The notes beneath the pieces were generated by a model. The model ran no database searches. It saw only the letters and a program-made list of their open reading frames with translations, and was not told the DNA's origin. Positions 1 through 64,000 of a stretch of 64,000 nucleotides of DNA are shown here, piece after piece. Location: NCBI GenBank assembly GCA_046861655.1, contig JBHIAI010000002.1:32001-96000 (forward strand). The letters run 5' to 3'. The first letter of the stretch is position 1. Each line of letters begins with the position of its first letter. Position numbers and translations under genes: made by a program. Source of the stretch: Fidelibacterota bacterium. Lineage in GTDB: Bacteria; Fidelibacterota; Marinisomatia; Marinisomatales; S15-B10.

Positions 1-1
1 T

Positions 2-394
2 GAATGGACGGAAGGAAGGGCTATCTTCGCCAGTGGTAGTCCCTTCAATCCGGTCACCCTGAACGGGAAGACATACGTCCCGGGCCAGGGGAACAATGCC
101 TATGTGTTTCCGGGTGTCGGGCTGGGCGTGATCGCCTCCGGCGCCCGGCATGTGACGGATGAAATGTTCGCCGCCGGCGCGAAAGCACTGGCGGGAGAGG
201 TCCTGGAGGAAGACCTGGAGAGGGGGTGCATCTATCCGCCCCTGACTAAGATCAGAGAGGTGTCGGCCCAGATCGCTACCGCTGTGGCCCGGGTCGCGTA
301 CGACCGGGATCTGGCAGCAAAGCCGGAACCGGAGGACGTCCTGGCCTTTATTCGATCGCAGCAGTACCAGCCGGTCTACGAGACCTACGTGTAG
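2..394 (+). CDS. NAD(P)-dependent malic enzyme, C-terminal part (runs off window start)
   Basis: The frame is open from position 2 and reads EWTEGRAIFASGSPF...PGQGNNAYVFPGVGLG...IYPPL, the malic enzyme C-terminal motifs. Confidence 0.92.
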   Translation, partial: EWTEGRAIFASGSPFNPVTLNGKTYVPGQGNNAYVFPGVGLGVIASGARHVTDEMFAAGAKALAGEVLEEDLERGCIYPPLTKIREVSAQIATAVARVAYDRDLAAKPEPEDVLAFIRSQQYQPVYETYV

Positions 395-461
395 GGCTGC
401 CTTCGCTGTACTGGGGAATAAATTCTTTGAGGCCCAGGGGTGGGAATGTATATTCTCGCGA

Positions 462-1181
462 GTGATCCCCCACGACACCATTTCCATTTTTGCCCCTCTG
501 TGGTGGAAGGCCAATATTCCCACCGTAGTCATCATCGTTGGTCTTATCGGTGTCGGGAAGCGTCTTTCCCCCCTTAACCGTGAGCGCCTGGCGGTGATCC
601 TGGCCGTGGTTCTCCTTGCCCGGGTCATCCTGATTCATCCCTATCTGATCTCCCTTGGAAGGTGGCGGGTAGAATCGAGCCTTCCGTTGCATATGTGTGG
701 ACTGTCGGCCATTCTGTCAGGCGTGGTTCTTCTCTGGCGGAATCAGCGGGCGTATGAATTCCTCTACTACTGGGGAATTCCGGGTGCTTTCCATTCTCTG
801 CTAACACCCGAGTTCACCAGCGGCAGAGTGGGACTGCTTTTCCCGGAGTATTTCATCTCTCACGGCGGCATTCTGGCTTCGGCTCTGTACCTGACTCTGG
901 TACTGGGAATGAGACCGAGCAAAGGTTCCTGGTGGAGAATTGCCCTCTGGACGCAACCTGTCCTTCTGGGAATCGGCCTGGCCAACTGGGCACTGGACTC
1001 AAACTATATGTATCTGTGTCAAAAACCCCTGGCGAGCAACCCCTTTGTCATCGGGGACTGGCCCTGGTATCTGGTGGGCCTGGAAATCGCCGGCCTGCTT
1101 CACATTCTTGCCATCTATTCTCCCGTCGCACTCCAGTACTACCGGCAGACTGTCCCCGCTACGAGGGCTGTGCCTGACTGA
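462..1181 (+). CDS. YwaF/TIGR02206-family integral membrane protein
   Basis: Multiple TM segments with LPLHMCG, SHG, NYMYL and WPWY motifs. Confidence 0.8.
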   Translation: MIPHDTISIFAPLWWKANIPTVVIIVGLIGVGKRLSPLNRERLAVILAVVLLARVILIHPYLISLGRWRVESSLPLHMCGLSAILSGVVLLWRNQRAYEFLYYWGIPGAFHSLLTPEFTSGRVGLLFPEYFISHGGILASALYLTLVLGMRPSKGSWWRIALWTQPVLLGIGLANWALDSNYMYLCQKPLASNPFVIGDWPWYLVGLEIAGLLHILAIYSPVALQYYRQTVPATRAVPD

Positions 1182-1217
1182 CGTCCCTGTTCTGCCACGG
1201 GGTTCAGGTTCATTGTG

Positions 1218-2429
1218 ATGTCAAAGGGCTCCCCATCCTTCCGACGAGGGCTGACCATCTTCTGGGGATTTCTCCTGGCAGGATGTTCAGACCTGGCCAC
1301 AGATTTTGCCCCCCTTGAGGATGCTGTGTTGTACGAGGCAACCCGTCCGGTTGCGCCCCCATCCTCGGTAAAAAGCCTCACCGTCATGACCTGGAACATC
1401 CGGTACGGGGCGGGCCATATCCCCTGGTTTGGCGACTCGTGCGGGGATCGCGTCATCCTCACCCGGGACGAAGTCATGCAAGGGCTGGAGGGTCTGGCGG
1501 GAAAAATCCGGCGAGTAGACCCTGATATCCTGCTATTGCAGGAGGTGGACAGGGAATCCAAGCGAACGGCGTATGTGGATCAGGTGCAATGGCTTTTGGA
1601 TCACACGGATCTCAACTATGGGGCGTATGCGTCCGCATGGCGGGTTCAGTTTATTCCCAGTGACGGATTGGGTCGAATGGATACGGGCAATGCCATCCTG
1701 AGCCGATGGAAAATCACCGGTTCTGAGAGGATCTCCCTGGATCTACGGGGGGATCAGAGCGACCTGACCCGTTACTTCTACCTCCGGCGGAATATCCTGA
1801 AGGTGCAGTTGAATCTTTCCAACCCCGAAAACCTCTTTGTTGTGAACGTACATTCAGCGGCTTTTGCCGAGGACGACACCAAGCAGAAGCATATCCAGGA
1901 CTTTGAACGCGTCCTCGCCGAACTGGATGAGGACGGATCGATGTTCGTAGCCGGAGGTGACCTCAATGAGGTGCCTCCAGGGTCCGATTCTACCGATTAC
2001 TGTGATGAAGCCCGGTGCCCCGACGAGCCCCGAGATTTTTGTCCGGAAGGAAGCAACTACACCGGCGAAAGCGGATGGCTTGATGGTCTTTACCATCGGT
2101 TCAATCCCGCCGTATCCCTGGATAGCTACCAGCAGGACAATAGCCCCCATTTTACCTACGGACGCTACGATAACGGGTTCTGGGACCGGAAGCTCGATTA
2201 TCTGTTCACGAATGGACGGTGGGTGACCGATTCCGATTCCACTCATCAGGATGCCTTTGGGTTGTCGGATCACGCGCCGGTAAGTGCCACGCTTCGGTGC
2301 TGCCATGATGGGCAGGAATGTAGCAGCTGTCAGCCGTCTTCTGTCCATCCTGACCCTGTCGGTCCTGGGCCAGGAAGCGGTCGCCACCCCTCGGATATGG
2401 TCCGCGGGAACAGCCCACATCCTTCCTGA
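1218..2429 (+). CDS. Endonuclease/exonuclease/phosphatase (EEP) family lipoprotein
   Basis: Lipobox LLAGC; motifs TWNI, LQEVD, GNAILSR, GGDLN, LDYLF and SDHAPV. The 3' end overlaps the next gene by 125 nt (see findings). Confidence 0.85.
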   Translation: MSKGSPSFRRGLTIFWGFLLAGCSDLATDFAPLEDAVLYEATRPVAPPSSVKSLTVMTWNIRYGAGHIPWFGDSCGDRVILTRDEVMQGLEGLAGKIRRVDPDILLLQEVDRESKRTAYVDQVQWLLDHTDLNYGAYASAWRVQFIPSDGLGRMDTGNAILSRWKITGSERISLDLRGDQSDLTRYFYLRRNILKVQLNLSNPENLFVVNVHSAAFAEDDTKQKHIQDFERVLAELDEDGSMFVAGGDLNEVPPGSDSTDYCDEARCPDEPRDFCPEGSNYTGESGWLDGLYHRFNPAVSLDSYQQDNSPHFTYGRYDNGFWDRKLDYLFTNGRWVTDSDSTHQDAFGLSDHAPVSATLRCCHDGQECSSCQPSSVHPDPVGPGPGSGRHPSDMVRGNSPHPS

Positions 2430-3135
2430 GAAAAGGTGGGAAATAGGTCTGTTCCAGCCTCTTAGAGTGGGCGCGACCAGCCGCCTGGAGTGGTCCGTTC
2501 ACCCCATCTGGTTTCTTCAGATTCCCAATGTAAGAGTCAAGGCGGCTCACACCGTACGGATGGGGTGGCACGTGGCCAGCCGGCACAGTGTGGTGTATCC
2601 CACCCCACTGCTGAGACGACTCCAGAAAAAGGGATTCGGCATCCAGGCCCTTGCGGACATCGATTTCGGTGGTATCATCACCGCCGATCCTGACGTAGGG
2701 GATATCCCCCACATGATTCTATCCCGGCATGAGATCATGGCCACGGGTGGGTTCGGTTCTGCCGCTCTGGTTACCATCAAAGGGGGAATCGCTCTGGCCC
2801 TGAGGAGCGGCCAACTGGATGGTCGCACCACTATTGACCTTCCCATCGTGTTCCCCCGCCTGGGGGTTCTTCATAACGGCTTCGGATTGAATGCTGGCGT
2901 GGACGTTATCCGGCCCCTGATTCCGGGGTTGGACACTCTTGTCGACGGCGATCTTCTTTTCCTTCCTGGGGCAAAAGAGGGGACGGCCTTCGAACACAAG
3001 GGACTTCTAATCTGGACCAAGAGCGGCCGGTTTCAGCTTATGGTGGGGTACAAACTTGTCTTCGGGGAATATCCCTTTGGCACCCAGTGGCACCTGTTTC
3101 CTCTGTTCGATCTTCAGTGGGGATGGTCCAGGTAA
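2305..3135 (+). CDS. Secreted hypothetical protein, probable outer-membrane beta-barrel
   Basis: N-terminal signal peptide, amphipathic beta-strand pattern, C-terminus LFDLQWGWSR. Confidence 0.55.
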   Translation: MMGRNVAAVSRLLSILTLSVLGQEAVATPRIWSAGTAHILPEKRWEIGLFQPLRVGATSRLEWSVHPIWFLQIPNVRVKAAHTVRMGWHVASRHSVVYPTPLLRRLQKKGFGIQALADIDFGGIITADPDVGDIPHMILSRHEIMATGGFGSAALVTIKGGIALALRSGQLDGRTTIDLPIVFPRLGVLHNGFGLNAGVDVIRPLIPGLDTLVDGDLLFLPGAKEGTAFEHKGLLIWTKSGRFQLMVGYKLVFGEYPFGTQWHLFPLFDLQWGWSR

Positions 3136-3145
3136 GGTCAAAGTC

Positions 3146-4036
3146 ATGAAACGGCTCTTTGTGGCAGTCAATCCATCCGGAGGAACGAAACGGGGCCGCA
3201 GGATTCTGAGTGAGGTCAGACCTGTGTTTGACGCAGAGGGCGCGGTTTTGACGGTCCTGGAGACGGAATACCCTGGTCATATGGCCGAGATCGTTCATTC
3301 TCTGGATCTGAATGAATATGATGGTTTCTGCATGATCGGGGGCGACGGCACCCTGCATGAATTGGTGAACGGCCTGTTGAGCCGGGAAGACGGGGCCACA
3401 ATCCCCGTCGGGTGTATTCCGGGGGGAACGGGCAATTCCTTTATGCATCATCTCGATTGCCTGGATGCGATGACTGCGGCCAGAAAGATCGTGGAGGGAC
3501 GTACCAAACCCATCGATGTGGCCAGGGTAGTCATGGGGAAGGAAACGGTCTACTGTTTCAACATTGTGGGATGGGGAATCGTCACGGACATTAACCGGAT
3601 GGCGGAAGGGATGCGATGGATGGGTGAGAGCCGGTACAGCGTGAGTACCCTTGCCCACGTTGCGAAACTCAAGCGCCGCAAGGCGACGGTCGTCCTGGAT
3701 GGAGAGGAACGGCAGGATAAATTTGTCTTTGTTATAGGATGCAATACCCGGTACACGGGAAAGGGGATGCTCCTCGCACCCCATGCCCGGATCGGCGACG
3801 GGCGGATAGACGTGGTGCTCATCCGGGACGCCAGTCGATGGGAATTGCTAAAGATGTTTCCCAAGGTGTTTGATGGTTCTCACCTCGATTTTCCCTTTGT
3901 GGAGTACCATCAGGCACGCACCTTTTCTGTGACGCCGTCGGAAGACGAGGCCCTCAACCTGGACGGAGAGCTCAAGGGAACGACTCCCTTCACGGTGGAA
4001 ATGGTACAGGGGGCGTTCGAGGTGTTTTCATCGTAG
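3146..4036 (+). CDS. Diacylglycerol/sphingosine kinase family lipid kinase (YegS/BmrU-like)
   Basis: NPSGG, GGDGTLHELVNG, PGGTGN and LDGE motifs; ATG at 3146. Confidence 0.9.
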   Translation: MKRLFVAVNPSGGTKRGRRILSEVRPVFDAEGAVLTVLETEYPGHMAEIVHSLDLNEYDGFCMIGGDGTLHELVNGLLSREDGATIPVGCIPGGTGNSFMHHLDCLDAMTAARKIVEGRTKPIDVARVVMGKETVYCFNIVGWGIVTDINRMAEGMRWMGESRYSVSTLAHVAKLKRRKATVVLDGEERQDKFVFVIGCNTRYTGKGMLLAPHARIGDGRIDVVLIRDASRWELLKMFPKVFDGSHLDFPFVEYHQARTFSVTPSEDEALNLDGELKGTTPFTVEMVQGAFEVFSS

Positions 4037-4083
4037 TTTGGGATCCGTGGATTCCTCTGTAATTTAGGGCACTGTTTCCAACC

Positions 4084-5064
4084 ATGAGCCGAATCCTCCC
4101 TATTCTGGTTTTGACCCAGGCCCTTTCGGGTCAGGATTGGGACATTGTCCTTAGCTCCGGAGAGGAACTCACGGGCCTTGACCTCCAGTGGGTAAAGCGG
4201 GACTCGCTTGTGGTGGGACTGGATGGTGCTTCCCAGGACACCCAGAGGACCCTTCCCATCAGCCACATTCATGAATTGCGGCGTGTCACCGTAGAGAAGT
4301 CTGGAAGGGATCTGGCCAAACGGGCGGCGTTAACCCTTGCTGGCAGTGTCGTCGGGTACGGTGTGGGCAGTTTGTTCTACCGGTTGGCTCTTCCCTGGCT
4401 TTCGAACGGGAATGACGATGAGGACGGTCCTGAGCTTCGAAACGTGTTTGTCTACTCGTCGGCCCTGGTGGGGCTAATGCACGGGAAGAATTGGCCCCTG
4501 GCAGGAAGCCCGGACACGGTGGTTTATGTCCTGGAGGGCACAAGCCCGTCCCAGGATCTAAGGACAGTACGCCGGCTGACGGCACCGGAGGAGCCCCGGT
4601 TCTTCGCATGGTTAGGGAGAATGGGAAACTATCTGACGGGACTGGAGTGGTATGAATGGGAGGTGACCCTGACGTCGGGACAGGTGTACAGCCACACCAA
4701 TCTGGTGGGTCTGGCGGGAGACTCGCTGCGGTTTCACGCGAGTCCCGGATCCTACCGGATTCCCGTCAGGGCGATACGGAGGGTGACCAGAAACGTTTCC
4801 TGGGGCCGGTACCTCCCCCCTGTCCTGGGCGGTCTGCTGGGTATCTACGGAGGTGGGGTCGTGGGAAGGGTTATGTCGGACAAGATTCTCGAATTGCCTG
4901 CTGGATCTCCTGTGAAACCCTTTCCCGTGGTAGCGGGTGGCATTCTGGGGACGGCAGCGGGTGCCCGTTATGTTCACGGATCCGGAGATCTGTACGATCT
5001 CTCCGGTTTGACAGATGAGGAAAAGGCCGGAGTACTTAAGAGATATGTCCTATCCGGTCCATGA
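4084..5064 (+). CDS. Secreted/membrane hypothetical protein with an internal tandem duplication
   Basis: Signal peptide followed by two similar halves, each a small beta domain plus Gly-rich hydrophobic helices. Confidence 0.6.
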   Translation: MSRILPILVLTQALSGQDWDIVLSSGEELTGLDLQWVKRDSLVVGLDGASQDTQRTLPISHIHELRRVTVEKSGRDLAKRAALTLAGSVVGYGVGSLFYRLALPWLSNGNDDEDGPELRNVFVYSSALVGLMHGKNWPLAGSPDTVVYVLEGTSPSQDLRTVRRLTAPEEPRFFAWLGRMGNYLTGLEWYEWEVTLTSGQVYSHTNLVGLAGDSLRFHASPGSYRIPVRAIRRVTRNVSWGRYLPPVLGGLLGIYGGGVVGRVMSDKILELPAGSPVKPFPVVAGGILGTAAGARYVHGSGDLYDLSGLTDEEKAGVLKRYVLSGP

Positions 5065-5161
5065 TCTGCCATGTCCACGGGTAGGCTTCCGGCCAGCCAC
5101 GTCAAAGATGTTCATTTCCCGATTGGATTGTTCTCGTTAAATTAATTGCTCTTTCAGCGTC

Positions 5162-5986
5162 ATGTATCTGGACAAAGAACCCATAGATTTTGAGGCGGAC
5201 GTGATCGAGGCAAGCCGTTCCCGGCCCGTGGTGGTGGATTTCTGGGCTGAGTGGTGTGCGCCCTGCCGGATCTTGAGTCCGGAGCTTGAGAAACTGGCGA
5301 ACGACGCCGGCGATGCCTGGACCCTGGTCAAAGTGAACACGGAGCTCCAGCCCGATCTGGCGGTTCAGTTCCAGATTCGCGGGATTCCTGCGGTCAAAAT
5401 GATCATTTCGGGCAACATCGTGGGAGAGTTTGTTGGTGCCCTTCCAGAAACTCAGATTCGTCAGTGGCTTGAGCATAATCTGCCCAGTGCTACCAGGGAT
5501 GCGGTGCAAGTGGCAGAGGCAGCCCTGGAAAAAGGGGACACCTATACGGCCATGTTGAAAGTCCGGCAAGTTCTGGAAAGCGAAGACGCGGATGCAGATG
5601 TTAGGAAGCGGGCCACGGTGATCCTGGCGGAAGCAAGTCTCACCACAGATCCGGAACAAAGCCGGAACCTCGCCCGGCGGTTTGAGGTGGGGGACCCCTT
5701 CTACGACCGGGCCCGGGCGGTGCTGGACAGGTATGAACTGGAGCACGGGAACCTCCCTGAAAACGGCAATTCGAAGGCGGCCAGGCTTTATGTGGAGGGA
5801 GTACGGACCTGGCGGGAAGGGGATCCGGAGAGCGCACTGGACAAACTCATCCAATCCGTGCAGGAGGACCGCAGCTTTCTTGACGACGCTGCCCGCAAGG
5901 CCATTATTGCCATTTTCGGAATCCTGGGCGAGGACCACGAGATTACCCGCAAGTACCGGCCCCGGTTCGCCTCCGCCATCTTCTGA
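5162..5986 (+). CDS. Thioredoxin-TPR chaperedoxin (CnoX/YbbN family)
   Basis: VDFWAEWCAPC thioredoxin domain plus helical TPR-like C-terminus ending YRPRFASAIF. Confidence 0.88.
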   Translation: MYLDKEPIDFEADVIEASRSRPVVVDFWAEWCAPCRILSPELEKLANDAGDAWTLVKVNTELQPDLAVQFQIRGIPAVKMIISGNIVGEFVGALPETQIRQWLEHNLPSATRDAVQVAEAALEKGDTYTAMLKVRQVLESEDADADVRKRATVILAEASLTTDPEQSRNLARRFEVGDPFYDRARAVLDRYELEHGNLPENGNSKAARLYVEGVRTWREGDPESALDKLIQSVQEDRSFLDDAARKAIIAIFGILGEDHEITRKYRPRFASAIF

Positions 5987-6095
5987 TATCTGGCTCCAAC
6001 GGTGGGGCCATCATCTGGCCCTGGCTTCTGCACTGGTTCATGGTGCGGGGGCTCGATGTTTTCGTTCCGGTGATTCCCTGAGAAAGGAGGCGGCT

Positions 6096-7079
6096 ATGAC
6101 AAAACCTGTATCAGCCATTGTCCCAATGGTCCTGTTAGGGGGAACGGCGGCCCTGGGTCAGGAACTTCCTGTCCGCCCTGTTCCCACCTATTCAATTGTG
6201 GCGTTGGATTCGCAAACGGGCCAGCTGGGAGTTGCGGTACAAAGTCACTGGTTTTCCGTCGGTACGGTCGTACCCTGGGCTCGGGCTGGCGTGGGTGCGG
6301 TGGCCACGCAGTCGTTCGCCAGGATTGATTACGGACCTGACGGTCTGGGTCTCATGGAGGAGGGGATGACGGCGGAGGAGGCCCTGGTCCGGCTGATAGA
6401 CCAGGATCGTGGCCAGGAGGTACGGCAGGTGGCCATGGTAGATATCGATGGAAACGTGGCGGTCCACACAGGTCTCCGCTGTATTGAAGCTGCCGGACAC
6501 CAGACGGGCAAGGGGTACTCCGTTCAGGCCAATCTCATGGGCAGTCCCACGGTGTGGCCTGCCATGGCGAAGGCATTTGAATCGGCACAGGGCGATCTCG
6601 CCAGCCGGATGCTGGCTGCCCTGGAGGCCGCGGAAAAGGAAGGGGGAGACATCCGGGGTCGTCAGTCCGCAGCCATGCTGATTGTCACCGGGGAGCCCAC
6701 AGGGGTACCCTGGAAGGATGTGATCCTGGACCTCCGGGTTGATGACGATCCTGATCCCCTGGGGGAGCTCAGGCGATTGATCCGGATTCACCGGGCCTAT
6801 GAGCACGCTAACCGTGGGGATGCACGGCTCGAAAAGGATGACGTAGAAGGGGCGCTGGAGGAGTACAGGAAAGCAGCGGAGCTGTATCCTGAGAATCCGG
6901 AGCTTCCTTTCTGGACCGCTGTGACCCTGGCGGACGGGGGGAGACTCCCGGAAGCCCTCCCCGTGTTCAAGACTGTCTTTTCCACGGACTCCCGTTGGAG
7001 GGAGCTGGTTCCCAGATTGGTGAAGTCGAAACTACTTCCCGATGATCCTCAAGTCATAGAGGCTATTGTCAACCAGTAG
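6096..7079 (+). CDS. DUF1028 family (Ntn-hydrolase-like) protein with C-terminal TPR
   Basis: RBS AAGGAGG before ATG 6096; signal peptide; TYSIVA, GVGAVATQ, GGDIRGRQSAA and DLRVDD motifs. Confidence 0.85.
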   Translation: MTKPVSAIVPMVLLGGTAALGQELPVRPVPTYSIVALDSQTGQLGVAVQSHWFSVGTVVPWARAGVGAVATQSFARIDYGPDGLGLMEEGMTAEEALVRLIDQDRGQEVRQVAMVDIDGNVAVHTGLRCIEAAGHQTGKGYSVQANLMGSPTVWPAMAKAFESAQGDLASRMLAALEAAEKEGGDIRGRQSAAMLIVTGEPTGVPWKDVILDLRVDDDPDPLGELRRLIRIHRAYEHANRGDARLEKDDVEGALEEYRKAAELYPENPELPFWTAVTLADGGRLPEALPVFKTVFSTDSRWRELVPRLVKSKLLPDDPQVIEAIVNQ

Positions 7080-7293
7080 GAAACCAGACTCCCCTGTTAT
7101 CACTTGCCCGTCCTGCGCAGATACTCACAGACGGTCCGGTGCACCCACCGTGTGCCATTGTGGTCATCCCCTTGAGGTGAGGCTCACCTGGGAGGGCGAC
7201 CCTCCCGCCCGGAAATCTGTCGATTCCGGTTTTTCTTCCCTCTGGCGGTACCGGTCCGTCTTGCCCCCTCTTGATAAACAGGGGATCTCCTCC
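7066..7293 (+). pseudogene. Truncated N-terminal fragment of a threonine-synthase-like gene
   Basis: CPSC-x12-CHCGHPLEV zinc ribbon and SLWRYRSVLP match the ThrC N-terminus. Similarity ends at 'GISS', where LGEGxTPL and the PLP domain should follow. Confidence 0.6.
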
Positions 7294-7351
7294 ACGGCCC
7301 GGGTGCCTGTGTGCCCCAGGTCACGTCAGGGCAGGCCGCACTGTTTGTACT

Positions 7352-7379
7352 TTGATGTTCACCGGAGTTGGGGTAAACT
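7352..7379 (+). promoter_or_regulatory. Possible sigma70-type promoter for the 7435-13051 operon
   Basis: TTGATG-16 nt-TAAACT, about 55 nt upstream of ATG 7435. Confidence 0.35.
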
Positions 7380-7434
7380 TGAATTGCTTGCGACCAAAGC
7401 GTCTTTTCCACTTTGAATCCCTTTGAGGTCAACT

Positions 7435-8664
7435 ATGTCACCTAACTGGAGAATGTCCGTCACAGCCCTTGTTCTTTTCTTGTCAAGCCTCTCTTCCCAG
7501 ACGGTTAGCTTGACGGGCACGTTCAATCGGTTCATCACCTATTATGTGAGCTCCGTCGATATCAACACGGGTGCATCGGACGTACAGCTGTTCGATTACC
7601 TCCTGGAATGTGTGGACTGTACCGTGGAGGATGGAGAGTATACGGAGCCGGTGTCCATGGACATAGAGTTCAGGATTTCAATGAAGTCTCCAGCCCTGGG
7701 GATACCCGAGGAGGAGACCATCTTGAGGCTTGGCACGAGCGAACTCGTCGTCATGCGGGCTCCCATTCCTCTGGACAGCCGGGATTTTTCGGTAGGAGAC
7801 CTGGACTTTTTCGATGTAAACGGGAATCCGGTCCCTGTGAGTATCCGGATGGAGGAAAATCTTGATTTCGGGCGATTTCAGGATATGTTCAGCGTCATCC
7901 TTCAAAGCGGCCGGCTGCCCGATGGGATTTACCGTTTCACGGTTACCATCGAGGTGGAAGGGGGAACGGGAGATGTACTGGAGGAAGTCATCAATGTCAC
8001 TACCCCCACCACGCTGCAGCTCACCTCTCCCGGTGGTGATTTCCAGAACCTGGATCAATCCGAAATCTACACCCTTTATCCTGTTTTTCAGTGGGAGTCG
8101 GAAATGTTTTCTCCCGCCTGGATCCAGAATTGCGAGGAGTGCGGATTCTTTATCCGGGTAGCCGAATTCCGGTGTCAGGACCATAGCACGCCAGAAGAGG
8201 CCATTGAGGAGGTAACGGTTCTTCCTCTGGATCAGGCCGCTGGCTGGCAACTCGTGGGTGACCAGGACGAAAACGGTGTATGGGAACCAGAAGAGGTCGG
8301 CGGGAATCAATTGAGTTTTATGTATCCCACCACGGGAGCGGTGGACCTTACTGCTGGAAGCATCTATGTATGGCAGGTTCAAAAACGGATCTCAACCACC
8401 GAAGGGGTGGAGGTGATCAACAGTCCCATATATGCCTTTCAAATTAAGGAAACCACGGTCGATCCGGTGCTTCAAGCCTTGGGTGAGATTCTTCCGGAAG
8501 AGATGCTGGAGAGTTACCTGACGCCGTGCGGTCCTCTCACGGGTTTCAGTCCCAGCGGTACCGTGAAGCTCGACGGTGAGGATGTGGATGCGACATCTCT
8601 CAACGAGCTGGTTGAGCAGTTCAGGCAGGGGAACCGTACTCTCATTTCGACTGAGGTTCGGTGA
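7435..8664 (+). CDS. Secreted acidic beta-rich hypothetical protein (Ig/FN3-like domains likely)
   Basis: Signal peptide ending LSS-Q; PVFQW and YVWQV motifs typical of FN3-like folds; coupled to the next gene. Confidence 0.6.
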   Translation: MSPNWRMSVTALVLFLSSLSSQTVSLTGTFNRFITYYVSSVDINTGASDVQLFDYLLECVDCTVEDGEYTEPVSMDIEFRISMKSPALGIPEEETILRLGTSELVVMRAPIPLDSRDFSVGDLDFFDVNGNPVPVSIRMEENLDFGRFQDMFSVILQSGRLPDGIYRFTVTIEVEGGTGDVLEEVINVTTPTTLQLTSPGGDFQNLDQSEIYTLYPVFQWESEMFSPAWIQNCEECGFFIRVAEFRCQDHSTPEEAIEEVTVLPLDQAAGWQLVGDQDENGVWEPEEVGGNQLSFMYPTTGAVDLTAGSIYVWQVQKRISTTEGVEVINSPIYAFQIKETTVDPVLQALGEILPEEMLESYLTPCGPLTGFSPSGTVKLDGEDVDATSLNELVEQFRQGNRTLISTEVR

Positions 8665-10259
8665 TGGGCAGTCTTCAGACTGTGTCAAGAAGGCTTTGGA
8701 CCCTTTGGATCGTGGGACTGACGGTTGCCATCCAGGCGGGGGGTGCTGTGGACAAGGTGGCGTTGACCATGAAGACGACCGGGGATGTTCGTCACCAACC
8801 TGTGGGTGTTCAGGAATTCGAAAGCCTCCGGAGAGGAACCGCCCTTTTTGACGGAGAGGTGGTGGCCACGGGAGAGGATGGTCTGGCCATCGCCCTATTC
8901 CTGGATGATAAGTCTCAGCTGAAGATTAAGAAGAATTCCGAGGTGCAGATTTCTGGCACTCGTGACGAACGGACCATTTCCAAGCGGATCAATATGGCGT
9001 TTGGCACCATGAAGGCCACCGTTGAAGAGCAGACCAGGGACTTTGTCATTACCACACCCACATCCGTGGCCTCCATCAAGGGAACGGAATTCTGGCTTAT
9101 CTCTGATCCCACCCTTGGGGATGTCCTTGTGGGAATCCTGGGTACTGTGGAGTTGACGAACGTGGTTTCCGGGGTGGTCCACACCGTGGAACCGGGAACG
9201 GTGGTAGAATCCACTCAGGAAGGACAGATCAATATTCTGGTGACGGTGAAGATCCAGGGTGAGGCTTCCTCTGAGGTCTCGGGAGCCCAGTTTTCGATGA
9301 CTGGCATAACCGTTCTCCAGGGGGAGGCATCGGCTCAGGATTTTTCGGGAACGGTGGAGGTGACCGGGAACACCATTTTTGAAGGTGCCGATGTGTCAGT
9401 CGGGTCCGTGGTGACACTTACGGGGACCCTGGATGAACAGACCGGGAATGTAGCGGCTACAGTGGTAGAGATATCTGCCCCCGTCACCGTTACCGGTACG
9501 GTCTCCAGTACTGTATCCGGGAACCGGTTTTCCATTTCGCAAGTGACCGTGGTTTCGGGAGAGACGGAAACGCCTCCCACGACCGTGGAGGTAACGGAAA
9601 TCACAGTTATTGAAGGGGGAGACATCGTCCTCGGAGCTGAGGTGACTGTCACCGGAAACTACAATGAGGAAACCGAGGTGTTAGAAGCCTCCCGTATTGA
9701 CGTGGTGATCCCGAAGCTGAAGATTTCCGGTGTTATATCGTCCCTTCCTTCAGACCGGGAGATAGAGGTTTCAGGAATTCGGGTGGTCGCGGGTCAGGTG
9801 GATGTATCCCTTTTTTCCGGCAAGATCATCGTCACGGAATCGACGGTCCTTGAGGGAGGAGATCTGGCGGTGGGTGCCACCCTTGAGGTAACGGGGACTC
9901 TGGATCAGACCACAGGGGATTTGGTGGCCGAAAGGATCAAGGTATTTCAGGTCGTCCTTACGGGTCAGGTGAATTCGGCCGTTGTAAACAATGAATTTGA
10001 ACTCACCGATATCACCATTCTGGAGGGTAATGTTGACGTGAGCACCCTGTCCGGTATGGTCAGGTTGACGCCAGATACTGAAGTGGAAGGGGAAGAAATT
10101 CCGGTTGGGGTCCGGGTGACGGTGACCGGAAATGTGGAACCCTCCACGGGTACGTTTGTGGCTTCCAGGATCGTGGTGATCGTCACAGAAAGAGAGCTTA
10201 TCGTGGACATGGAAGATAATCAGGGCCGGAAACGGGAGCTCGTCATCAGATTTCAATAG
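8664..10259 (+). CDS. FecR-domain protein with four DUF5666-like tandem repeats
   Basis: FecR-like segment (VATGEDG...ITTPTSVASIKGTEF), then four ~78-aa repeats ending G..V.VTG......AxRI.V. Confidence 0.75.
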   Translation: MGSLQTVSRRLWTLWIVGLTVAIQAGGAVDKVALTMKTTGDVRHQPVGVQEFESLRRGTALFDGEVVATGEDGLAIALFLDDKSQLKIKKNSEVQISGTRDERTISKRINMAFGTMKATVEEQTRDFVITTPTSVASIKGTEFWLISDPTLGDVLVGILGTVELTNVVSGVVHTVEPGTVVESTQEGQINILVTVKIQGEASSEVSGAQFSMTGITVLQGEASAQDFSGTVEVTGNTIFEGADVSVGSVVTLTGTLDEQTGNVAATVVEISAPVTVTGTVSSTVSGNRFSISQVTVVSGETETPPTTVEVTEITVIEGGDIVLGAEVTVTGNYNEETEVLEASRIDVVIPKLKISGVISSLPSDREIEVSGIRVVAGQVDVSLFSGKIIVTESTVLEGGDLAVGATLEVTGTLDQTTGDLVAERIKVFQVVLTGQVNSAVVNNEFELTDITILEGNVDVSTLSGMVRLTPDTEVEGEEIPVGVRVTVTGNVEPSTGTFVASRIVVIVTERELIVDMEDNQGRKRELVIRFQ

Positions 10260-13051
10260 TGGAGATTTCCGTGGGATCATTTTTCGCCAATGGGGTTGCC
10301 AGAAGGGCAGGATGGATCGCGGCGTTCGTGATTTTCAGGACTCTTGGGGCCTTTCAGGCCGGGGCTATCACTCACTATCCTGTCCCTCAGCATACAGCCG
10401 ATAGACCCCTGGAGATTAAGGCTACAGTTTCCATGGCGACAGAGGTGGACAGGATGGATCTCTTCTACCGCCGGGCGGACGAAGATGGATTCATTGAGAT
10501 AGAAATGGATGTCGTCCCCGACGGATGGCAGGGTCAAATCCCCCTCGGTTATCTGACGGAGGAGGGGATCGAGTACTATATATCGGCCTCCCTGGAGGAT
10601 GGTACTGTAGTGACGTTCCCTGCGCAGGATCCCGTGGGGAGTCCCCAAACAGTGAAGATTGTCATGCCTGAAGCGTCTCAGCCGGAAATGGCGCGAAGAG
10701 AAACCATCGGTGAGGAAGCCATCCTCATTTTCAGTCCCGAGCCGGGATCCAGGGTGCCCACGGATGCCGTGCTCGTTTCGGTATCCCTTTTCCATGTGGA
10801 TTCGGTGGATGTTTCATCCGTACGGCTGGCAGTGGACGGTCAGGACGTGACGTCCCGGGCATCGGTTGGGACTGACCTGGTTGTCTACGAACCCGTGTTG
10901 ATGCCGCCGGGTTCTCACCGGGTACGTTTGACTGTGAAGACACTGGACGGTCGGGCCGTGGAGCCGAAATCGTGGTCATTCGACGTAACGGGCAAACTGG
11001 AGAAGGAAGTGGAGAGGGCTCTGACCTACGGGGGAAGGATCAACAGTGGGTATTCCCTGGATGCCATCGAGGGCCAGAGCCTGTCGATTGGGTTGACATC
11101 GGCTTCGGTGACCGGGAAGTGGCGGGGTTTAGACTTTAAGACCGATCTGAAGTTTACCACGGAGGAGGACCCCTTCAAGCAGCCCAGAAACCGGTACCAG
11201 TTCAAGGTGGATGCAGGACGGTATTTCAGTCTGAATCTGGGGGATTTCAACAGCAGGCTGTCGAGATTCACCCTGGATGGGAAGCGGGTCCGGGGTCTGG
11301 AGGCAAACCTGAAACTGGGTTGGGTGAATTTTCACCTGGTGAGAGGTGAGCTGGACCGTGTCATTCAGGGACGCCTGGGGGTGAATCAATCCCTGTTTCT
11401 TGAGAGTGTTGAGGCGACACAGAATGAACAGGATTCCACGAAGACCGACATCATCTACCGGTTGAATCGAAAGGGCTTCACCTTTCGCAAGAACATCTCC
11501 GCCGCCCGGTTGAGCTTTGGAAAAGGGAGCCGGTTTCAACTGGGGTTTAACTGGCTTAAGGCCAAGGACGACATCGGTTCCGTTCAGCAGGCTCTCGATA
11601 AGGCTCTTATCGATGTGGACCGGGATTCTTCTGGTTCAATTCCCCTGGAGATCGCCGTAGGGCAGTACGAATACGGGGAATTGAGAAGTGAGATCGACAA
11701 GAGAGGAAACTACCGGCTGGTCCTGCCCGAAACAGATTGGGAGGGGGACGCTCCTCAGGATAATATCGTTCTGGGATCAGACATTCGCTTTTTCCTGGAT
11801 CGAAAAAGGATAGGGTTTGAGGCCGGTTGGGCCTTCAGCATACTGAATAAGGACATCTGGGACGGTCCCTTCAGTCTCGCCGGCCTGGATACGCTCATGG
11901 ACGATGAGCTGGATGGCAGAGCGGGCGATATTGACATCTCGGGTTTTCCTGATCCTTCCGAATATGAGGACATTTTTGTTATCAATGAAAACATTGTGCC
12001 CCTTGTGCCCATAGACCCTGACTCCGCCCTGCTGGCGGATGATCCCCTGAAGGCGATCCTTAATATGCCTTCCCTCGCCTATTACCTTAAGGCTTCCGCC
12101 CGCTACCTTGGCAACCAGTTCAATTTCCAGTACATCAAGGTGGGGCCTGAATTCAATTCCCTGGGGAATCCCTACATTCAGGAGAATAACAGGGAATACT
12201 CCGTATCCGACCGGGTGGGGCTGTTTCGGAACAGATTCCTGGTACACGTAATCTACAAGCATCAAGACGATGACATTCTGAGAACGGTGGAGAATGTGAC
12301 CACCACCGAGACTTTCAGGACCAACCTGGGGCTCTACCCCGGGGGCGGCCTGCCCACCGTCACATTCAGTTTCCGCAATCAGGACAGGGATAACGGAAAA
12401 ACCACGCTTGATACGGTGACTGTGGACACGGCAAACGGCAGAATCGACCTGGAGGACCTGCGGGACTTCACCCGGACTACCCACACCACCGTGGGCGTGA
12501 ACCATCGCCTGGGGGCGTTGGGGATGGAGCACAATGTCTCGGTAAACTATGTTCAGCTTAAGCGTGCCGACCAGTATTACGAGGATGAGGACCGTCCCCT
12601 CCCACCCTTTTTCGAAGTGGTCGGCGGAGACAGTGTATTTGTCGATTCATCCTTCGTCTCTCCCAGTCTGAGTTCCCAGGTGACCAACGTAGCCCTGGTC
12701 ACCGACTACCCCTTTGGCCTGAGAACCACCCTTACCGTGTCCATCAACAAAAGCACCTTCGGGGAAGAAGGTAGTGAGTTATACGATTACGGAGACCAGG
12801 ACATCACGGGATTTACTCTTAAAGGGGACTATCGTATGTTGGACGGCCGCCTGGGACTTCGGGGTGGCGTGGAGATTACGAGTGGCTCGGGTATGGAGGA
12901 GTTTCGCCGTCTGGGGTTCGGAGCCGGATTCGGTTACAGAATCACCGATCTTCTCCGGTTCCGCTTTGACGGGAAACTCCGCTCCAAGAGCACCAACGGG
13001 GAGACAAAATCCAGCACCCTTCTTCGGGCCTCTTTGAATTATTCCTTCTAA
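10259..13051 (+). CDS. Large outer-membrane protein: N-terminal Ig-like domains plus probable beta-barrel
   Basis: 930 aa with signal peptide; IEYYISA Ig-like motif; alternating beta-strands; C-terminus ASLNYSF. Start codon uncertain. Confidence 0.65.
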   Translation: MEISVGSFFANGVARRAGWIAAFVIFRTLGAFQAGAITHYPVPQHTADRPLEIKATVSMATEVDRMDLFYRRADEDGFIEIEMDVVPDGWQGQIPLGYLTEEGIEYYISASLEDGTVVTFPAQDPVGSPQTVKIVMPEASQPEMARRETIGEEAILIFSPEPGSRVPTDAVLVSVSLFHVDSVDVSSVRLAVDGQDVTSRASVGTDLVVYEPVLMPPGSHRVRLTVKTLDGRAVEPKSWSFDVTGKLEKEVERALTYGGRINSGYSLDAIEGQSLSIGLTSASVTGKWRGLDFKTDLKFTTEEDPFKQPRNRYQFKVDAGRYFSLNLGDFNSRLSRFTLDGKRVRGLEANLKLGWVNFHLVRGELDRVIQGRLGVNQSLFLESVEATQNEQDSTKTDIIYRLNRKGFTFRKNISAARLSFGKGSRFQLGFNWLKAKDDIGSVQQALDKALIDVDRDSSGSIPLEIAVGQYEYGELRSEIDKRGNYRLVLPETDWEGDAPQDNIVLGSDIRFFLDRKRIGFEAGWAFSILNKDIWDGPFSLAGLDTLMDDELDGRAGDIDISGFPDPSEYEDIFVINENIVPLVPIDPDSALLADDPLKAILNMPSLAYYLKASARYLGNQFNFQYIKVGPEFNSLGNPYIQENNREYSVSDRVGLFRNRFLVHVIYKHQDDDILRTVENVTTTETFRTNLGLYPGGGLPTVTFSFRNQDRDNGKTTLDTVTVDTANGRIDLEDLRDFTRTTHTTVGVNHRLGALGMEHNVSVNYVQLKRADQYYEDEDRPLPPFFEVVGGDSVFVDSSFVSPSLSSQVTNVALVTDYPFGLRTTLTVSINKSTFGEEGSELYDYGDQDITGFTLKGDYRMLDGRLGLRGGVEITSGSGMEEFRRLGFGAGFGYRITDLLRFRFDGKLRSKSTNGETKSSTLLRASLNYSF

Positions 13052-13213
13052 ACGTTAGACGTTCAACGTTAGGCGTCTTCCGCAGTACGGTCTACGCATT
13101 ACGCCTGACGGCTCATTTCAAAATGATAATTGAAAATGGTAAATGCAGGAGTGAAGAAACCTGTGATATTGAATGATTCTACATTTTGTACTTTCCATTT
13201 TGCATTCTTCATT
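13051..13213. repeat. Degenerate 7-nt tandem repeats in inverted arrangement between convergent genes
   Basis: AACGTTA-GACGTTC-AACGTTA; TACGGTC-TACGCAT-TACGCCT; an AATG-heptad arm at 13120-13147 faces a CATT-heptad arm at 13180-13213. Confidence 0.6.
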
Positions 13214-13277
13214 GTTACGGTTCAGGTCCATCACGTCCTCAAATAATCCATAGTCAATTCTCTGTTTCTAAGCCGGC

Positions 13278-14210
13278 CTATCCCTCGAAAAGGAACAGGT
13301 CCGTATTGTCGCGGAAGGTGGAGTACAAAGCCTCCATGGAATCGATGACGAAGTAGCGATCCTGGATATCGCTGTAGTCAAACCGGGTAAGGACCACCTC
13401 CCCCACATCGAAGGGAAGGAACCTGGACCGGTTGGATTCGCCCGTGGCACAGGCGACCACGTTCATGACCTCATCATACGACGAGATGATCCCTGACCCA
13501 TAAATCTCATAATCAATGTTATTGGGGCTTTTCCGGATCTCATCGGTATGGTTCTGTTTTTTCATGACGCCGAATTCGTAGCTCCACCAGGCGAAATTTT
13601 GGAGGCGCTTCAGGTTGTGGGCAATCAGCTCGGGACCCATGCCCCGTTCATCGGTAATGAGTGCATAGCCCAGCTGGCCGATTTCCGCCAGAAAATCACC
13701 GTACTCCCTGTTGGTGAGAAAAGGAGAATGGCCCCGGATATCGTGAAAAATATCGGGTTCAGGCGTGTATTCGTCTGTGTTGCGAATGTCCTGTCCTGAG
13801 TATTTCTGCCGGAATCGCCCGGATTGACGAATGATGTCCGTAACGGGAAACTTCCGCTGACTGTTCAAGAGGAAGAAGAGATACTCATTGAGGAATCCGG
13901 CCACCGGTGTGAGCATCCAGCCGCTGGCCTGTTCCAGCACAGGAGTCAGGGTCTCGAAATTTGGCCATTCGTTCCTGGAGAGCCCCAGGGCTCTCAACCC
14001 CTGGAGGTATTCCTTCGATGCGTATTGATCAAGGGGATCCTCGAGACGATTGAACAGCCGTCGCCAGATCTCCCGTTCTTCATCACTGATAGCGCCGTAG
14101 TTCTGTTTTATGAGGTAGGGATCATTCTCCGTGAAAATCTTGATCCCTCCCACTGCGTGGGGTTTTACGTTCCTAAAAAGATGGTCGTATTTGGTGTGCA
14201 CCTCCAGCAT
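13278..14210 (-). CDS. phhA: Phenylalanine 4-hydroxylase (biopterin-dependent aromatic amino acid hydroxylase)
   Basis: YTPEPDIFHDIRGH (two iron-binding His), WWSYEFG (Glu ligand), IYGSGIISS and DIQDRYFV. Confidence 0.85.
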   Translation of the reverse strand: MLEVHTKYDHLFRNVKPHAVGGIKIFTENDPYLIKQNYGAISDEEREIWRRLFNRLEDPLDQYASKEYLQGLRALGLSRNEWPNFETLTPVLEQASGWMLTPVAGFLNEYLFFLLNSQRKFPVTDIIRQSGRFRQKYSGQDIRNTDEYTPEPDIFHDIRGHSPFLTNREYGDFLAEIGQLGYALITDERGMGPELIAHNLKRLQNFAWWSYEFGVMKKQNHTDEIRKSPNNIDYEIYGSGIISSYDEVMNVVACATGESNRSRFLPFDVGEVVLTRFDYSDIQDRYFVIDSMEALYSTFRDNTDLFLFEG

Positions 14211-14306
14211 GCACGGGAATTTACAACACAAATGATTTTTGTAAACCCCTTTATGGGGACCTTCCAGACGTCAGCTCCTGCCTCCGGCAGTGCAAAACCT
14301 TTTTTC

Positions 14307-14335
14307 TTGACATTTATTGGAAACGGGTTTACAAT
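14307..14335 (+). promoter_or_regulatory. Near-consensus sigma70 promoter of the motor operon
   Basis: TTGACA (14307-14312), 17-nt spacer, TACAAT (14330-14335), 54 nt upstream of GTG 14390. Confidence 0.75.
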
Positions 14336-14389
14336 TGTGGGAGCTCGATTGGTTTCCTAATCGTTTCGGGTTAAATCCGAGGTAATGGC

Positions 14390-15511
14390 GTGAATAAGTT
14401 TACTCAGTCTATCTGTACCTTTCTCGTAGTCTGCTCATTTGTCGCAACCGGGTATGCCGCTGACACGTACCGGATACAGGGGGTGATCCTCGACAGTGGT
14501 GGCGACAAGGTGGGCGGTGCACAGGTGGTTCTTTTAGACGCGGACGGTAACGAGGCAGACCAGACCTCCTCTTCAAAAGGCTTCCTGGGAAAAGGGAAGT
14601 TCGAGTTCGACGATCTCAATCCGGGCCGGTACACGGTGAAGGCGACGGCAGGGGAGGCAGGTTCGGCCTCCCTCGAAGTGGTGGTGGCCGAGGAAGACCG
14701 GGAAATTGAATTGACCCTGGCCCCTGTGGGGAAAGGTGAAGAAAACGGCGGTCAGGAAGAAGGTGAAAGAATTCCCTCGGGGCGGGATGAATATGTCCTG
14801 AGCGAAATCAGTTTCGAACTGAAAAAACTAGGGGCTGAACTGGATCATCTTGGGAGCCAGATCAGGGATCTGCAAGCGAAGAGTGAGATGTGGACCAACC
14901 CCCTGTCCATCTACTCCAAGGAGATCATCCTGGAAAACGGCAGCACCGTTTTCGGGAAGGTCGTGTATCAAGATGAAGATATTCTGAAAGTACAGACCCT
15001 GGTGGGAAATCTGGTTATCGACCGATCCCAGGTGGTTCGCATAGTGGAGAATGTTCAGGCGGAGGAAGAACCTGAATACGTTCCCGAGCAGATCCGGGAG
15101 ACCTACAGTCCACCCCCCATGCCCAGGCTCGCCGAACCGAAGTACGTCGCCGTGACTCCTTCGGAGCGAATTCCCTCGGAGGTACGGGCGGCCAACGTGG
15201 TGCTGGTGGGTAACATTGCGGAGAATAAGGACAGGTCCGGAAACATCACCTTTCAGGGACAGCTCAAGAACCTTGGCGGCCGGCGGGCCGACTTTGTGAA
15301 GGTCAACTTTGTTTTCCGCAAGAACTGGAGCGGGGAGACCAAGACTCTCACCACCTTTGCCAAGGGATCTTACCACACCTTTGATTCGGGCATTACCACC
15401 GACTCATCGTTGCTCCCCGGCGCCAGTGCCGCCTTCGAACTGGTGGTTCCTGCTGATTTTGGATCCTTCATCGGGTATTCCCCCACCATCGATTGGGAAG
15501 AGTACGAGTGA
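14390..15511 (+). CDS. Secreted multidomain protein: carboxypeptidase-regulatory-like domain, coiled coil, small beta domain, FxLYD-like domain
   Basis: Signal peptide; IQGVILD...GAQVVL...FEFDDLNPGRYTVKA; heptad helix; C-terminal GQLKNLGGRRADFVKV...LLPGASAAFEL. Confidence 0.65.
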   Translation: MNKFTQSICTFLVVCSFVATGYAADTYRIQGVILDSGGDKVGGAQVVLLDADGNEADQTSSSKGFLGKGKFEFDDLNPGRYTVKATAGEAGSASLEVVVAEEDREIELTLAPVGKGEENGGQEEGERIPSGRDEYVLSEISFELKKLGAELDHLGSQIRDLQAKSEMWTNPLSIYSKEIILENGSTVFGKVVYQDEDILKVQTLVGNLVIDRSQVVRIVENVQAEEEPEYVPEQIRETYSPPPMPRLAEPKYVAVTPSERIPSEVRAANVVLVGNIAENKDRSGNITFQGQLKNLGGRRADFVKVNFVFRKNWSGETKTLTTFAKGSYHTFDSGITTDSSLLPGASAAFELVVPADFGSFIGYSPTIDWEEYE

Positions 15512-16407
15512 ACCGTCCGGTAGCGATTCCGTTGCTCTCAGGGGCTCTTCTTATTCTATGTACCTTGACCGGGGTACTAACGGGTCAGTCCTCGTCCGGA
15601 TCTCCCGGGCCCTTGGGGGATGACATCTTCTTCCTGGACCTGGGCATCGTGATTGAACCGGGCACCGGCAAGGAAGAGGTTAACCGTCTGGTGAAGGCAC
15701 CTCCGGAGAAGGTGAAATTCTTCCTGGACAAGGAACCCAGTGGTTCCGTCTACATGGCGTCAACCCGGGAGTTGCATGAGACGCTCGCCCGGATCAGCGA
15801 CAGGATTGATGCCCTGGAGGAGTCCTTTCACCGGGAGATTACTGCTGTCCGGGTGGAGAATGGCGAGTTGCGGGAAATGGTGGCCGACCTCCTGGCCAGG
15901 GAACCCATTCTTCCCTCCCAACCTGCGGTGACCCCGGTTCCATCTTTGTCCACCCCACCCGTTTCCCGGGAGGAACAACCCGAACCGGAGGTGGAAGAAA
16001 AAGTCGTCGTTACCGCCCCTGCGGCGGACGGCTCTTTCAGCAAGATGAGATACATGAATGCCGTTTTCGCTTACCAGAGGGAGGACTACCGGGTCGCCCT
16101 GGATCATTTTTCCCGGTTGTACCTGAAGGAGCAGGATCACACCACCAGAGGAAACGTGTTGTACTGGATTGCCGATTGCTACTATCAACTGGGAGATTAC
16201 CGGAGAGCTCTCGACACCCTGGAGGAGATCAGATCCCTGGGCCGGTCGGACAAGCAGGATGACGCCCTGGTGTTGACCGGGCTGGCCTATCGCCAGATGG
16301 GTCGGGAAAACGAGGCCCTTGAGGCCTTTGATCATATCCTTCAGTACTATCCCGACAGCGAATACTTCAGGCTGGCCCGGATGGAGTTGCGGAAATCTCA
16401 GGAGTAG
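15508..16407 (+). CDS. Periplasmic coiled-coil plus TPR protein (CpoB/YbgF-like architecture)
   Basis: GTGA overlap with the upstream gene; N-terminal hydrophobic segment, coiled coil, Pro-rich linker, and TPRs (YWIADCYY, YPDSEY). Confidence 0.7.
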   Translation: MNRPVAIPLLSGALLILCTLTGVLTGQSSSGSPGPLGDDIFFLDLGIVIEPGTGKEEVNRLVKAPPEKVKFFLDKEPSGSVYMASTRELHETLARISDRIDALEESFHREITAVRVENGELREMVADLLAREPILPSQPAVTPVPSLSTPPVSREEQPEPEVEEKVVVTAPAADGSFSKMRYMNAVFAYQREDYRVALDHFSRLYLKEQDHTTRGNVLYWIADCYYQLGDYRRALDTLEEIRSLGRSDKQDDALVLTGLAYRQMGRENEALEAFDHILQYYPDSEYFRLARMELRKSQE

Positions 16408-16412
16408 TCCGT

Positions 16413-17780
16413 ATGGGTAAAACCCACAGATCCGGCGTGTTATTCCTGTTGATCTTGATGTCTGCGCCCCTGTTGGGCGTGACCCGGGTGGCGTTTACCC
16501 GTCCCGGACCCATGGTGAGAATTCCCATGACCCGCACCGTGCGGTCTCCCTATCTTTTCAGTGCAGGTTTCGGATCGGAGATTCACAATTTTTCCCCTTT
16601 CAATGTAGCCAAGGGTGTTTATTTCACCATGGACATATCCGAGAGATTCACCCTGGGATTCTCTTCAGGTCAGGGGGCGGACACCACCGCTCTGGAGAAC
16701 ATTCTGGAGTCCACCTATGCCCCCCCTGTTGAGTTCGGATTTCATTTCCAGCAGCGCGTTTACACCCGGGGAGACGTTTCTTTTAGTCTGGGCGTTCACG
16801 ATGTGGTCTTTGAGAACGCAGATGACGGCTTAAGTCTCGACCCCAAGCAACTGTCTTTTTTCGGGATTATTGGTAGTGAGAAGTCCTTCGGTGATTATGA
16901 TCTGCACACGTTTATGGGGTTTGGCACGGGAGGATTTGCCCAGACCCTCGCCACGGGTCAACCCGGAACCGCCGGGGAAGACACCGCCGGAACCCGGACC
17001 GGCGTATTCGCCGGGTTCTTGTTGAACACACCGTTCCTGCCCAAATGGGGTGGACTCGATTTTGTGGGTGAATTCGACGGCTCAGGCATCAATGTGGGAC
17101 TCCGCATCCCCCTTACCTCGGATTATCGCCTGAGTCTAGGATTCACCCACATAGAAAATTTGCCCGCTTTTTCCGAAGAACCTTATGGTCCCGATCACCC
17201 GGGTCTTGCGGTGGGGCTCGACATGTCGGTTCCGAGGGGACCGGTGGTCAGGGAGGTACCGGGTCTGCCCCGGCCCGGCGAGAGGGGCCCCGCCCCCGTT
17301 CCTGAAGCCGCCGTTCGTGACACAATCCTCTTGGCGGCCGATCTGGCAATGGCCAGACTCCGGGATTCTTTGCGGGTGGAAAAACACTACGTACGGAACC
17401 TGGCGACTCAGGTGGCCCGATTGGAGCAGAAAAGCCTCACCCTTGAAGATTCGGTGCGGGCGTTGAGGCTTGATCGGGCGGTGAGTCAAAAGAACATCAA
17501 CCTGGCCATGCAGCACCTGTCCCTTTCCCAGCGTTACGCCTTTGCGGGAGATTACCGGGCGGCTCTTCAGGAGGTGGAGACTGCCCTGGATTTGAACCCT
17601 AATCTGGCACTGGCTTACGCCCGGCGAGGGGCCATATACTATAAGTTGGGAGATATTCAACGGGCGACCATCAACTGGAATCTGGCTCTCCAGATGGATC
17701 CGGAATACGATGACGTGAGAAACATCTTGAAGGCTCTTCACGAGAACCGTTTGAAGGCCATCAGTTTCAACAAGGAGTAA
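16413..17780 (+). CDS. Putative small OM beta-barrel (YjbH-like) fused to coiled coil and TPR
   Basis: Signal peptide; beta-strand region including VGEFDGSGINVGLR; then a coiled coil and TPRs (LNPNLALAYARRGAIYY). Confidence 0.6.
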   Translation: MGKTHRSGVLFLLILMSAPLLGVTRVAFTRPGPMVRIPMTRTVRSPYLFSAGFGSEIHNFSPFNVAKGVYFTMDISERFTLGFSSGQGADTTALENILESTYAPPVEFGFHFQQRVYTRGDVSFSLGVHDVVFENADDGLSLDPKQLSFFGIIGSEKSFGDYDLHTFMGFGTGGFAQTLATGQPGTAGEDTAGTRTGVFAGFLLNTPFLPKWGGLDFVGEFDGSGINVGLRIPLTSDYRLSLGFTHIENLPAFSEEPYGPDHPGLAVGLDMSVPRGPVVREVPGLPRPGERGPAPVPEAAVRDTILLAADLAMARLRDSLRVEKHYVRNLATQVARLEQKSLTLEDSVRALRLDRAVSQKNINLAMQHLSLSQRYAFAGDYRAALQEVETALDLNPNLALAYARRGAIYYKLGDIQRATINWNLALQMDPEYDDVRNILKALHENRLKAISFNKE

Positions 17781-17788
17781 CGTTCCGT

Positions 17789-18574
17789 ATGGACATAGCC
17801 ACGCTGGTAGGCATCGTGATCGGTTTAGGTGCTATTGGAGGGGGAATCTTCGTGGCCGCTGCTGCCGCCGGTGCGGGAGCTGAAGGATTCGTTTCCCTGC
17901 CGAGTTTCCTGATCGTGTTCGGAGGCATGGTGGCCTCAGTCTCGGTGGCCTTTCCCCTGCCGGAAGTAATGAAACTGGGGGCGGCCATGGGGGCGGTCTT
18001 CAAGGGAGGTTTGATCAGGCTGGGCGAGCTGGTGGATGATGCGGTGGAACTGGCAGGAGTGGCAAGGAAGGGTGCAGCCGAACTGGAAAAGGGTGTGGGA
18101 GACATCCGAAATCCTTTCTTCAGGGATGGCGTCCAGATGGTGGTGGACGGCTATTCCGAAGAGGAATTGGTTGAGATTCTGGAAACCCGTATCAGCTACC
18201 GGGAAGTCCGGGAACGGTCCCAGGCAAGTCTGTTTCAGACCATGGGGACCATGGCGCCAGCGTGGGGGATGATTGGGACGCTCATCGGACTGGTTATCAT
18301 GCTCATGGGATTCGGTGGAGGGGGAGGAACAGAAGCTCTCGGTTCAGGCATGTCCGCCGCCCTGATTACCACCTTCTACGGAGCTGTGTTTGCCAATCTG
18401 TTCTTTCTCCCCATGGCGGCCAAGCTCAACTCGCGAATCGCTCACACCAGCACCATGCAGGCCATGCTGGTGGAGGCCGCCCGTTTGATTCATCAGAAAA
18501 AACACCCCCTTATCGTCCGGGAGAGACTCAACTCCTTCATTCCTCCCAAGGAATGGAAAAGGGAAGGGGAGTAA
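17789..18574 (+). CDS. motA: Flagellar-type stator A subunit (MotA/PomA)
   Basis: MDIATLVG start; PSFLIVFGG; ARKG..ELE; FFRDGVQMVVDG; APAWGMIGTLIGL; ALITTFYG. Confidence 0.93.
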   Translation: MDIATLVGIVIGLGAIGGGIFVAAAAAGAGAEGFVSLPSFLIVFGGMVASVSVAFPLPEVMKLGAAMGAVFKGGLIRLGELVDDAVELAGVARKGAAELEKGVGDIRNPFFRDGVQMVVDGYSEEELVEILETRISYREVRERSQASLFQTMGTMAPAWGMIGTLIGLVIMLMGFGGGGGTEALGSGMSAALITTFYGAVFANLFFLPMAAKLNSRIAHTSTMQAMLVEAARLIHQKKHPLIVRERLNSFIPPKEWKREGE

Positions 18575-18577
18575 CCT

Positions 18578-19330
18578 GTGCCGAGAAAGCCTCAACCTCC
18601 TCCTCCTGAACCGGGTCTCCCCAATTGGTTTGCCACTTTTGCCGATATGATGACGCTTCTCCTGGCCTTTTTCGTTCTTCTGGCCGCCATTTCCACCATC
18701 GATCCCGTCAAACTTCAGGCCATGGCCGATTCCATGAAAAAATCAGTGGGAAAGAAAATAGAGATGGAGGGAGCCATGAGCCTGGCCGATATCGAGAAGG
18801 CGGTTAAGGTGATGGTGTCGCAGGAACAGATGGAGGAAGCTGTGGAAGTGACCACCAGCACCAAGGGTGTCACCATCGGCATTTCATCGGACATCAGTTT
18901 CGAATCGGGTTCAGCGGACCTGAAACCCGGGATCATGCCCATTCTGGAAAAGATTGTTCCCACGATCGAGAATTCGTATTTCCAGGTGGCTGTTGAGGGC
19001 CATACTGACAACGTGCCCATTTCGGACAATATCCGGGTGCGGTTTCCCTCTAACTGGGAACTGTCCGGCGCCCGGGCGGCTTCGGTGGTCCGGGAATTGA
19101 TCGATATGGGCGTAGAACCCACACGTCTGCAGTCGGTGGGATATGCCGAATACATTCCGAGGGATCGGCCCACGGACAGGCTCATCACGGATGAGCTTAT
19201 CCTCGAGCTGAATGCAACCCCCGATCTTCAGGCCCGTAATCGCCGGGTGGAGATCACCTTTCTGGCTCCCCGGGGGGGGCCGGTGGGTAGCCACAGGGAG
19301 GAGTCGGAGCCGGAGGAGGGGGGAGAGTAA
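18578..19330 (+). CDS. motB: Flagellar-type stator B subunit (MotB/PomB) with OmpA-like peptidoglycan-binding domain
   Basis: WFATFADMMTLLLAFFVLL with the essential Asp; VEGHTD, SNWELSGARA and NRRVEI. Confidence 0.93.
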   Translation: MPRKPQPPPPEPGLPNWFATFADMMTLLLAFFVLLAAISTIDPVKLQAMADSMKKSVGKKIEMEGAMSLADIEKAVKVMVSQEQMEEAVEVTTSTKGVTIGISSDISFESGSADLKPGIMPILEKIVPTIENSYFQVAVEGHTDNVPISDNIRVRFPSNWELSGARAASVVRELIDMGVEPTRLQSVGYAEYIPRDRPTDRLITDELILELNATPDLQARNRRVEITFLAPRGGPVGSHREESEPEEGGE

Positions 19331-19357
19331 GACCTGGAGCCTAAACAAGGAGAGGTC

Positions 19358-20935
19358 ATGAAACACAGGTTGAGGGGTATCCTTGGCGGGGGAGCCGTAG
19401 TTGCCGTTTTGGCTGTCCTCGCTGTGGGGCAGGAGTCCACGTTTCTGGCTCAGAAGCTCATGCTGGAAAACGATTTAAGGAAGCGTATTACGGGAGCTCT
19501 TGAAAAAATCCTGGACGACCACCGTTACGTCCTGGATGTGACCGTGGATTTGAAGTTCACGCCCGCCGTTCGCGAGGAAGTGACATTCGCACCCGAGGAG
19601 GTCCCGGCCCAAGTAAAACCAGCTCTCAGAGAAAAGATGGGTGCTCGGGAACAACCAGAAGAGGTGGCGGGCCGGAAGAAGTCCCGGGTGACGGGACTTC
19701 CCATTCCGGGATTTGATTTTCAGGTGGAAGAGGAACCTGCGCCAGGGCTGGAGGAACCGTCTGCTGTTGAAACCGAAAAGGAGGATGAATCCGTCCAGGA
19801 GGGACCGGCCAGAAAAGGGGCCAGAGTGATCCGCCAGTCCTATACGGACATCAGTACATCCATGCCGGTGATCAGGAAGATGGAAATCAGCTGCATTCTC
19901 CCCGAGGGGTCCTCTCCTGAGCTCATCGAGAACGTTCGACAGATTATCATGGTGGCTTCCCATTTCGACCGGAGTCGCGGGGATGTCCTGAGTGTTATGA
20001 CGGCGTCGTTCAAGGAGAGAAAGGACGAGAGGACGGCGGAGGCCATCATCTTAAGAAGTATTGCGGAAAAAATTGATCAGCTTGAGGAGAGACAGGCGGA
20101 GACCGACGCTCAGGTAGTCGAGGACTGGCGCAGGGAGTTGGAACAGTGGAAACAGGAGGAATCCCGGCGCCAGGAGGAAGAACGGTCCGTCTGGCGAACC
20201 GAACTCGAAAGGCTGGAGAATGACCGCCTTCGTCGGGAATTTGAACGGGAAAAAAGAGCCATTCTGGAGCGTGATTCCCTGGAACTGGCAGCCTTAACTC
20301 AGGAAATCGATGAGTTAAGAGCCATGCTGACCACCGCCGATCTGACGCCTCAAGAGCAACAGACGGCTCAGGATCAGGTGGCGATCAAGGAGAGGAAGCG
20401 GGCTCAGATCGACTCTGTGATTGATGAGAAACTGGCTTTTCTTGAGGAGACCCGCCAGGAAATGAGGGAACTGGACAGGGCAGGAGTGAGCAATCTCCCC
20501 ATTTATCTGATGAGTGCTATTTCGCTTCTGGCCGTAGCTGCCCTGGCGGCGGTGATCATTTTCAACGGCCGGAGTCGTCCCCGTTATATGGTACCCCCTC
20601 CATGGCTCATGAGGCCGCCCAGCAAAAAAAAAGTGACTAAGGAGAAAAAAGAGGATGAGGACAAGGGCGAGGGACCCAAGGCGGCGCCGCCTCCCCCACC
20701 TCCGCCCACGCCCCCGGAACCGGAAGAAGATCCCAGTGTCCTCCAGTCAGAAATCAAATCTATGCGGCAGTCCATTGTGTCCATGAGCGTGGGACAGCCC
20801 GAGACGGCCACCGATATCGTTAAAGAGTGGTTGGAAGAAGAAGCGCCCGCACCTCCCGAGGAAGCGCCGGCGGCCGTAACTCCCCCTTCCCCCGAAGAAA
20901 AGGATGAGGGGAAAAAGAAAAAGAAGAAAAAGTAG
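19358..20935 (+). CDS. Divergent FliF-like ring protein: RBM3/S-ring domain only, long coiled coil, one TM, FliG-binding-like tail
   Basis: LENDLRKRITGALEKIL...VLDVTVDLKF and VRQII...FDRSRGDVLSVMTASF match the two halves of the FliF C-terminal ring domain. QPETATDIVKEWL matches the FliF C-terminal motif. Lies directly before fliG. Confidence 0.72.
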   Translation: MKHRLRGILGGGAVVAVLAVLAVGQESTFLAQKLMLENDLRKRITGALEKILDDHRYVLDVTVDLKFTPAVREEVTFAPEEVPAQVKPALREKMGAREQPEEVAGRKKSRVTGLPIPGFDFQVEEEPAPGLEEPSAVETEKEDESVQEGPARKGARVIRQSYTDISTSMPVIRKMEISCILPEGSSPELIENVRQIIMVASHFDRSRGDVLSVMTASFKERKDERTAEAIILRSIAEKIDQLEERQAETDAQVVEDWRRELEQWKQEESRRQEEERSVWRTELERLENDRLRREFEREKRAILERDSLELAALTQEIDELRAMLTTADLTPQEQQTAQDQVAIKERKRAQIDSVIDEKLAFLEETRQEMRELDRAGVSNLPIYLMSAISLLAVAALAAVIIFNGRSRPRYMVPPPWLMRPPSKKKVTKEKKEDEDKGEGPKAAPPPPPPPTPPEPEEDPSVLQSEIKSMRQSIVSMSVGQPETATDIVKEWLEEEAPAPPEEAPAAVTPPSPEEKDEGKKKKKKK

Positions 20936-20944
20936 AGTCAACGC

Positions 20945-21874
20945 ATGATTACCGATTACAATCGTTTGTCCGGCCTGGATAAGGTGGCCATCCTTTTCTC
21001 TGTACTGGGAGAAGGTCTGGCGGTGAAAGTTGTGAAGGGACTGGAAGAGGCGGACCTGCGGCGGATCCGGGCTCGCGTCCGTGAAATGGAGGCAGTGTCT
21101 ACGTCGGTAAAGAAGAAGGTCGTGGACCAATTCTACCTGGCGTTCGTATCCAGGAAACTGGAGGATGAGACCGGCGGAGACACCAAACGGCCCTTTGCCT
21201 TCTTGGAAAACTTAGCCGACGAACAGCTGGGAGCCCTCCTGGAAGTGGAAGAACCGAGAATCATTGCCATGGCTCTGGCTCAGGTGCCTACCGACAGGCA
21301 GGTTTTTGTGATGGCCCGCCTGACACCGGAAACGAAGGGGCAGGTGCTTATGGAAATGGGCAACCTGGGGAATGTTCCCCTGGAGGCCGTGGTCACTGTG
21401 GCTACGGATCTGGAGAAAAAATCCCACTTCCTTCCCCGTGGTGTGGACTTCTCCCGGGGAGGGGGTAAGAACGTGGCTGATATTCTTGAGAAACTTTCCC
21501 CTGAGGAAGGAGAAAAGTTTCTGGAAGCCATCGCCCGGGAGTCTCCTGACCTGGCCAAAGAGATCAAGAGATATCACCTTACCTTCGACGACGTGTTCAG
21601 ATTTCCCGACAGCCTCTTGAGGGACCTCATGAATTCGGTGGAGCTGGATACAGTGGCCTTGGCCATGAAGGGTCAATCCGAGGAGATTGTTGACCGGGTT
21701 ATCAGTAACCTTCCCCAGAAGAAACAGGCCATGTACGAGCCGGTGGAACGAGCGGTTCCCAAAAGGGAGGTGGATAACGCCAGAAAAGCCATTGTGGATG
21801 CTGCCCGGCAGATGGAAAAGGACGGACGCATTAATCTGGAAGATATTCTGGGTGGCAGCGAAATGGTGGAATAG
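20945..21874 (+). CDS. fliG: Flagellar motor switch FliG homolog (divergent)
   Basis: LSGLDKVAILFSVLG; EEPRIIA (EHPQ-like); GGGKNVADIL; LTFDD (MFxF-like); ALAMKG; EVDNARKAIV...MEKDGRI. Confidence 0.88.
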   Translation: MITDYNRLSGLDKVAILFSVLGEGLAVKVVKGLEEADLRRIRARVREMEAVSTSVKKKVVDQFYLAFVSRKLEDETGGDTKRPFAFLENLADEQLGALLEVEEPRIIAMALAQVPTDRQVFVMARLTPETKGQVLMEMGNLGNVPLEAVVTVATDLEKKSHFLPRGVDFSRGGGKNVADILEKLSPEEGEKFLEAIARESPDLAKEIKRYHLTFDDVFRFPDSLLRDLMNSVELDTVALAMKGQSEEIVDRVISNLPQKKQAMYEPVERAVPKREVDNARKAIVDAARQMEKDGRINLEDILGGSEMVE

Positions 21875-22714
21875 GTGTCTTTGTTCCGTCCTCGGTCAAG
21901 AAGCCTTCCCTGGGAAAGGACGGGAAGGCTTTTTCATATCTTTCCTGTGAGATTGGGAGCCCTGGGACTGATGGCAGTGGTGTCCACGGGTGTCTCCGGA
22001 AAACCTTCCCCCGTTACTCCGGGGGGAGAGGCCGGTTGGGAACGATCCCTCGCAGCCTCGTTTTCCACCCAGGGCGGAAACACCAATCTGTCCAGTTACG
22101 CCCTGGCCTTTACGGTGGATTATACGGGGGATCTCCGTGTAGCAGGCGTGGATTTCAACGACAGTGAGTTCCACGCGTTCGTCCGTCATAAACGGGGGAA
22201 ACTGGACAGGTCTTTATATGAAGACGATGGGAGTGCGTCCTTGCTGTTTGACATCATGGCCCATGGCAAATTCTCCCCTTTTTTCCTTTCTTACTGGGCC
22301 TACGATTCCACCACGGGCCTCGATGAACGAATTCAGCTCGGAGCTGGAGGCAAGTACACCGTCGCCGGGGGATTCTCCCTGAGCCTTGCCTATCTGTTTG
22401 AGGTGGAGGGCTATAAGGGTGAGTCCAGAACCCGGCAGTATCGATTGTCGTTTCGACCCAAGTACAAGAGGACCTTCTCCAGCGGTGTGTCCCTTAACAC
22501 CCTGGTATTCATCCAGCCCCTGGTCCTGGATCCCGGCAGATTTCTCATTGACAGCCATGTGAGTGTGACCGTTCCCACCCCGGTGAAGATACTGGCAGAT
22601 GACAAGAAACTCGAGGTGACTCTGAGGTGGAGGGAACAATTCAACTCCCGTCCCCCCGGTTCGGTCCAGAAGCGGGACAGCGATCTTGACCTTGGCCTGA
22701 TGATTTCGTTTTAG
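21875..22714 (+). CDS. DUF481-family outer-membrane beta-barrel
   Basis: GGNT near the N-terminus, LGAGGKY, FNSRPPGSVQKRD and C-terminal LGLMISF. Start uncertain (ATG 21971 is an alternative). Confidence 0.65.
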   Translation: MSLFRPRSRSLPWERTGRLFHIFPVRLGALGLMAVVSTGVSGKPSPVTPGGEAGWERSLAASFSTQGGNTNLSSYALAFTVDYTGDLRVAGVDFNDSEFHAFVRHKRGKLDRSLYEDDGSASLLFDIMAHGKFSPFFLSYWAYDSTTGLDERIQLGAGGKYTVAGGFSLSLAYLFEVEGYKGESRTRQYRLSFRPKYKRTFSSGVSLNTLVFIQPLVLDPGRFLIDSHVSVTVPTPVKILADDKKLEVTLRWREQFNSRPPGSVQKRDSDLDLGLMISF

Positions 22715-22732
22715 ATCACGGGGTAGAGTAGT

Positions 22733-24151
22733 ATGGAAAAGGAAATCCACGAGTTGAATCTGGAGGGAACCACCTTCCGGACCATCATTGAACCGTTCAG
22801 AATCAAGTCTGTGGAACCCATCCGGATCACCACCCGGGATGAGAGGGAAACGATTCTTCAACAGGCCTTCTACAATGTGTTTCTCATCCGGTCCAGGGAC
22901 GTTATCATCGATCTTCTCACCGACAGCGGTACCAACGCCATGAGTTCGGACCAGTGGAGCGGAATAATGCGAGGCGATGAGACCTACGCCGGTAGTGAGA
23001 GCTATGGCCGTTTTGAGAATACGGTCAAGGATATCTTCGGATTCAAGCATGTCATTCCGACCCACCAGGGAAGAGCCGCCGAGAGGATTCTGTTTACGGT
23101 CATGTGCCGGCCGGGAGATGTGGTTCCCAACAACACCCACTTCGACACCACCCGGGCCAACGTAGAATTCCGGGGAGCGGTGGCGAAAGATCTCCCCATT
23201 GAAGAAGGGCGAGATCCCCAGAATCCCCATCCGTTCAAGGGGAACATGGACCTGGCAAAACTGGAGGCACTGATCACCCGGGAGGGGAAGGAAAAGATTC
23301 CCCTTTGCATGGTGACGATCACCAACAACTCCGGGGGAGGCCAGCCGGTGTCCATGGAGAACCTACGGGCCACGAAGACCCTGGTATCCCGGTATGGGAT
23401 TCCCCTCTACCTGGACGCATGCCGGTTCGCTGAGAATGCTTATTTGATTAAGTTAAGGGAAAAAGGGTACGAGAATAAGCCGGTCAGGGAGATCGTGGCG
23501 GAAATGATGAGCTACGCCGACGGGTGCACCATGAGTGCCAAAAAGGACGGCCTGGCCAACATCGGAGGATTTCTCTGCACCAACGATGATCTTCTGGCCC
23601 GGCAGGAAAGGGACCTTCTGATTCTCACTGAAGGCTTTCCCACCTACGGGGGCATGGCGGGAAGGGACCTGGAGGCCATCGCCATCGGTCTGGAAGAGGC
23701 GATTCACGAAGATTATCTCATCTACCGGATTGCCGAAACCCAGTACTTGGGGAAACACCTGGAGGAAATAGGGTTTCCCATTGTGCAACCCCCGGGAGGT
23801 CACGCCGTATACGTGGATGCTAACGCCACGTTACCCCATATGGATCCTCTGGAATACCCCGGTCAGGCTCTGACGGCTGAACTTTACCTTGCAGGGGGGA
23901 TCAGGGCGGTGGAAATTGGGTCCGTCATGTTCGGGAAGGAAGACCCGGAGACGGGAAAGGAACAACCGGCGGCCATGGAGTTGGTTCGACTTGCCATTCC
24001 CCGGCGGGTGTACACGCAGAGTCATATCGATTATGTCATTGAGGTGTGCAAGAGAGTCTGGAAACGCCGGGAATCTCTCAAAGGGTTTCGAATCACTGAA
24101 CAGGCCCCGTTTCTTCGTCACTTTACCGCTAAGTTTGAACCCCTTGATTAG
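22733..24151 (+). CDS. tnaA: Tryptophanase (tryptophan indole-lyase)
   Basis: EPFRIKSVE, DLLTDSGT, PLP motif MSAKKD and LRHFTA; tyrosine phenol-lyase would have MSGKKD and LRFFTA. Confidence 0.88.
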   Translation: MEKEIHELNLEGTTFRTIIEPFRIKSVEPIRITTRDERETILQQAFYNVFLIRSRDVIIDLLTDSGTNAMSSDQWSGIMRGDETYAGSESYGRFENTVKDIFGFKHVIPTHQGRAAERILFTVMCRPGDVVPNNTHFDTTRANVEFRGAVAKDLPIEEGRDPQNPHPFKGNMDLAKLEALITREGKEKIPLCMVTITNNSGGGQPVSMENLRATKTLVSRYGIPLYLDACRFAENAYLIKLREKGYENKPVREIVAEMMSYADGCTMSAKKDGLANIGGFLCTNDDLLARQERDLLILTEGFPTYGGMAGRDLEAIAIGLEEAIHEDYLIYRIAETQYLGKHLEEIGFPIVQPPGGHAVYVDANATLPHMDPLEYPGQALTAELYLAGGIRAVEIGSVMFGKEDPETGKEQPAAMELVRLAIPRRVYTQSHIDYVIEVCKRVWKRRESLKGFRITEQAPFLRHFTAKFEPLD

Positions 24152-24157
24152 CCGGCG

Positions 24158-25342
24158 ATGCCAGGTACCAGAAAAATCCATCATCTCCTGATCGCGGGTG
24201 CCTTGATTCTGACCGCGTGCACCGAGTCCCCGAGAAAGTTTCACGACCGGGCCTATGTTGCCGACACCCACAATGATGTCCTTCTGCGGGTCATGAGGGG
24301 GGAGGACATTGCCGTGAGAACTTCATCGGGGCATTCCGACGTTCCGAGGTTGGAAGAGGGGGGCGTCGACATGCAGGTGTTTTCGGTCTGGGTGGACCCG
24401 GCCACCTATGGGTCTGGCAGCTCTTTTCAAAGGGCGAACGAGATGATCGATTCTCTGGTCAGCCTTGCGGAAAGAATTCCCCAGCGGCTGGAGATTGCCC
24501 GCTCCTACGACGATCTGGAACGGCTCGAGCGGGAAGGAAAACTGGCGGCTGTCATTGGCGTTGAAGGGGGACACGCCATCGAAAACAGCCTGGAAAAGCT
24601 AAAGGTTCTTCACCAGCGGGGAATGCGCTATCTTACCGTCACCTGGAATAACTCCCTGGATTGGGCCAGCTCAGCCAAGGATGAGACAAAGGGAGATATG
24701 GGACCCTTCGCCGGACTCAATAAGTTCGGCAGGGAGGTGATCCGTTCCTGCAATGACCTGGGGGTGATGGTGGATGTGTCACACGCGGGGGAACAGACCT
24801 TCTGGGATATCATAGGGAGCACCACCCGTCCTGTTATCGCCTCCCACTCTTCCGTGTATGCCATCTGTCCCCATTTTCGCAACCTCAAAGATGACCAGCT
24901 TCAGGCCATCAAGGATAACGGCGGTGTGGTGTTTGTTAATTTTTTCCCGGGTTATCTGGACAGCACCTTCGAAGGCCGGTACCTCCAGGTGGAAAAAGCC
25001 CATCAGGAGGAACTGGATTCCCTGGCGGGGATCTATTCACGGGACTCTGAGGATTTCTGGTATGGACGGATTCAGATCCTTCGGGATGATCTTTCCACCG
25101 TGGCACCCCCCGTGGACCTCCTCATCGATCACATTGACTATATCGCAAACTTGATCGGTGTTGACCATGTTGGACTGGGATCGGATTTTGATGGGGTCTC
25201 GGTCCTGCCCCGGGGAATGGAAGACGCCACCCGGGTTCCCCTGATTACGGAAAAACTCCTCCAACGGGGTTACTCCAGGAGGGATGTAAGGAAGATCCTG
25301 GGGGAGAATTTCAAGCGTGTTTTCCGGGAGACCGTAGGGTGA
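24158..25342 (+). CDS. Membrane dipeptidase (peptidase M19), lipoprotein
   Basis: Lipobox ILTAC; DTHND, VEGGH, VDVSH, ASHS and GLGSDFDG. Confidence 0.9.
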   Translation: MPGTRKIHHLLIAGALILTACTESPRKFHDRAYVADTHNDVLLRVMRGEDIAVRTSSGHSDVPRLEEGGVDMQVFSVWVDPATYGSGSSFQRANEMIDSLVSLAERIPQRLEIARSYDDLERLEREGKLAAVIGVEGGHAIENSLEKLKVLHQRGMRYLTVTWNNSLDWASSAKDETKGDMGPFAGLNKFGREVIRSCNDLGVMVDVSHAGEQTFWDIIGSTTRPVIASHSSVYAICPHFRNLKDDQLQAIKDNGGVVFVNFFPGYLDSTFEGRYLQVEKAHQEELDSLAGIYSRDSEDFWYGRIQILRDDLSTVAPPVDLLIDHIDYIANLIGVDHVGLGSDFDGVSVLPRGMEDATRVPLITEKLLQRGYSRRDVRKILGENFKRVFRETVG

Positions 25343-25351
25343 TCCGGGGAG

Positions 25352-26959
25352 TTATTCTCTGATCTGATCTGGAAGGTCGGGATACTGGCCCGCATTCTTG
25401 CGGGGGCGAACCGTGTTCTGAGCCAAACCCCACGCGGTAGCATACACGAGTTGGGTCACCTTTACCAGCTTGGTGAGATCGATCTTGTCCGGTGTGTCTG
25501 TGGGCTGGTGGTAATCCTCGTGGATACCGGCAAAGAAGAAAATCGCCGGAATGTCCCGGCTGGAGAACTGGTAATGGTCGCTCCGGTAATAATAGCGATT
25601 GGGATCATCCAGGCTGTTGTAACGATAGTTTGGGTACAGTCCCTCTATCTTCGTGGCGGCAAATTCATTAACGGCATGAAGATCGTGACTGATCATGTCC
25701 GAACCGATAACGTAGATAGAGTCGGGGGCGTTTCGTCCAACCATGTCGATGTTTAAGTCGGCGATGGTATTCTCCAGGGGAATGAGAGGATGATGGACGT
25801 AATACCGGGAGCCCAGCAACCCTTTTTCCTCGCCTGAGAGGGCCAGAAACAGGAGGCCCCTTCGGGGAGATTCAGGATTCAGGACTACAGCCTGGGCAAT
25901 CTCCATCAACGCGGCGGTCCCCGAGCCATTGTCATCGGCGCCAGGCCAGATGGTTCCCTCGTCGTTCTTTCCCAGATGGTCATAATGGGCAGAGATGACC
26001 ACCGTTTCGTGGGCAACCTGGGGATCGGTTCCGGGTGCGTAGGCCGCTACATTCCGGGCGATGACGCTTTCCTTGTGAACGTCCACATGGATGTGAATTC
26101 GGCGACTTTCCAGGGAAACGGAATTGGGTCTGCCCGTGTCCTCCAGGTCCAACTGGAGATCTGCCAGTGAAGTATTCATCCCGGCCAGGATGCGGTCAGC
26201 GGCGCGGGAATTGACAAAGAATACGGGAACGGGCTTTTCGGAAGACGGCAGTACCATGCTCTCCCGGGACAGCCACCGGGACCACCGCTTGAATTTTCTT
26301 GAGAATATCTCATCCTTCCTGGGGTCGGGTGCTATGAGGAGGGCTTCCGCCGCCTGGGCTTTGGCCTGTTTGACTTTTTCCCTCACGTCTGAATAATGGG
26401 TGTTCTTGTTTCCTGGTTCTCCATCCATGATCAGGACCATCTTATGGGTGACGTCCACGGAGGCATAATCATCGTAGTCGTATTCCTGTGCCGTAACACC
26501 ATATCCCGCATAGACCACGGGTGCCTGGATTTCTATGGAGGTCATGAGACCTCGAGGGGAAACGAAAAAGTCCTCTCCGTACTGAAACTCCTCTCGAACC
26601 CATCCCTCGCCTTCTTCATACACCAGAGTCAGGGTGGGATCATCCCCCAGGGTGGTTTTCAGAAGCTCATAGGGATGAAAAAAGGAACCATCAGGGTTCA
26701 GGGAGGTGAGTTCCAGCCGGCGAAACTGGGCGGCGATGTATTCAGCCGCCACCTGAAGACCCCGTTGTCCTGTTCCCCGCCCTTCAGCGGCGTCGGATGC
26801 CAGGAATCCCAGATGGGCCTCGAGATCACTCTTAGTGATGGAGTTCATCCCCTGGGCGATGGCTCCGATGTCGAAAACGGGGGAAAAGTAGACCCCCGCC
26901 TGTCCGTAGAGCAAGCAGGTGAGGAAAGTGGCGTAGAGGATTCGAATTCGCAACGTCAA
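25352..26959 (-). CDS. M28 family aminopeptidase with PA domain
   Basis: SAHYDHLG, GADDNGSG, GEEKGLLGS, RSDH and DYHQPTD. Confidence 0.9.
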   Translation of the reverse strand: MTLRIRILYATFLTCLLYGQAGVYFSPVFDIGAIAQGMNSITKSDLEAHLGFLASDAAEGRGTGQRGLQVAAEYIAAQFRRLELTSLNPDGSFFHPYELLKTTLGDDPTLTLVYEEGEGWVREEFQYGEDFFVSPRGLMTSIEIQAPVVYAGYGVTAQEYDYDDYASVDVTHKMVLIMDGEPGNKNTHYSDVREKVKQAKAQAAEALLIAPDPRKDEIFSRKFKRWSRWLSRESMVLPSSEKPVPVFFVNSRAADRILAGMNTSLADLQLDLEDTGRPNSVSLESRRIHIHVDVHKESVIARNVAAYAPGTDPQVAHETVVISAHYDHLGKNDEGTIWPGADDNGSGTAALMEIAQAVVLNPESPRRGLLFLALSGEEKGLLGSRYYVHHPLIPLENTIADLNIDMVGRNAPDSIYVIGSDMISHDLHAVNEFAATKIEGLYPNYRYNSLDDPNRYYYRSDHYQFSSRDIPAIFFFAGIHEDYHQPTDTPDKIDLTKLVKVTQLVYATAWGLAQNTVRPRKNAGQYPDLPDQIRE

Positions 26960-27046
26960 GAAAAGTTACGGTCGCAAGGGGTAGGAAAAAAGATTGAAGG
27001 TCAGACAAAACTTTGGCAACATTCCCTTGAAGCAAAGGAGGTTGGT

Positions 27047-27790
27047 ATGAGAGGACTGGAAGGGAAAGTGGTGATCGTTACGGGATCGGGACAGGGAATT
27101 GGCCGGGAGACGGCCCTCCGCTTTGCCGAAGAAGGGGCAAAGGTTGTGGTGGCGGAAGTCAATCCATCAACGGGCCAGCGAGTGGCCCGAGAGCTTTCCG
27201 GTTCGGGGGCGGAAGCTCTGTTTGTTCAGGTGGACATAGCCCACAGGGACAGTGTTCGACAGATGGTTGCCGCGGTGAACAAAAGGTTTGGGCGTATCGA
27301 CGTTCTGGTGAACAATGCCGGTGTCATACAAGACAGGACCCTGAAGAATATGACCGGTGACGAATTCGACCGGGTGATCCGGGTAAACCTCAAGGGAACC
27401 TTCGTTTGCACTCAGGAAGTGGTGGAAGTGATGCGTGAACAAGGATCGGGCGTCGTGTTGAATGCCACATCCGTTGTGGCCCTGTACGGAAATTTCGGTC
27501 AGACCAACTATGTGGCCAGCAAGAGTGGCATCATAGGGATGACCAGGGTGTGGGCCCGGGAGTTGGGCAAGGACGGCATCCGGGTGAACGCCGTGGCTCC
27601 CGGTTTTATCATGACGGACATGCTAAAGGACATCCCGAAGGATGTGTTGAACGAGAAGGTGGACAAGATCCCCTTAAGGCGGATGGGCCATCCTGAAGAG
27701 GTGGCGGCCGTCTACTGCTTCCTGGCCAGTGAGGATGCCGGCTACATCACCGGTGCCGTCTTAAGTGTAGACGGCGGCGTGGTGGTGTAA
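27047..27790 (+). CDS. SDR family 3-oxoacyl-ACP / acetoacetyl-CoA reductase (FabG-like)
   Basis: RBS AAGGAG before ATG 27047; TGSGQGIG, NNAG, GNFGQTNYVASK and PGFI. Confidence 0.85.
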   Translation: MRGLEGKVVIVTGSGQGIGRETALRFAEEGAKVVVAEVNPSTGQRVARELSGSGAEALFVQVDIAHRDSVRQMVAAVNKRFGRIDVLVNNAGVIQDRTLKNMTGDEFDRVIRVNLKGTFVCTQEVVEVMREQGSGVVLNATSVVALYGNFGQTNYVASKSGIIGMTRVWARELGKDGIRVNAVAPGFIMTDMLKDIPKDVLNEKVDKIPLRRMGHPEEVAAVYCFLASEDAGYITGAVLSVDGGVVV

Positions 27791-27796
27791 AACCGT

Positions 27797-27932
27797 CGGC
27801 AGCGGGCAGTGGCAGTTAACAGTAAGAGATGAGAATCCAGCTATCAGCCGTCACGCGTTAAGGCGCGACGAATTACGCATTCCGTTCTCAATGATCACTT
27901 CTGAATAATCAATTCCCTGTGTTCTCTATGGG
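27797..27932. repeat. Degenerate heptamer repeats plus a CACAGAG-type repeat arm between convergent genes
   Basis: GGCAGCG-GGCAGT-GGCAGTT-AACAGT; CAGCTAT-CAGCCGT-CACGCGT; CCCTGTGTTCTCTATGGG next to the ppdK stop. Confidence 0.5.
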
Positions 27933-30653
27933 TCAAGTTTCCCTGATGGCGGCCTGGGCGGCGGCCAGCCGGGCAATGGGGATCCGAAAGGGAGAACAAC
28001 TCACGTAGTCCAGTCCCACCCGGTGACAGAATTCGATGGAGTCGGGATCTCCCCCATGCTCACCGCAGATACCCACTTTTAGGTCGTTTCGAGCGGACCG
28101 ACCCTTCTTTACCCCGATCTCAACCAGCTGTCCCACACCGGTCTGGTCCAGGGACTGGAAGGGATCATCCGGCAAGATCTTGTGGGAGAGGTAATCAGGC
28201 AGGAAACCGCCGATATCATCCCGGGAAAAGCCGAATGTGGTCTGGGTGAGATCGTTGGTACCGAATGAGAAGAACTCGGCATCCCTGGCAATTTCATCGG
28301 CGGTGAGGGCGGCCCGGGGGACTTCAATCATGGTGCCCACCTGATAATCAAGAGTCACTCCTGTCTCATCCATGACGCTTTGAGCCACCTTTCGGATAAT
28401 GGATTCCTGGTTCTTAAACTCCTGGGCAGTACCCACCAGAGGGACCATGACTTCAGGGACCGCCTTCAGGTTATCCCTGGAGAGCTCCACCGCTGCTTCG
28501 AAGATGGCCCTGGCCTGCATTTCGGTGATCTCAGGATAGGTGATCCCCAACCGGCAGCCGCGGTGCCCCAGCATGGGATTGACTTCATGGAGAGACTCAA
28601 TCCGGGCTCGCAGTTTATCTGTGTCGACCTTCAAATCCCGGGCCAGTTCGGAGATTTGCTCATCGGCGAGACTGACGAATTCGTGCAGGGGAGGATCCAA
28701 GAGGCGGATGGTTACCGGAAATCCATCCATGGCCCTGAATAGGTCGACAAAATCCTGGCGTTGGTAGGGCAGTAATTTCATAACTGCCTTCCGGCGGTCT
28801 TCCTCTGTCTGGGCGATAATCATCTCTCTCATGGTTCTGATTCGCTCAGGGTCAAAGAACATATGCTCCGTGCGACAGAGGCCGATGCCCCCCGCTCCAA
28901 ACATCCGGGCCTGTTCGGCATCTCGTATCGTGTCGGCATTCGCCCGGATGCCCAGGGTTCGGACCTCGTCCGCCAGGTCCATGAGTCTGGTAAAGTACTC
29001 GTTATTCAGGGGATCAGCGGGGATGAGCGGCAGTTGACCCTGGTAGACGTTGCCTTTCGTGCCGTTCAGGGTGATCCAGTCACCCTCGCGGAGGGTCTGT
29101 CCATTCACCCAGGCCGTCTTATTTTTCCGGTCAATACGGAGGGCTGAGCATCCCACGATGCAGCATTTTCCCCACCCTCTGGCCACCAGGGCGGCGTGAC
29201 TTGTCATGCCCCCTCTTGCAGTGAGAATAGCCTGGGAAGCATGCATGCCGTGAACATCTTCAGGGGAGGTTTCATTCCGGACCAGGACCACCTTTTTCCC
29301 CTCTTGGGACCAGGCTTCGGCATCGTCGGCGGTGAAAACAATCTGTCCCACCGCACCCCCGGGTCCAGCCGGAAGGCCATGGGCCAGGGGTCCGGCGGTT
29401 TGTTCCTCCTTTGGATCAACCATGGGATGGAGGAGTTCATCCAGCTGGGTGGGTCTGACACGCATAAGGGCTTCCTCTTTGGTAATCAACCCCTCCTCCA
29501 ACATCTCCACAGCCATACGGATGGCGGCCGCGCCGTTGCGCTTCCCCACCCGGGTCTGAAGCATCCACAATCTGCCGTCTTCTATGGTGAATTCAATGTC
29601 CTGCATGTCCCGGTAATGGGTGTCCAGCTTCTCCTGGATGGCATTGAGCTGGTCGTAAACCTCAGGCATGGCCTCCTCAAGGGAAGGGAGATCGTCGTTT
29701 TCTCCTGTTTTGCCCTGAATGTTTATGGGATTGGGAGTCCGGATACCGGCCACCACATCCTCTCCCTGCGCATTGGGAAGCCATTCTCCATAGAACACCT
29801 TCTCCCCCGTTGCCGGATTCCGGGTAAAGGCCACTCCTGTGGCACTGGTGTCCCCGGTGTTTCCGAACACCATGGCTTGAACATTCACGGCCGTCCCCAT
29901 TTTGTCCGGAAGCCTTTCAATGCGCCTGTAGGCCACGGCCCGTTTTCCGTTCCAGGAGTGAAACACGGCACCGATGGCTCCCCATAACTGTTCGTGAGGA
30001 TCGTCAGGGAACGGCTTCCCCAGGGTTTGTCTTATGGTTTCTTTGAAGGCTTCGGACAGTATCTTCCAGTCATCGGCGTCCAATTCCGTGTCTAAACTGA
30101 TCCCTTTTTCGTTTTTTCGTTCATCAATGAGGTCCTCGAGTCTCTCCCGGATCCCAACCTCGTTTGGTGATGCCTTTCCCCGTGGTGGTCCCTGCAACCC
30201 TCCCTTTTCCATCACCACATCAGAATACATCATGATCAGGCGCCGGTAGGCATCGTAGGCAAACCTGGGATTCCCGGTTCTCTCGATCAGCGCGGAAAGG
30301 GTTGTGGCCGTAAGTCCCACGTTCAGGACGGTTTCCATCATCCCTGGCATGGAGACGGCCGCCCCTGACCGTACCGAGACCAGAAGGGGATTCTTAGGGT
30401 CCCCAAACTGTTGCCCCATGATGGTTTCCACCTTGAGAAGGTTTGCTTTCACCTCTAGACTAAGTTCGTCCGGATAGTGCCTCTCGTGTTCATAAAAGTA
30501 GGTACACACCTCGGTAGTGATGGTAAAACCGGGGGGAACCGGGATTCCCAGATTGGTCATTTCGGCGATGTTGGCACCCTTTCCGCCAAGGAGATCCCTC
30601 ATCTCAGCACTGCCGTCAGCCTTTCCGTCACCAAAAAAGAAAACGTGTTTCAT
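27933..30653 (-). CDS. ppdK: Pyruvate, phosphate dikinase
   Basis: LLGGKGAN, PLLVSVRSGA, GGMTSHAA (phospho-His), GLCRTEHMF, GTNDLTQ and GICGEHGG. Confidence 0.97.
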   Translation of the reverse strand: MKHVFFFGDGKADGSAEMRDLLGGKGANIAEMTNLGIPVPPGFTITTEVCTYFYEHERHYPDELSLEVKANLLKVETIMGQQFGDPKNPLLVSVRSGAAVSMPGMMETVLNVGLTATTLSALIERTGNPRFAYDAYRRLIMMYSDVVMEKGGLQGPPRGKASPNEVGIRERLEDLIDERKNEKGISLDTELDADDWKILSEAFKETIRQTLGKPFPDDPHEQLWGAIGAVFHSWNGKRAVAYRRIERLPDKMGTAVNVQAMVFGNTGDTSATGVAFTRNPATGEKVFYGEWLPNAQGEDVVAGIRTPNPINIQGKTGENDDLPSLEEAMPEVYDQLNAIQEKLDTHYRDMQDIEFTIEDGRLWMLQTRVGKRNGAAAIRMAVEMLEEGLITKEEALMRVRPTQLDELLHPMVDPKEEQTAGPLAHGLPAGPGGAVGQIVFTADDAEAWSQEGKKVVLVRNETSPEDVHGMHASQAILTARGGMTSHAALVARGWGKCCIVGCSALRIDRKNKTAWVNGQTLREGDWITLNGTKGNVYQGQLPLIPADPLNNEYFTRLMDLADEVRTLGIRANADTIRDAEQARMFGAGGIGLCRTEHMFFDPERIRTMREMIIAQTEEDRRKAVMKLLPYQRQDFVDLFRAMDGFPVTIRLLDPPLHEFVSLADEQISELARDLKVDTDKLRARIESLHEVNPMLGHRGCRLGITYPEITEMQARAIFEAAVELSRDNLKAVPEVMVPLVGTAQEFKNQESIIRKVAQSVMDETGVTLDYQVGTMIEVPRAALTADEIARDAEFFSFGTNDLTQTTFGFSRDDIGGFLPDYLSHKILPDDPFQSLDQTGVGQLVEIGVKKGRSARNDLKVGICGEHGGDPDSIEFCHRVGLDYVSCSPFRIPIARLAAAQAAIRET

Positions 30654-30759
30654 AGTGTCAGTCTCCTCAAAACAGACCTCAATTTAGAGACGTCTACCAG
30701 CACATTCAAACCGTATTTGGGTTGATTTTATGACGGGGGCAGGGTACCATTGAAAAGTC

Positions 30760-30784
30760 TAGGAGTGCAGGCCCTGCACTCCTA
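30760..30784. repeat. Perfect REP-like hairpin
   Basis: TAGGAGTGCAG-GCC-CTGCACTCCTA (11-bp stem); a related copy lies at 61470-61500. Confidence 0.6.
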
Positions 30785-30799
30785 AGCCGGGAGAAAGCC

Positions 30800-32752
30800 A
30801 TGTCAGAAATCTTGTGGACACCGTCACGGGAACAGGTGGTCCGTACCCAGATGGACGCGTTCCGTCGTTTTGTCAACAAGACGTACGACCGTGACTTGAA
30901 AGACTATTTTGATCTGTATGAGTGGTCGGTATCGGAAATCCCGGATTTCTGGGCCGCGGTGTGGGAATTCATGGACATCATTCATTCCAGGTCCTACCGC
31001 CAGGTGGTGGATGATCCCTCCAGGATGCCCGGTGCCCGGTGGTTTTCCGGTTCCCGGCTGAACTTTGCCGAAAACCTGCTTCGTTACCGCGACGACAGAC
31101 CCGCACTGGTGTTTCAGGGTGAAGGGCAACCCGTACGGACCCTCACGTACGCAGACCTCTACCGGGAGGTGGCCAGACTGGCCCGGGCCCTCCGGGAAGA
31201 AGGGATATCCGAGGGGGACCGGGTGGCCGGTTTCATGCCTAATATGCCAGAAACGGTTGTGGGACTCTTGGCCACAGCCTCATTGGGCGCTGTTTGGAGT
31301 TCATCCTCCCCCGATTTTGGGATCCAGGGCGTTCTAGACCGGTTCATGCAGATTGAACCCAGGGTCCTCCTTTCGGCAAATGGGTACTTTTACAACGGGA
31401 AGGTCTTCGATTCCCTTTCGAAACTTGAAGGCATCCTCCATGAACTTTCCAGTGTTCAGAAGGTGATTGTGGTACCCTATACCGAGCCTGAGCCCGACAT
31501 TTCCGGAATTTCCAGGTCTATCATGTACGAAGAGTTTGTGGGATCGGCGGATTCCCCCGATCTCGTGTTTGAGCAGCTTCGGTTTGATCATCCCCTGACC
31601 ATCATGTATTCCTCCGGAACGACGGGTCTGCCCAAGTCCATGGTTCACGGTGCCGGCGGTACACTCCTTCAACATCTCAAGGAGCTGAGATTGCACACGG
31701 ATCTGACTCGTGAAGATACCATCTTTTACTTCACCACATGCGGATGGATGATGTGGAACTGGCTCATCAGTTCGCTGGCCGTGGGCGCTACCATTGTCCT
31801 GTATGATGGATCGCCCTTTTACCCGGACCCGGGTGCCCTATGGCGTATGGCCCAGGATCTGAGAATCACGGTTTTTGGTACCAGCGCCAAGTTCATCGGC
31901 GCCTCCCGCGCTGCCGGGTCAAAACCGAAAAAGGAGTTTAACCTGAACCGGTTGAGAGCCATCCTGTCTACAGGGTCCCCCCTGGTCGAAGAAGGTTTTG
32001 ACTATGTCTACAGGGATATCAAAGAGGACGTTCTTCTGGCCTCCATTTCTGGCGGGACCGATATCGTTTCCTGCTTTGCCCTGGGCAATCCCACCCTACC
32101 GGTCTACAGGGGAGAGTTGCAGTGCCGGGGCCTGGGCATGAAGGTGGCTTCTTTTGATGACAAAGGCAGGTCCCACGTTAGCAGAAAAGGGGAGCTGGTC
32201 TGCGAGGCCCCTTTTCCCTCCATGCCCGTATATTTCTGGAACGATCCGGACGGGTCGAAATACCAGCATGCGTACTTCGATGTCTATCCCGGGGTATGGA
32301 GTCATGGGGACTACATCACCATCAACGATCACGGCGGTGTCAGGATTCTTGGCCGAAGCGACGCCACCCTGAATCCGGGAGGGGTTCGCATAGGAACGGC
32401 TGAGATCTACCGGGTTGTTGAGATGCTGCCGGAGGTGGAAGACAGCCTGGTGGTGGGCCAGGAATGGGACGGAGATGAGCGGGTTATTCTATTCCTCAGA
32501 CTGTCCGGTGGGCATCAACTGACCGACGATTTGATCCACAAGGTCAGGTCGAACATCCGTGAACAGTGTTCCCCCAGGCATGTGCCGGCCAAGGTACTGT
32601 CCATAGAAGATATTCCCTACACCATAAATGGAAAGAAAGTCGAGATCGCGGTGAAAAAGATCATCGATGGGGACGAGGCCCTGAACCGGGATGCCCTGGC
32701 CAACCCGGACTCCCTGGATCTGTATAAGGATATCCCCGAGCTAAACAGTTAG
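30800..32752 (+). CDS. Acetoacetate--CoA ligase
   Basis: LNFAENLL, YSSGTTGLPK, TTCGWMMWNWL, SISGGTD and GRSDATLNPGGVRIGT. Confidence 0.93.
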   Translation: MSEILWTPSREQVVRTQMDAFRRFVNKTYDRDLKDYFDLYEWSVSEIPDFWAAVWEFMDIIHSRSYRQVVDDPSRMPGARWFSGSRLNFAENLLRYRDDRPALVFQGEGQPVRTLTYADLYREVARLARALREEGISEGDRVAGFMPNMPETVVGLLATASLGAVWSSSSPDFGIQGVLDRFMQIEPRVLLSANGYFYNGKVFDSLSKLEGILHELSSVQKVIVVPYTEPEPDISGISRSIMYEEFVGSADSPDLVFEQLRFDHPLTIMYSSGTTGLPKSMVHGAGGTLLQHLKELRLHTDLTREDTIFYFTTCGWMMWNWLISSLAVGATIVLYDGSPFYPDPGALWRMAQDLRITVFGTSAKFIGASRAAGSKPKKEFNLNRLRAILSTGSPLVEEGFDYVYRDIKEDVLLASISGGTDIVSCFALGNPTLPVYRGELQCRGLGMKVASFDDKGRSHVSRKGELVCEAPFPSMPVYFWNDPDGSKYQHAYFDVYPGVWSHGDYITINDHGGVRILGRSDATLNPGGVRIGTAEIYRVVEMLPEVEDSLVVGQEWDGDERVILFLRLSGGHQLTDDLIHKVRSNIREQCSPRHVPAKVLSIEDIPYTINGKKVEIAVKKIIDGDEALNRDALANPDSLDLYKDIPELNS

Positions 32753-33318
32753 TCGCGATCCAACCACTTCCAGCCATAGGGGAGCAGAACGGACGCCAGG
32801 CCGATCTTGACGATATCGCCCGGGATAAAGGGAAGGAGTCCCACGGCAAAGACGTCCAGGGAGCGGGTGTACAGACCCAACCAGGCCAGCCCCGCGGCGA
32901 AGATGGTCAGATTCCCCAGGACCATGGCCAGGACTGTGGTTCCCGGTTTTCTATCCCAGCCACGTTCAGCCAGAAATCCCGTGAGGTAAGCACCTCCGAC
33001 AAAACCGACCAGGTATCCCCCCGTAGGTCCCAAAAGATGGGCCAGTCCGGATGCTCCGCCAGCGAAAAAAGGAAGTCCCACAGCTCCCTGCCCCAGGTAG
33101 GCCAAAACGCTGAACGTCCCCCGTACGCGGCCCAGCATGGCTCCGGCAAGAAGAACCCCAAAAGTTTGACCCGTGATGGGAACGGGGGTGTAGGGGAGGG
33201 GAATCCGGATCTGTGACAGAAGGGCGATGAACAGGGATCCCCCTGCCACAAGAGTGACATCATAGATCCGTGCCTGACTCCTCAAGGAAGGTCGAAGAAC
33301 GTCAGCGTACGTCATCAC
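32749..33318 (-). CDS. bioY: Biotin transporter BioY
   Basis: PVPITGQT, GLPFFAGG, GPTGGYLVGF and PFIPGD. Confidence 0.93.
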   Translation of the reverse strand: MMTYADVLRPSLRSQARIYDVTLVAGGSLFIALLSQIRIPLPYTPVPITGQTFGVLLAGAMLGRVRGTFSVLAYLGQGAVGLPFFAGGASGLAHLLGPTGGYLVGFVGGAYLTGFLAERGWDRKPGTTVLAMVLGNLTIFAAGLAWLGLYTRSLDVFAVGLLPFIPGDIVKIGLASVLLPYGWKWLDRD

Positions 33319-33333
33319 GAATGTTATCCTCTC

Positions 33334-34872
33334 CTAATGTCTGAAACAGCGTGTGCTGGTGAAAACCATGGCGATTCCATGTTCATTGCAGGCCTGGATC
33401 ACCTCCTGGTCCCGGACGGATCCACCCGGCTGGATGACGGCCCGAATGCCGGTGGTGGCTATGCGGTCGATGCTGTCGCGGAAAGGGAAAAATGCGTCGG
33501 AGGCCAGAACCGTGTCCCCGATCCGGTTCCCCGATTTCCTCACAGCGATGTCCACGGCGTCAATGCGGGATACCTGGCCCGAGCCGATCCCAACGGTGGT
33601 ATGATTTTTCGCCGTCAAGATGGCGTTTGATTTCACGTATGTAAGGACTTTCCAGGCAAACAGCATGTCGTCGATCTGTTCGTCCCCCGGCTTCGCCTCG
33701 GTTACTGAATTCAAGTGTTCACGTGTCACGGTGTTCACGTTTTTTTCCTGCAGCAAGAGGCCTCCGGCCACCTGTCTGAATTCCAGTCCTGCTCGTGAAC
33801 CTGTGATCTCACCTACTTCCAGAACCCTCAGATTCTTTTTCTTGCCAAAGATTTCCCGTGCTTCCGGTTCATAGCCGGGGGCGAGGACAATCTCGATGAA
33901 GATTTTCCTGAGGTACTCAGCGATCTCCCGGGTGCATAGGCGGTTCAGCGCCACGATGCCTCCAAAGGCAGACAGGGAATCGGCCTCGAAGGCCCGTATG
34001 AAACAGTCGGTAATATCGCGACCAGAGGCGGCACCGCAGGGATTGGCATGCTTTACCACCACACAGGCAGGCTCTGAGAACTCCTGGACGCAGGCCAGGG
34101 CACCATCGGCATCCATAATGTTGTTATAGGACAGCTTTTTCCCCTGATGGATTCTTGCCTTCAGAATGGAGGGATCCTTGAACTGAGGATCCGCGTAGGC
34201 GGATGCCTGCTGGTGCGGGTTCTCCCCGTACCGTAGGTGGGAATGTCTGTCGAAGGTGAGCGTCAGGGAGTCCCCCATAGGGGTGTCATGGAGATAGTTG
34301 TGGATGAGAGTATCGTAGCGGGCCGTATGACCGAAGGCCTTAGCCGACAGCCGCTTCCGGGTCGAATAGGTGAGGCCCCCCTCTTTATTCAATTCCTCAA
34401 CCAGGAGGGGATAGTCCGCGGGATCCACTACCACACCAACCCATCCCACGTTCTTGGCGGCGCTCCGGATCATGGCCGGTCCACCGATATCGATGTCTTC
34501 GAGGACCTCGTCCAGGGGAATGTCGTCTCTTAGTATGGTCCTGTCAAAGGGGTAGAGGTTACATACCACGAGGTCGATCCAGGGTATGCCCTGTTCTTGG
34601 GCAGAAGATTCGTGGCTATCCCGGAGTCCGAGGATGCCTCCGTGGATATTGGGGTGGAGGGTCTTTACCCGGCCGTCCATGATTTCCGGTGAGCCGGTGA
34701 CCTCCGACACTCCGGTAGTGGGGATTCCGGCTTCTGTTAGTACTTTGGCCGTTCCCCCGGTTGAGATGATACGGACGCCCAAGCGGGTCAGCTCTTCTGC
34801 GAGTCCGACAATCCCCGACTTGTTGAAAACGGAGATTAAGGCACGTCGGATGGGAATAATCTCTTCGTTCAT
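33334..34872 (-). CDS. purH: Bifunctional AICAR transformylase / IMP cyclohydrolase
   Basis: RRALISV, GRVKTLHP, IDIGGP, LRYGENPHQ and SDAFFPF; ATG at 34872. Confidence 0.97.
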   Translation of the reverse strand: MNEEIIPIRRALISVFNKSGIVGLAEELTRLGVRIISTGGTAKVLTEAGIPTTGVSEVTGSPEIMDGRVKTLHPNIHGGILGLRDSHESSAQEQGIPWIDLVVCNLYPFDRTILRDDIPLDEVLEDIDIGGPAMIRSAAKNVGWVGVVVDPADYPLLVEELNKEGGLTYSTRKRLSAKAFGHTARYDTLIHNYLHDTPMGDSLTLTFDRHSHLRYGENPHQQASAYADPQFKDPSILKARIHQGKKLSYNNIMDADGALACVQEFSEPACVVVKHANPCGAASGRDITDCFIRAFEADSLSAFGGIVALNRLCTREIAEYLRKIFIEIVLAPGYEPEAREIFGKKKNLRVLEVGEITGSRAGLEFRQVAGGLLLQEKNVNTVTREHLNSVTEAKPGDEQIDDMLFAWKVLTYVKSNAILTAKNHTTVGIGSGQVSRIDAVDIAVRKSGNRIGDTVLASDAFFPFRDSIDRIATTGIRAVIQPGGSVRDQEVIQACNEHGIAMVFTSTRCFRH

Positions 34873-34893
34873 AACGGTGCTATGATCCTCACT

Positions 34894-34975
34894 CCTGTCC
34901 CCCTGAGCTTGACGAAGGGTGACCACGCCAAAACCCACCTTTCCTGTCATGCTTCGTCAAGCTCAGCATGACAGG
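34894..34975. repeat. REP-like palindromic element (CTGAGCTTGACGAAG / CTTCGTCAAGCTCAG)
   Basis: Perfect 15-bp inverted repeat at 34903-34917 and 34952-34966, extendable to 24 bp with 3 mismatches. Confidence 0.75.
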
Positions 34976-35002
34976 GGGTTCACCGGAGTTCACTGTTTGT
35001 GG

Positions 35003-35602
35003 TTATGCATGAATCTGGGGGAGCTTTCCTTTCTGAATGAGTTCGATGGCCTCGATGAAGGCCTTTCCCTCCAGAGCCTGGACCTTCTGTTTAAGCGATT
35101 CCGGAGTATCGTCTTTTTCCACCCGACACTGTTTTTGTACAACGATGGGTCCGGCGTCAACGTCTTCAGTCACGAAATGAATGGTGCATCCCGTTTCTTT
35201 CACACCTGCTTTCAGCACTTCCTCGTGAACGTTCATGTCCATACCGCCCGCGAAGGCCGGCAACAGCGAAGGGTGGACGTTCATGACCCGGTTGCGCCAC
35301 TGAAGACAAAACCAGGCCGAAAGGATACGCATGAATCCGATGAGGAGTACGAGCTGTACACCCCGTTCTTTGAATTCCCGGGAAACTTCGGAATCGAATT
35401 CTTCCCTCGATTTGTTTTTGTGGCTGATAAAAAGAGCATCGATGCCATGATCGCGGGCCCGTTGAAGGATGAAAGCTTTCTTCCGGTTACTGATGACCAC
35501 TTCCACGGAGGCGTTAAGCTGTCCATGGTTGATGGCATCGAGAATAGCCTGTAGGTCTGTCCCTTTGGTTGAGCCAAGGATTCCGAGTTTGATCGTTTTC
35601 AT
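35003..35602 (-). CDS. purN: Phosphoribosylglycinamide formyltransferase
   Basis: GFMRIL, NVHPSLLP, ETGCTIHFV and DAGPIV. Confidence 0.95.
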   Translation of the reverse strand: MKTIKLGILGSTKGTDLQAILDAINHGQLNASVEVVISNRKKAFILQRARDHGIDALFISHKNKSREEFDSEVSREFKERGVQLVLLIGFMRILSAWFCLQWRNRVMNVHPSLLPAFAGGMDMNVHEEVLKAGVKETGCTIHFVTEDVDAGPIVVQKQCRVEKDDTPESLKQKVQALEGKAFIEAIELIQKGKLPQIHA

Positions 35603-35664
35603 GCCTGCCGACCCCCGGTTTTTCTGTATTGGCTGTCGTTATGAATATTCAAATCCTCCGGAGT

Positions 35665-37026
35665 TCATAACAACCCAATCGTCTTCCGGTAGCACATGCA
35701 ATTGGCGTTGTCGTTCTTGTGGTCGATGAAGGAAATCTTCTCTATGTTACGATACGCTTTTTCCCGGGCCTCTTCCAGGGAACGATCTCCCGCCACCACA
35801 TGCAATACCCTGCCACCGTAGGTGACCAGACCCTTTCCCGGATTCTCATCCACCCCTGCGTAGTAGATGGCCATGCCCCGCTCGATCCTGTCCAGTCCCT
35901 CAATCCTGTGTCCCCTGCCGTACCGTCCGGGATAGCCCTTGTTCCAACCTCTGGAGGCCCGGGAACGACCCTCCATGGCGATGACATCCACGTAGTACTG
36001 ATCGTTCCAGACCTGTTTTATGGTGTCCAGCAACCCATCGCAGACAGCCATGCTGATTTCAAACAGATCGGTACTCAGTTTCCGGGCGAGAACCTCCCAT
36101 TCGGGATCACCGTGCCTGACGTTGATTTCAAACACCTCCAGATTGTCATAAGGATCCAGATTCAATCCCCAGTACAGAACCCCTTTGTACTTCCATCCCA
36201 GCTCATTGTACACCGCGTTCACCGTGGGATTGACGATTTCCTTGATGATTCTGTTCACCAGCCAGGGACTGACCAATCTGTGGGGGCAGTAGCATCCCGT
36301 TCCCCCAGTGTTCAAGTTGCCGCCGAACCGCTCGATGGTTTCTTTGTCATCGGGATCGAAAGCCGCCTTATAATCCTGGGCGAACATTCTAAGAGGCATG
36401 ACACGCTCTCCGTCCAGGTAGGCGAAGAAGGAGATTTCCGTGCCGTACTTCCTTTCTTCAACAACAACCCGATTTCCTGAATCCCCAAAGGCTCTTTCCA
36501 CCATGATCCTGGTTATGGCAGCTTCCGCATCGGATACGTCATCGCACACGATGGCCCCCTTTCCCGCTGCCAGGCCGTTAGCTTTGACCACAACCTGATA
36601 GCCGATATTGCGGACGTACTCGGTTGCTTTTTGTGGATCGTCAAACACGGCATACTCGGGTTTGGGAACACCGATTTTCACCAGGAGATCATCGGTAAAG
36701 GCCCGGTCGCTCTCCAGCCTGACGTATTCCTTTTTAGGGCCTACGGTCTTTATTCCCCTTTCGGCCAGGATATCGATGAGCCCCTGTTCCAGGGGAGTCT
36801 CAGAGCCCACGTCCACCAGGTCCACCTTGTTCTTGAGACAAAAGTCTGTGATTTCGCCAAAATCTGTGACGGGGACCAGCTCAATGAGTCCCCGTTTGCC
36901 TTTGGGGGTGTAAAGGACGCCCGGGTTCCCCGGCGCGAAGTACACTTTGTCTACGTGTTGACTTTCCCCGTAGGTGTCACACAGACAGTGGTCCCTGCCG
37001 CCGGAGCCGTAAACCAGCACCTTCAT
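35665..37026 (-). CDS. purD: Phosphoribosylamine--glycine ligase
   Basis: GSGGRDH, APGN, VVKANGLAAGKG, NTGG, EINVRHGDPE and GGRVL; ATG at 37026. Confidence 0.93.
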   Translation of the reverse strand: MKVLVYGSGGRDHCLCDTYGESQHVDKVYFAPGNPGVLYTPKGKRGLIELVPVTDFGEITDFCLKNKVDLVDVGSETPLEQGLIDILAERGIKTVGPKKEYVRLESDRAFTDDLLVKIGVPKPEYAVFDDPQKATEYVRNIGYQVVVKANGLAAGKGAIVCDDVSDAEAAITRIMVERAFGDSGNRVVVEERKYGTEISFFAYLDGERVMPLRMFAQDYKAAFDPDDKETIERFGGNLNTGGTGCYCPHRLVSPWLVNRIIKEIVNPTVNAVYNELGWKYKGVLYWGLNLDPYDNLEVFEINVRHGDPEWEVLARKLSTDLFEISMAVCDGLLDTIKQVWNDQYYVDVIAMEGRSRASRGWNKGYPGRYGRGHRIEGLDRIERGMAIYYAGVDENPGKGLVTYGGRVLHVVAGDRSLEEAREKAYRNIEKISFIDHKNDNANCMCYRKTIGLL

Positions 37027-37030
37027 TTTT

Positions 37031-37478
37031 TCACCACCGGGACACGGAGACACTGATCATGACTTATAGTCATAACACCCTTCTGACAATACCGTCCTTC
37101 AGCGCCGGCTCATGGAAGTTAAGCAAAAGTCCAACTCGTATTTGTTTTAGCTTCATATAGGTCAATAGCTGGGCCTCGTGAACAGGCAAGACTGTTTGCA
37201 CGGCTTTCAATTCAACAATTACTTTATCTTCAACGATCACGTCAATTCTATAGCCTATATCCAATGCGATGTTCTTGTATTTCACTGGGAGAATTATCTG
37301 TCGTGCGAATCTTAGTCTCCTTAGATCGAGTTCGTGACAAAAGCACTCCTCATATGCAGATTCCAGTAATCCCGGTCCCTGCGCCCTATGAACTTCGATT
37401 GCGGCGGAGATTATCTGCTCTGTTAGTTCTTCTTCAATGAGTCTCACTTTCTCCGTGTCTCAGTGTCTTTGTGGTTCA
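37031..37478. mobile_element. GxxExxY cassette bounded by imperfect inverted repeats, inserted between purF and purD
   Basis: Left arm TCACCACCGGGACACGGAGACACTGA (37031-37056); right arm TCTCCGTGTCTCAGTGTCTTTGTGGTTCA (37450-37478); the enclosed gene is visibly more AT-rich than its neighbours. Confidence 0.65.
37070..37447 (-). CDS. GxxExxY protein (PD-(D/E)XK-like)
   Basis: GPGLLESAYE, YRIDVIVE, IVELKAV, HEAQLLTY and GLLLNF. Confidence 0.93.
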   Translation of the reverse strand: MRLIEEELTEQIISAAIEVHRAQGPGLLESAYEECFCHELDLRRLRFARQIILPVKYKNIALDIGYRIDVIVEDKVIVELKAVQTVLPVHEAQLLTYMKLKQIRVGLLLNFHEPALKDGIVRRVL

Positions 37479-38951
37479 GGTGTTATTCCGTTCCCGGTTT
37501 CTCTTTTCTTCCATCTCCACCATTTTCGCCTCGTCCACGTCCCCGGTGACGTACCATCCGTCCAGGCAGGCCATGCAGGGCCGGTCGATGTCGTGTTTCC
37601 CCTTTCGGGTGACGGCTTCTTGGAGGTCCTCCAGCGTCTGGTACAGCAGTTTGTCGGCACCGATGTGGGCCTGAATCTCATCTTCCGACATTCGGTGAGC
37701 GATCAATTCCGACCGAGTGGGCATATCCACTCCGTAGAAACATGGGTTTCTGATCGGTGGACACGTGGAGGCAAAGTAGATTTCCGTGGCGCCGAATTCC
37801 CTGACCATTTTGACAATCTCCTTGCTGGTATTGCCTCGGACGATACTGTCATCCACGATGAGGACGGTCTTGTCTTTGATTTCTGTCTCCTGGGGGACGA
37901 GTTTGTACCGCACGGACCGTTTACGTTCCTCCTGGCCAGGCATGATGAAAGTGCGTCCGATGAAAGGATTCTTGTACAGTCCCTCGGAATACCGAACCCC
38001 CAGTTCGTTGGCGAAGGAAAGGGCCGCCGTATTGGCGGTGGACGGGGCGGGAATGACGATATCGGGGAGAACCCCGGGAAACCTCTCCTTCCACTTGCGA
38101 GCCAGGTTTTGTCCCATGCGGAGGCGGGCCCGGTAGACACTCACATCGTTCATCATGGTATCGGGCCGGGCGAAATAAACGTATTCGAACACGCACGGGG
38201 TGAACTGTGCCTCAGCCAGGATGCGGCTGTGGTAGGATCCGTCCTCGCTGATGAATACCACTTGTCCGGGTGCCACGTGCCCTCTTATCTTGAAACCGAG
38301 GGCATAGAACATGGTGGTTTCGGAAGCGAAAATGAAGTCGATGGTGCCGTCGGGATTCTCCCTTTCCCCCCGGGCGAGGGGTCGGATGCCGTGGGGATCC
38401 CTGAAGACCACCATCCCCTTGCCGATGATCATGGCGACGGTGGAATAGGATCCGCTTGTTTCGTTGAAGACGGTCTTGGTAGCCCGGCAGACGTGCTCGA
38501 AGAAATCACCTCCGTCGTCACTGGAGGCCGAATCATCGAGGGCGTGAGCAAACAGATGCATCACGGCCTCCGTGTCACTGGTGGAATTCACGTAGCGCTG
38601 GTGCTCCTGGGCAAGCTTCACCACCAGATCGCCATGATTGACTATGTTTCCGTTGTGGGCCATGGCGATCCCGTAAGGAACGCCGGTCCAGAATGGTTGG
38701 GCTTCCTCCATGCTGAACCCCCCTGACGTAGGATACCGAGTATGGCCCACGCCCACCGTTCCCTGCAGCCGGAGCATATTGGCCTCATCAAAGATATCCC
38801 GGACGAGCCCCACACCCTTTTTGGAGTGAAATCGCGTGTCGTACGTCATAATACCGGCGGCATCCTGGCCCCTGTGCTGAAGATGAATAAGGCTCTCGTA
38901 CAATTCAGCGGCCACGGGCCGGTGGGAAATAATGCCGACGACGCCGCACAT
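37476..38951 (-). CDS. purF: Amidophosphoribosyltransferase
   Basis: MCGVVG N-terminus, LQHRGQDAAG, CVFEYVYFARPD and VDDSIVRGNT. Confidence 0.96.
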   Translation of the reverse strand: MCGVVGIISHRPVAAELYESLIHLQHRGQDAAGIMTYDTRFHSKKGVGLVRDIFDEANMLRLQGTVGVGHTRYPTSGGFSMEEAQPFWTGVPYGIAMAHNGNIVNHGDLVVKLAQEHQRYVNSTSDTEAVMHLFAHALDDSASSDDGGDFFEHVCRATKTVFNETSGSYSTVAMIIGKGMVVFRDPHGIRPLARGERENPDGTIDFIFASETTMFYALGFKIRGHVAPGQVVFISEDGSYHSRILAEAQFTPCVFEYVYFARPDTMMNDVSVYRARLRMGQNLARKWKERFPGVLPDIVIPAPSTANTAALSFANELGVRYSEGLYKNPFIGRTFIMPGQEERKRSVRYKLVPQETEIKDKTVLIVDDSIVRGNTSKEIVKMVREFGATEIYFASTCPPIRNPCFYGVDMPTRSELIAHRMSEDEIQAHIGADKLLYQTLEDLQEAVTRKGKHDIDRPCMACLDGWYVTGDVDEAKMVEMEEKRNRERNNT

Positions 38952-38952
38952 G

Positions 38953-40320
38953 TTAGAGTGCGTCCACCACTTTGGACGCCAGGCCGGTATAAGTCTCGGG
39001 GGTGAGGGACAGTAGCATTCGTTTGTCTTCTTCGGGCAGGTCGAGATCTTCAATGAAGGCCGTCATGCTTTCCCGGGATACCGTTTTGCCCCGGGTAAGA
39101 GACCTTAGTCGTTCGTACGGATCGTCCTCGCCCCGTTTCCTCAGGATGGTCTGAACGGCTTCGGCCAGGATCTCCCAGTGGCTGTTGAGTTCCCGGCGTA
39201 TCTGGTCTTCATCCGCCTCCACTGTTTCCAGGCCTTTGAGGATGTTTTTCACGGCCAGGAGGGAGTGGGCAATGGCCACCCCCTGATTCCGGATTACGGT
39301 GCTGCCGGAAAGATCCCGCTGTAACCGGGAAACGGGCAGCGTCTGAGCCAGGTGGGAGCAGTAGGCTACGGCGAGTCCCGCGTTGCCTTCGGCGTTTTCA
39401 AAATGGATGGGGTTCACCTTGTGGGGCATGGTGGAAGATCCCACCTCTCCTTCCCGGGGCTTGAGCCGGAAAGTTCCCCGGCTGATGTACAACCACAGGT
39501 CCCGGGACAGGTCGATCAGAATGGTGTTGACCCGGGTCATCATATGGCAGCTTTCCGCCAGGGAATCGTGGGTCGAAATCTGGGTGGTGAAAAGGGTGGG
39601 TTCCAGATTAAGGGAAGAGACGAAGCGCCGGGTGAATCGGAACCAGTGTACGCGGGGATAGCCTGCGGTATGGGCACTCCAGGTACCCGAGGCTCCCGAC
39701 AGTTTTCCTTCGAGAGTGTGGGAACTCAGTTGACCCAGTTGTCGGTCCAGGCGGTGGTGAAACACGGCAAATTCCTTTCCCAGCGAAGTAGGGGTGGCGG
39801 GCTGACCGTGGGTAAGGGCCAGGATTGACAGGTCTTTGTACCGGCGGGCGAGGGCCTTCAGCCGGTCGTGCAGTCGTTCCAGATGGGGGATATAGACTTT
39901 AGAAAGGGCCTCCTGCCACATCAGACCGTAGGCCAGATTGTTGATGTCTTCGGAAGTGAGAGCGTAATGTATCCAGGGTCCGTATTTGCCCAATTCCAAG
40001 CGTGTAAGCTTTCTCCGGAGAAAGTATTCCACCGCTTTGACGTCGTGGCCGATCCGGTCTTCTGTTTTCTTGATGGCCTGAAAGTCCCCCGGGGAGAATT
40101 CCAGGAACAGGGATCGAAGGCGTTTCCGTTCCCCTGACTGTAGAGGTGGCAGTTCAGCGATCCCTTTCTCCTCCGTGAGGGCAATCAGGTATTCAATCTC
40201 AACCCGCACCCGGGTGCGGTTCAGGGCAAATTCCGAGACGTACGGAATGAGTTCCTCGAGTTCCTTCCTGTACCGATCGTCCAGGGGGGATATGTTGTAC
40301 TTTTCAACCACGGAGGTCAC
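38953..40320 (-). CDS. purB: Adenylosuccinate lyase
   Basis: ISPLDDRY, HDVKAVEY, TSEDINN, THGQPA and GSSTMPHKVNP. Confidence 0.96.
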   Translation of the reverse strand: MTSVVEKYNISPLDDRYRKELEELIPYVSEFALNRTRVRVEIEYLIALTEEKGIAELPPLQSGERKRLRSLFLEFSPGDFQAIKKTEDRIGHDVKAVEYFLRRKLTRLELGKYGPWIHYALTSEDINNLAYGLMWQEALSKVYIPHLERLHDRLKALARRYKDLSILALTHGQPATPTSLGKEFAVFHHRLDRQLGQLSSHTLEGKLSGASGTWSAHTAGYPRVHWFRFTRRFVSSLNLEPTLFTTQISTHDSLAESCHMMTRVNTILIDLSRDLWLYISRGTFRLKPREGEVGSSTMPHKVNPIHFENAEGNAGLAVAYCSHLAQTLPVSRLQRDLSGSTVIRNQGVAIAHSLLAVKNILKGLETVEADEDQIRRELNSHWEILAEAVQTILRKRGEDDPYERLRSLTRGKTVSRESMTAFIEDLDLPEEDKRMLLSLTPETYTGLASKVVDAL

Positions 40321-40422
40321 AGAGGTTGCCTACTGTTTGGATGAATAAGGTTTTCGACCCCAGCATGCAGAGAGGTTTTGGTGAACCACGTGATATTCTT
40401 GGGTTATTCCTTCTGACGAATA

Positions 40423-40830
40423 CTAATTCTCTGTGTCCTCTGCAGCTAAAGAAAGGATCCGTTTCACGGCCAGGGCACAGTTCCCCGGATCCAGGATGGT
40501 GAGAACCGGAGTTTCGCTGGGCATCTGAAGGGTTGATTGGATGTTGACCATCATATCCACCCGGTCTCGGAACGGAGGACAGGCAAGGGTGGGGAAAGAA
40601 GCATTGGCTGCCACGAATCCCGACAGGGCGTTGGAGCGGCCGGCGATGGTGACGTAGACCAGGGATTTTTCCGTCTCGTATGACTGGAGGATTTCCATAA
40701 GTTTTTTGGGTTGTTTGTGGGCGGAGGCTACATGTGTATCATTGGGGATACCGTATGAGTCCAGTTTCTCGGTGATCTTTTGGGCGTGGGCCTCGTCTGA
40801 CGACGAGCCAAGAATAAGAACAGCCTTCAT
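40423..40830 (-). CDS. purE: AIR carboxylase PurE (class II-like)
   Basis: GSSSD, SAHK, IAGRSNALSGF and STLQMPS. Confidence 0.9.
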   Translation of the reverse strand: MKAVLILGSSSDEAHAQKITEKLDSYGIPNDTHVASAHKQPKKLMEILQSYETEKSLVYVTIAGRSNALSGFVAANASFPTLACPPFRDRVDMMVNIQSTLQMPSETPVLTILDPGNCALAVKRILSLAAEDTEN

Positions 40831-40843
40831 TGCATGGTCAGGG

Positions 40844-40899
40844 TTCTTACATCCCCCCGACCCCCTTCAAAGGGGGACGTATGGCGCGGGTTGTAAGAA
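40844..40899. repeat. CCCCCTT-type palindromic element in the purC-purE spacer
   Basis: CCCCCTTCAAAGGGGG hairpin (40861-40876) inside a TTCTTACA...TGTAAGAA inverted repeat. Confidence 0.6.
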
Positions 40900-40924
40900 A
40901 CAATTTGACTTCTCATACCGGCAT

Positions 40925-41902
40925 TCAACCCGAGGACAGGTACGATGAAAGGTTTTTTTCGATGCGTTCGGTAATCGGAAAACCCCGGTCCGGGAAGGAA
41001 AATGGTCTTCCCGTAATCATTTCGTACAGTTGAATATAGCGTCTCGACAGCTCAATCACGAGGTCTTCCGGCGGTTCGGGCAGGGTTTTGTCCCGGTATG
41101 GATCGCAGTGGTCCACGAACCAGAGGCGAAGAAACTCCTTATCGATATTCTCCGGTTCCTCCCCCCTGGAGAATCTTGCCTCATAGGAATCGGCCAGCCA
41201 GTACCGGCTGGAATCGGGGGTGTGAATCTCATCCACCAACAGGATGTTCCCGTCCGGATCCTTGCCGAATTCGTACTTGGTGTCCACCAGAATAAGATCG
41301 TGGTTTCTCGCAGTCCTCTGACCGAAGTCAAAAAGAGCCATAGCAGCGTCACTGGCCAGGGACCAATCCGCTTCCTCCATGAGTCCCTCCTTCAGGATCT
41401 CCCGGGGCGACACGGGCCGGTCGTGGTGGAGAGCCTTGGTGGTGGGAGTGAGAAGAGGCTGCCTGAGTTTCTCATTTTTCCGGAGACCTTCAGGGAGAGC
41501 GTTGCCACAATAGGTACGGGCCCCCCTCTCATAGTGGGTCCACAGAGAGGTGTTCGTGGTGCCCGTGATGTAGCCTCGAACCACGAATTCAACGGGGAAT
41601 ACTTCGCACGTCCTCGCTACGGTAACATTGGGATCGGGAACATCCAGAACGTGATTGCCGATGATGTCCCTGGTTCGCTCGAACCACCATACGCTGGTCT
41701 CGTTGAGAACCTGTCCTTTGAAGGGGATAGCAGCCAGGATTCGATCGAAAGCGCTCTGTCTGTCCGTGGTGATGAGAAACAGGGTGTCTCCGGACCCGTA
41801 CCGGTCCCTTACCTTGCCTGAGTGTTTCGTCCCCAGGGGGAAATCGGTCTGTGTCAAGCAATTATCGAGATTGTCCTTGATGATCGTGCGGACCTGATCC
41901 AT
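40925..41902 (-). CDS. purC: SAICAR synthase
   Basis: GKVRD, TDRQSAFD, LVDTKYEFG and DEIHTPDSSRYW. Confidence 0.96.
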   Translation of the reverse strand: MDQVRTIIKDNLDNCLTQTDFPLGTKHSGKVRDRYGSGDTLFLITTDRQSAFDRILAAIPFKGQVLNETSVWWFERTRDIIGNHVLDVPDPNVTVARTCEVFPVEFVVRGYITGTTNTSLWTHYERGARTYCGNALPEGLRKNEKLRQPLLTPTTKALHHDRPVSPREILKEGLMEEADWSLASDAAMALFDFGQRTARNHDLILVDTKYEFGKDPDGNILLVDEIHTPDSSRYWLADSYEARFSRGEEPENIDKEFLRLWFVDHCDPYRDKTLPEPPEDLVIELSRRYIQLYEMITGRPFSFPDRGFPITERIEKNLSSYLSSG

Positions 41903-41905
41903 CGT

Positions 41906-43162
41906 CTAACCGTAGCGATAGCAAAGGTGTGAGAAAGGGTTGAAAAGAATATGGGTGTCCAGGACGCGTCGCAATACTTCATCGGGATTGCCGGTCTGTG
42001 GAGTAAGAGTCCAGAGGACTCCCTTGTTGATAGCATGGATGCCGTTCATGTGAAACCGGTGCCTTAGCGTTTCCAGCTTTTGCCGACCCACAAAGTCGTC
42101 CCGGTAGCGAACCAGGAGAGAGACGGAACCGGGCTTCCCGGTGAACGTGACGACCCTTTCCTTGTTGGAATTGAGCAGCTCCCCCGTGTCTTCTATCTGC
42201 TTAAGAAGCCCGTTCCTGGGACCGCCCTTCATCTCAATTTCCCAGTGAGTCTGCCGGAAAACAGTGACAGGGATGTTCAGCTGGCTGAGGGCAGTCTCCA
42301 CCGAGACGGCCTCGTGATCCGTAATGATAAGGTCCACCAGAAGTTCCCGGGCGTTGTCACGGGGTTCATAGGGAGCCAGCGAGAATCTCGGAGGCCGAAA
42401 GGCAAGACTCTTGGGTGGTATTCTTCTATCGTCTCTGATACTGCCTCTCATGGAGGAAAAGATGACATCTCCCTGGAACGTCCGTTCAGGATGAGGCATT
42501 ATGGCGAGGACGTTACCTCCGGGGTTGCAGACTCCCGCAAGATTGTCAGCGGAGCCGTTTGGATTGACGGGGAATTCCGGAGTCACGGACCCGGTAGAAT
42601 CACAATAACGGAAAACTGTTTGTCCGTTTTCTCTGAGTTCTTTCAGGAGTTCTTCAGATACCATGAATCTCCCCTCGGCATGGGCGACGGGAACGGGGAA
42701 ATGGTCTCCGGGTTTCAAATTCCTGGTGAAGGCGCACCGGCGGCTGGGAACGGAAAGTTGGATATTGACCCAGGCGTTGTAGTAACCGGTGCCGAGAACA
42801 TGACCCTCCTTAACCCGGCGGTTTGAGGCCAGGGCCAACCCCGGAGCGTAGTTGTTCAGTCCGGGGACCAGGCCCCCTTCCACCAGCACCTGGGCGCCGT
42901 TGCAAATGCCCAGGACCGGTTTCCCTTTCTCGCTTTCCTCCCGAATAACTGCCATGAGGGGATCCAGGGCGGCGATGATCCCGGCCCGGGACCGGTCCTC
43001 ATAGGCGAACCCGCCGATGATGATATACCCATGGCATGTTCGAAGCTTCCGGGGAGGTTCGTTCCAGAAGAATTCCACGGGCTCCATTCCTGCCCGTTTG
43101 ACGGCCATAATGGATTCCCGCTCGCAGTTACTGCCCGGGAACTGGATGATGGCGATACGCAT
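41906..43162 (-). CDS. purQ: FGAM synthase glutaminase subunit PurQ with a C-terminal extension (two PurS-like domains)
   Basis: FPGSNC, GICNGAQ, AHAEG, NPNGS and MPHPER; about 180 extra residues at the C-terminus. Confidence 0.9.
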   Translation of the reverse strand: MRIAIIQFPGSNCERESIMAVKRAGMEPVEFFWNEPPRKLRTCHGYIIIGGFAYEDRSRAGIIAALDPLMAVIREESEKGKPVLGICNGAQVLVEGGLVPGLNNYAPGLALASNRRVKEGHVLGTGYYNAWVNIQLSVPSRRCAFTRNLKPGDHFPVPVAHAEGRFMVSEELLKELRENGQTVFRYCDSTGSVTPEFPVNPNGSADNLAGVCNPGGNVLAIMPHPERTFQGDVIFSSMRGSIRDDRRIPPKSLAFRPPRFSLAPYEPRDNARELLVDLIITDHEAVSVETALSQLNIPVTVFRQTHWEIEMKGGPRNGLLKQIEDTGELLNSNKERVVTFTGKPGSVSLLVRYRDDFVGRQKLETLRHRFHMNGIHAINKGVLWTLTPQTGNPDEVLRRVLDTHILFNPFSHLCYRYG

Positions 43163-44217
43163 CAGAGTAATTTAATCTCCCCGTTTCCCTCCACCACTCC
43201 CCCGATTTCATGAACCTGAAACGTTCGAAACTGCTCAATCACCCGGGTGATCTTTCTGATCCCCTCCGCCGGAGCGATGATGACCAGGCCGATACCCATA
43301 TTGAAGGTGCGAAACATCTCCCGGAGGTCCACGTTTCCCAGCTTCCTCATCACGTCAAATACGGCAGGCCGCGACCAGTTTTCGGTGTGGATCTCAGCCC
43401 CACATCCGGGAGGAAGAATACGGGGAATGTTTTCCAGCAGCCCCCCACCCGTGATGTGAGCCATGCCCTTGAGCGGAAGACCGGCGTCCACCAGGGCCAG
43501 GACGGGTCTGGTATAGTTGAGGTGAGGTTCCAGAAGTGTTTCGCCCACCGTGGACGTCAAGCCCGGACAGTGGGAATTCACGTCAAACCTCCCCCGTTCG
43601 AAGAAAATCTTTCGGGCCAGGGAGTAGCCATTGGTATGAAGACCGCTGGAGGCCAGACCCAGGAGGGCATCACCGGGCTGGATGTTCTGCCCTCCAAGGA
43701 CGAGGTTTTTCTCCACCACTCCGGTGATCACGCCCACCAGGTCGTGTTCCCCCGGACGGTAGGTGCCGGGCATTTCAGCCGTTTCTCCTCCCACCAGGGA
43801 TACCCCTGCATCCCGGCAGGCCTGGGCCATTCCTGTGACTATGGCTTCGACCACATCCGGGTCCAGCCGGTCGCTGGCGATGTAGTCCATCAGAATCAGC
43901 GGTTTCGCCCCGAGTACAACAATATCGTTGCAGGTGGCACTGACCAGGTCGATCCCAAGGGTATCGTAGCGGTTCATCATCCTGGCCACGATCATTTTGG
44001 TCCCGACCCCGTCAATGCTCTGGACAAGGACCGGATGGCGGTATCCCCGGGTCAGTTCCTTCAGATCGACCATGGCTCCGAAAGATCCTATGTCGGTGAG
44101 CACGGCCGGACCGAAGGTCTCCCTTGCCATTCCGGCAATACGGCTGATGGCCACATTTGAGGCATCGATGTCCACCCCGGACGACCTGTAGTCTGTTTTC
44201 TTTGGAGGAGGTGTCAT
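43162..44217 (-). CDS. purM: AIR synthetase
   Basis: YRSSGVDI, DGVGTK, GGETAEMPG, SGLHTNGYSL, HITGGG and TFNMGIG; ATGA overlap with purL. Confidence 0.96.
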   Translation of the reverse strand: MTPPPKKTDYRSSGVDIDASNVAISRIAGMARETFGPAVLTDIGSFGAMVDLKELTRGYRHPVLVQSIDGVGTKMIVARMMNRYDTLGIDLVSATCNDIVVLGAKPLILMDYIASDRLDPDVVEAIVTGMAQACRDAGVSLVGGETAEMPGTYRPGEHDLVGVITGVVEKNLVLGGQNIQPGDALLGLASSGLHTNGYSLARKIFFERGRFDVNSHCPGLTSTVGETLLEPHLNYTRPVLALVDAGLPLKGMAHITGGGLLENIPRILPPGCGAEIHTENWSRPAVFDVMRKLGNVDLREMFRTFNMGIGLVIIAPAEGIRKITRVIEQFRTFQVHEIGGVVEGNGEIKLL

Positions 44218-46571
44218 TCCAGTTTTTGCCTCAACCCCTCCAGCCACGCGTTTCTGGCCCGGGATGCGGACAGGTGAATGGATTCATTCATGGAAAGGAC
44301 TGAGTCGGAGGTGGTTCGGCCGATCTTCAGGAGGGAAACACCGTAGTGGTTGAAGATTTCATTCAGGGAGTCCTGATCTTCGGTGTTGACCTCAAGGATA
44401 AATCCCCCCGTTTCCCCGAAGAGCATCCGGTCCTCCTGGATATTCCCGGGGATGTCCACCCGGCACCCTATGACATCCGGCGGCAGCACGAGAGCCAGAA
44501 GGGTCATTTCCGCCAGGGCCACGGCTATACCTCCTTCGGAGATGTCGTGACAGGAGAGCAACAACCCTTCGGAGGCGGCATCGGTGACGGCATAGATCTG
44601 TTGTTGTGCTTCGTGAAGATCAGGTTTAGGAACCCGGGCGCCCAGGGTGCCGTGAAGGGAATAGTAGACACTGCCCCCACATTCGTCTTTTCGCTCGCCC
44701 ACGAGAAAGAGAAGGGAATCCACTTTCTTGAACCCGGCCGTAACGGTCCGGGAGACATCCGTCAGCTTTCCCAGGCAGCTGACGATAGGACTGGGAGGAA
44801 TAGGACCCTGTTTGGATTCGTTGTAGAATGATACGTTTCCTGCGATGACGGGAACAGGGTGCCCGGGGAATTCTTTTAGATGAATGCCTTTGCAGGCATG
44901 GGCCACTCCCCGCACGGACTCTGCGAAGTCCCACATTTGATGTTCCTTTTCCGGATTGCCGAAGCACAGACAGTCTGTGACTGCCTGGGGGGTAGCGCCC
45001 ACCGCTGCCACGTTACGCATGGATTCCACAACGGCATTCACCGCTCCCCAGAAAGGGTCAATCTTGCAGTACCGGGGATTGTGATCCACCGACAGGGCAA
45101 TTCCCACTGGGTGAATCTCCTCCGGGTAGGAATCATCGGCGAAGGGTTGCAGGACGCCGGCATCGGCCAGGCCGGCCTCCACGACCGTCCGGCCCTGGAC
45201 CTGTTTATCGTAGGTTTCAAACACAGGTGAGCGGGAAGCTACATTTTCATGGGCCAGGAGGGCCAGAAGGGTACCATCATAGTCGTCCGGTTCGGGAATA
45301 TGGGGTTCTTTCCACCCGTCCCTTCTGGGAGTGAACGGACGGTCGTACAGAAATCCTTCCGTCACCTGTCTCGCCGGAGCATCCACGATGAGGGTCCCGT
45401 TGGAACGAACCCGGTACTGACCGTTGCCGGTCACCTTCCCTACCACCTGGGCTCTTGCTCCCCTGGAAACCGTGGGAAGATCGTAGGTCTCATTGTAGTG
45501 ATGAAGAATCATGGGGGTGATCTCGGGGGGACTGACCCACATGAACCGTTCCTGGGTTTCAGAACACAGGACCACTGACGGATGGAGGGCATTCATGTCC
45601 ACCGGGACATCGTCCAGACACACCTCAGCTCCGTACCCCCCGTTGTGGGCCAATTCCACACTAGCACAGGCGATGCCACCGGCTCCCAGATCTTTCAATC
45701 CCACCCGGGAAAAGAGTCCCCTTTCCTTGAGAAGAGCGAAAAGGTCGTAGGTCGATTTCAGAAGGTGCCTTTCCAGGAAGGCGTTCGGTTCCTGAACGGC
45801 CCCCTTCTTGGCCTGTTTTTCCTCTTCGTTGAGTTCGAGGGAGGCAAAGCTCGCCCCGCCGAAGCCGCTGTTGTCGGTGGGCTTGCCCACCAGAATCAGG
45901 TCGTACCCATCCGCGTTGACGGGCGCCCTGGACCGGATAATCTCATCCTCCCGTACGATGCCCAGAGTGACCACGGTCACCAGGCAATTCTCGTTATAGC
46001 CTTCATCAAAGTAAAGGTCTCCACCGATATTCGGAACGCCGATGGGGTTGCCATAACCGGCGATGCCGGATACGACCCCGTCATGGATCCACCGGGTTTT
46101 GGGGGAATTGATATTTCCAAACCTTAGACCGTCTGCGACGGCTATGACCGTGGCACCCATACAGGCAACGTCGCGGACGTTGCCCCCGATGCCCGTTGCC
46201 GCCCCTTCGTAAGGAACGATCTGGGAAGGGTGGTTGTGAGATTCATGACTCATGGCAATGCCGTAGCGAATCCCATCGGTGTCCTCGGCTATGGCCACAA
46301 TACCGGCGTCTTCTTTGGGGCCGAGAATGACCGTGGGTCCTTCCGAGACCAGTTGTCTTAAGTGAGATCTGCTGCTCTTGTAAGAAGAGTGCTCCGAACC
46401 CTGAATGGACCACAGGACACATTCGGTCAGGGAAGGAGGCCTGCCCAGAATCTCGTTCTGAATCTTGAGAACCTCTTGCACGGTTAACGGGAGTCTGTTC
46501 CGCCGCAAAGTGATCTGAATCTCATCATCGCTGAGGGATGAAAAATCTATGGTCTCACCGGTGAAAGGCAT
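44214..46571 (-). CDS. purL: FGAM synthase subunit PurL (small type)
   Basis: 785 aa; SEHSSYKSS, ESHNHPS, DLGAGG, SETQERF, GNVSFYN and HDISEGG. Confidence 0.95.
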   Translation of the reverse strand: MPFTGETIDFSSLSDDEIQITLRRNRLPLTVQEVLKIQNEILGRPPSLTECVLWSIQGSEHSSYKSSRSHLRQLVSEGPTVILGPKEDAGIVAIAEDTDGIRYGIAMSHESHNHPSQIVPYEGAATGIGGNVRDVACMGATVIAVADGLRFGNINSPKTRWIHDGVVSGIAGYGNPIGVPNIGGDLYFDEGYNENCLVTVVTLGIVREDEIIRSRAPVNADGYDLILVGKPTDNSGFGGASFASLELNEEEKQAKKGAVQEPNAFLERHLLKSTYDLFALLKERGLFSRVGLKDLGAGGIACASVELAHNGGYGAEVCLDDVPVDMNALHPSVVLCSETQERFMWVSPPEITPMILHHYNETYDLPTVSRGARAQVVGKVTGNGQYRVRSNGTLIVDAPARQVTEGFLYDRPFTPRRDGWKEPHIPEPDDYDGTLLALLAHENVASRSPVFETYDKQVQGRTVVEAGLADAGVLQPFADDSYPEEIHPVGIALSVDHNPRYCKIDPFWGAVNAVVESMRNVAAVGATPQAVTDCLCFGNPEKEHQMWDFAESVRGVAHACKGIHLKEFPGHPVPVIAGNVSFYNESKQGPIPPSPIVSCLGKLTDVSRTVTAGFKKVDSLLFLVGERKDECGGSVYYSLHGTLGARVPKPDLHEAQQQIYAVTDAASEGLLLSCHDISEGGIAVALAEMTLLALVLPPDVIGCRVDIPGNIQEDRMLFGETGGFILEVNTEDQDSLNEIFNHYGVSLLKIGRTTSDSVLSMNESIHLSASRARNAWLEGLRQKLE

Positions 46572-46576
46572 GGGAA

Positions 46577-47884
46577 CTAGCGGAGGATGGTCAGGTTGCG
46601 TTCGGGTCCCAGGGAGATGATGGTGACCGGGCAGACGATTTCTTGTTCAATAAACCGGATGTAGCGTTTCATCGGTGCGGGGAGGATGTCATACCCGTCC
46701 CGGCAGTATCCCCTGATGTCTTCCTTTGTCATGTCTTGCCACCCCTCAAGATCGGCGTACACGGGTATGGCTTTTCTCATCTGCCCCAGGCTCGCAGGCA
46801 TCTCGGAAACAGTGTGGCCATCGATTCTGTAGGCTGTGCAAATTCTGAGGCTGGAGAATCCGCACAGGACATCCATCTTGGTGAGGGCCACCTCGGTGAG
46901 GCCGTTGAGACGTACAGCCTGGCGAAGCTGGACCAGGTCAAGACAGCCGATTCGTCTGGGTCTTCCTGTGGTGGTTCCGAATTCCTGTCCTCTTTCGCGG
47001 ATAGCTGCAGCTTCACTATCCTCAAGCTCGGTGGGGAAGGGGCTGGTGCCAACGCGGGTTACGTAGGCTTTGGCCACGCCGATGATCCGGGCGGCATTTC
47101 CATAACCCACTCCCGATCCTGCGTGTATCTGTCCGGCGAGAGTGGTGGAACTTGTGGTATGAGGGTACAGCCCATGGTCTATGTCCAGGGACACCCCCTG
47201 GGCCCCTTCCATCAAGAAGGACTTTCCCGACCGGTAGGCCCTGTACAGTTCCAGCTCCGTATCGACAATGTACGGCTTCAGTCTGTCTCCATAGTCCAGG
47301 CAATCCTTCTGGATTTCCCGGAGGGTGAGGTCGAATTCTCGCTGGAAAACGCTCCGGATGATGCGGGTGTTGAATGCATAGGATTTTTCCAGTTTTTCAC
47401 GGAGAATGGCGGGTTCCAGGAGATCCCCCATACGAATTCCATGCCTGTACATTTTGTCGGCGTAGACCGGGGCAATCCCCCGCAGGGTGCTCCCGGCTGC
47501 CAGATCTCCTTGAAAGCCGGTGAGACACTCATCCATAACGATGTGATAGGGCAGAATCACATGGGCCCGTTCGCTGACCTTCAGTTTGGGCTGGATGCCC
47601 CGTTCTTTTAGATGACTCATTTCTTCCAGCAGAACCCTGGGGTTCACCACCACCCCCGTCCCGATCACAGAGATGGGTCTGGAATAGAGGACACCGGAAG
47701 GGATGAGGTGCAGTTTGTACACCTCCCCGTCTGCGGTGACCGTATGGCCGGCGTTGTTTCCTCCTTGAAACCGGACCACATAATCCCGGTCGTAGGCGAA
47801 GAAATCGGTAATCTTGCCCTTTCCTTCGTCACCCCACTGGGCCCCAACCACCACTGTCAGTTGCGCTTCCTTTTGGCCGGTCAT
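46577..47884 (-). CDS. purA: Adenylosuccinate synthetase
   Basis: GAQWGDEGKGK, GGNNAGHT, EGAQG and GTTTGRPRR. Confidence 0.97.
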   Translation of the reverse strand: MTGQKEAQLTVVVGAQWGDEGKGKITDFFAYDRDYVVRFQGGNNAGHTVTADGEVYKLHLIPSGVLYSRPISVIGTGVVVNPRVLLEEMSHLKERGIQPKLKVSERAHVILPYHIVMDECLTGFQGDLAAGSTLRGIAPVYADKMYRHGIRMGDLLEPAILREKLEKSYAFNTRIIRSVFQREFDLTLREIQKDCLDYGDRLKPYIVDTELELYRAYRSGKSFLMEGAQGVSLDIDHGLYPHTTSSTTLAGQIHAGSGVGYGNAARIIGVAKAYVTRVGTSPFPTELEDSEAAAIRERGQEFGTTTGRPRRIGCLDLVQLRQAVRLNGLTEVALTKMDVLCGFSSLRICTAYRIDGHTVSEMPASLGQMRKAIPVYADLEGWQDMTKEDIRGYCRDGYDILPAPMKRYIRFIEQEIVCPVTIISLGPERNLTILR

Positions 47885-48075
47885 GCTTGGTCAGTGTACT
47901 CCGGGGGTGCTGGAACAGGAAAGCCGGTGACGAGGTCCCAGGTGGCTAGACCGGGATACCGGCATCGCTCCCGCGATGGAAAGAGGGGCTGTCCGAAAAC
48001 GGGCAAGGCCCATGACGAAAAACCGTCAGTCGTGGCACGATATGACTTGTGTCTCTGCCGTTCTTGGAGGGTTTG
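47885..48075 (-). promoter_or_regulatory. Long structured 5' leader of the pur operon (candidate cis-regulatory RNA)
   Basis: About 190 non-coding nt with several hairpins (CATCGC-GGGA-GCGATG; TGACG..CGTCA; GCCGGT..ACCGGC) downstream of a TAAACT -10-like hexamer near 48085-48090. Confidence 0.4.
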
Positions 48076-48215
48076 AAACAATGAAGTTTACACCGAGTTC
48101 GGCAAAAGTGAAATGCGAAAAAACAGAGCCTGCGTTCTGAGGATGGAGAAGCGGTTAGCACGGACCCCCGGCTTGAGTCCGGAGTTTACGACTCAAGAGA
48201 GAGGGACGAGAATCT

Positions 48216-49730
48216 TCACTGGGCCCAGGGGGGAAGGGACACAGGATCGATATCAAAGATACCCAGGCCCACCGTGAACACGGTGGCTGTGATAATGGCA
48301 ACGCCGATGAAATTGAGGACAATCCCCGTCTTAACCATCTCGGCCACCCGGAGCCGTTGAGTCCCAAATACGATAGCGTTGGGGGGTGTGGCTACGGGCA
48401 GCATGAATGCACAGGAGGCGGAAAGGGTAACAGGAAGCATGAGGAGAAGGGGATTCACGTGGATGGCCAAGCCCAGGGAAGCGATGATGGGTAGGATCAC
48501 CTGAGCTGTGGCTGTATTTGACGTGAGTTCCGTAAGGAACGTGACCAGGAGGCAGGCCAGGGCAACAATGAAAAGGGGAGTCAAGACTCCCGCCCATTCC
48601 AGCTGATCCCCCAGCCACCGGGAAAGTCCTGTCCTCATGAATCCTTCCGCCAGGGCAAATCCCCCGCCGAACAGCAAAACGATGTTCCACGGCAGCCCAA
48701 CCGCAGTTTTCCAGTTCAGGACGGTAGTCTCCGGCCGATTCTTGCTGGGGATAAGAAAAAGAATGAGGGCCATGGCGATGGCCACCGTGCCGTCGTCAAC
48801 GAACCCGGGTACTGCCAACAGGGACGACCATCCCCGGATAACCGTGCCTCCAACGTTCAGATCACTCCGGGTTAACCACATGAGGGCCAGAAGAACAAAG
48901 TCGGCCAGGACGACTTTCTCCTCATAGGACATGGGCCCCAGCTTCTCACATTCGTCCTTGAACACGTCTGTCTTGATGGTAAGGGGTGTTTTCCGGAAGA
49001 AACGCAAGGTCAGGTATCCCCAGGCGATAGCGATAAGAACGATGGACGGAGGGAGGGCGAAGACAAACCATTGGGAAAAGGAAATCTGCGGCGCCTGGGG
49101 AAAGTGGGTGGCAAACATTTTCACGAAGGCCAGGTTGGGTGGAGTTCCCACCAGGGTAGCGATCCCTCCGATGGAGGAGGAATAGGCCACAGCCAGAAGG
49201 AGACCCGCGGTAAACCGGGAGACCGTTTTCCTGTCCAGAGTGTCCTCCAGCTTCATAATGACAGCCAGGGCGATGGGGATCATCATCATGGTGGTGGCGG
49301 TGTTGGAGATCCACATGGAGAGAAACCAGGTGGCGATCATGAAGCCCAGGACGATGAGGGTGGCACTGGATCCCGTCCGGGTGAGAATGGCCAGGGAGAT
49401 CCGTTTGTGAAGATTCCACCGTTGCATGGCCAGGGCCACCATGAATCCCCCAACGAAGAGGAAAATGATATGGTTTACGTAGACGGGAGCCACATCTCTG
49501 CCGCTCATGATACCGGCGAGGGGAAACATCACTACGGGCAGCAGAGCGGTCATCCCCAGGGGAATCACCTCGGTGATCCACCAGACAGCCATCCAGGCCG
49601 CCACAGCGGCCATGTAGGTTACCTGCCGGTTTGAGGGATCCAGGTCAACAACAAGGATGAACAGTAGAAAAAGGAGGGGACCGGCGACCAGAGCGGAAGG
49701 GCGGTGTCTGAAGGATCGACGGGCAATCAC
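48216..49730 (-). CDS. SLC13/DASS family Na+-coupled anion symporter
   Basis: SMWISNTAT, GTPPN, TSNTAT and FMLPVATPPNAIVF. Confidence 0.92.
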   Translation of the reverse strand: MIARRSFRHRPSALVAGPLLFLLFILVVDLDPSNRQVTYMAAVAAWMAVWWITEVIPLGMTALLPVVMFPLAGIMSGRDVAPVYVNHIIFLFVGGFMVALAMQRWNLHKRISLAILTRTGSSATLIVLGFMIATWFLSMWISNTATTMMMIPIALAVIMKLEDTLDRKTVSRFTAGLLLAVAYSSSIGGIATLVGTPPNLAFVKMFATHFPQAPQISFSQWFVFALPPSIVLIAIAWGYLTLRFFRKTPLTIKTDVFKDECEKLGPMSYEEKVVLADFVLLALMWLTRSDLNVGGTVIRGWSSLLAVPGFVDDGTVAIAMALILFLIPSKNRPETTVLNWKTAVGLPWNIVLLFGGGFALAEGFMRTGLSRWLGDQLEWAGVLTPLFIVALACLLVTFLTELTSNTATAQVILPIIASLGLAIHVNPLLLMLPVTLSASCAFMLPVATPPNAIVFGTQRLRVAEMVKTGIVLNFIGVAIITATVFTVGLGIFDIDPVSLPPWAQ

Positions 49731-50989
49731 TATCGGGCATTGAGCATTATCCTGACAGAGTCGAGACTCCCGTCGTTGTCTGCCGGGTCAAGGTTGAGAA
49801 TGTGGCACATGAGCTCGTACAGATGGATGTTCTGAAAGGAGTCTACCACCAGGCCATCCTGGAAAGCGGGTCCGCTGGCAATGAACGTGGCATGCATGGA
49901 TCTCAACCGGTTGTCATAACCATGGGTCCCTCCCTCATAGGGATCGGGATGGGACTCTGGGTAAGCGCGGTACGAAATAGACCACCCTTCGTCCGCCACG
50001 CAGACAAGAGGCGTGATCCTCCGGTGATTCCGGTAATGAAATCGTTCCGGGATTTCCTCCTTCCGGTATACGGCCATACTGGGATGGGCCTCATTGAGCC
50101 GGGCGTAGACGGCCTCCTCCATACCTGGGTTGGGACGGATCATGGCTACGGGGGACCAGTCCACCACCAGGACATCTTCGAGATTGATATAATCATCCAG
50201 GAAGATGACCCGGTCTGGACTCGTGGCGGTCATACCGTGATCTGATGTCACTATCATGTTCATATCATCCAGGGAATCCCTTGCCCTCAGGGTGTCCAGC
50301 AACATCCCGATGGCGGCATCCAGCTCATGGATGACCGAGTCCATACGGGGATCCTCAGGACCCACTCGGTGTCCCCAGGAGTCCGCATCGCTGAAGTACA
50401 GGGTGATGAAATCGGGACGTTCGTCGTTGGGGAGGTCAAGCCAGCGGATGACCTGTTGAATCCTCTGGGCGTTGGGAACGGATCCGTCGTAGGCATACCA
50501 GTAGGTGGGCCGGATCCCGGAGATTTCCGCTTCCGACGCGGGCCAGAAAAAAGTGGCCGCTGTCTCCCCTTGCCTCTCGGCTGTCACCCAGATGGGTTCC
50601 CCCTCATACCACCGGCTTTCCTTCACCGATTCGCTTCCCTGTCCGATCCTGTACCAGGCATCGAAAACCTCATCGTACATCGTATTGGACACAATGCCGT
50701 GGTTTTCGGGGTAAAGGCCGGTCACGATGGTGATGTGGTTAGGGAATGTCTTGGAAGGAAACACGGGGATCATCGACTCCGCTTTCACGCCGTGGTCCAC
50801 CAGATAATCCATGTTTGGGGTTTCCGTCCTGTCCATGTAGTCCCACCGGAAGCCGTCCATGGATATCAAAACCAGGGGGGATACAGGAGGGACCGTTTCC
50901 AGCGTCCCACAGGACCCGAGAGTCAATCCACCGATGAGAATAAAAGTGAAGAAACAGGGAAAACGGAAGGGGTGTTTCGGAATCATCAT
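49730..50989 (-). CDS. Nucleotide pyrophosphatase/phosphodiesterase (alkaline phosphatase superfamily), lipoprotein
   Basis: LISMDGFR, SKTFPNH (catalytic Thr), DSWGH, TSDHGM and THGYDN; lipobox LGSC. Confidence 0.92.
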   Translation of the reverse strand: MMIPKHPFRFPCFFTFILIGGLTLGSCGTLETVPPVSPLVLISMDGFRWDYMDRTETPNMDYLVDHGVKAESMIPVFPSKTFPNHITIVTGLYPENHGIVSNTMYDEVFDAWYRIGQGSESVKESRWYEGEPIWVTAERQGETAATFFWPASEAEISGIRPTYWYAYDGSVPNAQRIQQVIRWLDLPNDERPDFITLYFSDADSWGHRVGPEDPRMDSVIHELDAAIGMLLDTLRARDSLDDMNMIVTSDHGMTATSPDRVIFLDDYINLEDVLVVDWSPVAMIRPNPGMEEAVYARLNEAHPSMAVYRKEEIPERFHYRNHRRITPLVCVADEGWSISYRAYPESHPDPYEGGTHGYDNRLRSMHATFIASGPAFQDGLVVDSFQNIHLYELMCHILNLDPADNDGSLDSVRIMLNAR

Positions 50990-51258
50990 ATCTTCTACAG
51001 ACCACAATCTGGAGTCTTCGTCATGAAACGAAGGATCATCCCGGGTCCCAGAAGGAACCCACTGTGTGCATCCTTCGCCATGACCAGGCCAATCATGGAT
51101 GGCTCCGCAGGTACTAGATGTCCGGGGAAGATTTCATGAAGAATAGAGCTCTCGAGTGGAGATGTTTTCTGTAGATACTGAACTCCTGGCGGAGTAGTCT
51201 CATGGGCGAAAGGCAATCTACAGCGCCCCCCGCCAGGGAATCAAGCAATAAGGATCGA

Positions 51259-52260
51259 CTACGGAGTGTAGACTTCCCCGTCGGGGTAATGAACCGGGAA
51301 ACGGTCCATCAGGATAGGGTTGTACGTCAGAGCCGGAAGCTCTCTGCCCAGGTAGGGACCTCCGACGGCTCTTCCAGTGAGGATATCCCATTGGGATCCG
51401 GTCTGGATATCCGAGATCAAAAACCCCTGTTTGGGATCGAATTCAGCGGTAAAGACCAGGGACTCTCCTTCGATGGTCCGTCCCCAGGCTGTGGCAGTGC
51501 GCTGGGCTTTGTGAAAGGCTACCACAATGGGTTCGCCCCCGAACGTATCGTTGATGATGGGCGTCCTTTCCAGGGTATCAAAGGGATAAAGTTTGGCCTG
51601 ATTGAGGCGGGATACCACCAGTCCGATCTGTTCCGCCCGGTAAAAACCCCGGTAGGTTCCCATGAAGCCCGTCCGGCCCAGACCCGGAAGGACGGTGGTC
51701 TGCGGATAGGTTTTCCTCCATTCCCTCCAGCTGGTGACGGTGGAAGGAATGAAGGTCAATTTGGTGCCCTTATGGGGGCCGGTCTTTGCTTCCCCGGTCA
51801 CATGGACCCATTGGGACTGGGTTTGGTGGTCGTAGAATACGAAGGAGCGGTGGTACAGTCTTCCCGAATGCCCGAACGTCAGTTCTGTGTTCCCCACTCG
51901 GCGGTCATACACGATGGCCGTCTGGCAAAGGGGTCACCAGCTGACGGCAATGGGAATCCCGCCCAACGTGTCATTCCCGAGTTCATGAATCCCCATGGTA
52001 CGTATGGGATAGGCCTTGGCCTCTCCACCGATGACCACTCCGATGACCGGGTCCCGGTCGTGAACGTAGCCCTTTTTCTCCGCCATGTCCGCCGCGACGA
52101 ATTCAGGATGATCGAACACGGGAAAGGCGTCCCGGGGAACCACCTGGATTCCGATCTGTTCGGCTTCGTCCGGTGCCTTCCTTTTCAGCCGGTCCAGTAA
52201 TCCCTGGGTCCAGCTTAAGGATGCAGAAGAGACTACGATGACAAGAATCAGGGTTTTCAT
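51259..52260 (-). CDS. DUF3179-domain selenoprotein (in-frame UGA at 51934-51936)
   Basis: Two in-frame ORFs join as ...GGIPIAVSW-[TGA]-PLCQTAIVYDR..., with the TGA at the first Cys of the family's CPLC motif; AKAYP, FGHSGRLY and YDHQTQSQW motifs. Confidence 0.85.
51892..51933 (-). promoter_or_regulatory. Bacterial SECIS-like hairpin
   Basis: CGGCCAT-CGTGT-ATGACCG stem-loop; the loop begins 20 nt after the UGA and has G at position 2; a CCCC/GGGG lower stem is possible. Confidence 0.55.
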
Positions 52261-52345
52261 GGGTATGAATCTTAAAGAAAACCGGGGAGGTTGTTCCAGG
52301 GAATTCGGCACACCTGTCGTAGAGGCTACACTTTTTGTCTGGGGC

Positions 52346-53602
52346 TCATTGCTGGCGGTAGATATGGACGGCGTAGGGACCGAAGGAGTCCAGGAAGGTC
52401 CCCTCTTCCACCCATACCTCCCGGTCTTCCCCCAGGACCTCGAAGGATCCGGCCCTGGTCTCGGAGAGAGTGAAGGTTACCTGGATAGGAGTCTCCCCCC
52501 TCTCCCTCACCGCCAGAATCACCGTCTTGCCCTCGAGTTTCCGGGTCAGGACGCGTACCTCCTGGGAGGAGCCATCCACCTGCTCGGAAGATTCCCCGGG
52601 GGCAAGGGCGTGGGCAAGGCTTTTTACCGTCTGGGCCGTGGAACGGATGTAGCGATCCCAGGTAGGGTCGTCAAAAGGGATGGTTCCCCCAAGCCTGGAG
52701 CCGGGGAAGTAGAAGATGCCTGAGGCCCCATGAGCCAGAGCCTGAAACGTCATGAACCGGGTCTCCAGGCTGTCAGGTCTTCGGGAATCTGCCAGGGGCT
52801 CTTTTTCTCCCAGGTCTCCCCGCTGGTAACCCTGCTGGATCATCCACACGGGCGTATCCGGGGTACCCCAGGACCGCCCCACATCCACATACCATCCAAA
52901 GTCTTCCAGGTCACTTCTGGTAATGAACCCCGGCCAGGGAAGTCCCATCCCCACGGGGTAGAAATCGAAACTGACAATGTCTGCGATCCGGGCATAGTCC
53001 GTCATGTCAGGCCAGTCCGGCGTGTCCCAGAGGTCGTCCAGCGGTGCGAAATTGATCCAGATCAGGGGACGGCTGGGATGTTGACGGATGGCGGTGGCTA
53101 TCCGACCCATCAGGGAAAGGCCGATACCATGCCATACCGGTTCGTCAACCATCCAGCCCAGGAAGTGGGGCGAATCGTCCACGGCGTCTGTGGTGGCGGC
53201 AAACAGATCCTCCAAATCCGTGTCGGTTTTCTCTGCCAGGGCGGTATCCGTGGGTGCGCCGACGAAATAGTAGATGCCCAATCGGTCGCACTCCCGCCTG
53301 AGCTCGTGGATATCGGGTTGATTGGTGACAGTGCGGCCGGGCCGCACGTACTCGTAGTAGGCCACCAGGGCATCCAGACCGTATTCACGGACGTCTTCAA
53401 AGGGATTACGTCCGGTGGGGAAGGAAATATCCGGCCAGAAGTAGATTCCCGTGGGGATCAGGGGTTTTTCGTCAACAAAAAGCACCCCGTTTTCGGTGTG
53501 AACATTCTTGGGATGCCCCCGGTCCTCCGGGACCTGACAGCCTGCAGCCAGAAGAGCGGCCAGGACGATCTGGATGGCCTGGGAGCGACTCTTAACCGTC
53601 AC
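52346..53602 (-). CDS. Lipoprotein with a glycoside-hydrolase-like TIM barrel
   Basis: Lipobox LAAGC; LFVDEKP, GWMVDEP, ADIVSFDFYP, PVWMIQQ and HGASGIFYF. Confidence 0.6.
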   Translation of the reverse strand: MTVKSRSQAIQIVLAALLAAGCQVPEDRGHPKNVHTENGVLFVDEKPLIPTGIYFWPDISFPTGRNPFEDVREYGLDALVAYYEYVRPGRTVTNQPDIHELRRECDRLGIYYFVGAPTDTALAEKTDTDLEDLFAATTDAVDDSPHFLGWMVDEPVWHGIGLSLMGRIATAIRQHPSRPLIWINFAPLDDLWDTPDWPDMTDYARIADIVSFDFYPVGMGLPWPGFITRSDLEDFGWYVDVGRSWGTPDTPVWMIQQGYQRGDLGEKEPLADSRRPDSLETRFMTFQALAHGASGIFYFPGSRLGGTIPFDDPTWDRYIRSTAQTVKSLAHALAPGESSEQVDGSSQEVRVLTRKLEGKTVILAVRERGETPIQVTFTLSETRAGSFEVLGEDREVWVEEGTFLDSFGPYAVHIYRQQ

Positions 53603-54089
53603 GGCCTGGGGAAGCGGGGGCCCTTCCGGTCATGGCCAGAACGATGGAAGTGTTTTCTTTGAAACAGGTGTGCTGGCGCCGGATTGTGAAGACGAAGTGG
53701 ATCATGGCCCCCATGTAGACCCCTCCGTGGACCCAGGGGGGAATGCTTCCCGTATCTGCGGCACCACCCAGGATAAAGACGGTCATCACAAGCAGCATAT
53801 TGAGCAGGGTGGCGGGATACACCCTTCGTTTGATGGCCAGAGCTCTCTGGTGATATTCGGGCTTGGCCCTACCCTCGTGAACGTAATCTTTGATACTGCC
53901 CCCGGTGGCCACGAAGAAAAATATGACCAAAACCTCTGTGAGCAAATAGACGATGACCGTGATGAAGCTGAAGGCGAAATGGTCGATACCCAGGGGGTCA
54001 AGGCCAGCGTATCCCTGAATTCCTGCCACGAACAGAGCCAGGAAGGAACCCCCCGTCAGAACATATATGATGATCATGAAGACGTACAT
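53592..54089 (-). CDS. Small 4-TM membrane protein, hypothetical
   Basis: Four hydrophobic segments, some containing His; coupled between ychF and the lipoprotein gene. Confidence 0.6.
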   Translation of the reverse strand: MYVFMIIIYVLTGGSFLALFVAGIQGYAGLDPLGIDHFAFSFITVIVYLLTEVLVIFFFVATGGSIKDYVHEGRAKPEYHQRALAIKRRVYPATLLNMLLVMTVFILGGAADTGSIPPWVHGGVYMGAMIHFVFTIRRQHTCFKENTSIVLAMTGRAPASPGRDG

Positions 54090-54098
54090 ATCCCGCGT

Positions 54099-55205
54099 TC
54101 ACGGTGTACGGAAATGGAACGTCACCACATCGCCGTCTTGGATGATGGTCTCCTTTCCGTGCGAATGGATCAGTCCCCGGTCCCGGAGGTCGGAAACGGA
54201 ACCGTGGGTGAAAAGGTCTTCTGACGTATAGACCTCTGCCTTGATAAACCCCCTTTCGAAGTCGGAGTGGATCACGCCCGCAGCCTGGGCAGCCGGGGTC
54301 CCGCGTTTCACGGTCCAGGCTTGGACATGATCGGATTCGGTGGTGAAAAAAGTGATCAGATTCAGTAGGTCATAGGTTTTCTGGACCAGACGTTCCAATC
54401 CGCTGGTTTCCAGTCCCCATTCGTCCATGAAGAATTTCCGCTCTTCATCTGTATCCAGGAAGGTCAGTTCCTGTTCCAGGGTGGCGCTCAAGATGAGAAC
54501 GCGTTCGTCTCTTTCTTCCGCCCACTCCACAAGAGTGAGGGTCTCGGGTTTGAGGCGGTGAGAGGTGGCGTCCTCTTCATTCTCATTGCCCACATAAAGT
54601 ACGGGCTTGGCGGAGATGAGAAAGAGGTTTTCCATAAGGGACGCCTCGTTCTCGTGAACTGGGGCGTTTCTTGCGGGAACACCGTCGTTGAGATTCTCTA
54701 CCAACCGGTCGAGAAGTTGTTTCTCCCGGACCGCCTCTTTGTCACTCATGCTGATCTTCTTGGAGATTCTTTCCAGACGACGGGTGACGGTCTCCAGGTC
54801 TTTCAGAATGATTTCCGTTTCCACAATGCCGATATCCCTAACAGGGTCCAGGCGAGGTGAGATATGACTGACCTGTTCGTTGGTGAAGCATCGAACCACG
54901 TGAATCACAGCATCCACCTGCCGGATCTGGGCCAGGAATTGATTGCCCAGCCCCTCTCCCCGGTGAGAGCCCTCAATGAGACCTGCGATATCCACTACCC
55001 GTAAGGAGGCCGGAATCACCTTTTTGGGTTTGAGAATCCTGGACATTTCCGTGAGCCGTGCGTCAGGGACGGGGACCACTCCCACGTTGGGCTCCACGGT
55101 GGTGAACGGGTAGGCTCCTATGGGGATCTGCATGTGGGTCAGAGCGGAAAAAAGGGTGGATTTGCCCACGTTGGGCAGGCCGACAACACCGCTCTGTAGG
55201 GGCAT
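54099..55205 (-). CDS. ychF: Redox-regulated ATPase YchF
   Basis: GLPNVGKST, YPFTTVEPN, DIAGL, GEGLGNQFL and IHSDFERGFIKAEV. Confidence 0.95.
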   Translation of the reverse strand: MPLQSGVVGLPNVGKSTLFSALTHMQIPIGAYPFTTVEPNVGVVPVPDARLTEMSRILKPKKVIPASLRVVDIAGLIEGSHRGEGLGNQFLAQIRQVDAVIHVVRCFTNEQVSHISPRLDPVRDIGIVETEIILKDLETVTRRLERISKKISMSDKEAVREKQLLDRLVENLNDGVPARNAPVHENEASLMENLFLISAKPVLYVGNENEEDATSHRLKPETLTLVEWAEERDERVLILSATLEQELTFLDTDEERKFFMDEWGLETSGLERLVQKTYDLLNLITFFTTESDHVQAWTVKRGTPAAQAAGVIHSDFERGFIKAEVYTSEDLFTHGSVSDLRDRGLIHSHGKETIIQDGDVVTFHFRTP

Positions 55206-55359
55206 GGCAAGAAGAAATTAGCCCTTTCGCAGGGTGTTTCCATACGGGTTTTCTTCACCCCGAGCAATTCCTGAGACTCAAGGGTTTTTGACGGTCGGTT
55301 AACTCTTTGAGTCTGGTCGATTTTGAAATAAATTGTTCGGAAAAGAAAGGAGTAGGGGC

Positions 55360-56145
55360 ATGAATGAATGGGTGTTGATCCTGGGGTGCTCCACGGGGCA
55401 TGGGGGTGCCACCTCGAAGAAACTGGCAGAAAAAGGGTACGGAGTGATCGGTTTTCACTTGGACAGGGGAGAGATCAAGCGGCAGGCCGAGGAATTTTCG
55501 GAAGAACTGAGTGGTCTGAATGACGGCCGGACTCACTTTTTCAACATCAACGCCGCCTCAGTGGAGGTGATGGATGAGTACATCCCGAAGATTAAGAAAA
55601 TCACGGGGGGACAGGCATTGAAGCTTCTCCTTCATTCCATTGCCTTCGGGACCACCACCAATTTCTTTGGAGAAAAACGGGTGACCCAGAGACAGATGGA
55701 CATGACCGTCCATGTCATGGGTACCTCTTTGCTTTACTGGGTTCAGAAGTTGATGGATGCCGGGCTTCTGGTCCGAGGATCCCGCATCCTGGGCCTCACA
55801 TCCGAAGGGAATGCCCTGGCCATGGATGGATACGGGCCGGTGAGTGTGGCGAAGGTGGCTTTGGAGAGCGTAACCCGACAGATCGGATGGGAGTTGGGCA
55901 AGGAAGGCATAACCGCCAATTGCATTCAGGCCGGGGTGACACCCACCCGGGCTCTGACCAAAATCAGCGATCAATGGGAAGAATGGGTGGAGAAGACAAA
56001 AATCAGGAATCCCATGGGACGTACCACTCAACCCGAGGACGTGGCCAATGTGGTATACCTCATGCTTCAACCTGAGGCCGATTTTATCAATTGCTCCATC
56101 GTTCACACAGACGGGGGTGAACACCGTTCGGGTCTGATTCTTTAG
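55360..56145 (+). CDS. SDR oxidoreductase, enoyl-ACP reductase-like
   Basis: RBS AAGGAG; LILGCSTGHG, HSIAFG, Y-x6-K (YGPVSVAK) and NPMGR. Confidence 0.8.
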   Translation: MNEWVLILGCSTGHGGATSKKLAEKGYGVIGFHLDRGEIKRQAEEFSEELSGLNDGRTHFFNINAASVEVMDEYIPKIKKITGGQALKLLLHSIAFGTTTNFFGEKRVTQRQMDMTVHVMGTSLLYWVQKLMDAGLLVRGSRILGLTSEGNALAMDGYGPVSVAKVALESVTRQIGWELGKEGITANCIQAGVTPTRALTKISDQWEEWVEKTKIRNPMGRTTQPEDVANVVYLMLQPEADFINCSIVHTDGGEHRSGLIL

Positions 56146-56276
56146 AATCCCGCCCCTCCCTCTTTTCTCGTTTTCCATTCAGGCGAACTGTCAATTGTGT
56201 GACAGATTAAGGGGTTGCCATCCTCTTAGCTTCTGTCTGCTGCTCAGACTGCTAATGTAAGCTTAAGGAGGATTCT

Positions 56277-57428
56277 ATGAAGACCCCTATCATGACCCTA
56301 AAACGTGGGTGGAGATCCCACCGCAGGATCAGCCTCATTGCCTGGGTTGCTGTTCTGGCCATGGGGTGTGCCGGAGTTGGGCACAGCCAGGCCGGGGCCC
56401 AGCCCTCATCCAAGTCCCCGCCCCAGCCCAAGGGAGAGGTCCCGGTGGTGGGGCTTCATGCCTACACCGGGGCCCACGCCAGGTTCGAAACTCCCCCCGA
56501 TCGTCTGGGAGGTCCGTTGAGGGTTAAGGTAACCCAGAGCGAAGGGAGTACCCGGTGGGTATTACCGGGGCCCCGCTTCCTGGATCCAGCCGTATTCGGA
56601 ACGCCCGATTATCCGGTGGGATTTGACAAGGCACCGTTTCCCCTCCTGGGGATTCCTCTGGATTTGAGAAAGAGACGGGACGGAAAGTTCACCTTCGTTG
56701 ACCATGCTACCCCGTTCAGTAACTGGCGGGAAGTGGGCGTAGGTAGTATCGATATGGAGGTGGTTGATGCCACGGCTATCGACGGTGCCCGAACGAAGGA
56801 CGAGGTCCATTTTGAAGCCACCTTCGAAAGTCCCGACCAGAAACATACGTACAGGGTGACGGCAGAAAAGGCCATCCCTCATGGCATGGCCTACCCCTTC
56901 TTCGGAGGGGTGGTGACCAACCACCTGCTGCACGGAGTCACCGGAATCGGGACCCGGCTGATGCCCACGGAGTTCACCTACGTGGCGTTCTGGGCCATTG
57001 GCAACATCTACCGGGACGGGGAACTGGTGAACGAGAACCATATGGTTCATGTGATGGTGACGGAGATTGTCCGGGGAGAGGGATACGCCCTCCAATTTGA
57101 CGGGGGCGTGGGAGATCCCCCTACCGGGCAGACACTCCATCTGATGGTTCCACCGTTCAAGCCCTCTCCTGAAGGACTGCAACCATCCCCCGTGAAAAGC
57201 GGTTTCATCCCTTTCCCTTTTGTCCAGAAGCACATGATGGAAGCCATGAAAAAGGCCCAGCAACTTCCAACCGGACAGCGTGAGGAGCGCCTGACCACTC
57301 TTGAGGAAGTGAAAAGCCTCATGGGTCGCACCAAAGAGCATGTGATGGAAGCCATGGAAGCGGGAAAGATGGATGGGCAGCCGTTCTTTCACGTGATGTT
57401 TGGCAATATTGAGGTAGAAACCTTATAG
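56277..57428 (+). CDS. Hypothetical lipoprotein with His/Met-rich motifs
   Basis: RBS AAGGAGG; lipobox LAMGC; motifs PHGM, NHLLHG, NHMVHVMV, LHLMV and FFHVMF. Confidence 0.65.
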   Translation: MKTPIMTLKRGWRSHRRISLIAWVAVLAMGCAGVGHSQAGAQPSSKSPPQPKGEVPVVGLHAYTGAHARFETPPDRLGGPLRVKVTQSEGSTRWVLPGPRFLDPAVFGTPDYPVGFDKAPFPLLGIPLDLRKRRDGKFTFVDHATPFSNWREVGVGSIDMEVVDATAIDGARTKDEVHFEATFESPDQKHTYRVTAEKAIPHGMAYPFFGGVVTNHLLHGVTGIGTRLMPTEFTYVAFWAIGNIYRDGELVNENHMVHVMVTEIVRGEGYALQFDGGVGDPPTGQTLHLMVPPFKPSPEGLQPSPVKSGFIPFPFVQKHMMEAMKKAQQLPTGQREERLTTLEEVKSLMGRTKEHVMEAMEAGKMDGQPFFHVMFGNIEVETL

Positions 57429-57463
57429 ATGACCCTGGCCAGGGTCCTGGGGGGCCCTGGCCT

Positions 57464-58711
57464 TTGGTATTGCAGGCCTTTGAAACCGTGTCCAGAATCC
57501 CTCTTGTTCTTAGTTTGTTCGCCCTTCAGACGGTTTCGGGGCTGACAGGACCCGAAATCGCCTCCCCCTCGCCCGAGGGAAAAACAACCGTTGTGCTCGT
57601 GGGTATCCAGTTCCAGCCCGAGAGAATCGGGTTGGAGGTCGGGGATACCCTCGAGTTTGTCAATAAGGACAGGTTCGAGCACAACGTCTACATCGTCCGT
57701 ACAGCGAACCCTAATGTGGTTCTGGTTCCCGCCGAGCCGGTGCCGGCGGGAGGATCGGTCCAGATGGTTGTGACTGAGAAAGGGCTGTATACCGTCTATT
57801 GTACCATCCACGGGGGCATGACCGCCCGCCTATCCACAACGGGAACGTTTGAACTGACGGAGGCGGAAAAAAGGGAAGCGGGAAAACTCGCCCCATCACT
57901 GCCCCCCATCGTGAAAACAGGGGAGAAACTCTTCTGGGGAGAGGCCCAATGTTACCGGTGCCACTCCATTGGAGACCTGGGGGAGGCCATCCGGGGTCCG
58001 AATCTTCGGGATATTGGCTTCCGGTCCCGGTTTCAGGCCAAGGAGGCGGGGGTGGCCTCAGGAACGGAGTATCTGGTCCAGGCCATCCTGAGCCCTGAGA
58101 GCTATGTCGTCCCCGGATACAGCCGCGACATGCCGAAGGTTTACGAGCCTCCCATGGGCCTGAGGGAAGAGCCTATCAAGGCGGTCATCGCTTATCTTCA
58201 GAGCCAGGGGGGCAAGGTAGATACCTGGGCCGTGGACATAGATAGACGCCAACTGCAGGTCCAGCCCGTCTTCAATCCCTTTCAATCGGGAGACCCCAAA
58301 AGAGGGGGGGCCGCCTTCAAGGAGGTGGGGTGCGCCAACTGTCATGCAGTGGGGTCCGAAAGGGGTGGAGTAGGACCGGAACTCACGGCCATCGGAGCCT
58401 ACAGGAACTGGCAATGGTTGGCGGAATCCATCCTGGATCCCGATGCTGAAATCGGGCAGGAGTGGACCGGGGCGACGGTCTACCCCTACTGGGGAGAGAC
58501 CGTTTCCGGCATGTTGAGAGCCAATACCGACAGTGTAGTGACGCTGATGATTACCGCCGACGAATTTGAAACCATTCCCAGGGATGAAATTGAACGGGTC
58601 CAGATCAGCGAAACCTCCAGTATGCCCCGAAACTACGGCGACATTCTCTCCTTCCGGCAAATCGCCGATATTGTGGTCTATTTGGAGAGCCTTAAAGGGG
58701 AGGGGAAGTAA
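57464..58711 (+). CDS. Cupredoxin plus diheme cytochrome c fusion protein
   Basis: Type-1 Cu ligands HNV...YCTIHGGM; CYRCH and CANCH heme motifs, each followed by GPxL and a distal MP. Confidence 0.85.
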   Translation: MVLQAFETVSRIPLVLSLFALQTVSGLTGPEIASPSPEGKTTVVLVGIQFQPERIGLEVGDTLEFVNKDRFEHNVYIVRTANPNVVLVPAEPVPAGGSVQMVVTEKGLYTVYCTIHGGMTARLSTTGTFELTEAEKREAGKLAPSLPPIVKTGEKLFWGEAQCYRCHSIGDLGEAIRGPNLRDIGFRSRFQAKEAGVASGTEYLVQAILSPESYVVPGYSRDMPKVYEPPMGLREEPIKAVIAYLQSQGGKVDTWAVDIDRRQLQVQPVFNPFQSGDPKRGGAAFKEVGCANCHAVGSERGGVGPELTAIGAYRNWQWLAESILDPDAEIGQEWTGATVYPYWGETVSGMLRANTDSVVTLMITADEFETIPRDEIERVQISETSSMPRNYGDILSFRQIADIVVYLESLKGEGK

Positions 58712-58721
58712 GAGGCCTGGG

Positions 58722-59102
58722 CTACGACCCGGTTTCGATCTCCAGTCGTTCCAGGCTTCGCCTTTTCTTCAGTAGCTCCACCATTTCATAGGTCTCCTTG
58801 GTGGGCCACATATCAAAGGAGGTCTGGGCCTCCTTCAACGCGAAGTCATACCACCCCTTCCTGGAATAGGCGATGGCCAGGTTGTAGTGGGCCTTCATGA
58901 GGACGCTCAATTCTTCCCTTGTGAGCTCGTTCGGGTCGGTTGGGTGAAGGCGGATGGATTCCCGGTATTCGAGGATGGCATCATCAATCAGTCCCTTCTG
59001 GTAGTACCAGTTGCCGAGTTTCAGATGACGTTGCGGATTGTCCTGGCAGGAAAAAACCAGCAGGGACAGTGTTACCAGGGAAAGGAGCGTAGGCAGCCTC
59101 AT
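58722..59102 (-). CDS. Small TPR lipoprotein
   Basis: Lipobox VFSC; HLKLGNWYY and AHYNLAIAY TPR motifs. Confidence 0.75.
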   Translation of the reverse strand: MRLPTLLSLVTLSLLVFSCQDNPQRHLKLGNWYYQKGLIDDAILEYRESIRLHPTDPNELTREELSVLMKAHYNLAIAYSRKGWYDFALKEAQTSFDMWPTKETYEMVELLKKRRSLERLEIETGS

Positions 59103-59229
59103 AGTTGAAAATCCCGCCCGTCCCGAACTGCTTTTATCGGGGACGGTTTGTGTCGGGAATGAACCCCATTATTAAAATATAGCCAGGGAGGGATGAAAAT
59201 GCACACACAATTTCCCGGACGCCTCGTGG

Positions 59230-60510
59230 TCACGGGATGGACTCAGGGGGTGGAAGCTCCCGCCGGACAATCCGGGGCTCCCGGGTGAAAAAGGAAAGGG
59301 AAATAATTCCCAGGACCAAAAAGACTCCGATACCTTTCAGGACCGTGGGAACGCCCACCAGGGGAATCAGGATACCGCTCAAGATGATGAAGAGAAGGAC
59401 GAACGGTGCTGTGAGGCTGTCCACAAGGGCGAAGTAGATTTTCTTGTCCCTTTTGCCGGCGAATTCGTAGATGAGGCTCATGGCGGATGTCCAGAATCCT
59501 CCCTGGGCCATGCCCAGAAAAACGAAAATCAGGTACGTCTGGGTAAGTGTTTCGGCCCTGATGGCGGTAACCAGGGCCAGGAAATAGAGGGTGAAGACCA
59601 TAACCAGGGCCCTCTTATGCCCGAATCTGTCCCCGATTTGACCGGTGACATAACTCCACAGCCCCCCTACGATAACCGTGATGGCGGTGAAGATCCCGGC
59701 TTCGCTCATATGAAACTGGAGTTTATCATAGCTGTAGGCGGCATAGAGGGGAATGGCGGGGTAGTTGGCGGCCAGGAGGATGCGGCTGGTGATATAGCGC
59801 CGGAAGTTGGTTTCCGAAGCCACGAGGCCACGAATCTCTTTCATAAACCGGCGGAAAGTTTTCGTCTCGGACCGGCGGACCGTGGTGGTAGTCCGGTAGG
59901 GAATAAACAAGAGGGAGGCCACGAGGATACAACCGGCATAAATCAGGAAGCCGTAGCCAAAGTTGGCGGGAAATTCAATGGGGCTGGCCAGCAGATTCTT
60001 CACGGTGAGGCCTCCTACGGAGCCTGCCAGGAAGTTGAAGGCGAAGGAGATGCCAAAGAACGATCCCCTCTTATCGGGACGGTGTGCCGTCTCCAGAAAG
60101 TCGGCCCAGATGGGGAACACGATCCCCAGCCCCAGGGTGAACAGAAGATAGCAGACGTAGTAGATGGTCCAGGCGGACGGTCCGGTGGGTTTCAGGAACG
60201 TGAAGATAAAACCGGCAAGGAACACGGCGGGGATGGGGAGACCGTGGACAGCCACCACGGCGAATTTCAGGTTGCGGATATTCTGTCCCAAAAAGGCAGT
60301 GATGATTTGAGGGGTGGCGGCGGAAATGACAAAGACTCCTGCCACGGAAGCGATCACAACGTCCGGGGCACCCAGGCCTTTCAGGAAGAGGGGAATGACG
60401 GCGTAGGTGGAATGAAAGGCCATCCCAAACCCCCAGAACATTTCGTGGACGGAATTGAGGATCAGGTTTCTCCTGTGGTCCGTTCGCGTGAGATACACTT
60501 CCCTGCTCAT
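59230..60510 (-). CDS. MFS transporter
   Basis: About 12 TMs and GQIGDRFGHK motif; ATG 60510 overlaps the upstream stop. Confidence 0.85.
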   Translation of the reverse strand: MSREVYLTRTDHRRNLILNSVHEMFWGFGMAFHSTYAVIPLFLKGLGAPDVVIASVAGVFVISAATPQIITAFLGQNIRNLKFAVVAVHGLPIPAVFLAGFIFTFLKPTGPSAWTIYYVCYLLFTLGLGIVFPIWADFLETAHRPDKRGSFFGISFAFNFLAGSVGGLTVKNLLASPIEFPANFGYGFLIYAGCILVASLLFIPYRTTTTVRRSETKTFRRFMKEIRGLVASETNFRRYITSRILLAANYPAIPLYAAYSYDKLQFHMSEAGIFTAITVIVGGLWSYVTGQIGDRFGHKRALVMVFTLYFLALVTAIRAETLTQTYLIFVFLGMAQGGFWTSAMSLIYEFAGKRDKKIYFALVDSLTAPFVLLFIILSGILIPLVGVPTVLKGIGVFLVLGIISLSFFTREPRIVRRELPPPESIP

Positions 60511-61445
60511 GGACCCCTTTTCATGTTGGTTCTGGAAAGATACACGGATGCCCCTAACAGGAGCAGGCCTCCCACCATCTGGGCCGGTTCCAGTATTCTG
60601 CCCCGAACCCCCCAATCGATGATGACCGCCGACAGGGGCCAGAAGAGTTCATAGATGGTGGCATGAGTGGCCGGGACGTTCTTCAGGCCGTAGTAGTAGA
60701 TGAATAGGGCCAGCGTTCCCGTTGAGAACACGATGGCGATGATAAGGAGCCATTGGTGGCCGGCGAGAGCCAGGACATGGGGCCGGCTGGGTGTGGCGAA
60801 AAAGACCAGGGCGGCCACGCCGGTGGTTACCCACAACCGGAGGCCGGTCAGGGCAAAAAAGGGCAGGCGGTTGAGGGCATGCTTCCCCAGGACGGTGGAA
60901 CTCCCCCAGCTGAAGGCGGCCAGGAGGGCCAGCAGGGCAGCCACCAGGGTGGGATTGTCCCAATCGGTCATGGGATTCATCCCGAAAGTGACCAGGTATC
61001 CGCCCACGATGGCTGTCCCCGCCACGAAAAGGTACTGACGGCTCAGACGTTCCTTCAGTATGATGGCCGCAAGGGTGATGGCAAAAAGGGGCTGAAATTT
61101 CTGGAGAAGAACCACAACAGACAGTTCAATGTAGTGTATGTGAAACAGAGCGGCGGTGTAGGATGCGGTGCCCAGGATACCCCCGAACACGGCCACCCAG
61201 CCCACGGAAATCCAGGTGCGCTCCCCTAGATTTTCAAGGGTTTTCCTCCAGCGCAACAGGACGGGAAGAAACAAGATGCCTCCCATGGCATGTTCCAGGA
61301 GGATGACCATAAGGGAAAACGACAACAGTGTGGAGAAGGAGGCGAAGGGCTTGTCGGGAAGACTCTGGCGGAGAAAACCGTCGAAACTCCACAGAACTGC
61401 AGCAAACATAACAGCCAACGGGGGAAGGTATTTCCATACTTTCAC
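60507..61445 (-). CDS. DMT/EamA family transporter
   Basis: About 10 TMs in two repeats; QPLFAITLAAIILKE and YYYGLK. Confidence 0.88.
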   Translation of the reverse strand: MKVWKYLPPLAVMFAAVLWSFDGFLRQSLPDKPFASFSTLLSFSLMVILLEHAMGGILFLPVLLRWRKTLENLGERTWISVGWVAVFGGILGTASYTAALFHIHYIELSVVVLLQKFQPLFAITLAAIILKERLSRQYLFVAGTAIVGGYLVTFGMNPMTDWDNPTLVAALLALLAAFSWGSSTVLGKHALNRLPFFALTGLRLWVTTGVAALVFFATPSRPHVLALAGHQWLLIIAIVFSTGTLALFIYYYGLKNVPATHATIYELFWPLSAVIIDWGVRGRILEPAQMVGGLLLLGASVYLSRTNMKRGP

Positions 61446-61502
61446 GGGGGTGAATTTACTATATTTTGACTAGGAGTGTAGGATTCGAATCTCCCACCTA
61501 TT

Positions 61503-61946
61503 ATGCCGGTCGTTTATGAAATCCCGCCGAAGAAGACTCCCAGGTCCGACGACGAGTACCTGGAGCAGATGACCAAGGCCATCTTCCAGGCCGGGTTCAG
61601 TTGGGCGGTCATACGGAACAAATGGGACGATTTCAGGAAAGCTTTCGATGGGTTTGACATAGAAAAAGTGGCCGGATACTCCCTGGCGGACCTGGGAAGG
61701 CTGGCCAGTGATCCATCCATCGTTCGAAACCGGCAGAAGATCGCGGCCACGGTGGAAAATGCAAGAGTGATGAAACAACTTGTTGAAGACTTCGGCTCCT
61801 TCAAGACCTATCTTGACTCCCTCAAGGGGGACTACTACCACAAGGCGGATGTGCTCACCAGAACCTTTCACCATCTTGGCAGAACGGGTGTTTTCGTGTT
61901 CCTCTACTGTGTGAACGAAGAGGTTCCCCGTTGGGAGGATCGGTAG
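61503..61946 (+). CDS. DNA-3-methyladenine glycosylase I family protein
   Basis: FQAGFSW, FRKAFDGFD and IVRNRQKIAATVENA. Confidence 0.85.
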   Translation: MPVVYEIPPKKTPRSDDEYLEQMTKAIFQAGFSWAVIRNKWDDFRKAFDGFDIEKVAGYSLADLGRLASDPSIVRNRQKIAATVENARVMKQLVEDFGSFKTYLDSLKGDYYHKADVLTRTFHHLGRTGVFVFLYCVNEEVPRWEDR

Positions 61947-61951
61947 AGACG

Positions 61952-63103
61952 GTGGACAAAGGAAGACCCGTGTTTGACCGGCAGGAGTACCTTCGGTACA
62001 GCCGGCACTTTACCCTCCCCGGGATCGGGATGGACGGTCAGGCAAAACTCAAACGGGTATCGGTCCTGGTGGTGGGAGCGGGTGGACTGGGAAGTCCCGC
62101 ATCTTTTTACCTTGTGGCTGCCGGGGTGGGTCGCCTGGGTCTGGTTGATTTCGACCGGGTGGAACTGTCGAATCTCCAGCGTCAGATCCTCTACGGGTCC
62201 TCAGACGTTGGGGATCCCAAGCTGGGTGCCGCGAAAAGGCGACTGGCGGACTTAAACCCGAATGTCGATATCACGCTCTACCCGGAACCGTTGAACTCCA
62301 GGAACGCCATGGATATTGTCCGGGACTATGATCTGGTGATTGACGGCACGGACAACTTTCCCACCCGGTACCTCGTGAATGACGTGTGCGTATTTCAGGG
62401 AAAGCCCAATGTCTACGGTTCCATCTTCAGGTTTGACGGCCAGGTGTCCTTCTTTGATGCTTCCCGGGGTCCGTGCTACCGATGCCTCTACCCCGATCCT
62501 CCCCCTCCCGGTCTGATTCCATCCTGTGCAGAGGGAGGTGTTCTGGGAGTATTGCCGGGCATCGTCGGCAGTATTCAGGCGACGGAGGCCATTAAGTGGA
62601 TCACCGGCGCCGGGGACACTCTCACGGGGCGGCTCTTGCTGTTCGATGCCCTCTCCATGACCTTCCAGGAAGTGAATCTGCGGAAAGACCCGGACTGTGT
62701 GGTATGCGGGAAGAATCCTACCGTCACTGAGCCCATCGATTATGAAGGGTTCTGCGGGGTATCAGGAACGGCCGAAACGATCCCTGTGCCGGAGATTTCC
62801 GTAACCGAAGTGAACGAAAAGATTCAAAACGGAGACCGCCTGGTTCTCCTGGACATCCGGGAGCCGTGGGAGTGGCAGATTGTCCATCTTGATGAGGCCC
62901 TTTTTATCCCCATGGAAGAAGTCCCTTCCCGTCTGGAGGAGCTGGATCCCTCTCAGGAAATTGTGGTCTACTGCCACACCGGTCAACGGTCGGCCCGGGT
63001 GACGGAGTACCTCATCAACCAGGGTTATGCCATGGCAAAGAATATGGCCGGCGGGATCACAGCCTGGACCCTTGAGATTGATCCGGCCCTGGTTTCGTAC
63101 TGA
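61952..63103 (+). CDS. moeB: MoeB/ThiF adenylyltransferase with rhodanese domain (MoeZ/MoeBR type)
   Basis: RYSRH, GAGGLG, SNLQRQ, CYRC, CAEGGVLG, CVVC and rhodanese YCHTGQRS. Start codon uncertain (61931-61970). Confidence 0.9.
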   Translation: MDKGRPVFDRQEYLRYSRHFTLPGIGMDGQAKLKRVSVLVVGAGGLGSPASFYLVAAGVGRLGLVDFDRVELSNLQRQILYGSSDVGDPKLGAAKRRLADLNPNVDITLYPEPLNSRNAMDIVRDYDLVIDGTDNFPTRYLVNDVCVFQGKPNVYGSIFRFDGQVSFFDASRGPCYRCLYPDPPPPGLIPSCAEGGVLGVLPGIVGSIQATEAIKWITGAGDTLTGRLLLFDALSMTFQEVNLRKDPDCVVCGKNPTVTEPIDYEGFCGVSGTAETIPVPEISVTEVNEKIQNGDRLVLLDIREPWEWQIVHLDEALFIPMEEVPSRLEELDPSQEIVVYCHTGQRSARVTEYLINQGYAMAKNMAGGITAWTLEIDPALVSY

Positions 63104-63154
63104 CCTAAGATCATCCTACCTCGGGCGACGACCGGGGAGGGAAGAAACGAGGGC

Positions 63155-64000
63155 CTACGCCTCCGGTACCGGATACAGGTTCCGCTCCCCTTCGCTCTTT
63201 GCCACCACCACCGTTCCCACACTGTCACTGAAGACGTTCACCATGGTCCGGTACATATCCAGGGGCCGGTCCACCGCCAGCATGGTGCCGACGATGAGGG
63301 CTACCTGGGCGTTGTCACCCAGGCCCACGGCATTCAGGACAACAAAGATCATTACGAGTCCCGCGGAGGGTACGGCGGCGGCACCCACAGAAGCAAGAAA
63401 GGCCGTAAGGACGATGGTCACCTGGTGGCTCAGCTCAAGGGGAAAACCCAGGGCCTGGGCGATAAAGATGACGCCTGCACACTCGTACAAGGCGGTCCCG
63501 TCCATGTTGATGGTGGCCCCAAGGGGCAGGACGAAGCTGGTGGTGCGGTTCGACACGCCCACATTGTTTTCCACGCAGTCCATGGTCACCGGGAGAGTGG
63601 CGCCGGAAGAACTTGTGGAAAAGGCTGTGGCCATGGCGGAGGCCATGGCCTGAAAGTGCTTCCGGGGGCTCTCTCTGGCGAAGATAACGAGCAGGAGAGG
63701 AAGGACCACAGCCAGGTGGAGTGTGAGGCCTGAGACGATGGTGACCATGTACAGTCCCACGGCCCTGAAGAGGTCGAACCCAGCCGTCGCCACAGCTTTG
63801 GAGATCAGACCGAACACGCCGATGGGGGCCAGCTTGATGATGCCGTGTGTGAGTTTCATCACGGCCCGGAAGGTGTAGTCAAAAAAGTTCAGGAGAAAGT
63901 CATGAGGTTTTCCTGAGAGCCTTGTGATGGCAAAGCCGAAGACGATGGAGAAGAAGATAACCCCCAGGATATCCCCTTCCGCCGCTGCCCTCACCGGGTT
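63155..64000 (-). CDS. Dicarboxylate/amino acid:cation symporter (DAACS), partial
   Basis: AFSTSSS.ATLP, LGATINMDGTALY and DMYRTMVNV; runs off the window end. Confidence 0.93.
   Translation of the reverse strand, partial: NPVRAAAEGDILGVIFFSIVFGFAITRLSGKPHDFLLNFFDYTFRAVMKLTHGIIKLAPIGVFGLISKAVATAGFDLFRAVGLYMVTIVSGLTLHLAVVLPLLLVIFARESPRKHFQAMASAMATAFSTSSSGATLPVTMDCVENNVGVSNRTTSFVLPLGATINMDGTALYECAGVIFIAQALGFPLELSHQVTIVLTAFLASVGAAAVPSAGLVMIFVVLNAVGLGDNAQVALIVGTMLAVDRPLDMYRTMVNVFSDSVGTVVVAKSEGERNLYPVPEA

Follow-up and report, generated by a model that had tools for sequence, protein, structure and literature searches.

To our knowledge, FliG and the FliF ring have been treated as specific to the flagellum, and flagellar-type stators as specialised for motility. 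The type IX secretion system (T9SS) and gliding machine of Bacteroidota combines a 5:2 ion motor (GldLM), a periplasmic ring (GldKN) and small outer-membrane barrels (PorV/SprF). As far as its main text goes, PMC12505986 sets the FIT/TGI4 flagellar stators against the generic ion transporters ExbBD, TolQR, AglRQS and ZorAB and treats FIT stators as motility-specialised, with no Marinisomatota term. An RBM3-like 30-mer ring is described for SpoIIIAG of Bacillus in part of PMC11481574.

Here we analyse a locus within 64,000 nucleotides of a Fidelibacterota genome (the window). Its gene content, and its occurrence both with and without flagellar genes, suggest an ion-driven envelope machine of a kind not yet described. 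The literature searched, mostly at listing level and in main texts, gave no description of this system or its parts.

Organization and conservation of the operon

An ORF check placed eight genes at 14390-22714, all on the + strand (Table 1). Eight co-oriented genes with gaps of -4 to 27 nt had been claimed in the initial annotation, and the coordinates agree: taking the GTG at 15508 as the start of gene 2, whose longest ORF begins at 15493, the gaps are -4, 5, 8, 3, 27, 9 and 0 nt. The claimed domains were also recovered (MotA_ExbB, E 4e-28; MotB_plug and OmpA; YscJ_FliF_C, E 1.5e-6; FliG_N/M/C; TPRs; DUF481, E 2e-5). The promoter candidate ranked top among 11 sigma-70-like sites found in 13000-26500, and Rfam gave 0 matches in the window, hence no known riboswitch.

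Table 1. Features of the locus, numbered by position in the window
Feature	Position	Strand	Description
Promoter candidate	14307..14335	+	sigma-70-like; 11/12 consensus matches, 17 nt spacer
Gene 1 (A1)	14390..15511	+	exported, 373 aa; Ig-type domains
Gene 2 (B2)	15508..16407	+	exported, about 299 aa; coiled coil and CpoB/YfiO-like TPR
Gene 3 (C3)	16413..17780	+	455 aa; predicted outer-membrane beta-barrel and C-terminal TPR
motA	17789..18574	+	PomA/MotP-like stator A subunit, Na+-type Thr triad
motB	18578..19330	+	ion-binding Asp, plug, OmpA-like peptidoglycan-binding domain
Gene 6 (F6)	19358..20935	+	mini-FliF, 525 aa; YscJ_FliF_C only
fliG paralogue	20945..21874	+	309 aa; FliG_N/M/C domains
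DUF481 barrel gene	21875..22714	+	co-transcribed candidate; not a conserved part

Co-orientation cannot set the limits of the system, because tnaA and then a dipeptidase gene follow the DUF481 gene just as closely (gaps of 18 and 6 nt). tnaA, present in 18/58 loci, was rejected as a part, as was the upstream FecR/930-aa cluster. The DUF481 gene follows fliG in 7/58 loci, with at least 1.2 kb of sequence past fliG in 55/58, and was rejected too; seven of the eight genes first proposed stand as an intact unit without this barrel.

The order A1-C3-motA-motB-F6-fliG is common to all classes sampled and is kept in 54/58 loci, the other four being interrupted by contig ends. The linkage of envelope genes to motAB-F6-fliG, whose loss had been named beforehand as evidence against a joint system, is therefore retained. 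Against a single unit, A1-B2-C3 lie 0.5 Mb away from motA-fliG in one closed chromosome. B2 is present in 52/58 loci, missing or doubled in some lineages, and is an accessory member of the operon. Within a non-flagellated genus, dN/dS is 0.035-0.113 for the six core genes and 0.21 for B2, compared with 0.074 for tnaA; the seven genes without DUF481 are under purifying selection.

Stator genes

The operon MotA (261 aa) is matched by MotP at 1e-54 and by ExbB at 0.008. Roles of MotA residues and a three-Thr criterion for Na+ stators are given in part of PMC10374538. When residues were mapped by alignment motif, PomA itself being absent from the alignment, equivalents of PomA R88, K89, E96 and D114 were found in 95, 90, 92 and 92 of 95 operon MotAs, and those of T158, T185 and T186 in 95/95 each. 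The R232 equivalent is lost in 95/95, and the R88-E96 spacing is shorter by one residue in nearly all. MotB carries a plug and an OmpA-like domain, and its ion-binding Asp is present in 106/106 operon sequences. Judged by the Thr triad, MotA/MotB would be of the Na+ type.

The genome also carries a second, stand-alone motAB pair (contig C192). In a MotA tree of 27 rows, in which the E. coli and ExbB branches are saturated, the flagellar and stand-alone MotAs of the phylum group to the exclusion of the operon MotAs (88/95), which do not form one resolved clade.

Rotor genes

F6 consists of an N-terminal signal, an RBM3/S-ring domain with a collar insert, a helical stalk of about 160 residues, one membrane helix (about 375-406), a Pro-rich tail and a FliG-binding helix with a conserved Trp at its end. 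Pfam found YscJ_FliF_C and no YscJ_FliF in F6, hence no RBM1/RBM2, and against TIGR00206 it scored 27.8 bits (cut-off 129.75). The family profile matches both RBM3 and the C-terminal helix of an M-ring protein of solved structure (E 6.8e-5). Across loci the stalk ranges from 45 to 207 residues, while the length of C3 is steady.

The operon FliG has N, M and C domains over the Pfam cut-offs, lies below the TIGR00207 cut-off, and has a deletion of about 27 residues between N and M. The Gly-Gly linker and the M and C domains are retained, and a basic residue occupies the R281 position in 107/107 operon FliGs. The torque helix is shorter by four residues in 98/107, with a Pro break in the shortened helix; eight deep-branching operon FliGs have a full flagellar-type helix. 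Co-evolution of this shortening with the MotA deletion was considered and dropped, since the MotAs of these eight are already short-spaced. The EHPQR motif, which has a FliM-binding role (PMC6290876), is eroded: its His and Gln are outside the six commonest residues in the 107 FliGs.

Envelope genes

A1 is ordered as a variable N-terminal transthyretin-like Ig domain, a 38-residue helix, a small beta domain, a Pro-rich linker and a very conserved, Ig-like (FxLYD-like) C-terminal domain. In distant families A1 is a predicted lipoprotein: an N-terminal Cys behind a hydrophobic stretch was seen by eye in 18/19 loci (L158-L176), and a strict pattern found it in 9/55. Look-alikes in the atlas are mainly from Fidelibacterota. 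PDB sequence matches were to the variable N-terminal domain only, and this domain also took up the matches of the fold search, which barely probed the conserved C-terminal part.

C3 is predicted to comprise an N-terminal plug, a 12-strand outer-membrane beta-barrel, a 75-residue periplasmic helix and a C-terminal TPR. An AlphaFold model (pLDDT 79.7) supports the barrel, whose structural matches are KdgM (Z 14.4), LpxR (14.0), FapF (13.9) and a PorV-type chain, 6h3i_F (13.0); by atlas features C3 is YjbH-like (0.93). No Pfam barrel family matched 10 C3 barrel segments, and the PorV family gave no match to C3.

Flagellar genes and distribution of the operon

In the draft assembly of the source genome (198 contigs, 92.8% complete), searches for FlhA, FliP, FliMN_C, CheW and Flagellin_N gave 0 matches, as did the FHIPEP family, used as the marker of an injectisome export gate (SctV/SctRST). 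When FlhA/B and FliP/Q/R of a relative were searched by tblastn across the whole assembly, no match was found, nor did FlgC, E, F, G, H, I, K, L, FliD or flagellin give one at E 1e-3. The absence of other flagellar genes, originally claimed for the window, hence extends to the assembly, and the lack of a flagellar set elsewhere speaks against the operon genes being relocated flagellar copies. Together with the kept linkage, this supports the earlier proposal of a self-contained stator-FliG-ring machine coupled to periplasmic and outer-membrane parts.

Among 301 genomes of Marinisomatota (SAR406), C3 and F6 are both present in 207 and both missing in 82; C3 alone occurs in eight and F6 alone in four. 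FliP is present in 45/207 operon-positive and 18/82 negative genomes (22% each), leaving 162/207 positive genomes without it. Since the two groups do not differ in this frequency, presence of the operon does not depend on the flagellum. Single-contig genomes include one with the operon and no FliP (G084), one with both (G166), and one, G192, with no match for F6, C3, the A1 core or MotA. In genus g17 (genomes of 0.8-1.1 Mb) the operon is found in 0/27, a loss confounded with genome reduction.

Flagellated relatives retain their own fliF and fliG in a separate cluster, usually with motAB. The flagellar cluster of genus g21, which is flagellated, yielded no motAB, and the MotAs found in this genus are operon-type (G029, G054) and stand-alone-type (G054) only. 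Hence this stator type may also serve a flagellum, which counts against the machine proposed below.

FliG phylogeny and a sister system

Operon FliGs form a single clade that follows taxonomy. Grouping them with the phylum's flagellar FliG was rejected (p-AU 0.0005), so the operon FliG, placed in the tree that the initial annotation had called for, is not a duplicate of the flagellar one. Its sisters (95/90) are RBM3-FliG fusions of Oceanospirillales and Elusimicrobiota, of which the literature searched gave no description. Thalassolituus-like loci have five genes: a barrel-like gene, a TPR lipoprotein, the fusion, motA and motB. Like the operon rotor, the fusions run signal-RBM3-membrane helix-FliG (profile match to F6, 97.9%), and the Thalassolituus-like ones adjoin motAB, a C3-type TPR and a barrel-like gene. 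Against the C3 TPR profile this TPR reaches 56-60 bits, compared with at most 22 for any other TPR protein of the source genome. The fusions differ in being one polypeptide with a short stalk, another barrel and no A1/B2 match; Pfam gave no family for the Thalassolituus-like barrel segment.

Two FliG M+C trees, unrooted, thinly sampled and with long branches, place 10/10 flagellar FliGs (from Bacillota, Actinomycetota, Pseudomonadota and Marinisomatota) and 29/29 non-flagellar rotors on opposite sides of one branch (94/86, 95/83). It seems doubtful that the rotors without a flagellum form an ancient line sister to the flagellar motor or go back to a precursor of it; a ring, FliG and stator engine would then have acted on the outer membrane before joining the type III export gate. 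Early derivation from the flagellum plus fast evolution is a possible alternative.

Proposed machine and alternatives

We consider it likely that the operon encodes a Na+-driven rotor-stator machine that is independent of the flagellum and acts on an outer-membrane module. F6 would oligomerise through RBM3 into an S-ring-like ring, spaced from the inner membrane by the long helical stalk, and its cytoplasmic tail would bind FliG in a ring without FliM/FliN. With MotB on peptidoglycan, ion flow through MotA5B2 would turn MotA against FliG and drive the ring, in a single fixed direction with no switch or chemotaxis input. Without an export gate or rod, force would pass periplasmically to the TPR-tipped C3 helix with A1 and B2, and the varied stalk at steady C3 length fits poorly with a fixed F6-C3 contact. 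The output may, tentatively, lie at the cell surface, where the first candidate would be that C3/A1 complexes are moved or gated so that the cell can attach to particles or translocate on them; energising export or uptake is a fainter possibility, and envelope remodelling is improbable. The ecology suggests this output weakly, given the confounded loss in g17.

The altered rotor-facing surfaces (R232 equivalent, R88-E96 spacing and torque helix) speak against rotation, and the Pro-broken helix and lost R232 equivalent would suit a device in which FliG docks on and unplugs MotAB, acting as an envelope-stress sensor or a gated channel for Na+/H+, or in which TonB/TolA-like short strokes occur. 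C3/A1/B2 would then make the contact with the outer membrane. Part of PMC10374538 proposes that the torque helix activates the stator, the operon includes a CpoB-like TPR partner, and TolB passed its cut-off in 0/5 genomes tested. However, TolB was likewise not found in the operon-less G192, and the source genome carries an ExbB-TonB cluster as well as a CpoB-like gene apart from the operon; a Tol replacement is not favoured. Retention of the ring-building RBM3, the FliG M/C domains and the Gly-Gly linker, and the eight deep FliGs with full torque helices, also make a non-rotary role unlikely. Because the parts are flagellar homologues, they might instead be a rotor paralogue and spare stators with a role in running or regulating a flagellum, left over after its loss; the flagellum of g21 may have the operon-type MotAB as its sole stator or as one of two, and 10.1101/2024.12.05.626484 offers, in part of its text, the interpretation that rotor genes are retained because they cost little. 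The many operon-positive genomes without FliP, strong purifying selection within a non-flagellated genus, the lack of RBM1/RBM2 in F6, an operon FliG that is no duplicate of the phylum's flagellar one and the fixed linkage to non-flagellar envelope genes leave such an accessory module very unlikely.

Substitution for GldLM as the phylum's T9SS energiser is equally hard to credit. SprA passed its cut-off and T9SS C-terminal domains were found in 5/5 genomes tested, GldM was found in 0/5 by a search with no positive control, and C3 resembles a T9SS translocon barrel (6h3i_F). C3 is, however, equally close to several unrelated 12-strand barrels, and G118 has SprA without the operon. In the single-contig G192, SprA and 96 matches to the C-terminal domains occur without the operon, which largely refutes an obligatory role. 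Moreover, the sister system sits in Gammaproteobacteria, where we know of no T9SS. A decaying remnant or an assembly or binning artefact, conceivable in a draft of this kind, is refuted by open frames, dN/dS near 0.1, gene order kept across classes and single-contig examples, and has almost no probability left.

Comparison with known systems

The operon occurs in about 70% of the sampled genomes of an abundant marine phylum, and matches to fliG or motAB alone will mis-score such genomes as motile. If the rotor-stator reading is true, this would be the first natural case of a stator-FliG gear at work outside a flagellum. Genetics and cryo-ET are feasible, because homologues of the sister fusion are recorded in the cultured Thalassolituus hydrocarboniclasticus (WP_260997285.1) and Bermanella marisrubri (WP_007018997.1).

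With the flagellar motor core the operon shares a homologous stator (plug, ion-binding Asp, peptidoglycan anchor) and FliG N/M/C. F6 has the RBM3/S-ring, second membrane helix and FliG-binding tail of FliF, and the fliF-fliG order is common to both, whereas RBM1/RBM2 and the first membrane anchor are missing and a long stalk lies under the ring. FliM/N, export gate, rod, hook, filament and Che proteins are absent, the torque surfaces are remodelled, the distribution is independent of flagellar genes, and the fixed partners are instead an outer-membrane barrel-TPR protein, a TPR protein and an Ig-domain (lipo)protein.

MotA/MotB share with FIT stators the plug, the ion-binding Asp and the OmpA-like domain; for the five rotor-facing residues the picture is mixed, as motif-based mapping places equivalents of four in 90-95 of 95 MotAs and of R232 in 0/95, with the shorter R88-E96 spacing. 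Like the generic ExbBD, TolQR, AglRQS and ZorAB, the operon stator appears to power a non-flagellar envelope task, but those systems lack FliG or a FliF ring. The plug and OmpA domains of MotB and the MotP-like MotA also set it apart from Tol-Pal/Ton, and the genome's ExbB-TonB cluster is separate. It differs from Zorya in its short MotA (ZorA2, 15.4 bits; cut-off 700) and in having envelope genes as conserved neighbours. SpoIIIAG offers an RBM3-only ring outside the flagellum, as F6 would form, but without a FliG tail or stator. The T9SS/gliding machine may follow the same working logic of 5:2 ion motor, periplasmic ring and small outer-membrane barrel; it shows no positive sequence link, its genes remain where the operon is missing, and the motor of the operon is MotAB with a cytoplasmic FliG gear.

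Operon layout and conservation

The eight ORFs of the initial annotation were all re-found, with the same order and gaps, in the source genome (G000, a draft of 2.06 Mb that is 92.8% complete), where the window spans positions 32001-96000 of contig C46. They encode an exported Ig-domain protein (A1), a CpoB-like TPR protein (B2), a predicted outer-membrane barrel-helix-TPR protein (C3), MotA, MotB, a mini-FliF with RBM3 only (F6), FliG and a DUF481 protein; Pfam and NCBIfam name MotA, MotB, FliG, the FliF C-domain, TPRs and DUF481 among them. Because tnaA and dipeptidase genes prolong the co-oriented run downstream with short gaps, membership was judged by conservation. The sampled genomes gave 59 loci, of which L057 was set aside as a different fusion type. 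Linkage of the envelope genes with motAB and fliG was borne out: A1-C3-motA-motB-F6-fliG is complete in 54 of the remaining 58 loci, and a contig end cuts the other 4. B2 (52 loci), tnaA (18) and DUF481 (7) are variable, and in one closed chromosome A1-B2-C3 lie apart from motA-fliG.

Of 61 genomes of the order, 54 have a FliG_C match over cut-off, 9 one for FlhA and 11 one for flagellin. At the phylum level (301 genomes of Marinisomatota, each at least 80% complete), profiles matched F6 in 211, C3 in 215 and FliP in 63; C3 and F6 were both present in 207, both absent in 82 and discordant in 12. The operon is missing from all 27 genomes of the streamlined genus g17.

Features at the operon and at related loci
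Feature	Location	Strand	Remark
413 aa protein, FecR-domain protein, 930 aa probable barrel protein	window 7423-13051		Paralogous trio on contig C179; linked to operon in close kin only
Biopterin-dependent aromatic amino acid hydroxylase	window 13278-14231	-	Divergent from operon
Sigma-70-like site	window 14307-14335		Upstream of operon; good match (sequence motif)
Tryptophanase/tyrosine phenol-lyase family gene	window 22733-24151	+	After operon; adjoins fliG in 18/58 loci
Second, stand-alone motA-motB pair	G000:C192:8265-10581		L200, L219; cf. L203, L204, L215, L109
A1 paralogue, 530 aa lipoprotein	L218:2083-3675 (G000:C190)		Behind HEAT-like lipoprotein; small beta domain and C-terminal Ig-like domain as in A1
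Separate CpoB-like gene	L217:698-2815 (G000:C183)		Directly after rodA
C3 of closed chromosome G309	L205:8048-9790		581 aa frame; profile match ends at position 369, so TPR end is altered or frameshifted
Third rotor type (509-513 aa fusion: signal, ring, membrane helix, FliG)	L057:1836-5528		Genera g21 and g15; also L148, L150, L151; after accA-like gene, then two long coiled-coil proteins with C3-type TPR ends

Flagellar genes elsewhere in the genome

The lack of other flagellar genes, first noted for the window, holds across G000 at its 92.8% completeness, in family searches and in searches with a relative's proteins. Families of FlhA, flagellin, FliP, FliM/N and CheW had zero matches in the whole genome, while positive controls matched. 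G034, a relative from the same order, has a complete flagellar cluster; with this cluster as query, 18 proteins had no match in G000 at E 1e-3 (FliF, FlgC, E, F, G, H, I, K, L, FliD, flagellin, FliM, FliN/Y, FliP, Q, R, FlhA and FlhB). The FliG and MotB queries matched the operon, and the MotA query matched the second motAB pair. FliI, FlhF, FlhG, FliA and part of FlgD also matched in G000, presumably through paralogues from ATPase, GTPase, sigma-factor and Ig-domain families.

In its spacing the stand-alone MotA is of flagellar type, and in the MotA tree it falls with the flagellar MotAs of the phylum. The pair nevertheless persists in the non-flagellated G000, where it may be a second stator for the rotor of the operon. 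In G000 and G054 it precedes a gene for an exported protein of 192-199 aa with no family assignment; in G000, G034 and G049, enolase and a short conserved gene lie nearby.

Stator, rotor and envelope parts

Operon MotA is nearest to MotP/PomA models, with scores under their cut-offs. The three threonines given as the stator Na+ site in PMC10374538 are invariant in 95 distinct operon MotAs. With PomA numbering transferred by motif, not by alignment to PomA itself, R88 is kept in 95, K89 in 90, E96 in 92, D114 in 92 and R232 in 0 of these sequences; the R88-E96 spacing is one residue less than in flagellar copies. In operon MotB, the ion-binding Asp is present in 106/106, and the plug and peptidoglycan-binding domain are kept. 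Such features are given as marks of flagellar-type (FIT) stators in PMC12505986.

F6 opens with a hydrophobic signal at its N-terminus, followed by RBM3 with its collar insert and by a helical stalk; a single membrane helix then leads to a tail whose last element is a conserved, Trp-bearing helix. Its stalk has 162 residues in G000 and 45-207 across 19 distant loci, and the family profile matches a solved M-ring protein at two places, RBM3 and the last helix. PMC11481574 assigns the S-ring to RBM3-collar and the inner M-ring, which encircles the export gate, to RBM2; F6 has no RBM1/2, in step with the absent export gate. Between N and M, operon FliG is about 27 residues short; the first Gly of its Gly-Gly linker is conserved in 106/107, and the His and Gln of the FliM-binding motif are gone (motif as in PMC6290876). 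Moreover, its torque helix is four residues shorter in 98/107, and 8 deep-branching copies have the full flagellar-type helix.

The predicted fold of C3 comprises a barrel of 12 strands, an N-terminal plug, a helix of 75 residues and TPRs. Structural matches of the barrel to KdgM, LpxR, FapF, NanC and a T9SS barrel are about equal, and by language-model features it resembles YjbH; for GfcD, an E. coli relative of YjbH, an N-barrel of 12 strands is predicted (PMC11494523). We treat the YjbH/GfcD likeness as no more than a lead. A1 is built of small domains in series; the C-terminal, Ig-like one is almost invariant, and distant A1 members resemble lipoproteins. Shorter A1-like proteins occur in G084 and G309. 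B2 is accessory. A family search of G000 gave no TolB over cut-off, despite the CpoB-like gene after rodA.

Related rotors and trees

Searched against 1.84 billion representatives, the F6 ring-domain profile found F6 itself, true FliFs and fusions of an N-terminal RBM3 to FliG M/C (28 of 150 listed matches scanned). One fusion is from Elusimicrobiota; Oleispira, Thalassolituus and Bermanella share another family of them. For this second family, each of the 3 loci examined, of 9 metagenome loci, carries a barrel-like gene, a TPR lipoprotein, the fusion, motA and motB. By inspection, with part of the sequence scanned, no other flagellar gene was seen in the 10 kb flanks of two of these loci, L182 and L185. 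A full and separate flagellar region is described for Oleispira antarctica (PMC3759055). The C3 TPR profile gave 56-60 bits for the TPRs of this fusion type, 37-45 and 20-37 bits for the first and second TPRs adjacent to the third rotor type, within Marinisomatota, and 22 bits for the best other TPR protein of G000, so a single TPR type goes with the rotor in three lineages. No stator gene adjoins the third type at its four loci; operon-type motAB occur alone elsewhere in G029 and G054 (L202, L213). One ring-FliG fusion (P0237) has an additional TPR after FliG, on the cytoplasmic side.

In a 34-row tree, operon FliGs fall into a single clade (99/100) and branch in line with taxonomy; a long stem parts them from the flagellar FliGs of the same genomes. 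In two 39-row alignments, the first fitted to the operon profile, they group with the Oceanospirillales fusions (92/82 and 95/90), and one branch sets the 10 flagellar FliGs apart (94/86; 95/83). Grouping with the phylum's flagellar FliG was rejected (p-AU 0.0005), the group having been defined once the first tree was known. Resolution was poor in the MotA tree.

Interpretation

The operon probably encodes a switchless engine in which a Na+-driven stator and a FliG ring would drive an outer-membrane module. We infer the output of this machine, and it is the weakest link of the reading. Against an engine stand the altered torque surfaces and a stalk whose length changes without matching change in C3. 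A non-rotary gate or puller is an alternative that we consider unlikely. A remnant or artefact is barely credible, with dN/dS against the nearest genome of 0.035 for motA, 0.074 for tnaA, 0.078 for fliG, 0.085 for C3, 0.092 for motB, 0.106 for F6, 0.113 for A1 and 0.21 each for B2 and DUF481.

That the operon serves as a flagellar accessory is quite improbable. FliP occurs in 45/207 genomes with C3 and F6 versus 18/82 with neither (22% each; kin are not independent, hence no statistical test), and single-contig genomes include all three states: operon without FliP (G084), both (G166) and neither (G192). A further point against the engine reading comes from the flagellated genus g21 (assemblies 92-94% complete): no cluster-borne motAB was found there, and its flagellum may be driven by stators of the operon type or the stand-alone type. 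The flagellar cluster of G029 (C7, L145-L147) is without motAB, and its FliG is on a long branch. Equally small is the chance that the operon energises T9SS: SprA and T9SS substrates occur with or without it, which largely rules out an obligatory T9SS motor. In G000 (C101), G084, G207, G192 and G118, a translocon of SprA type scored over cut-off, and each genome had 3-96 T9SS C-terminal domains; GldM had no match in these five genomes in a search with no positive control.

No description of the system was found in the literature searched (supplements and subscription papers lay outside its scope), nor in the accessible parts of PMC13277936, PMC9012183 and PMC10359470. The closest published statement, in the accessible part of 10.1101/2024.12.05.626484, is that filament-less rotor genes may have another function. 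Judged from sequence, the operon would work like the flagellar torque core, but it falls outside the flagellar system, and likewise outside the injectisome, Ton/Tol and Zorya systems.
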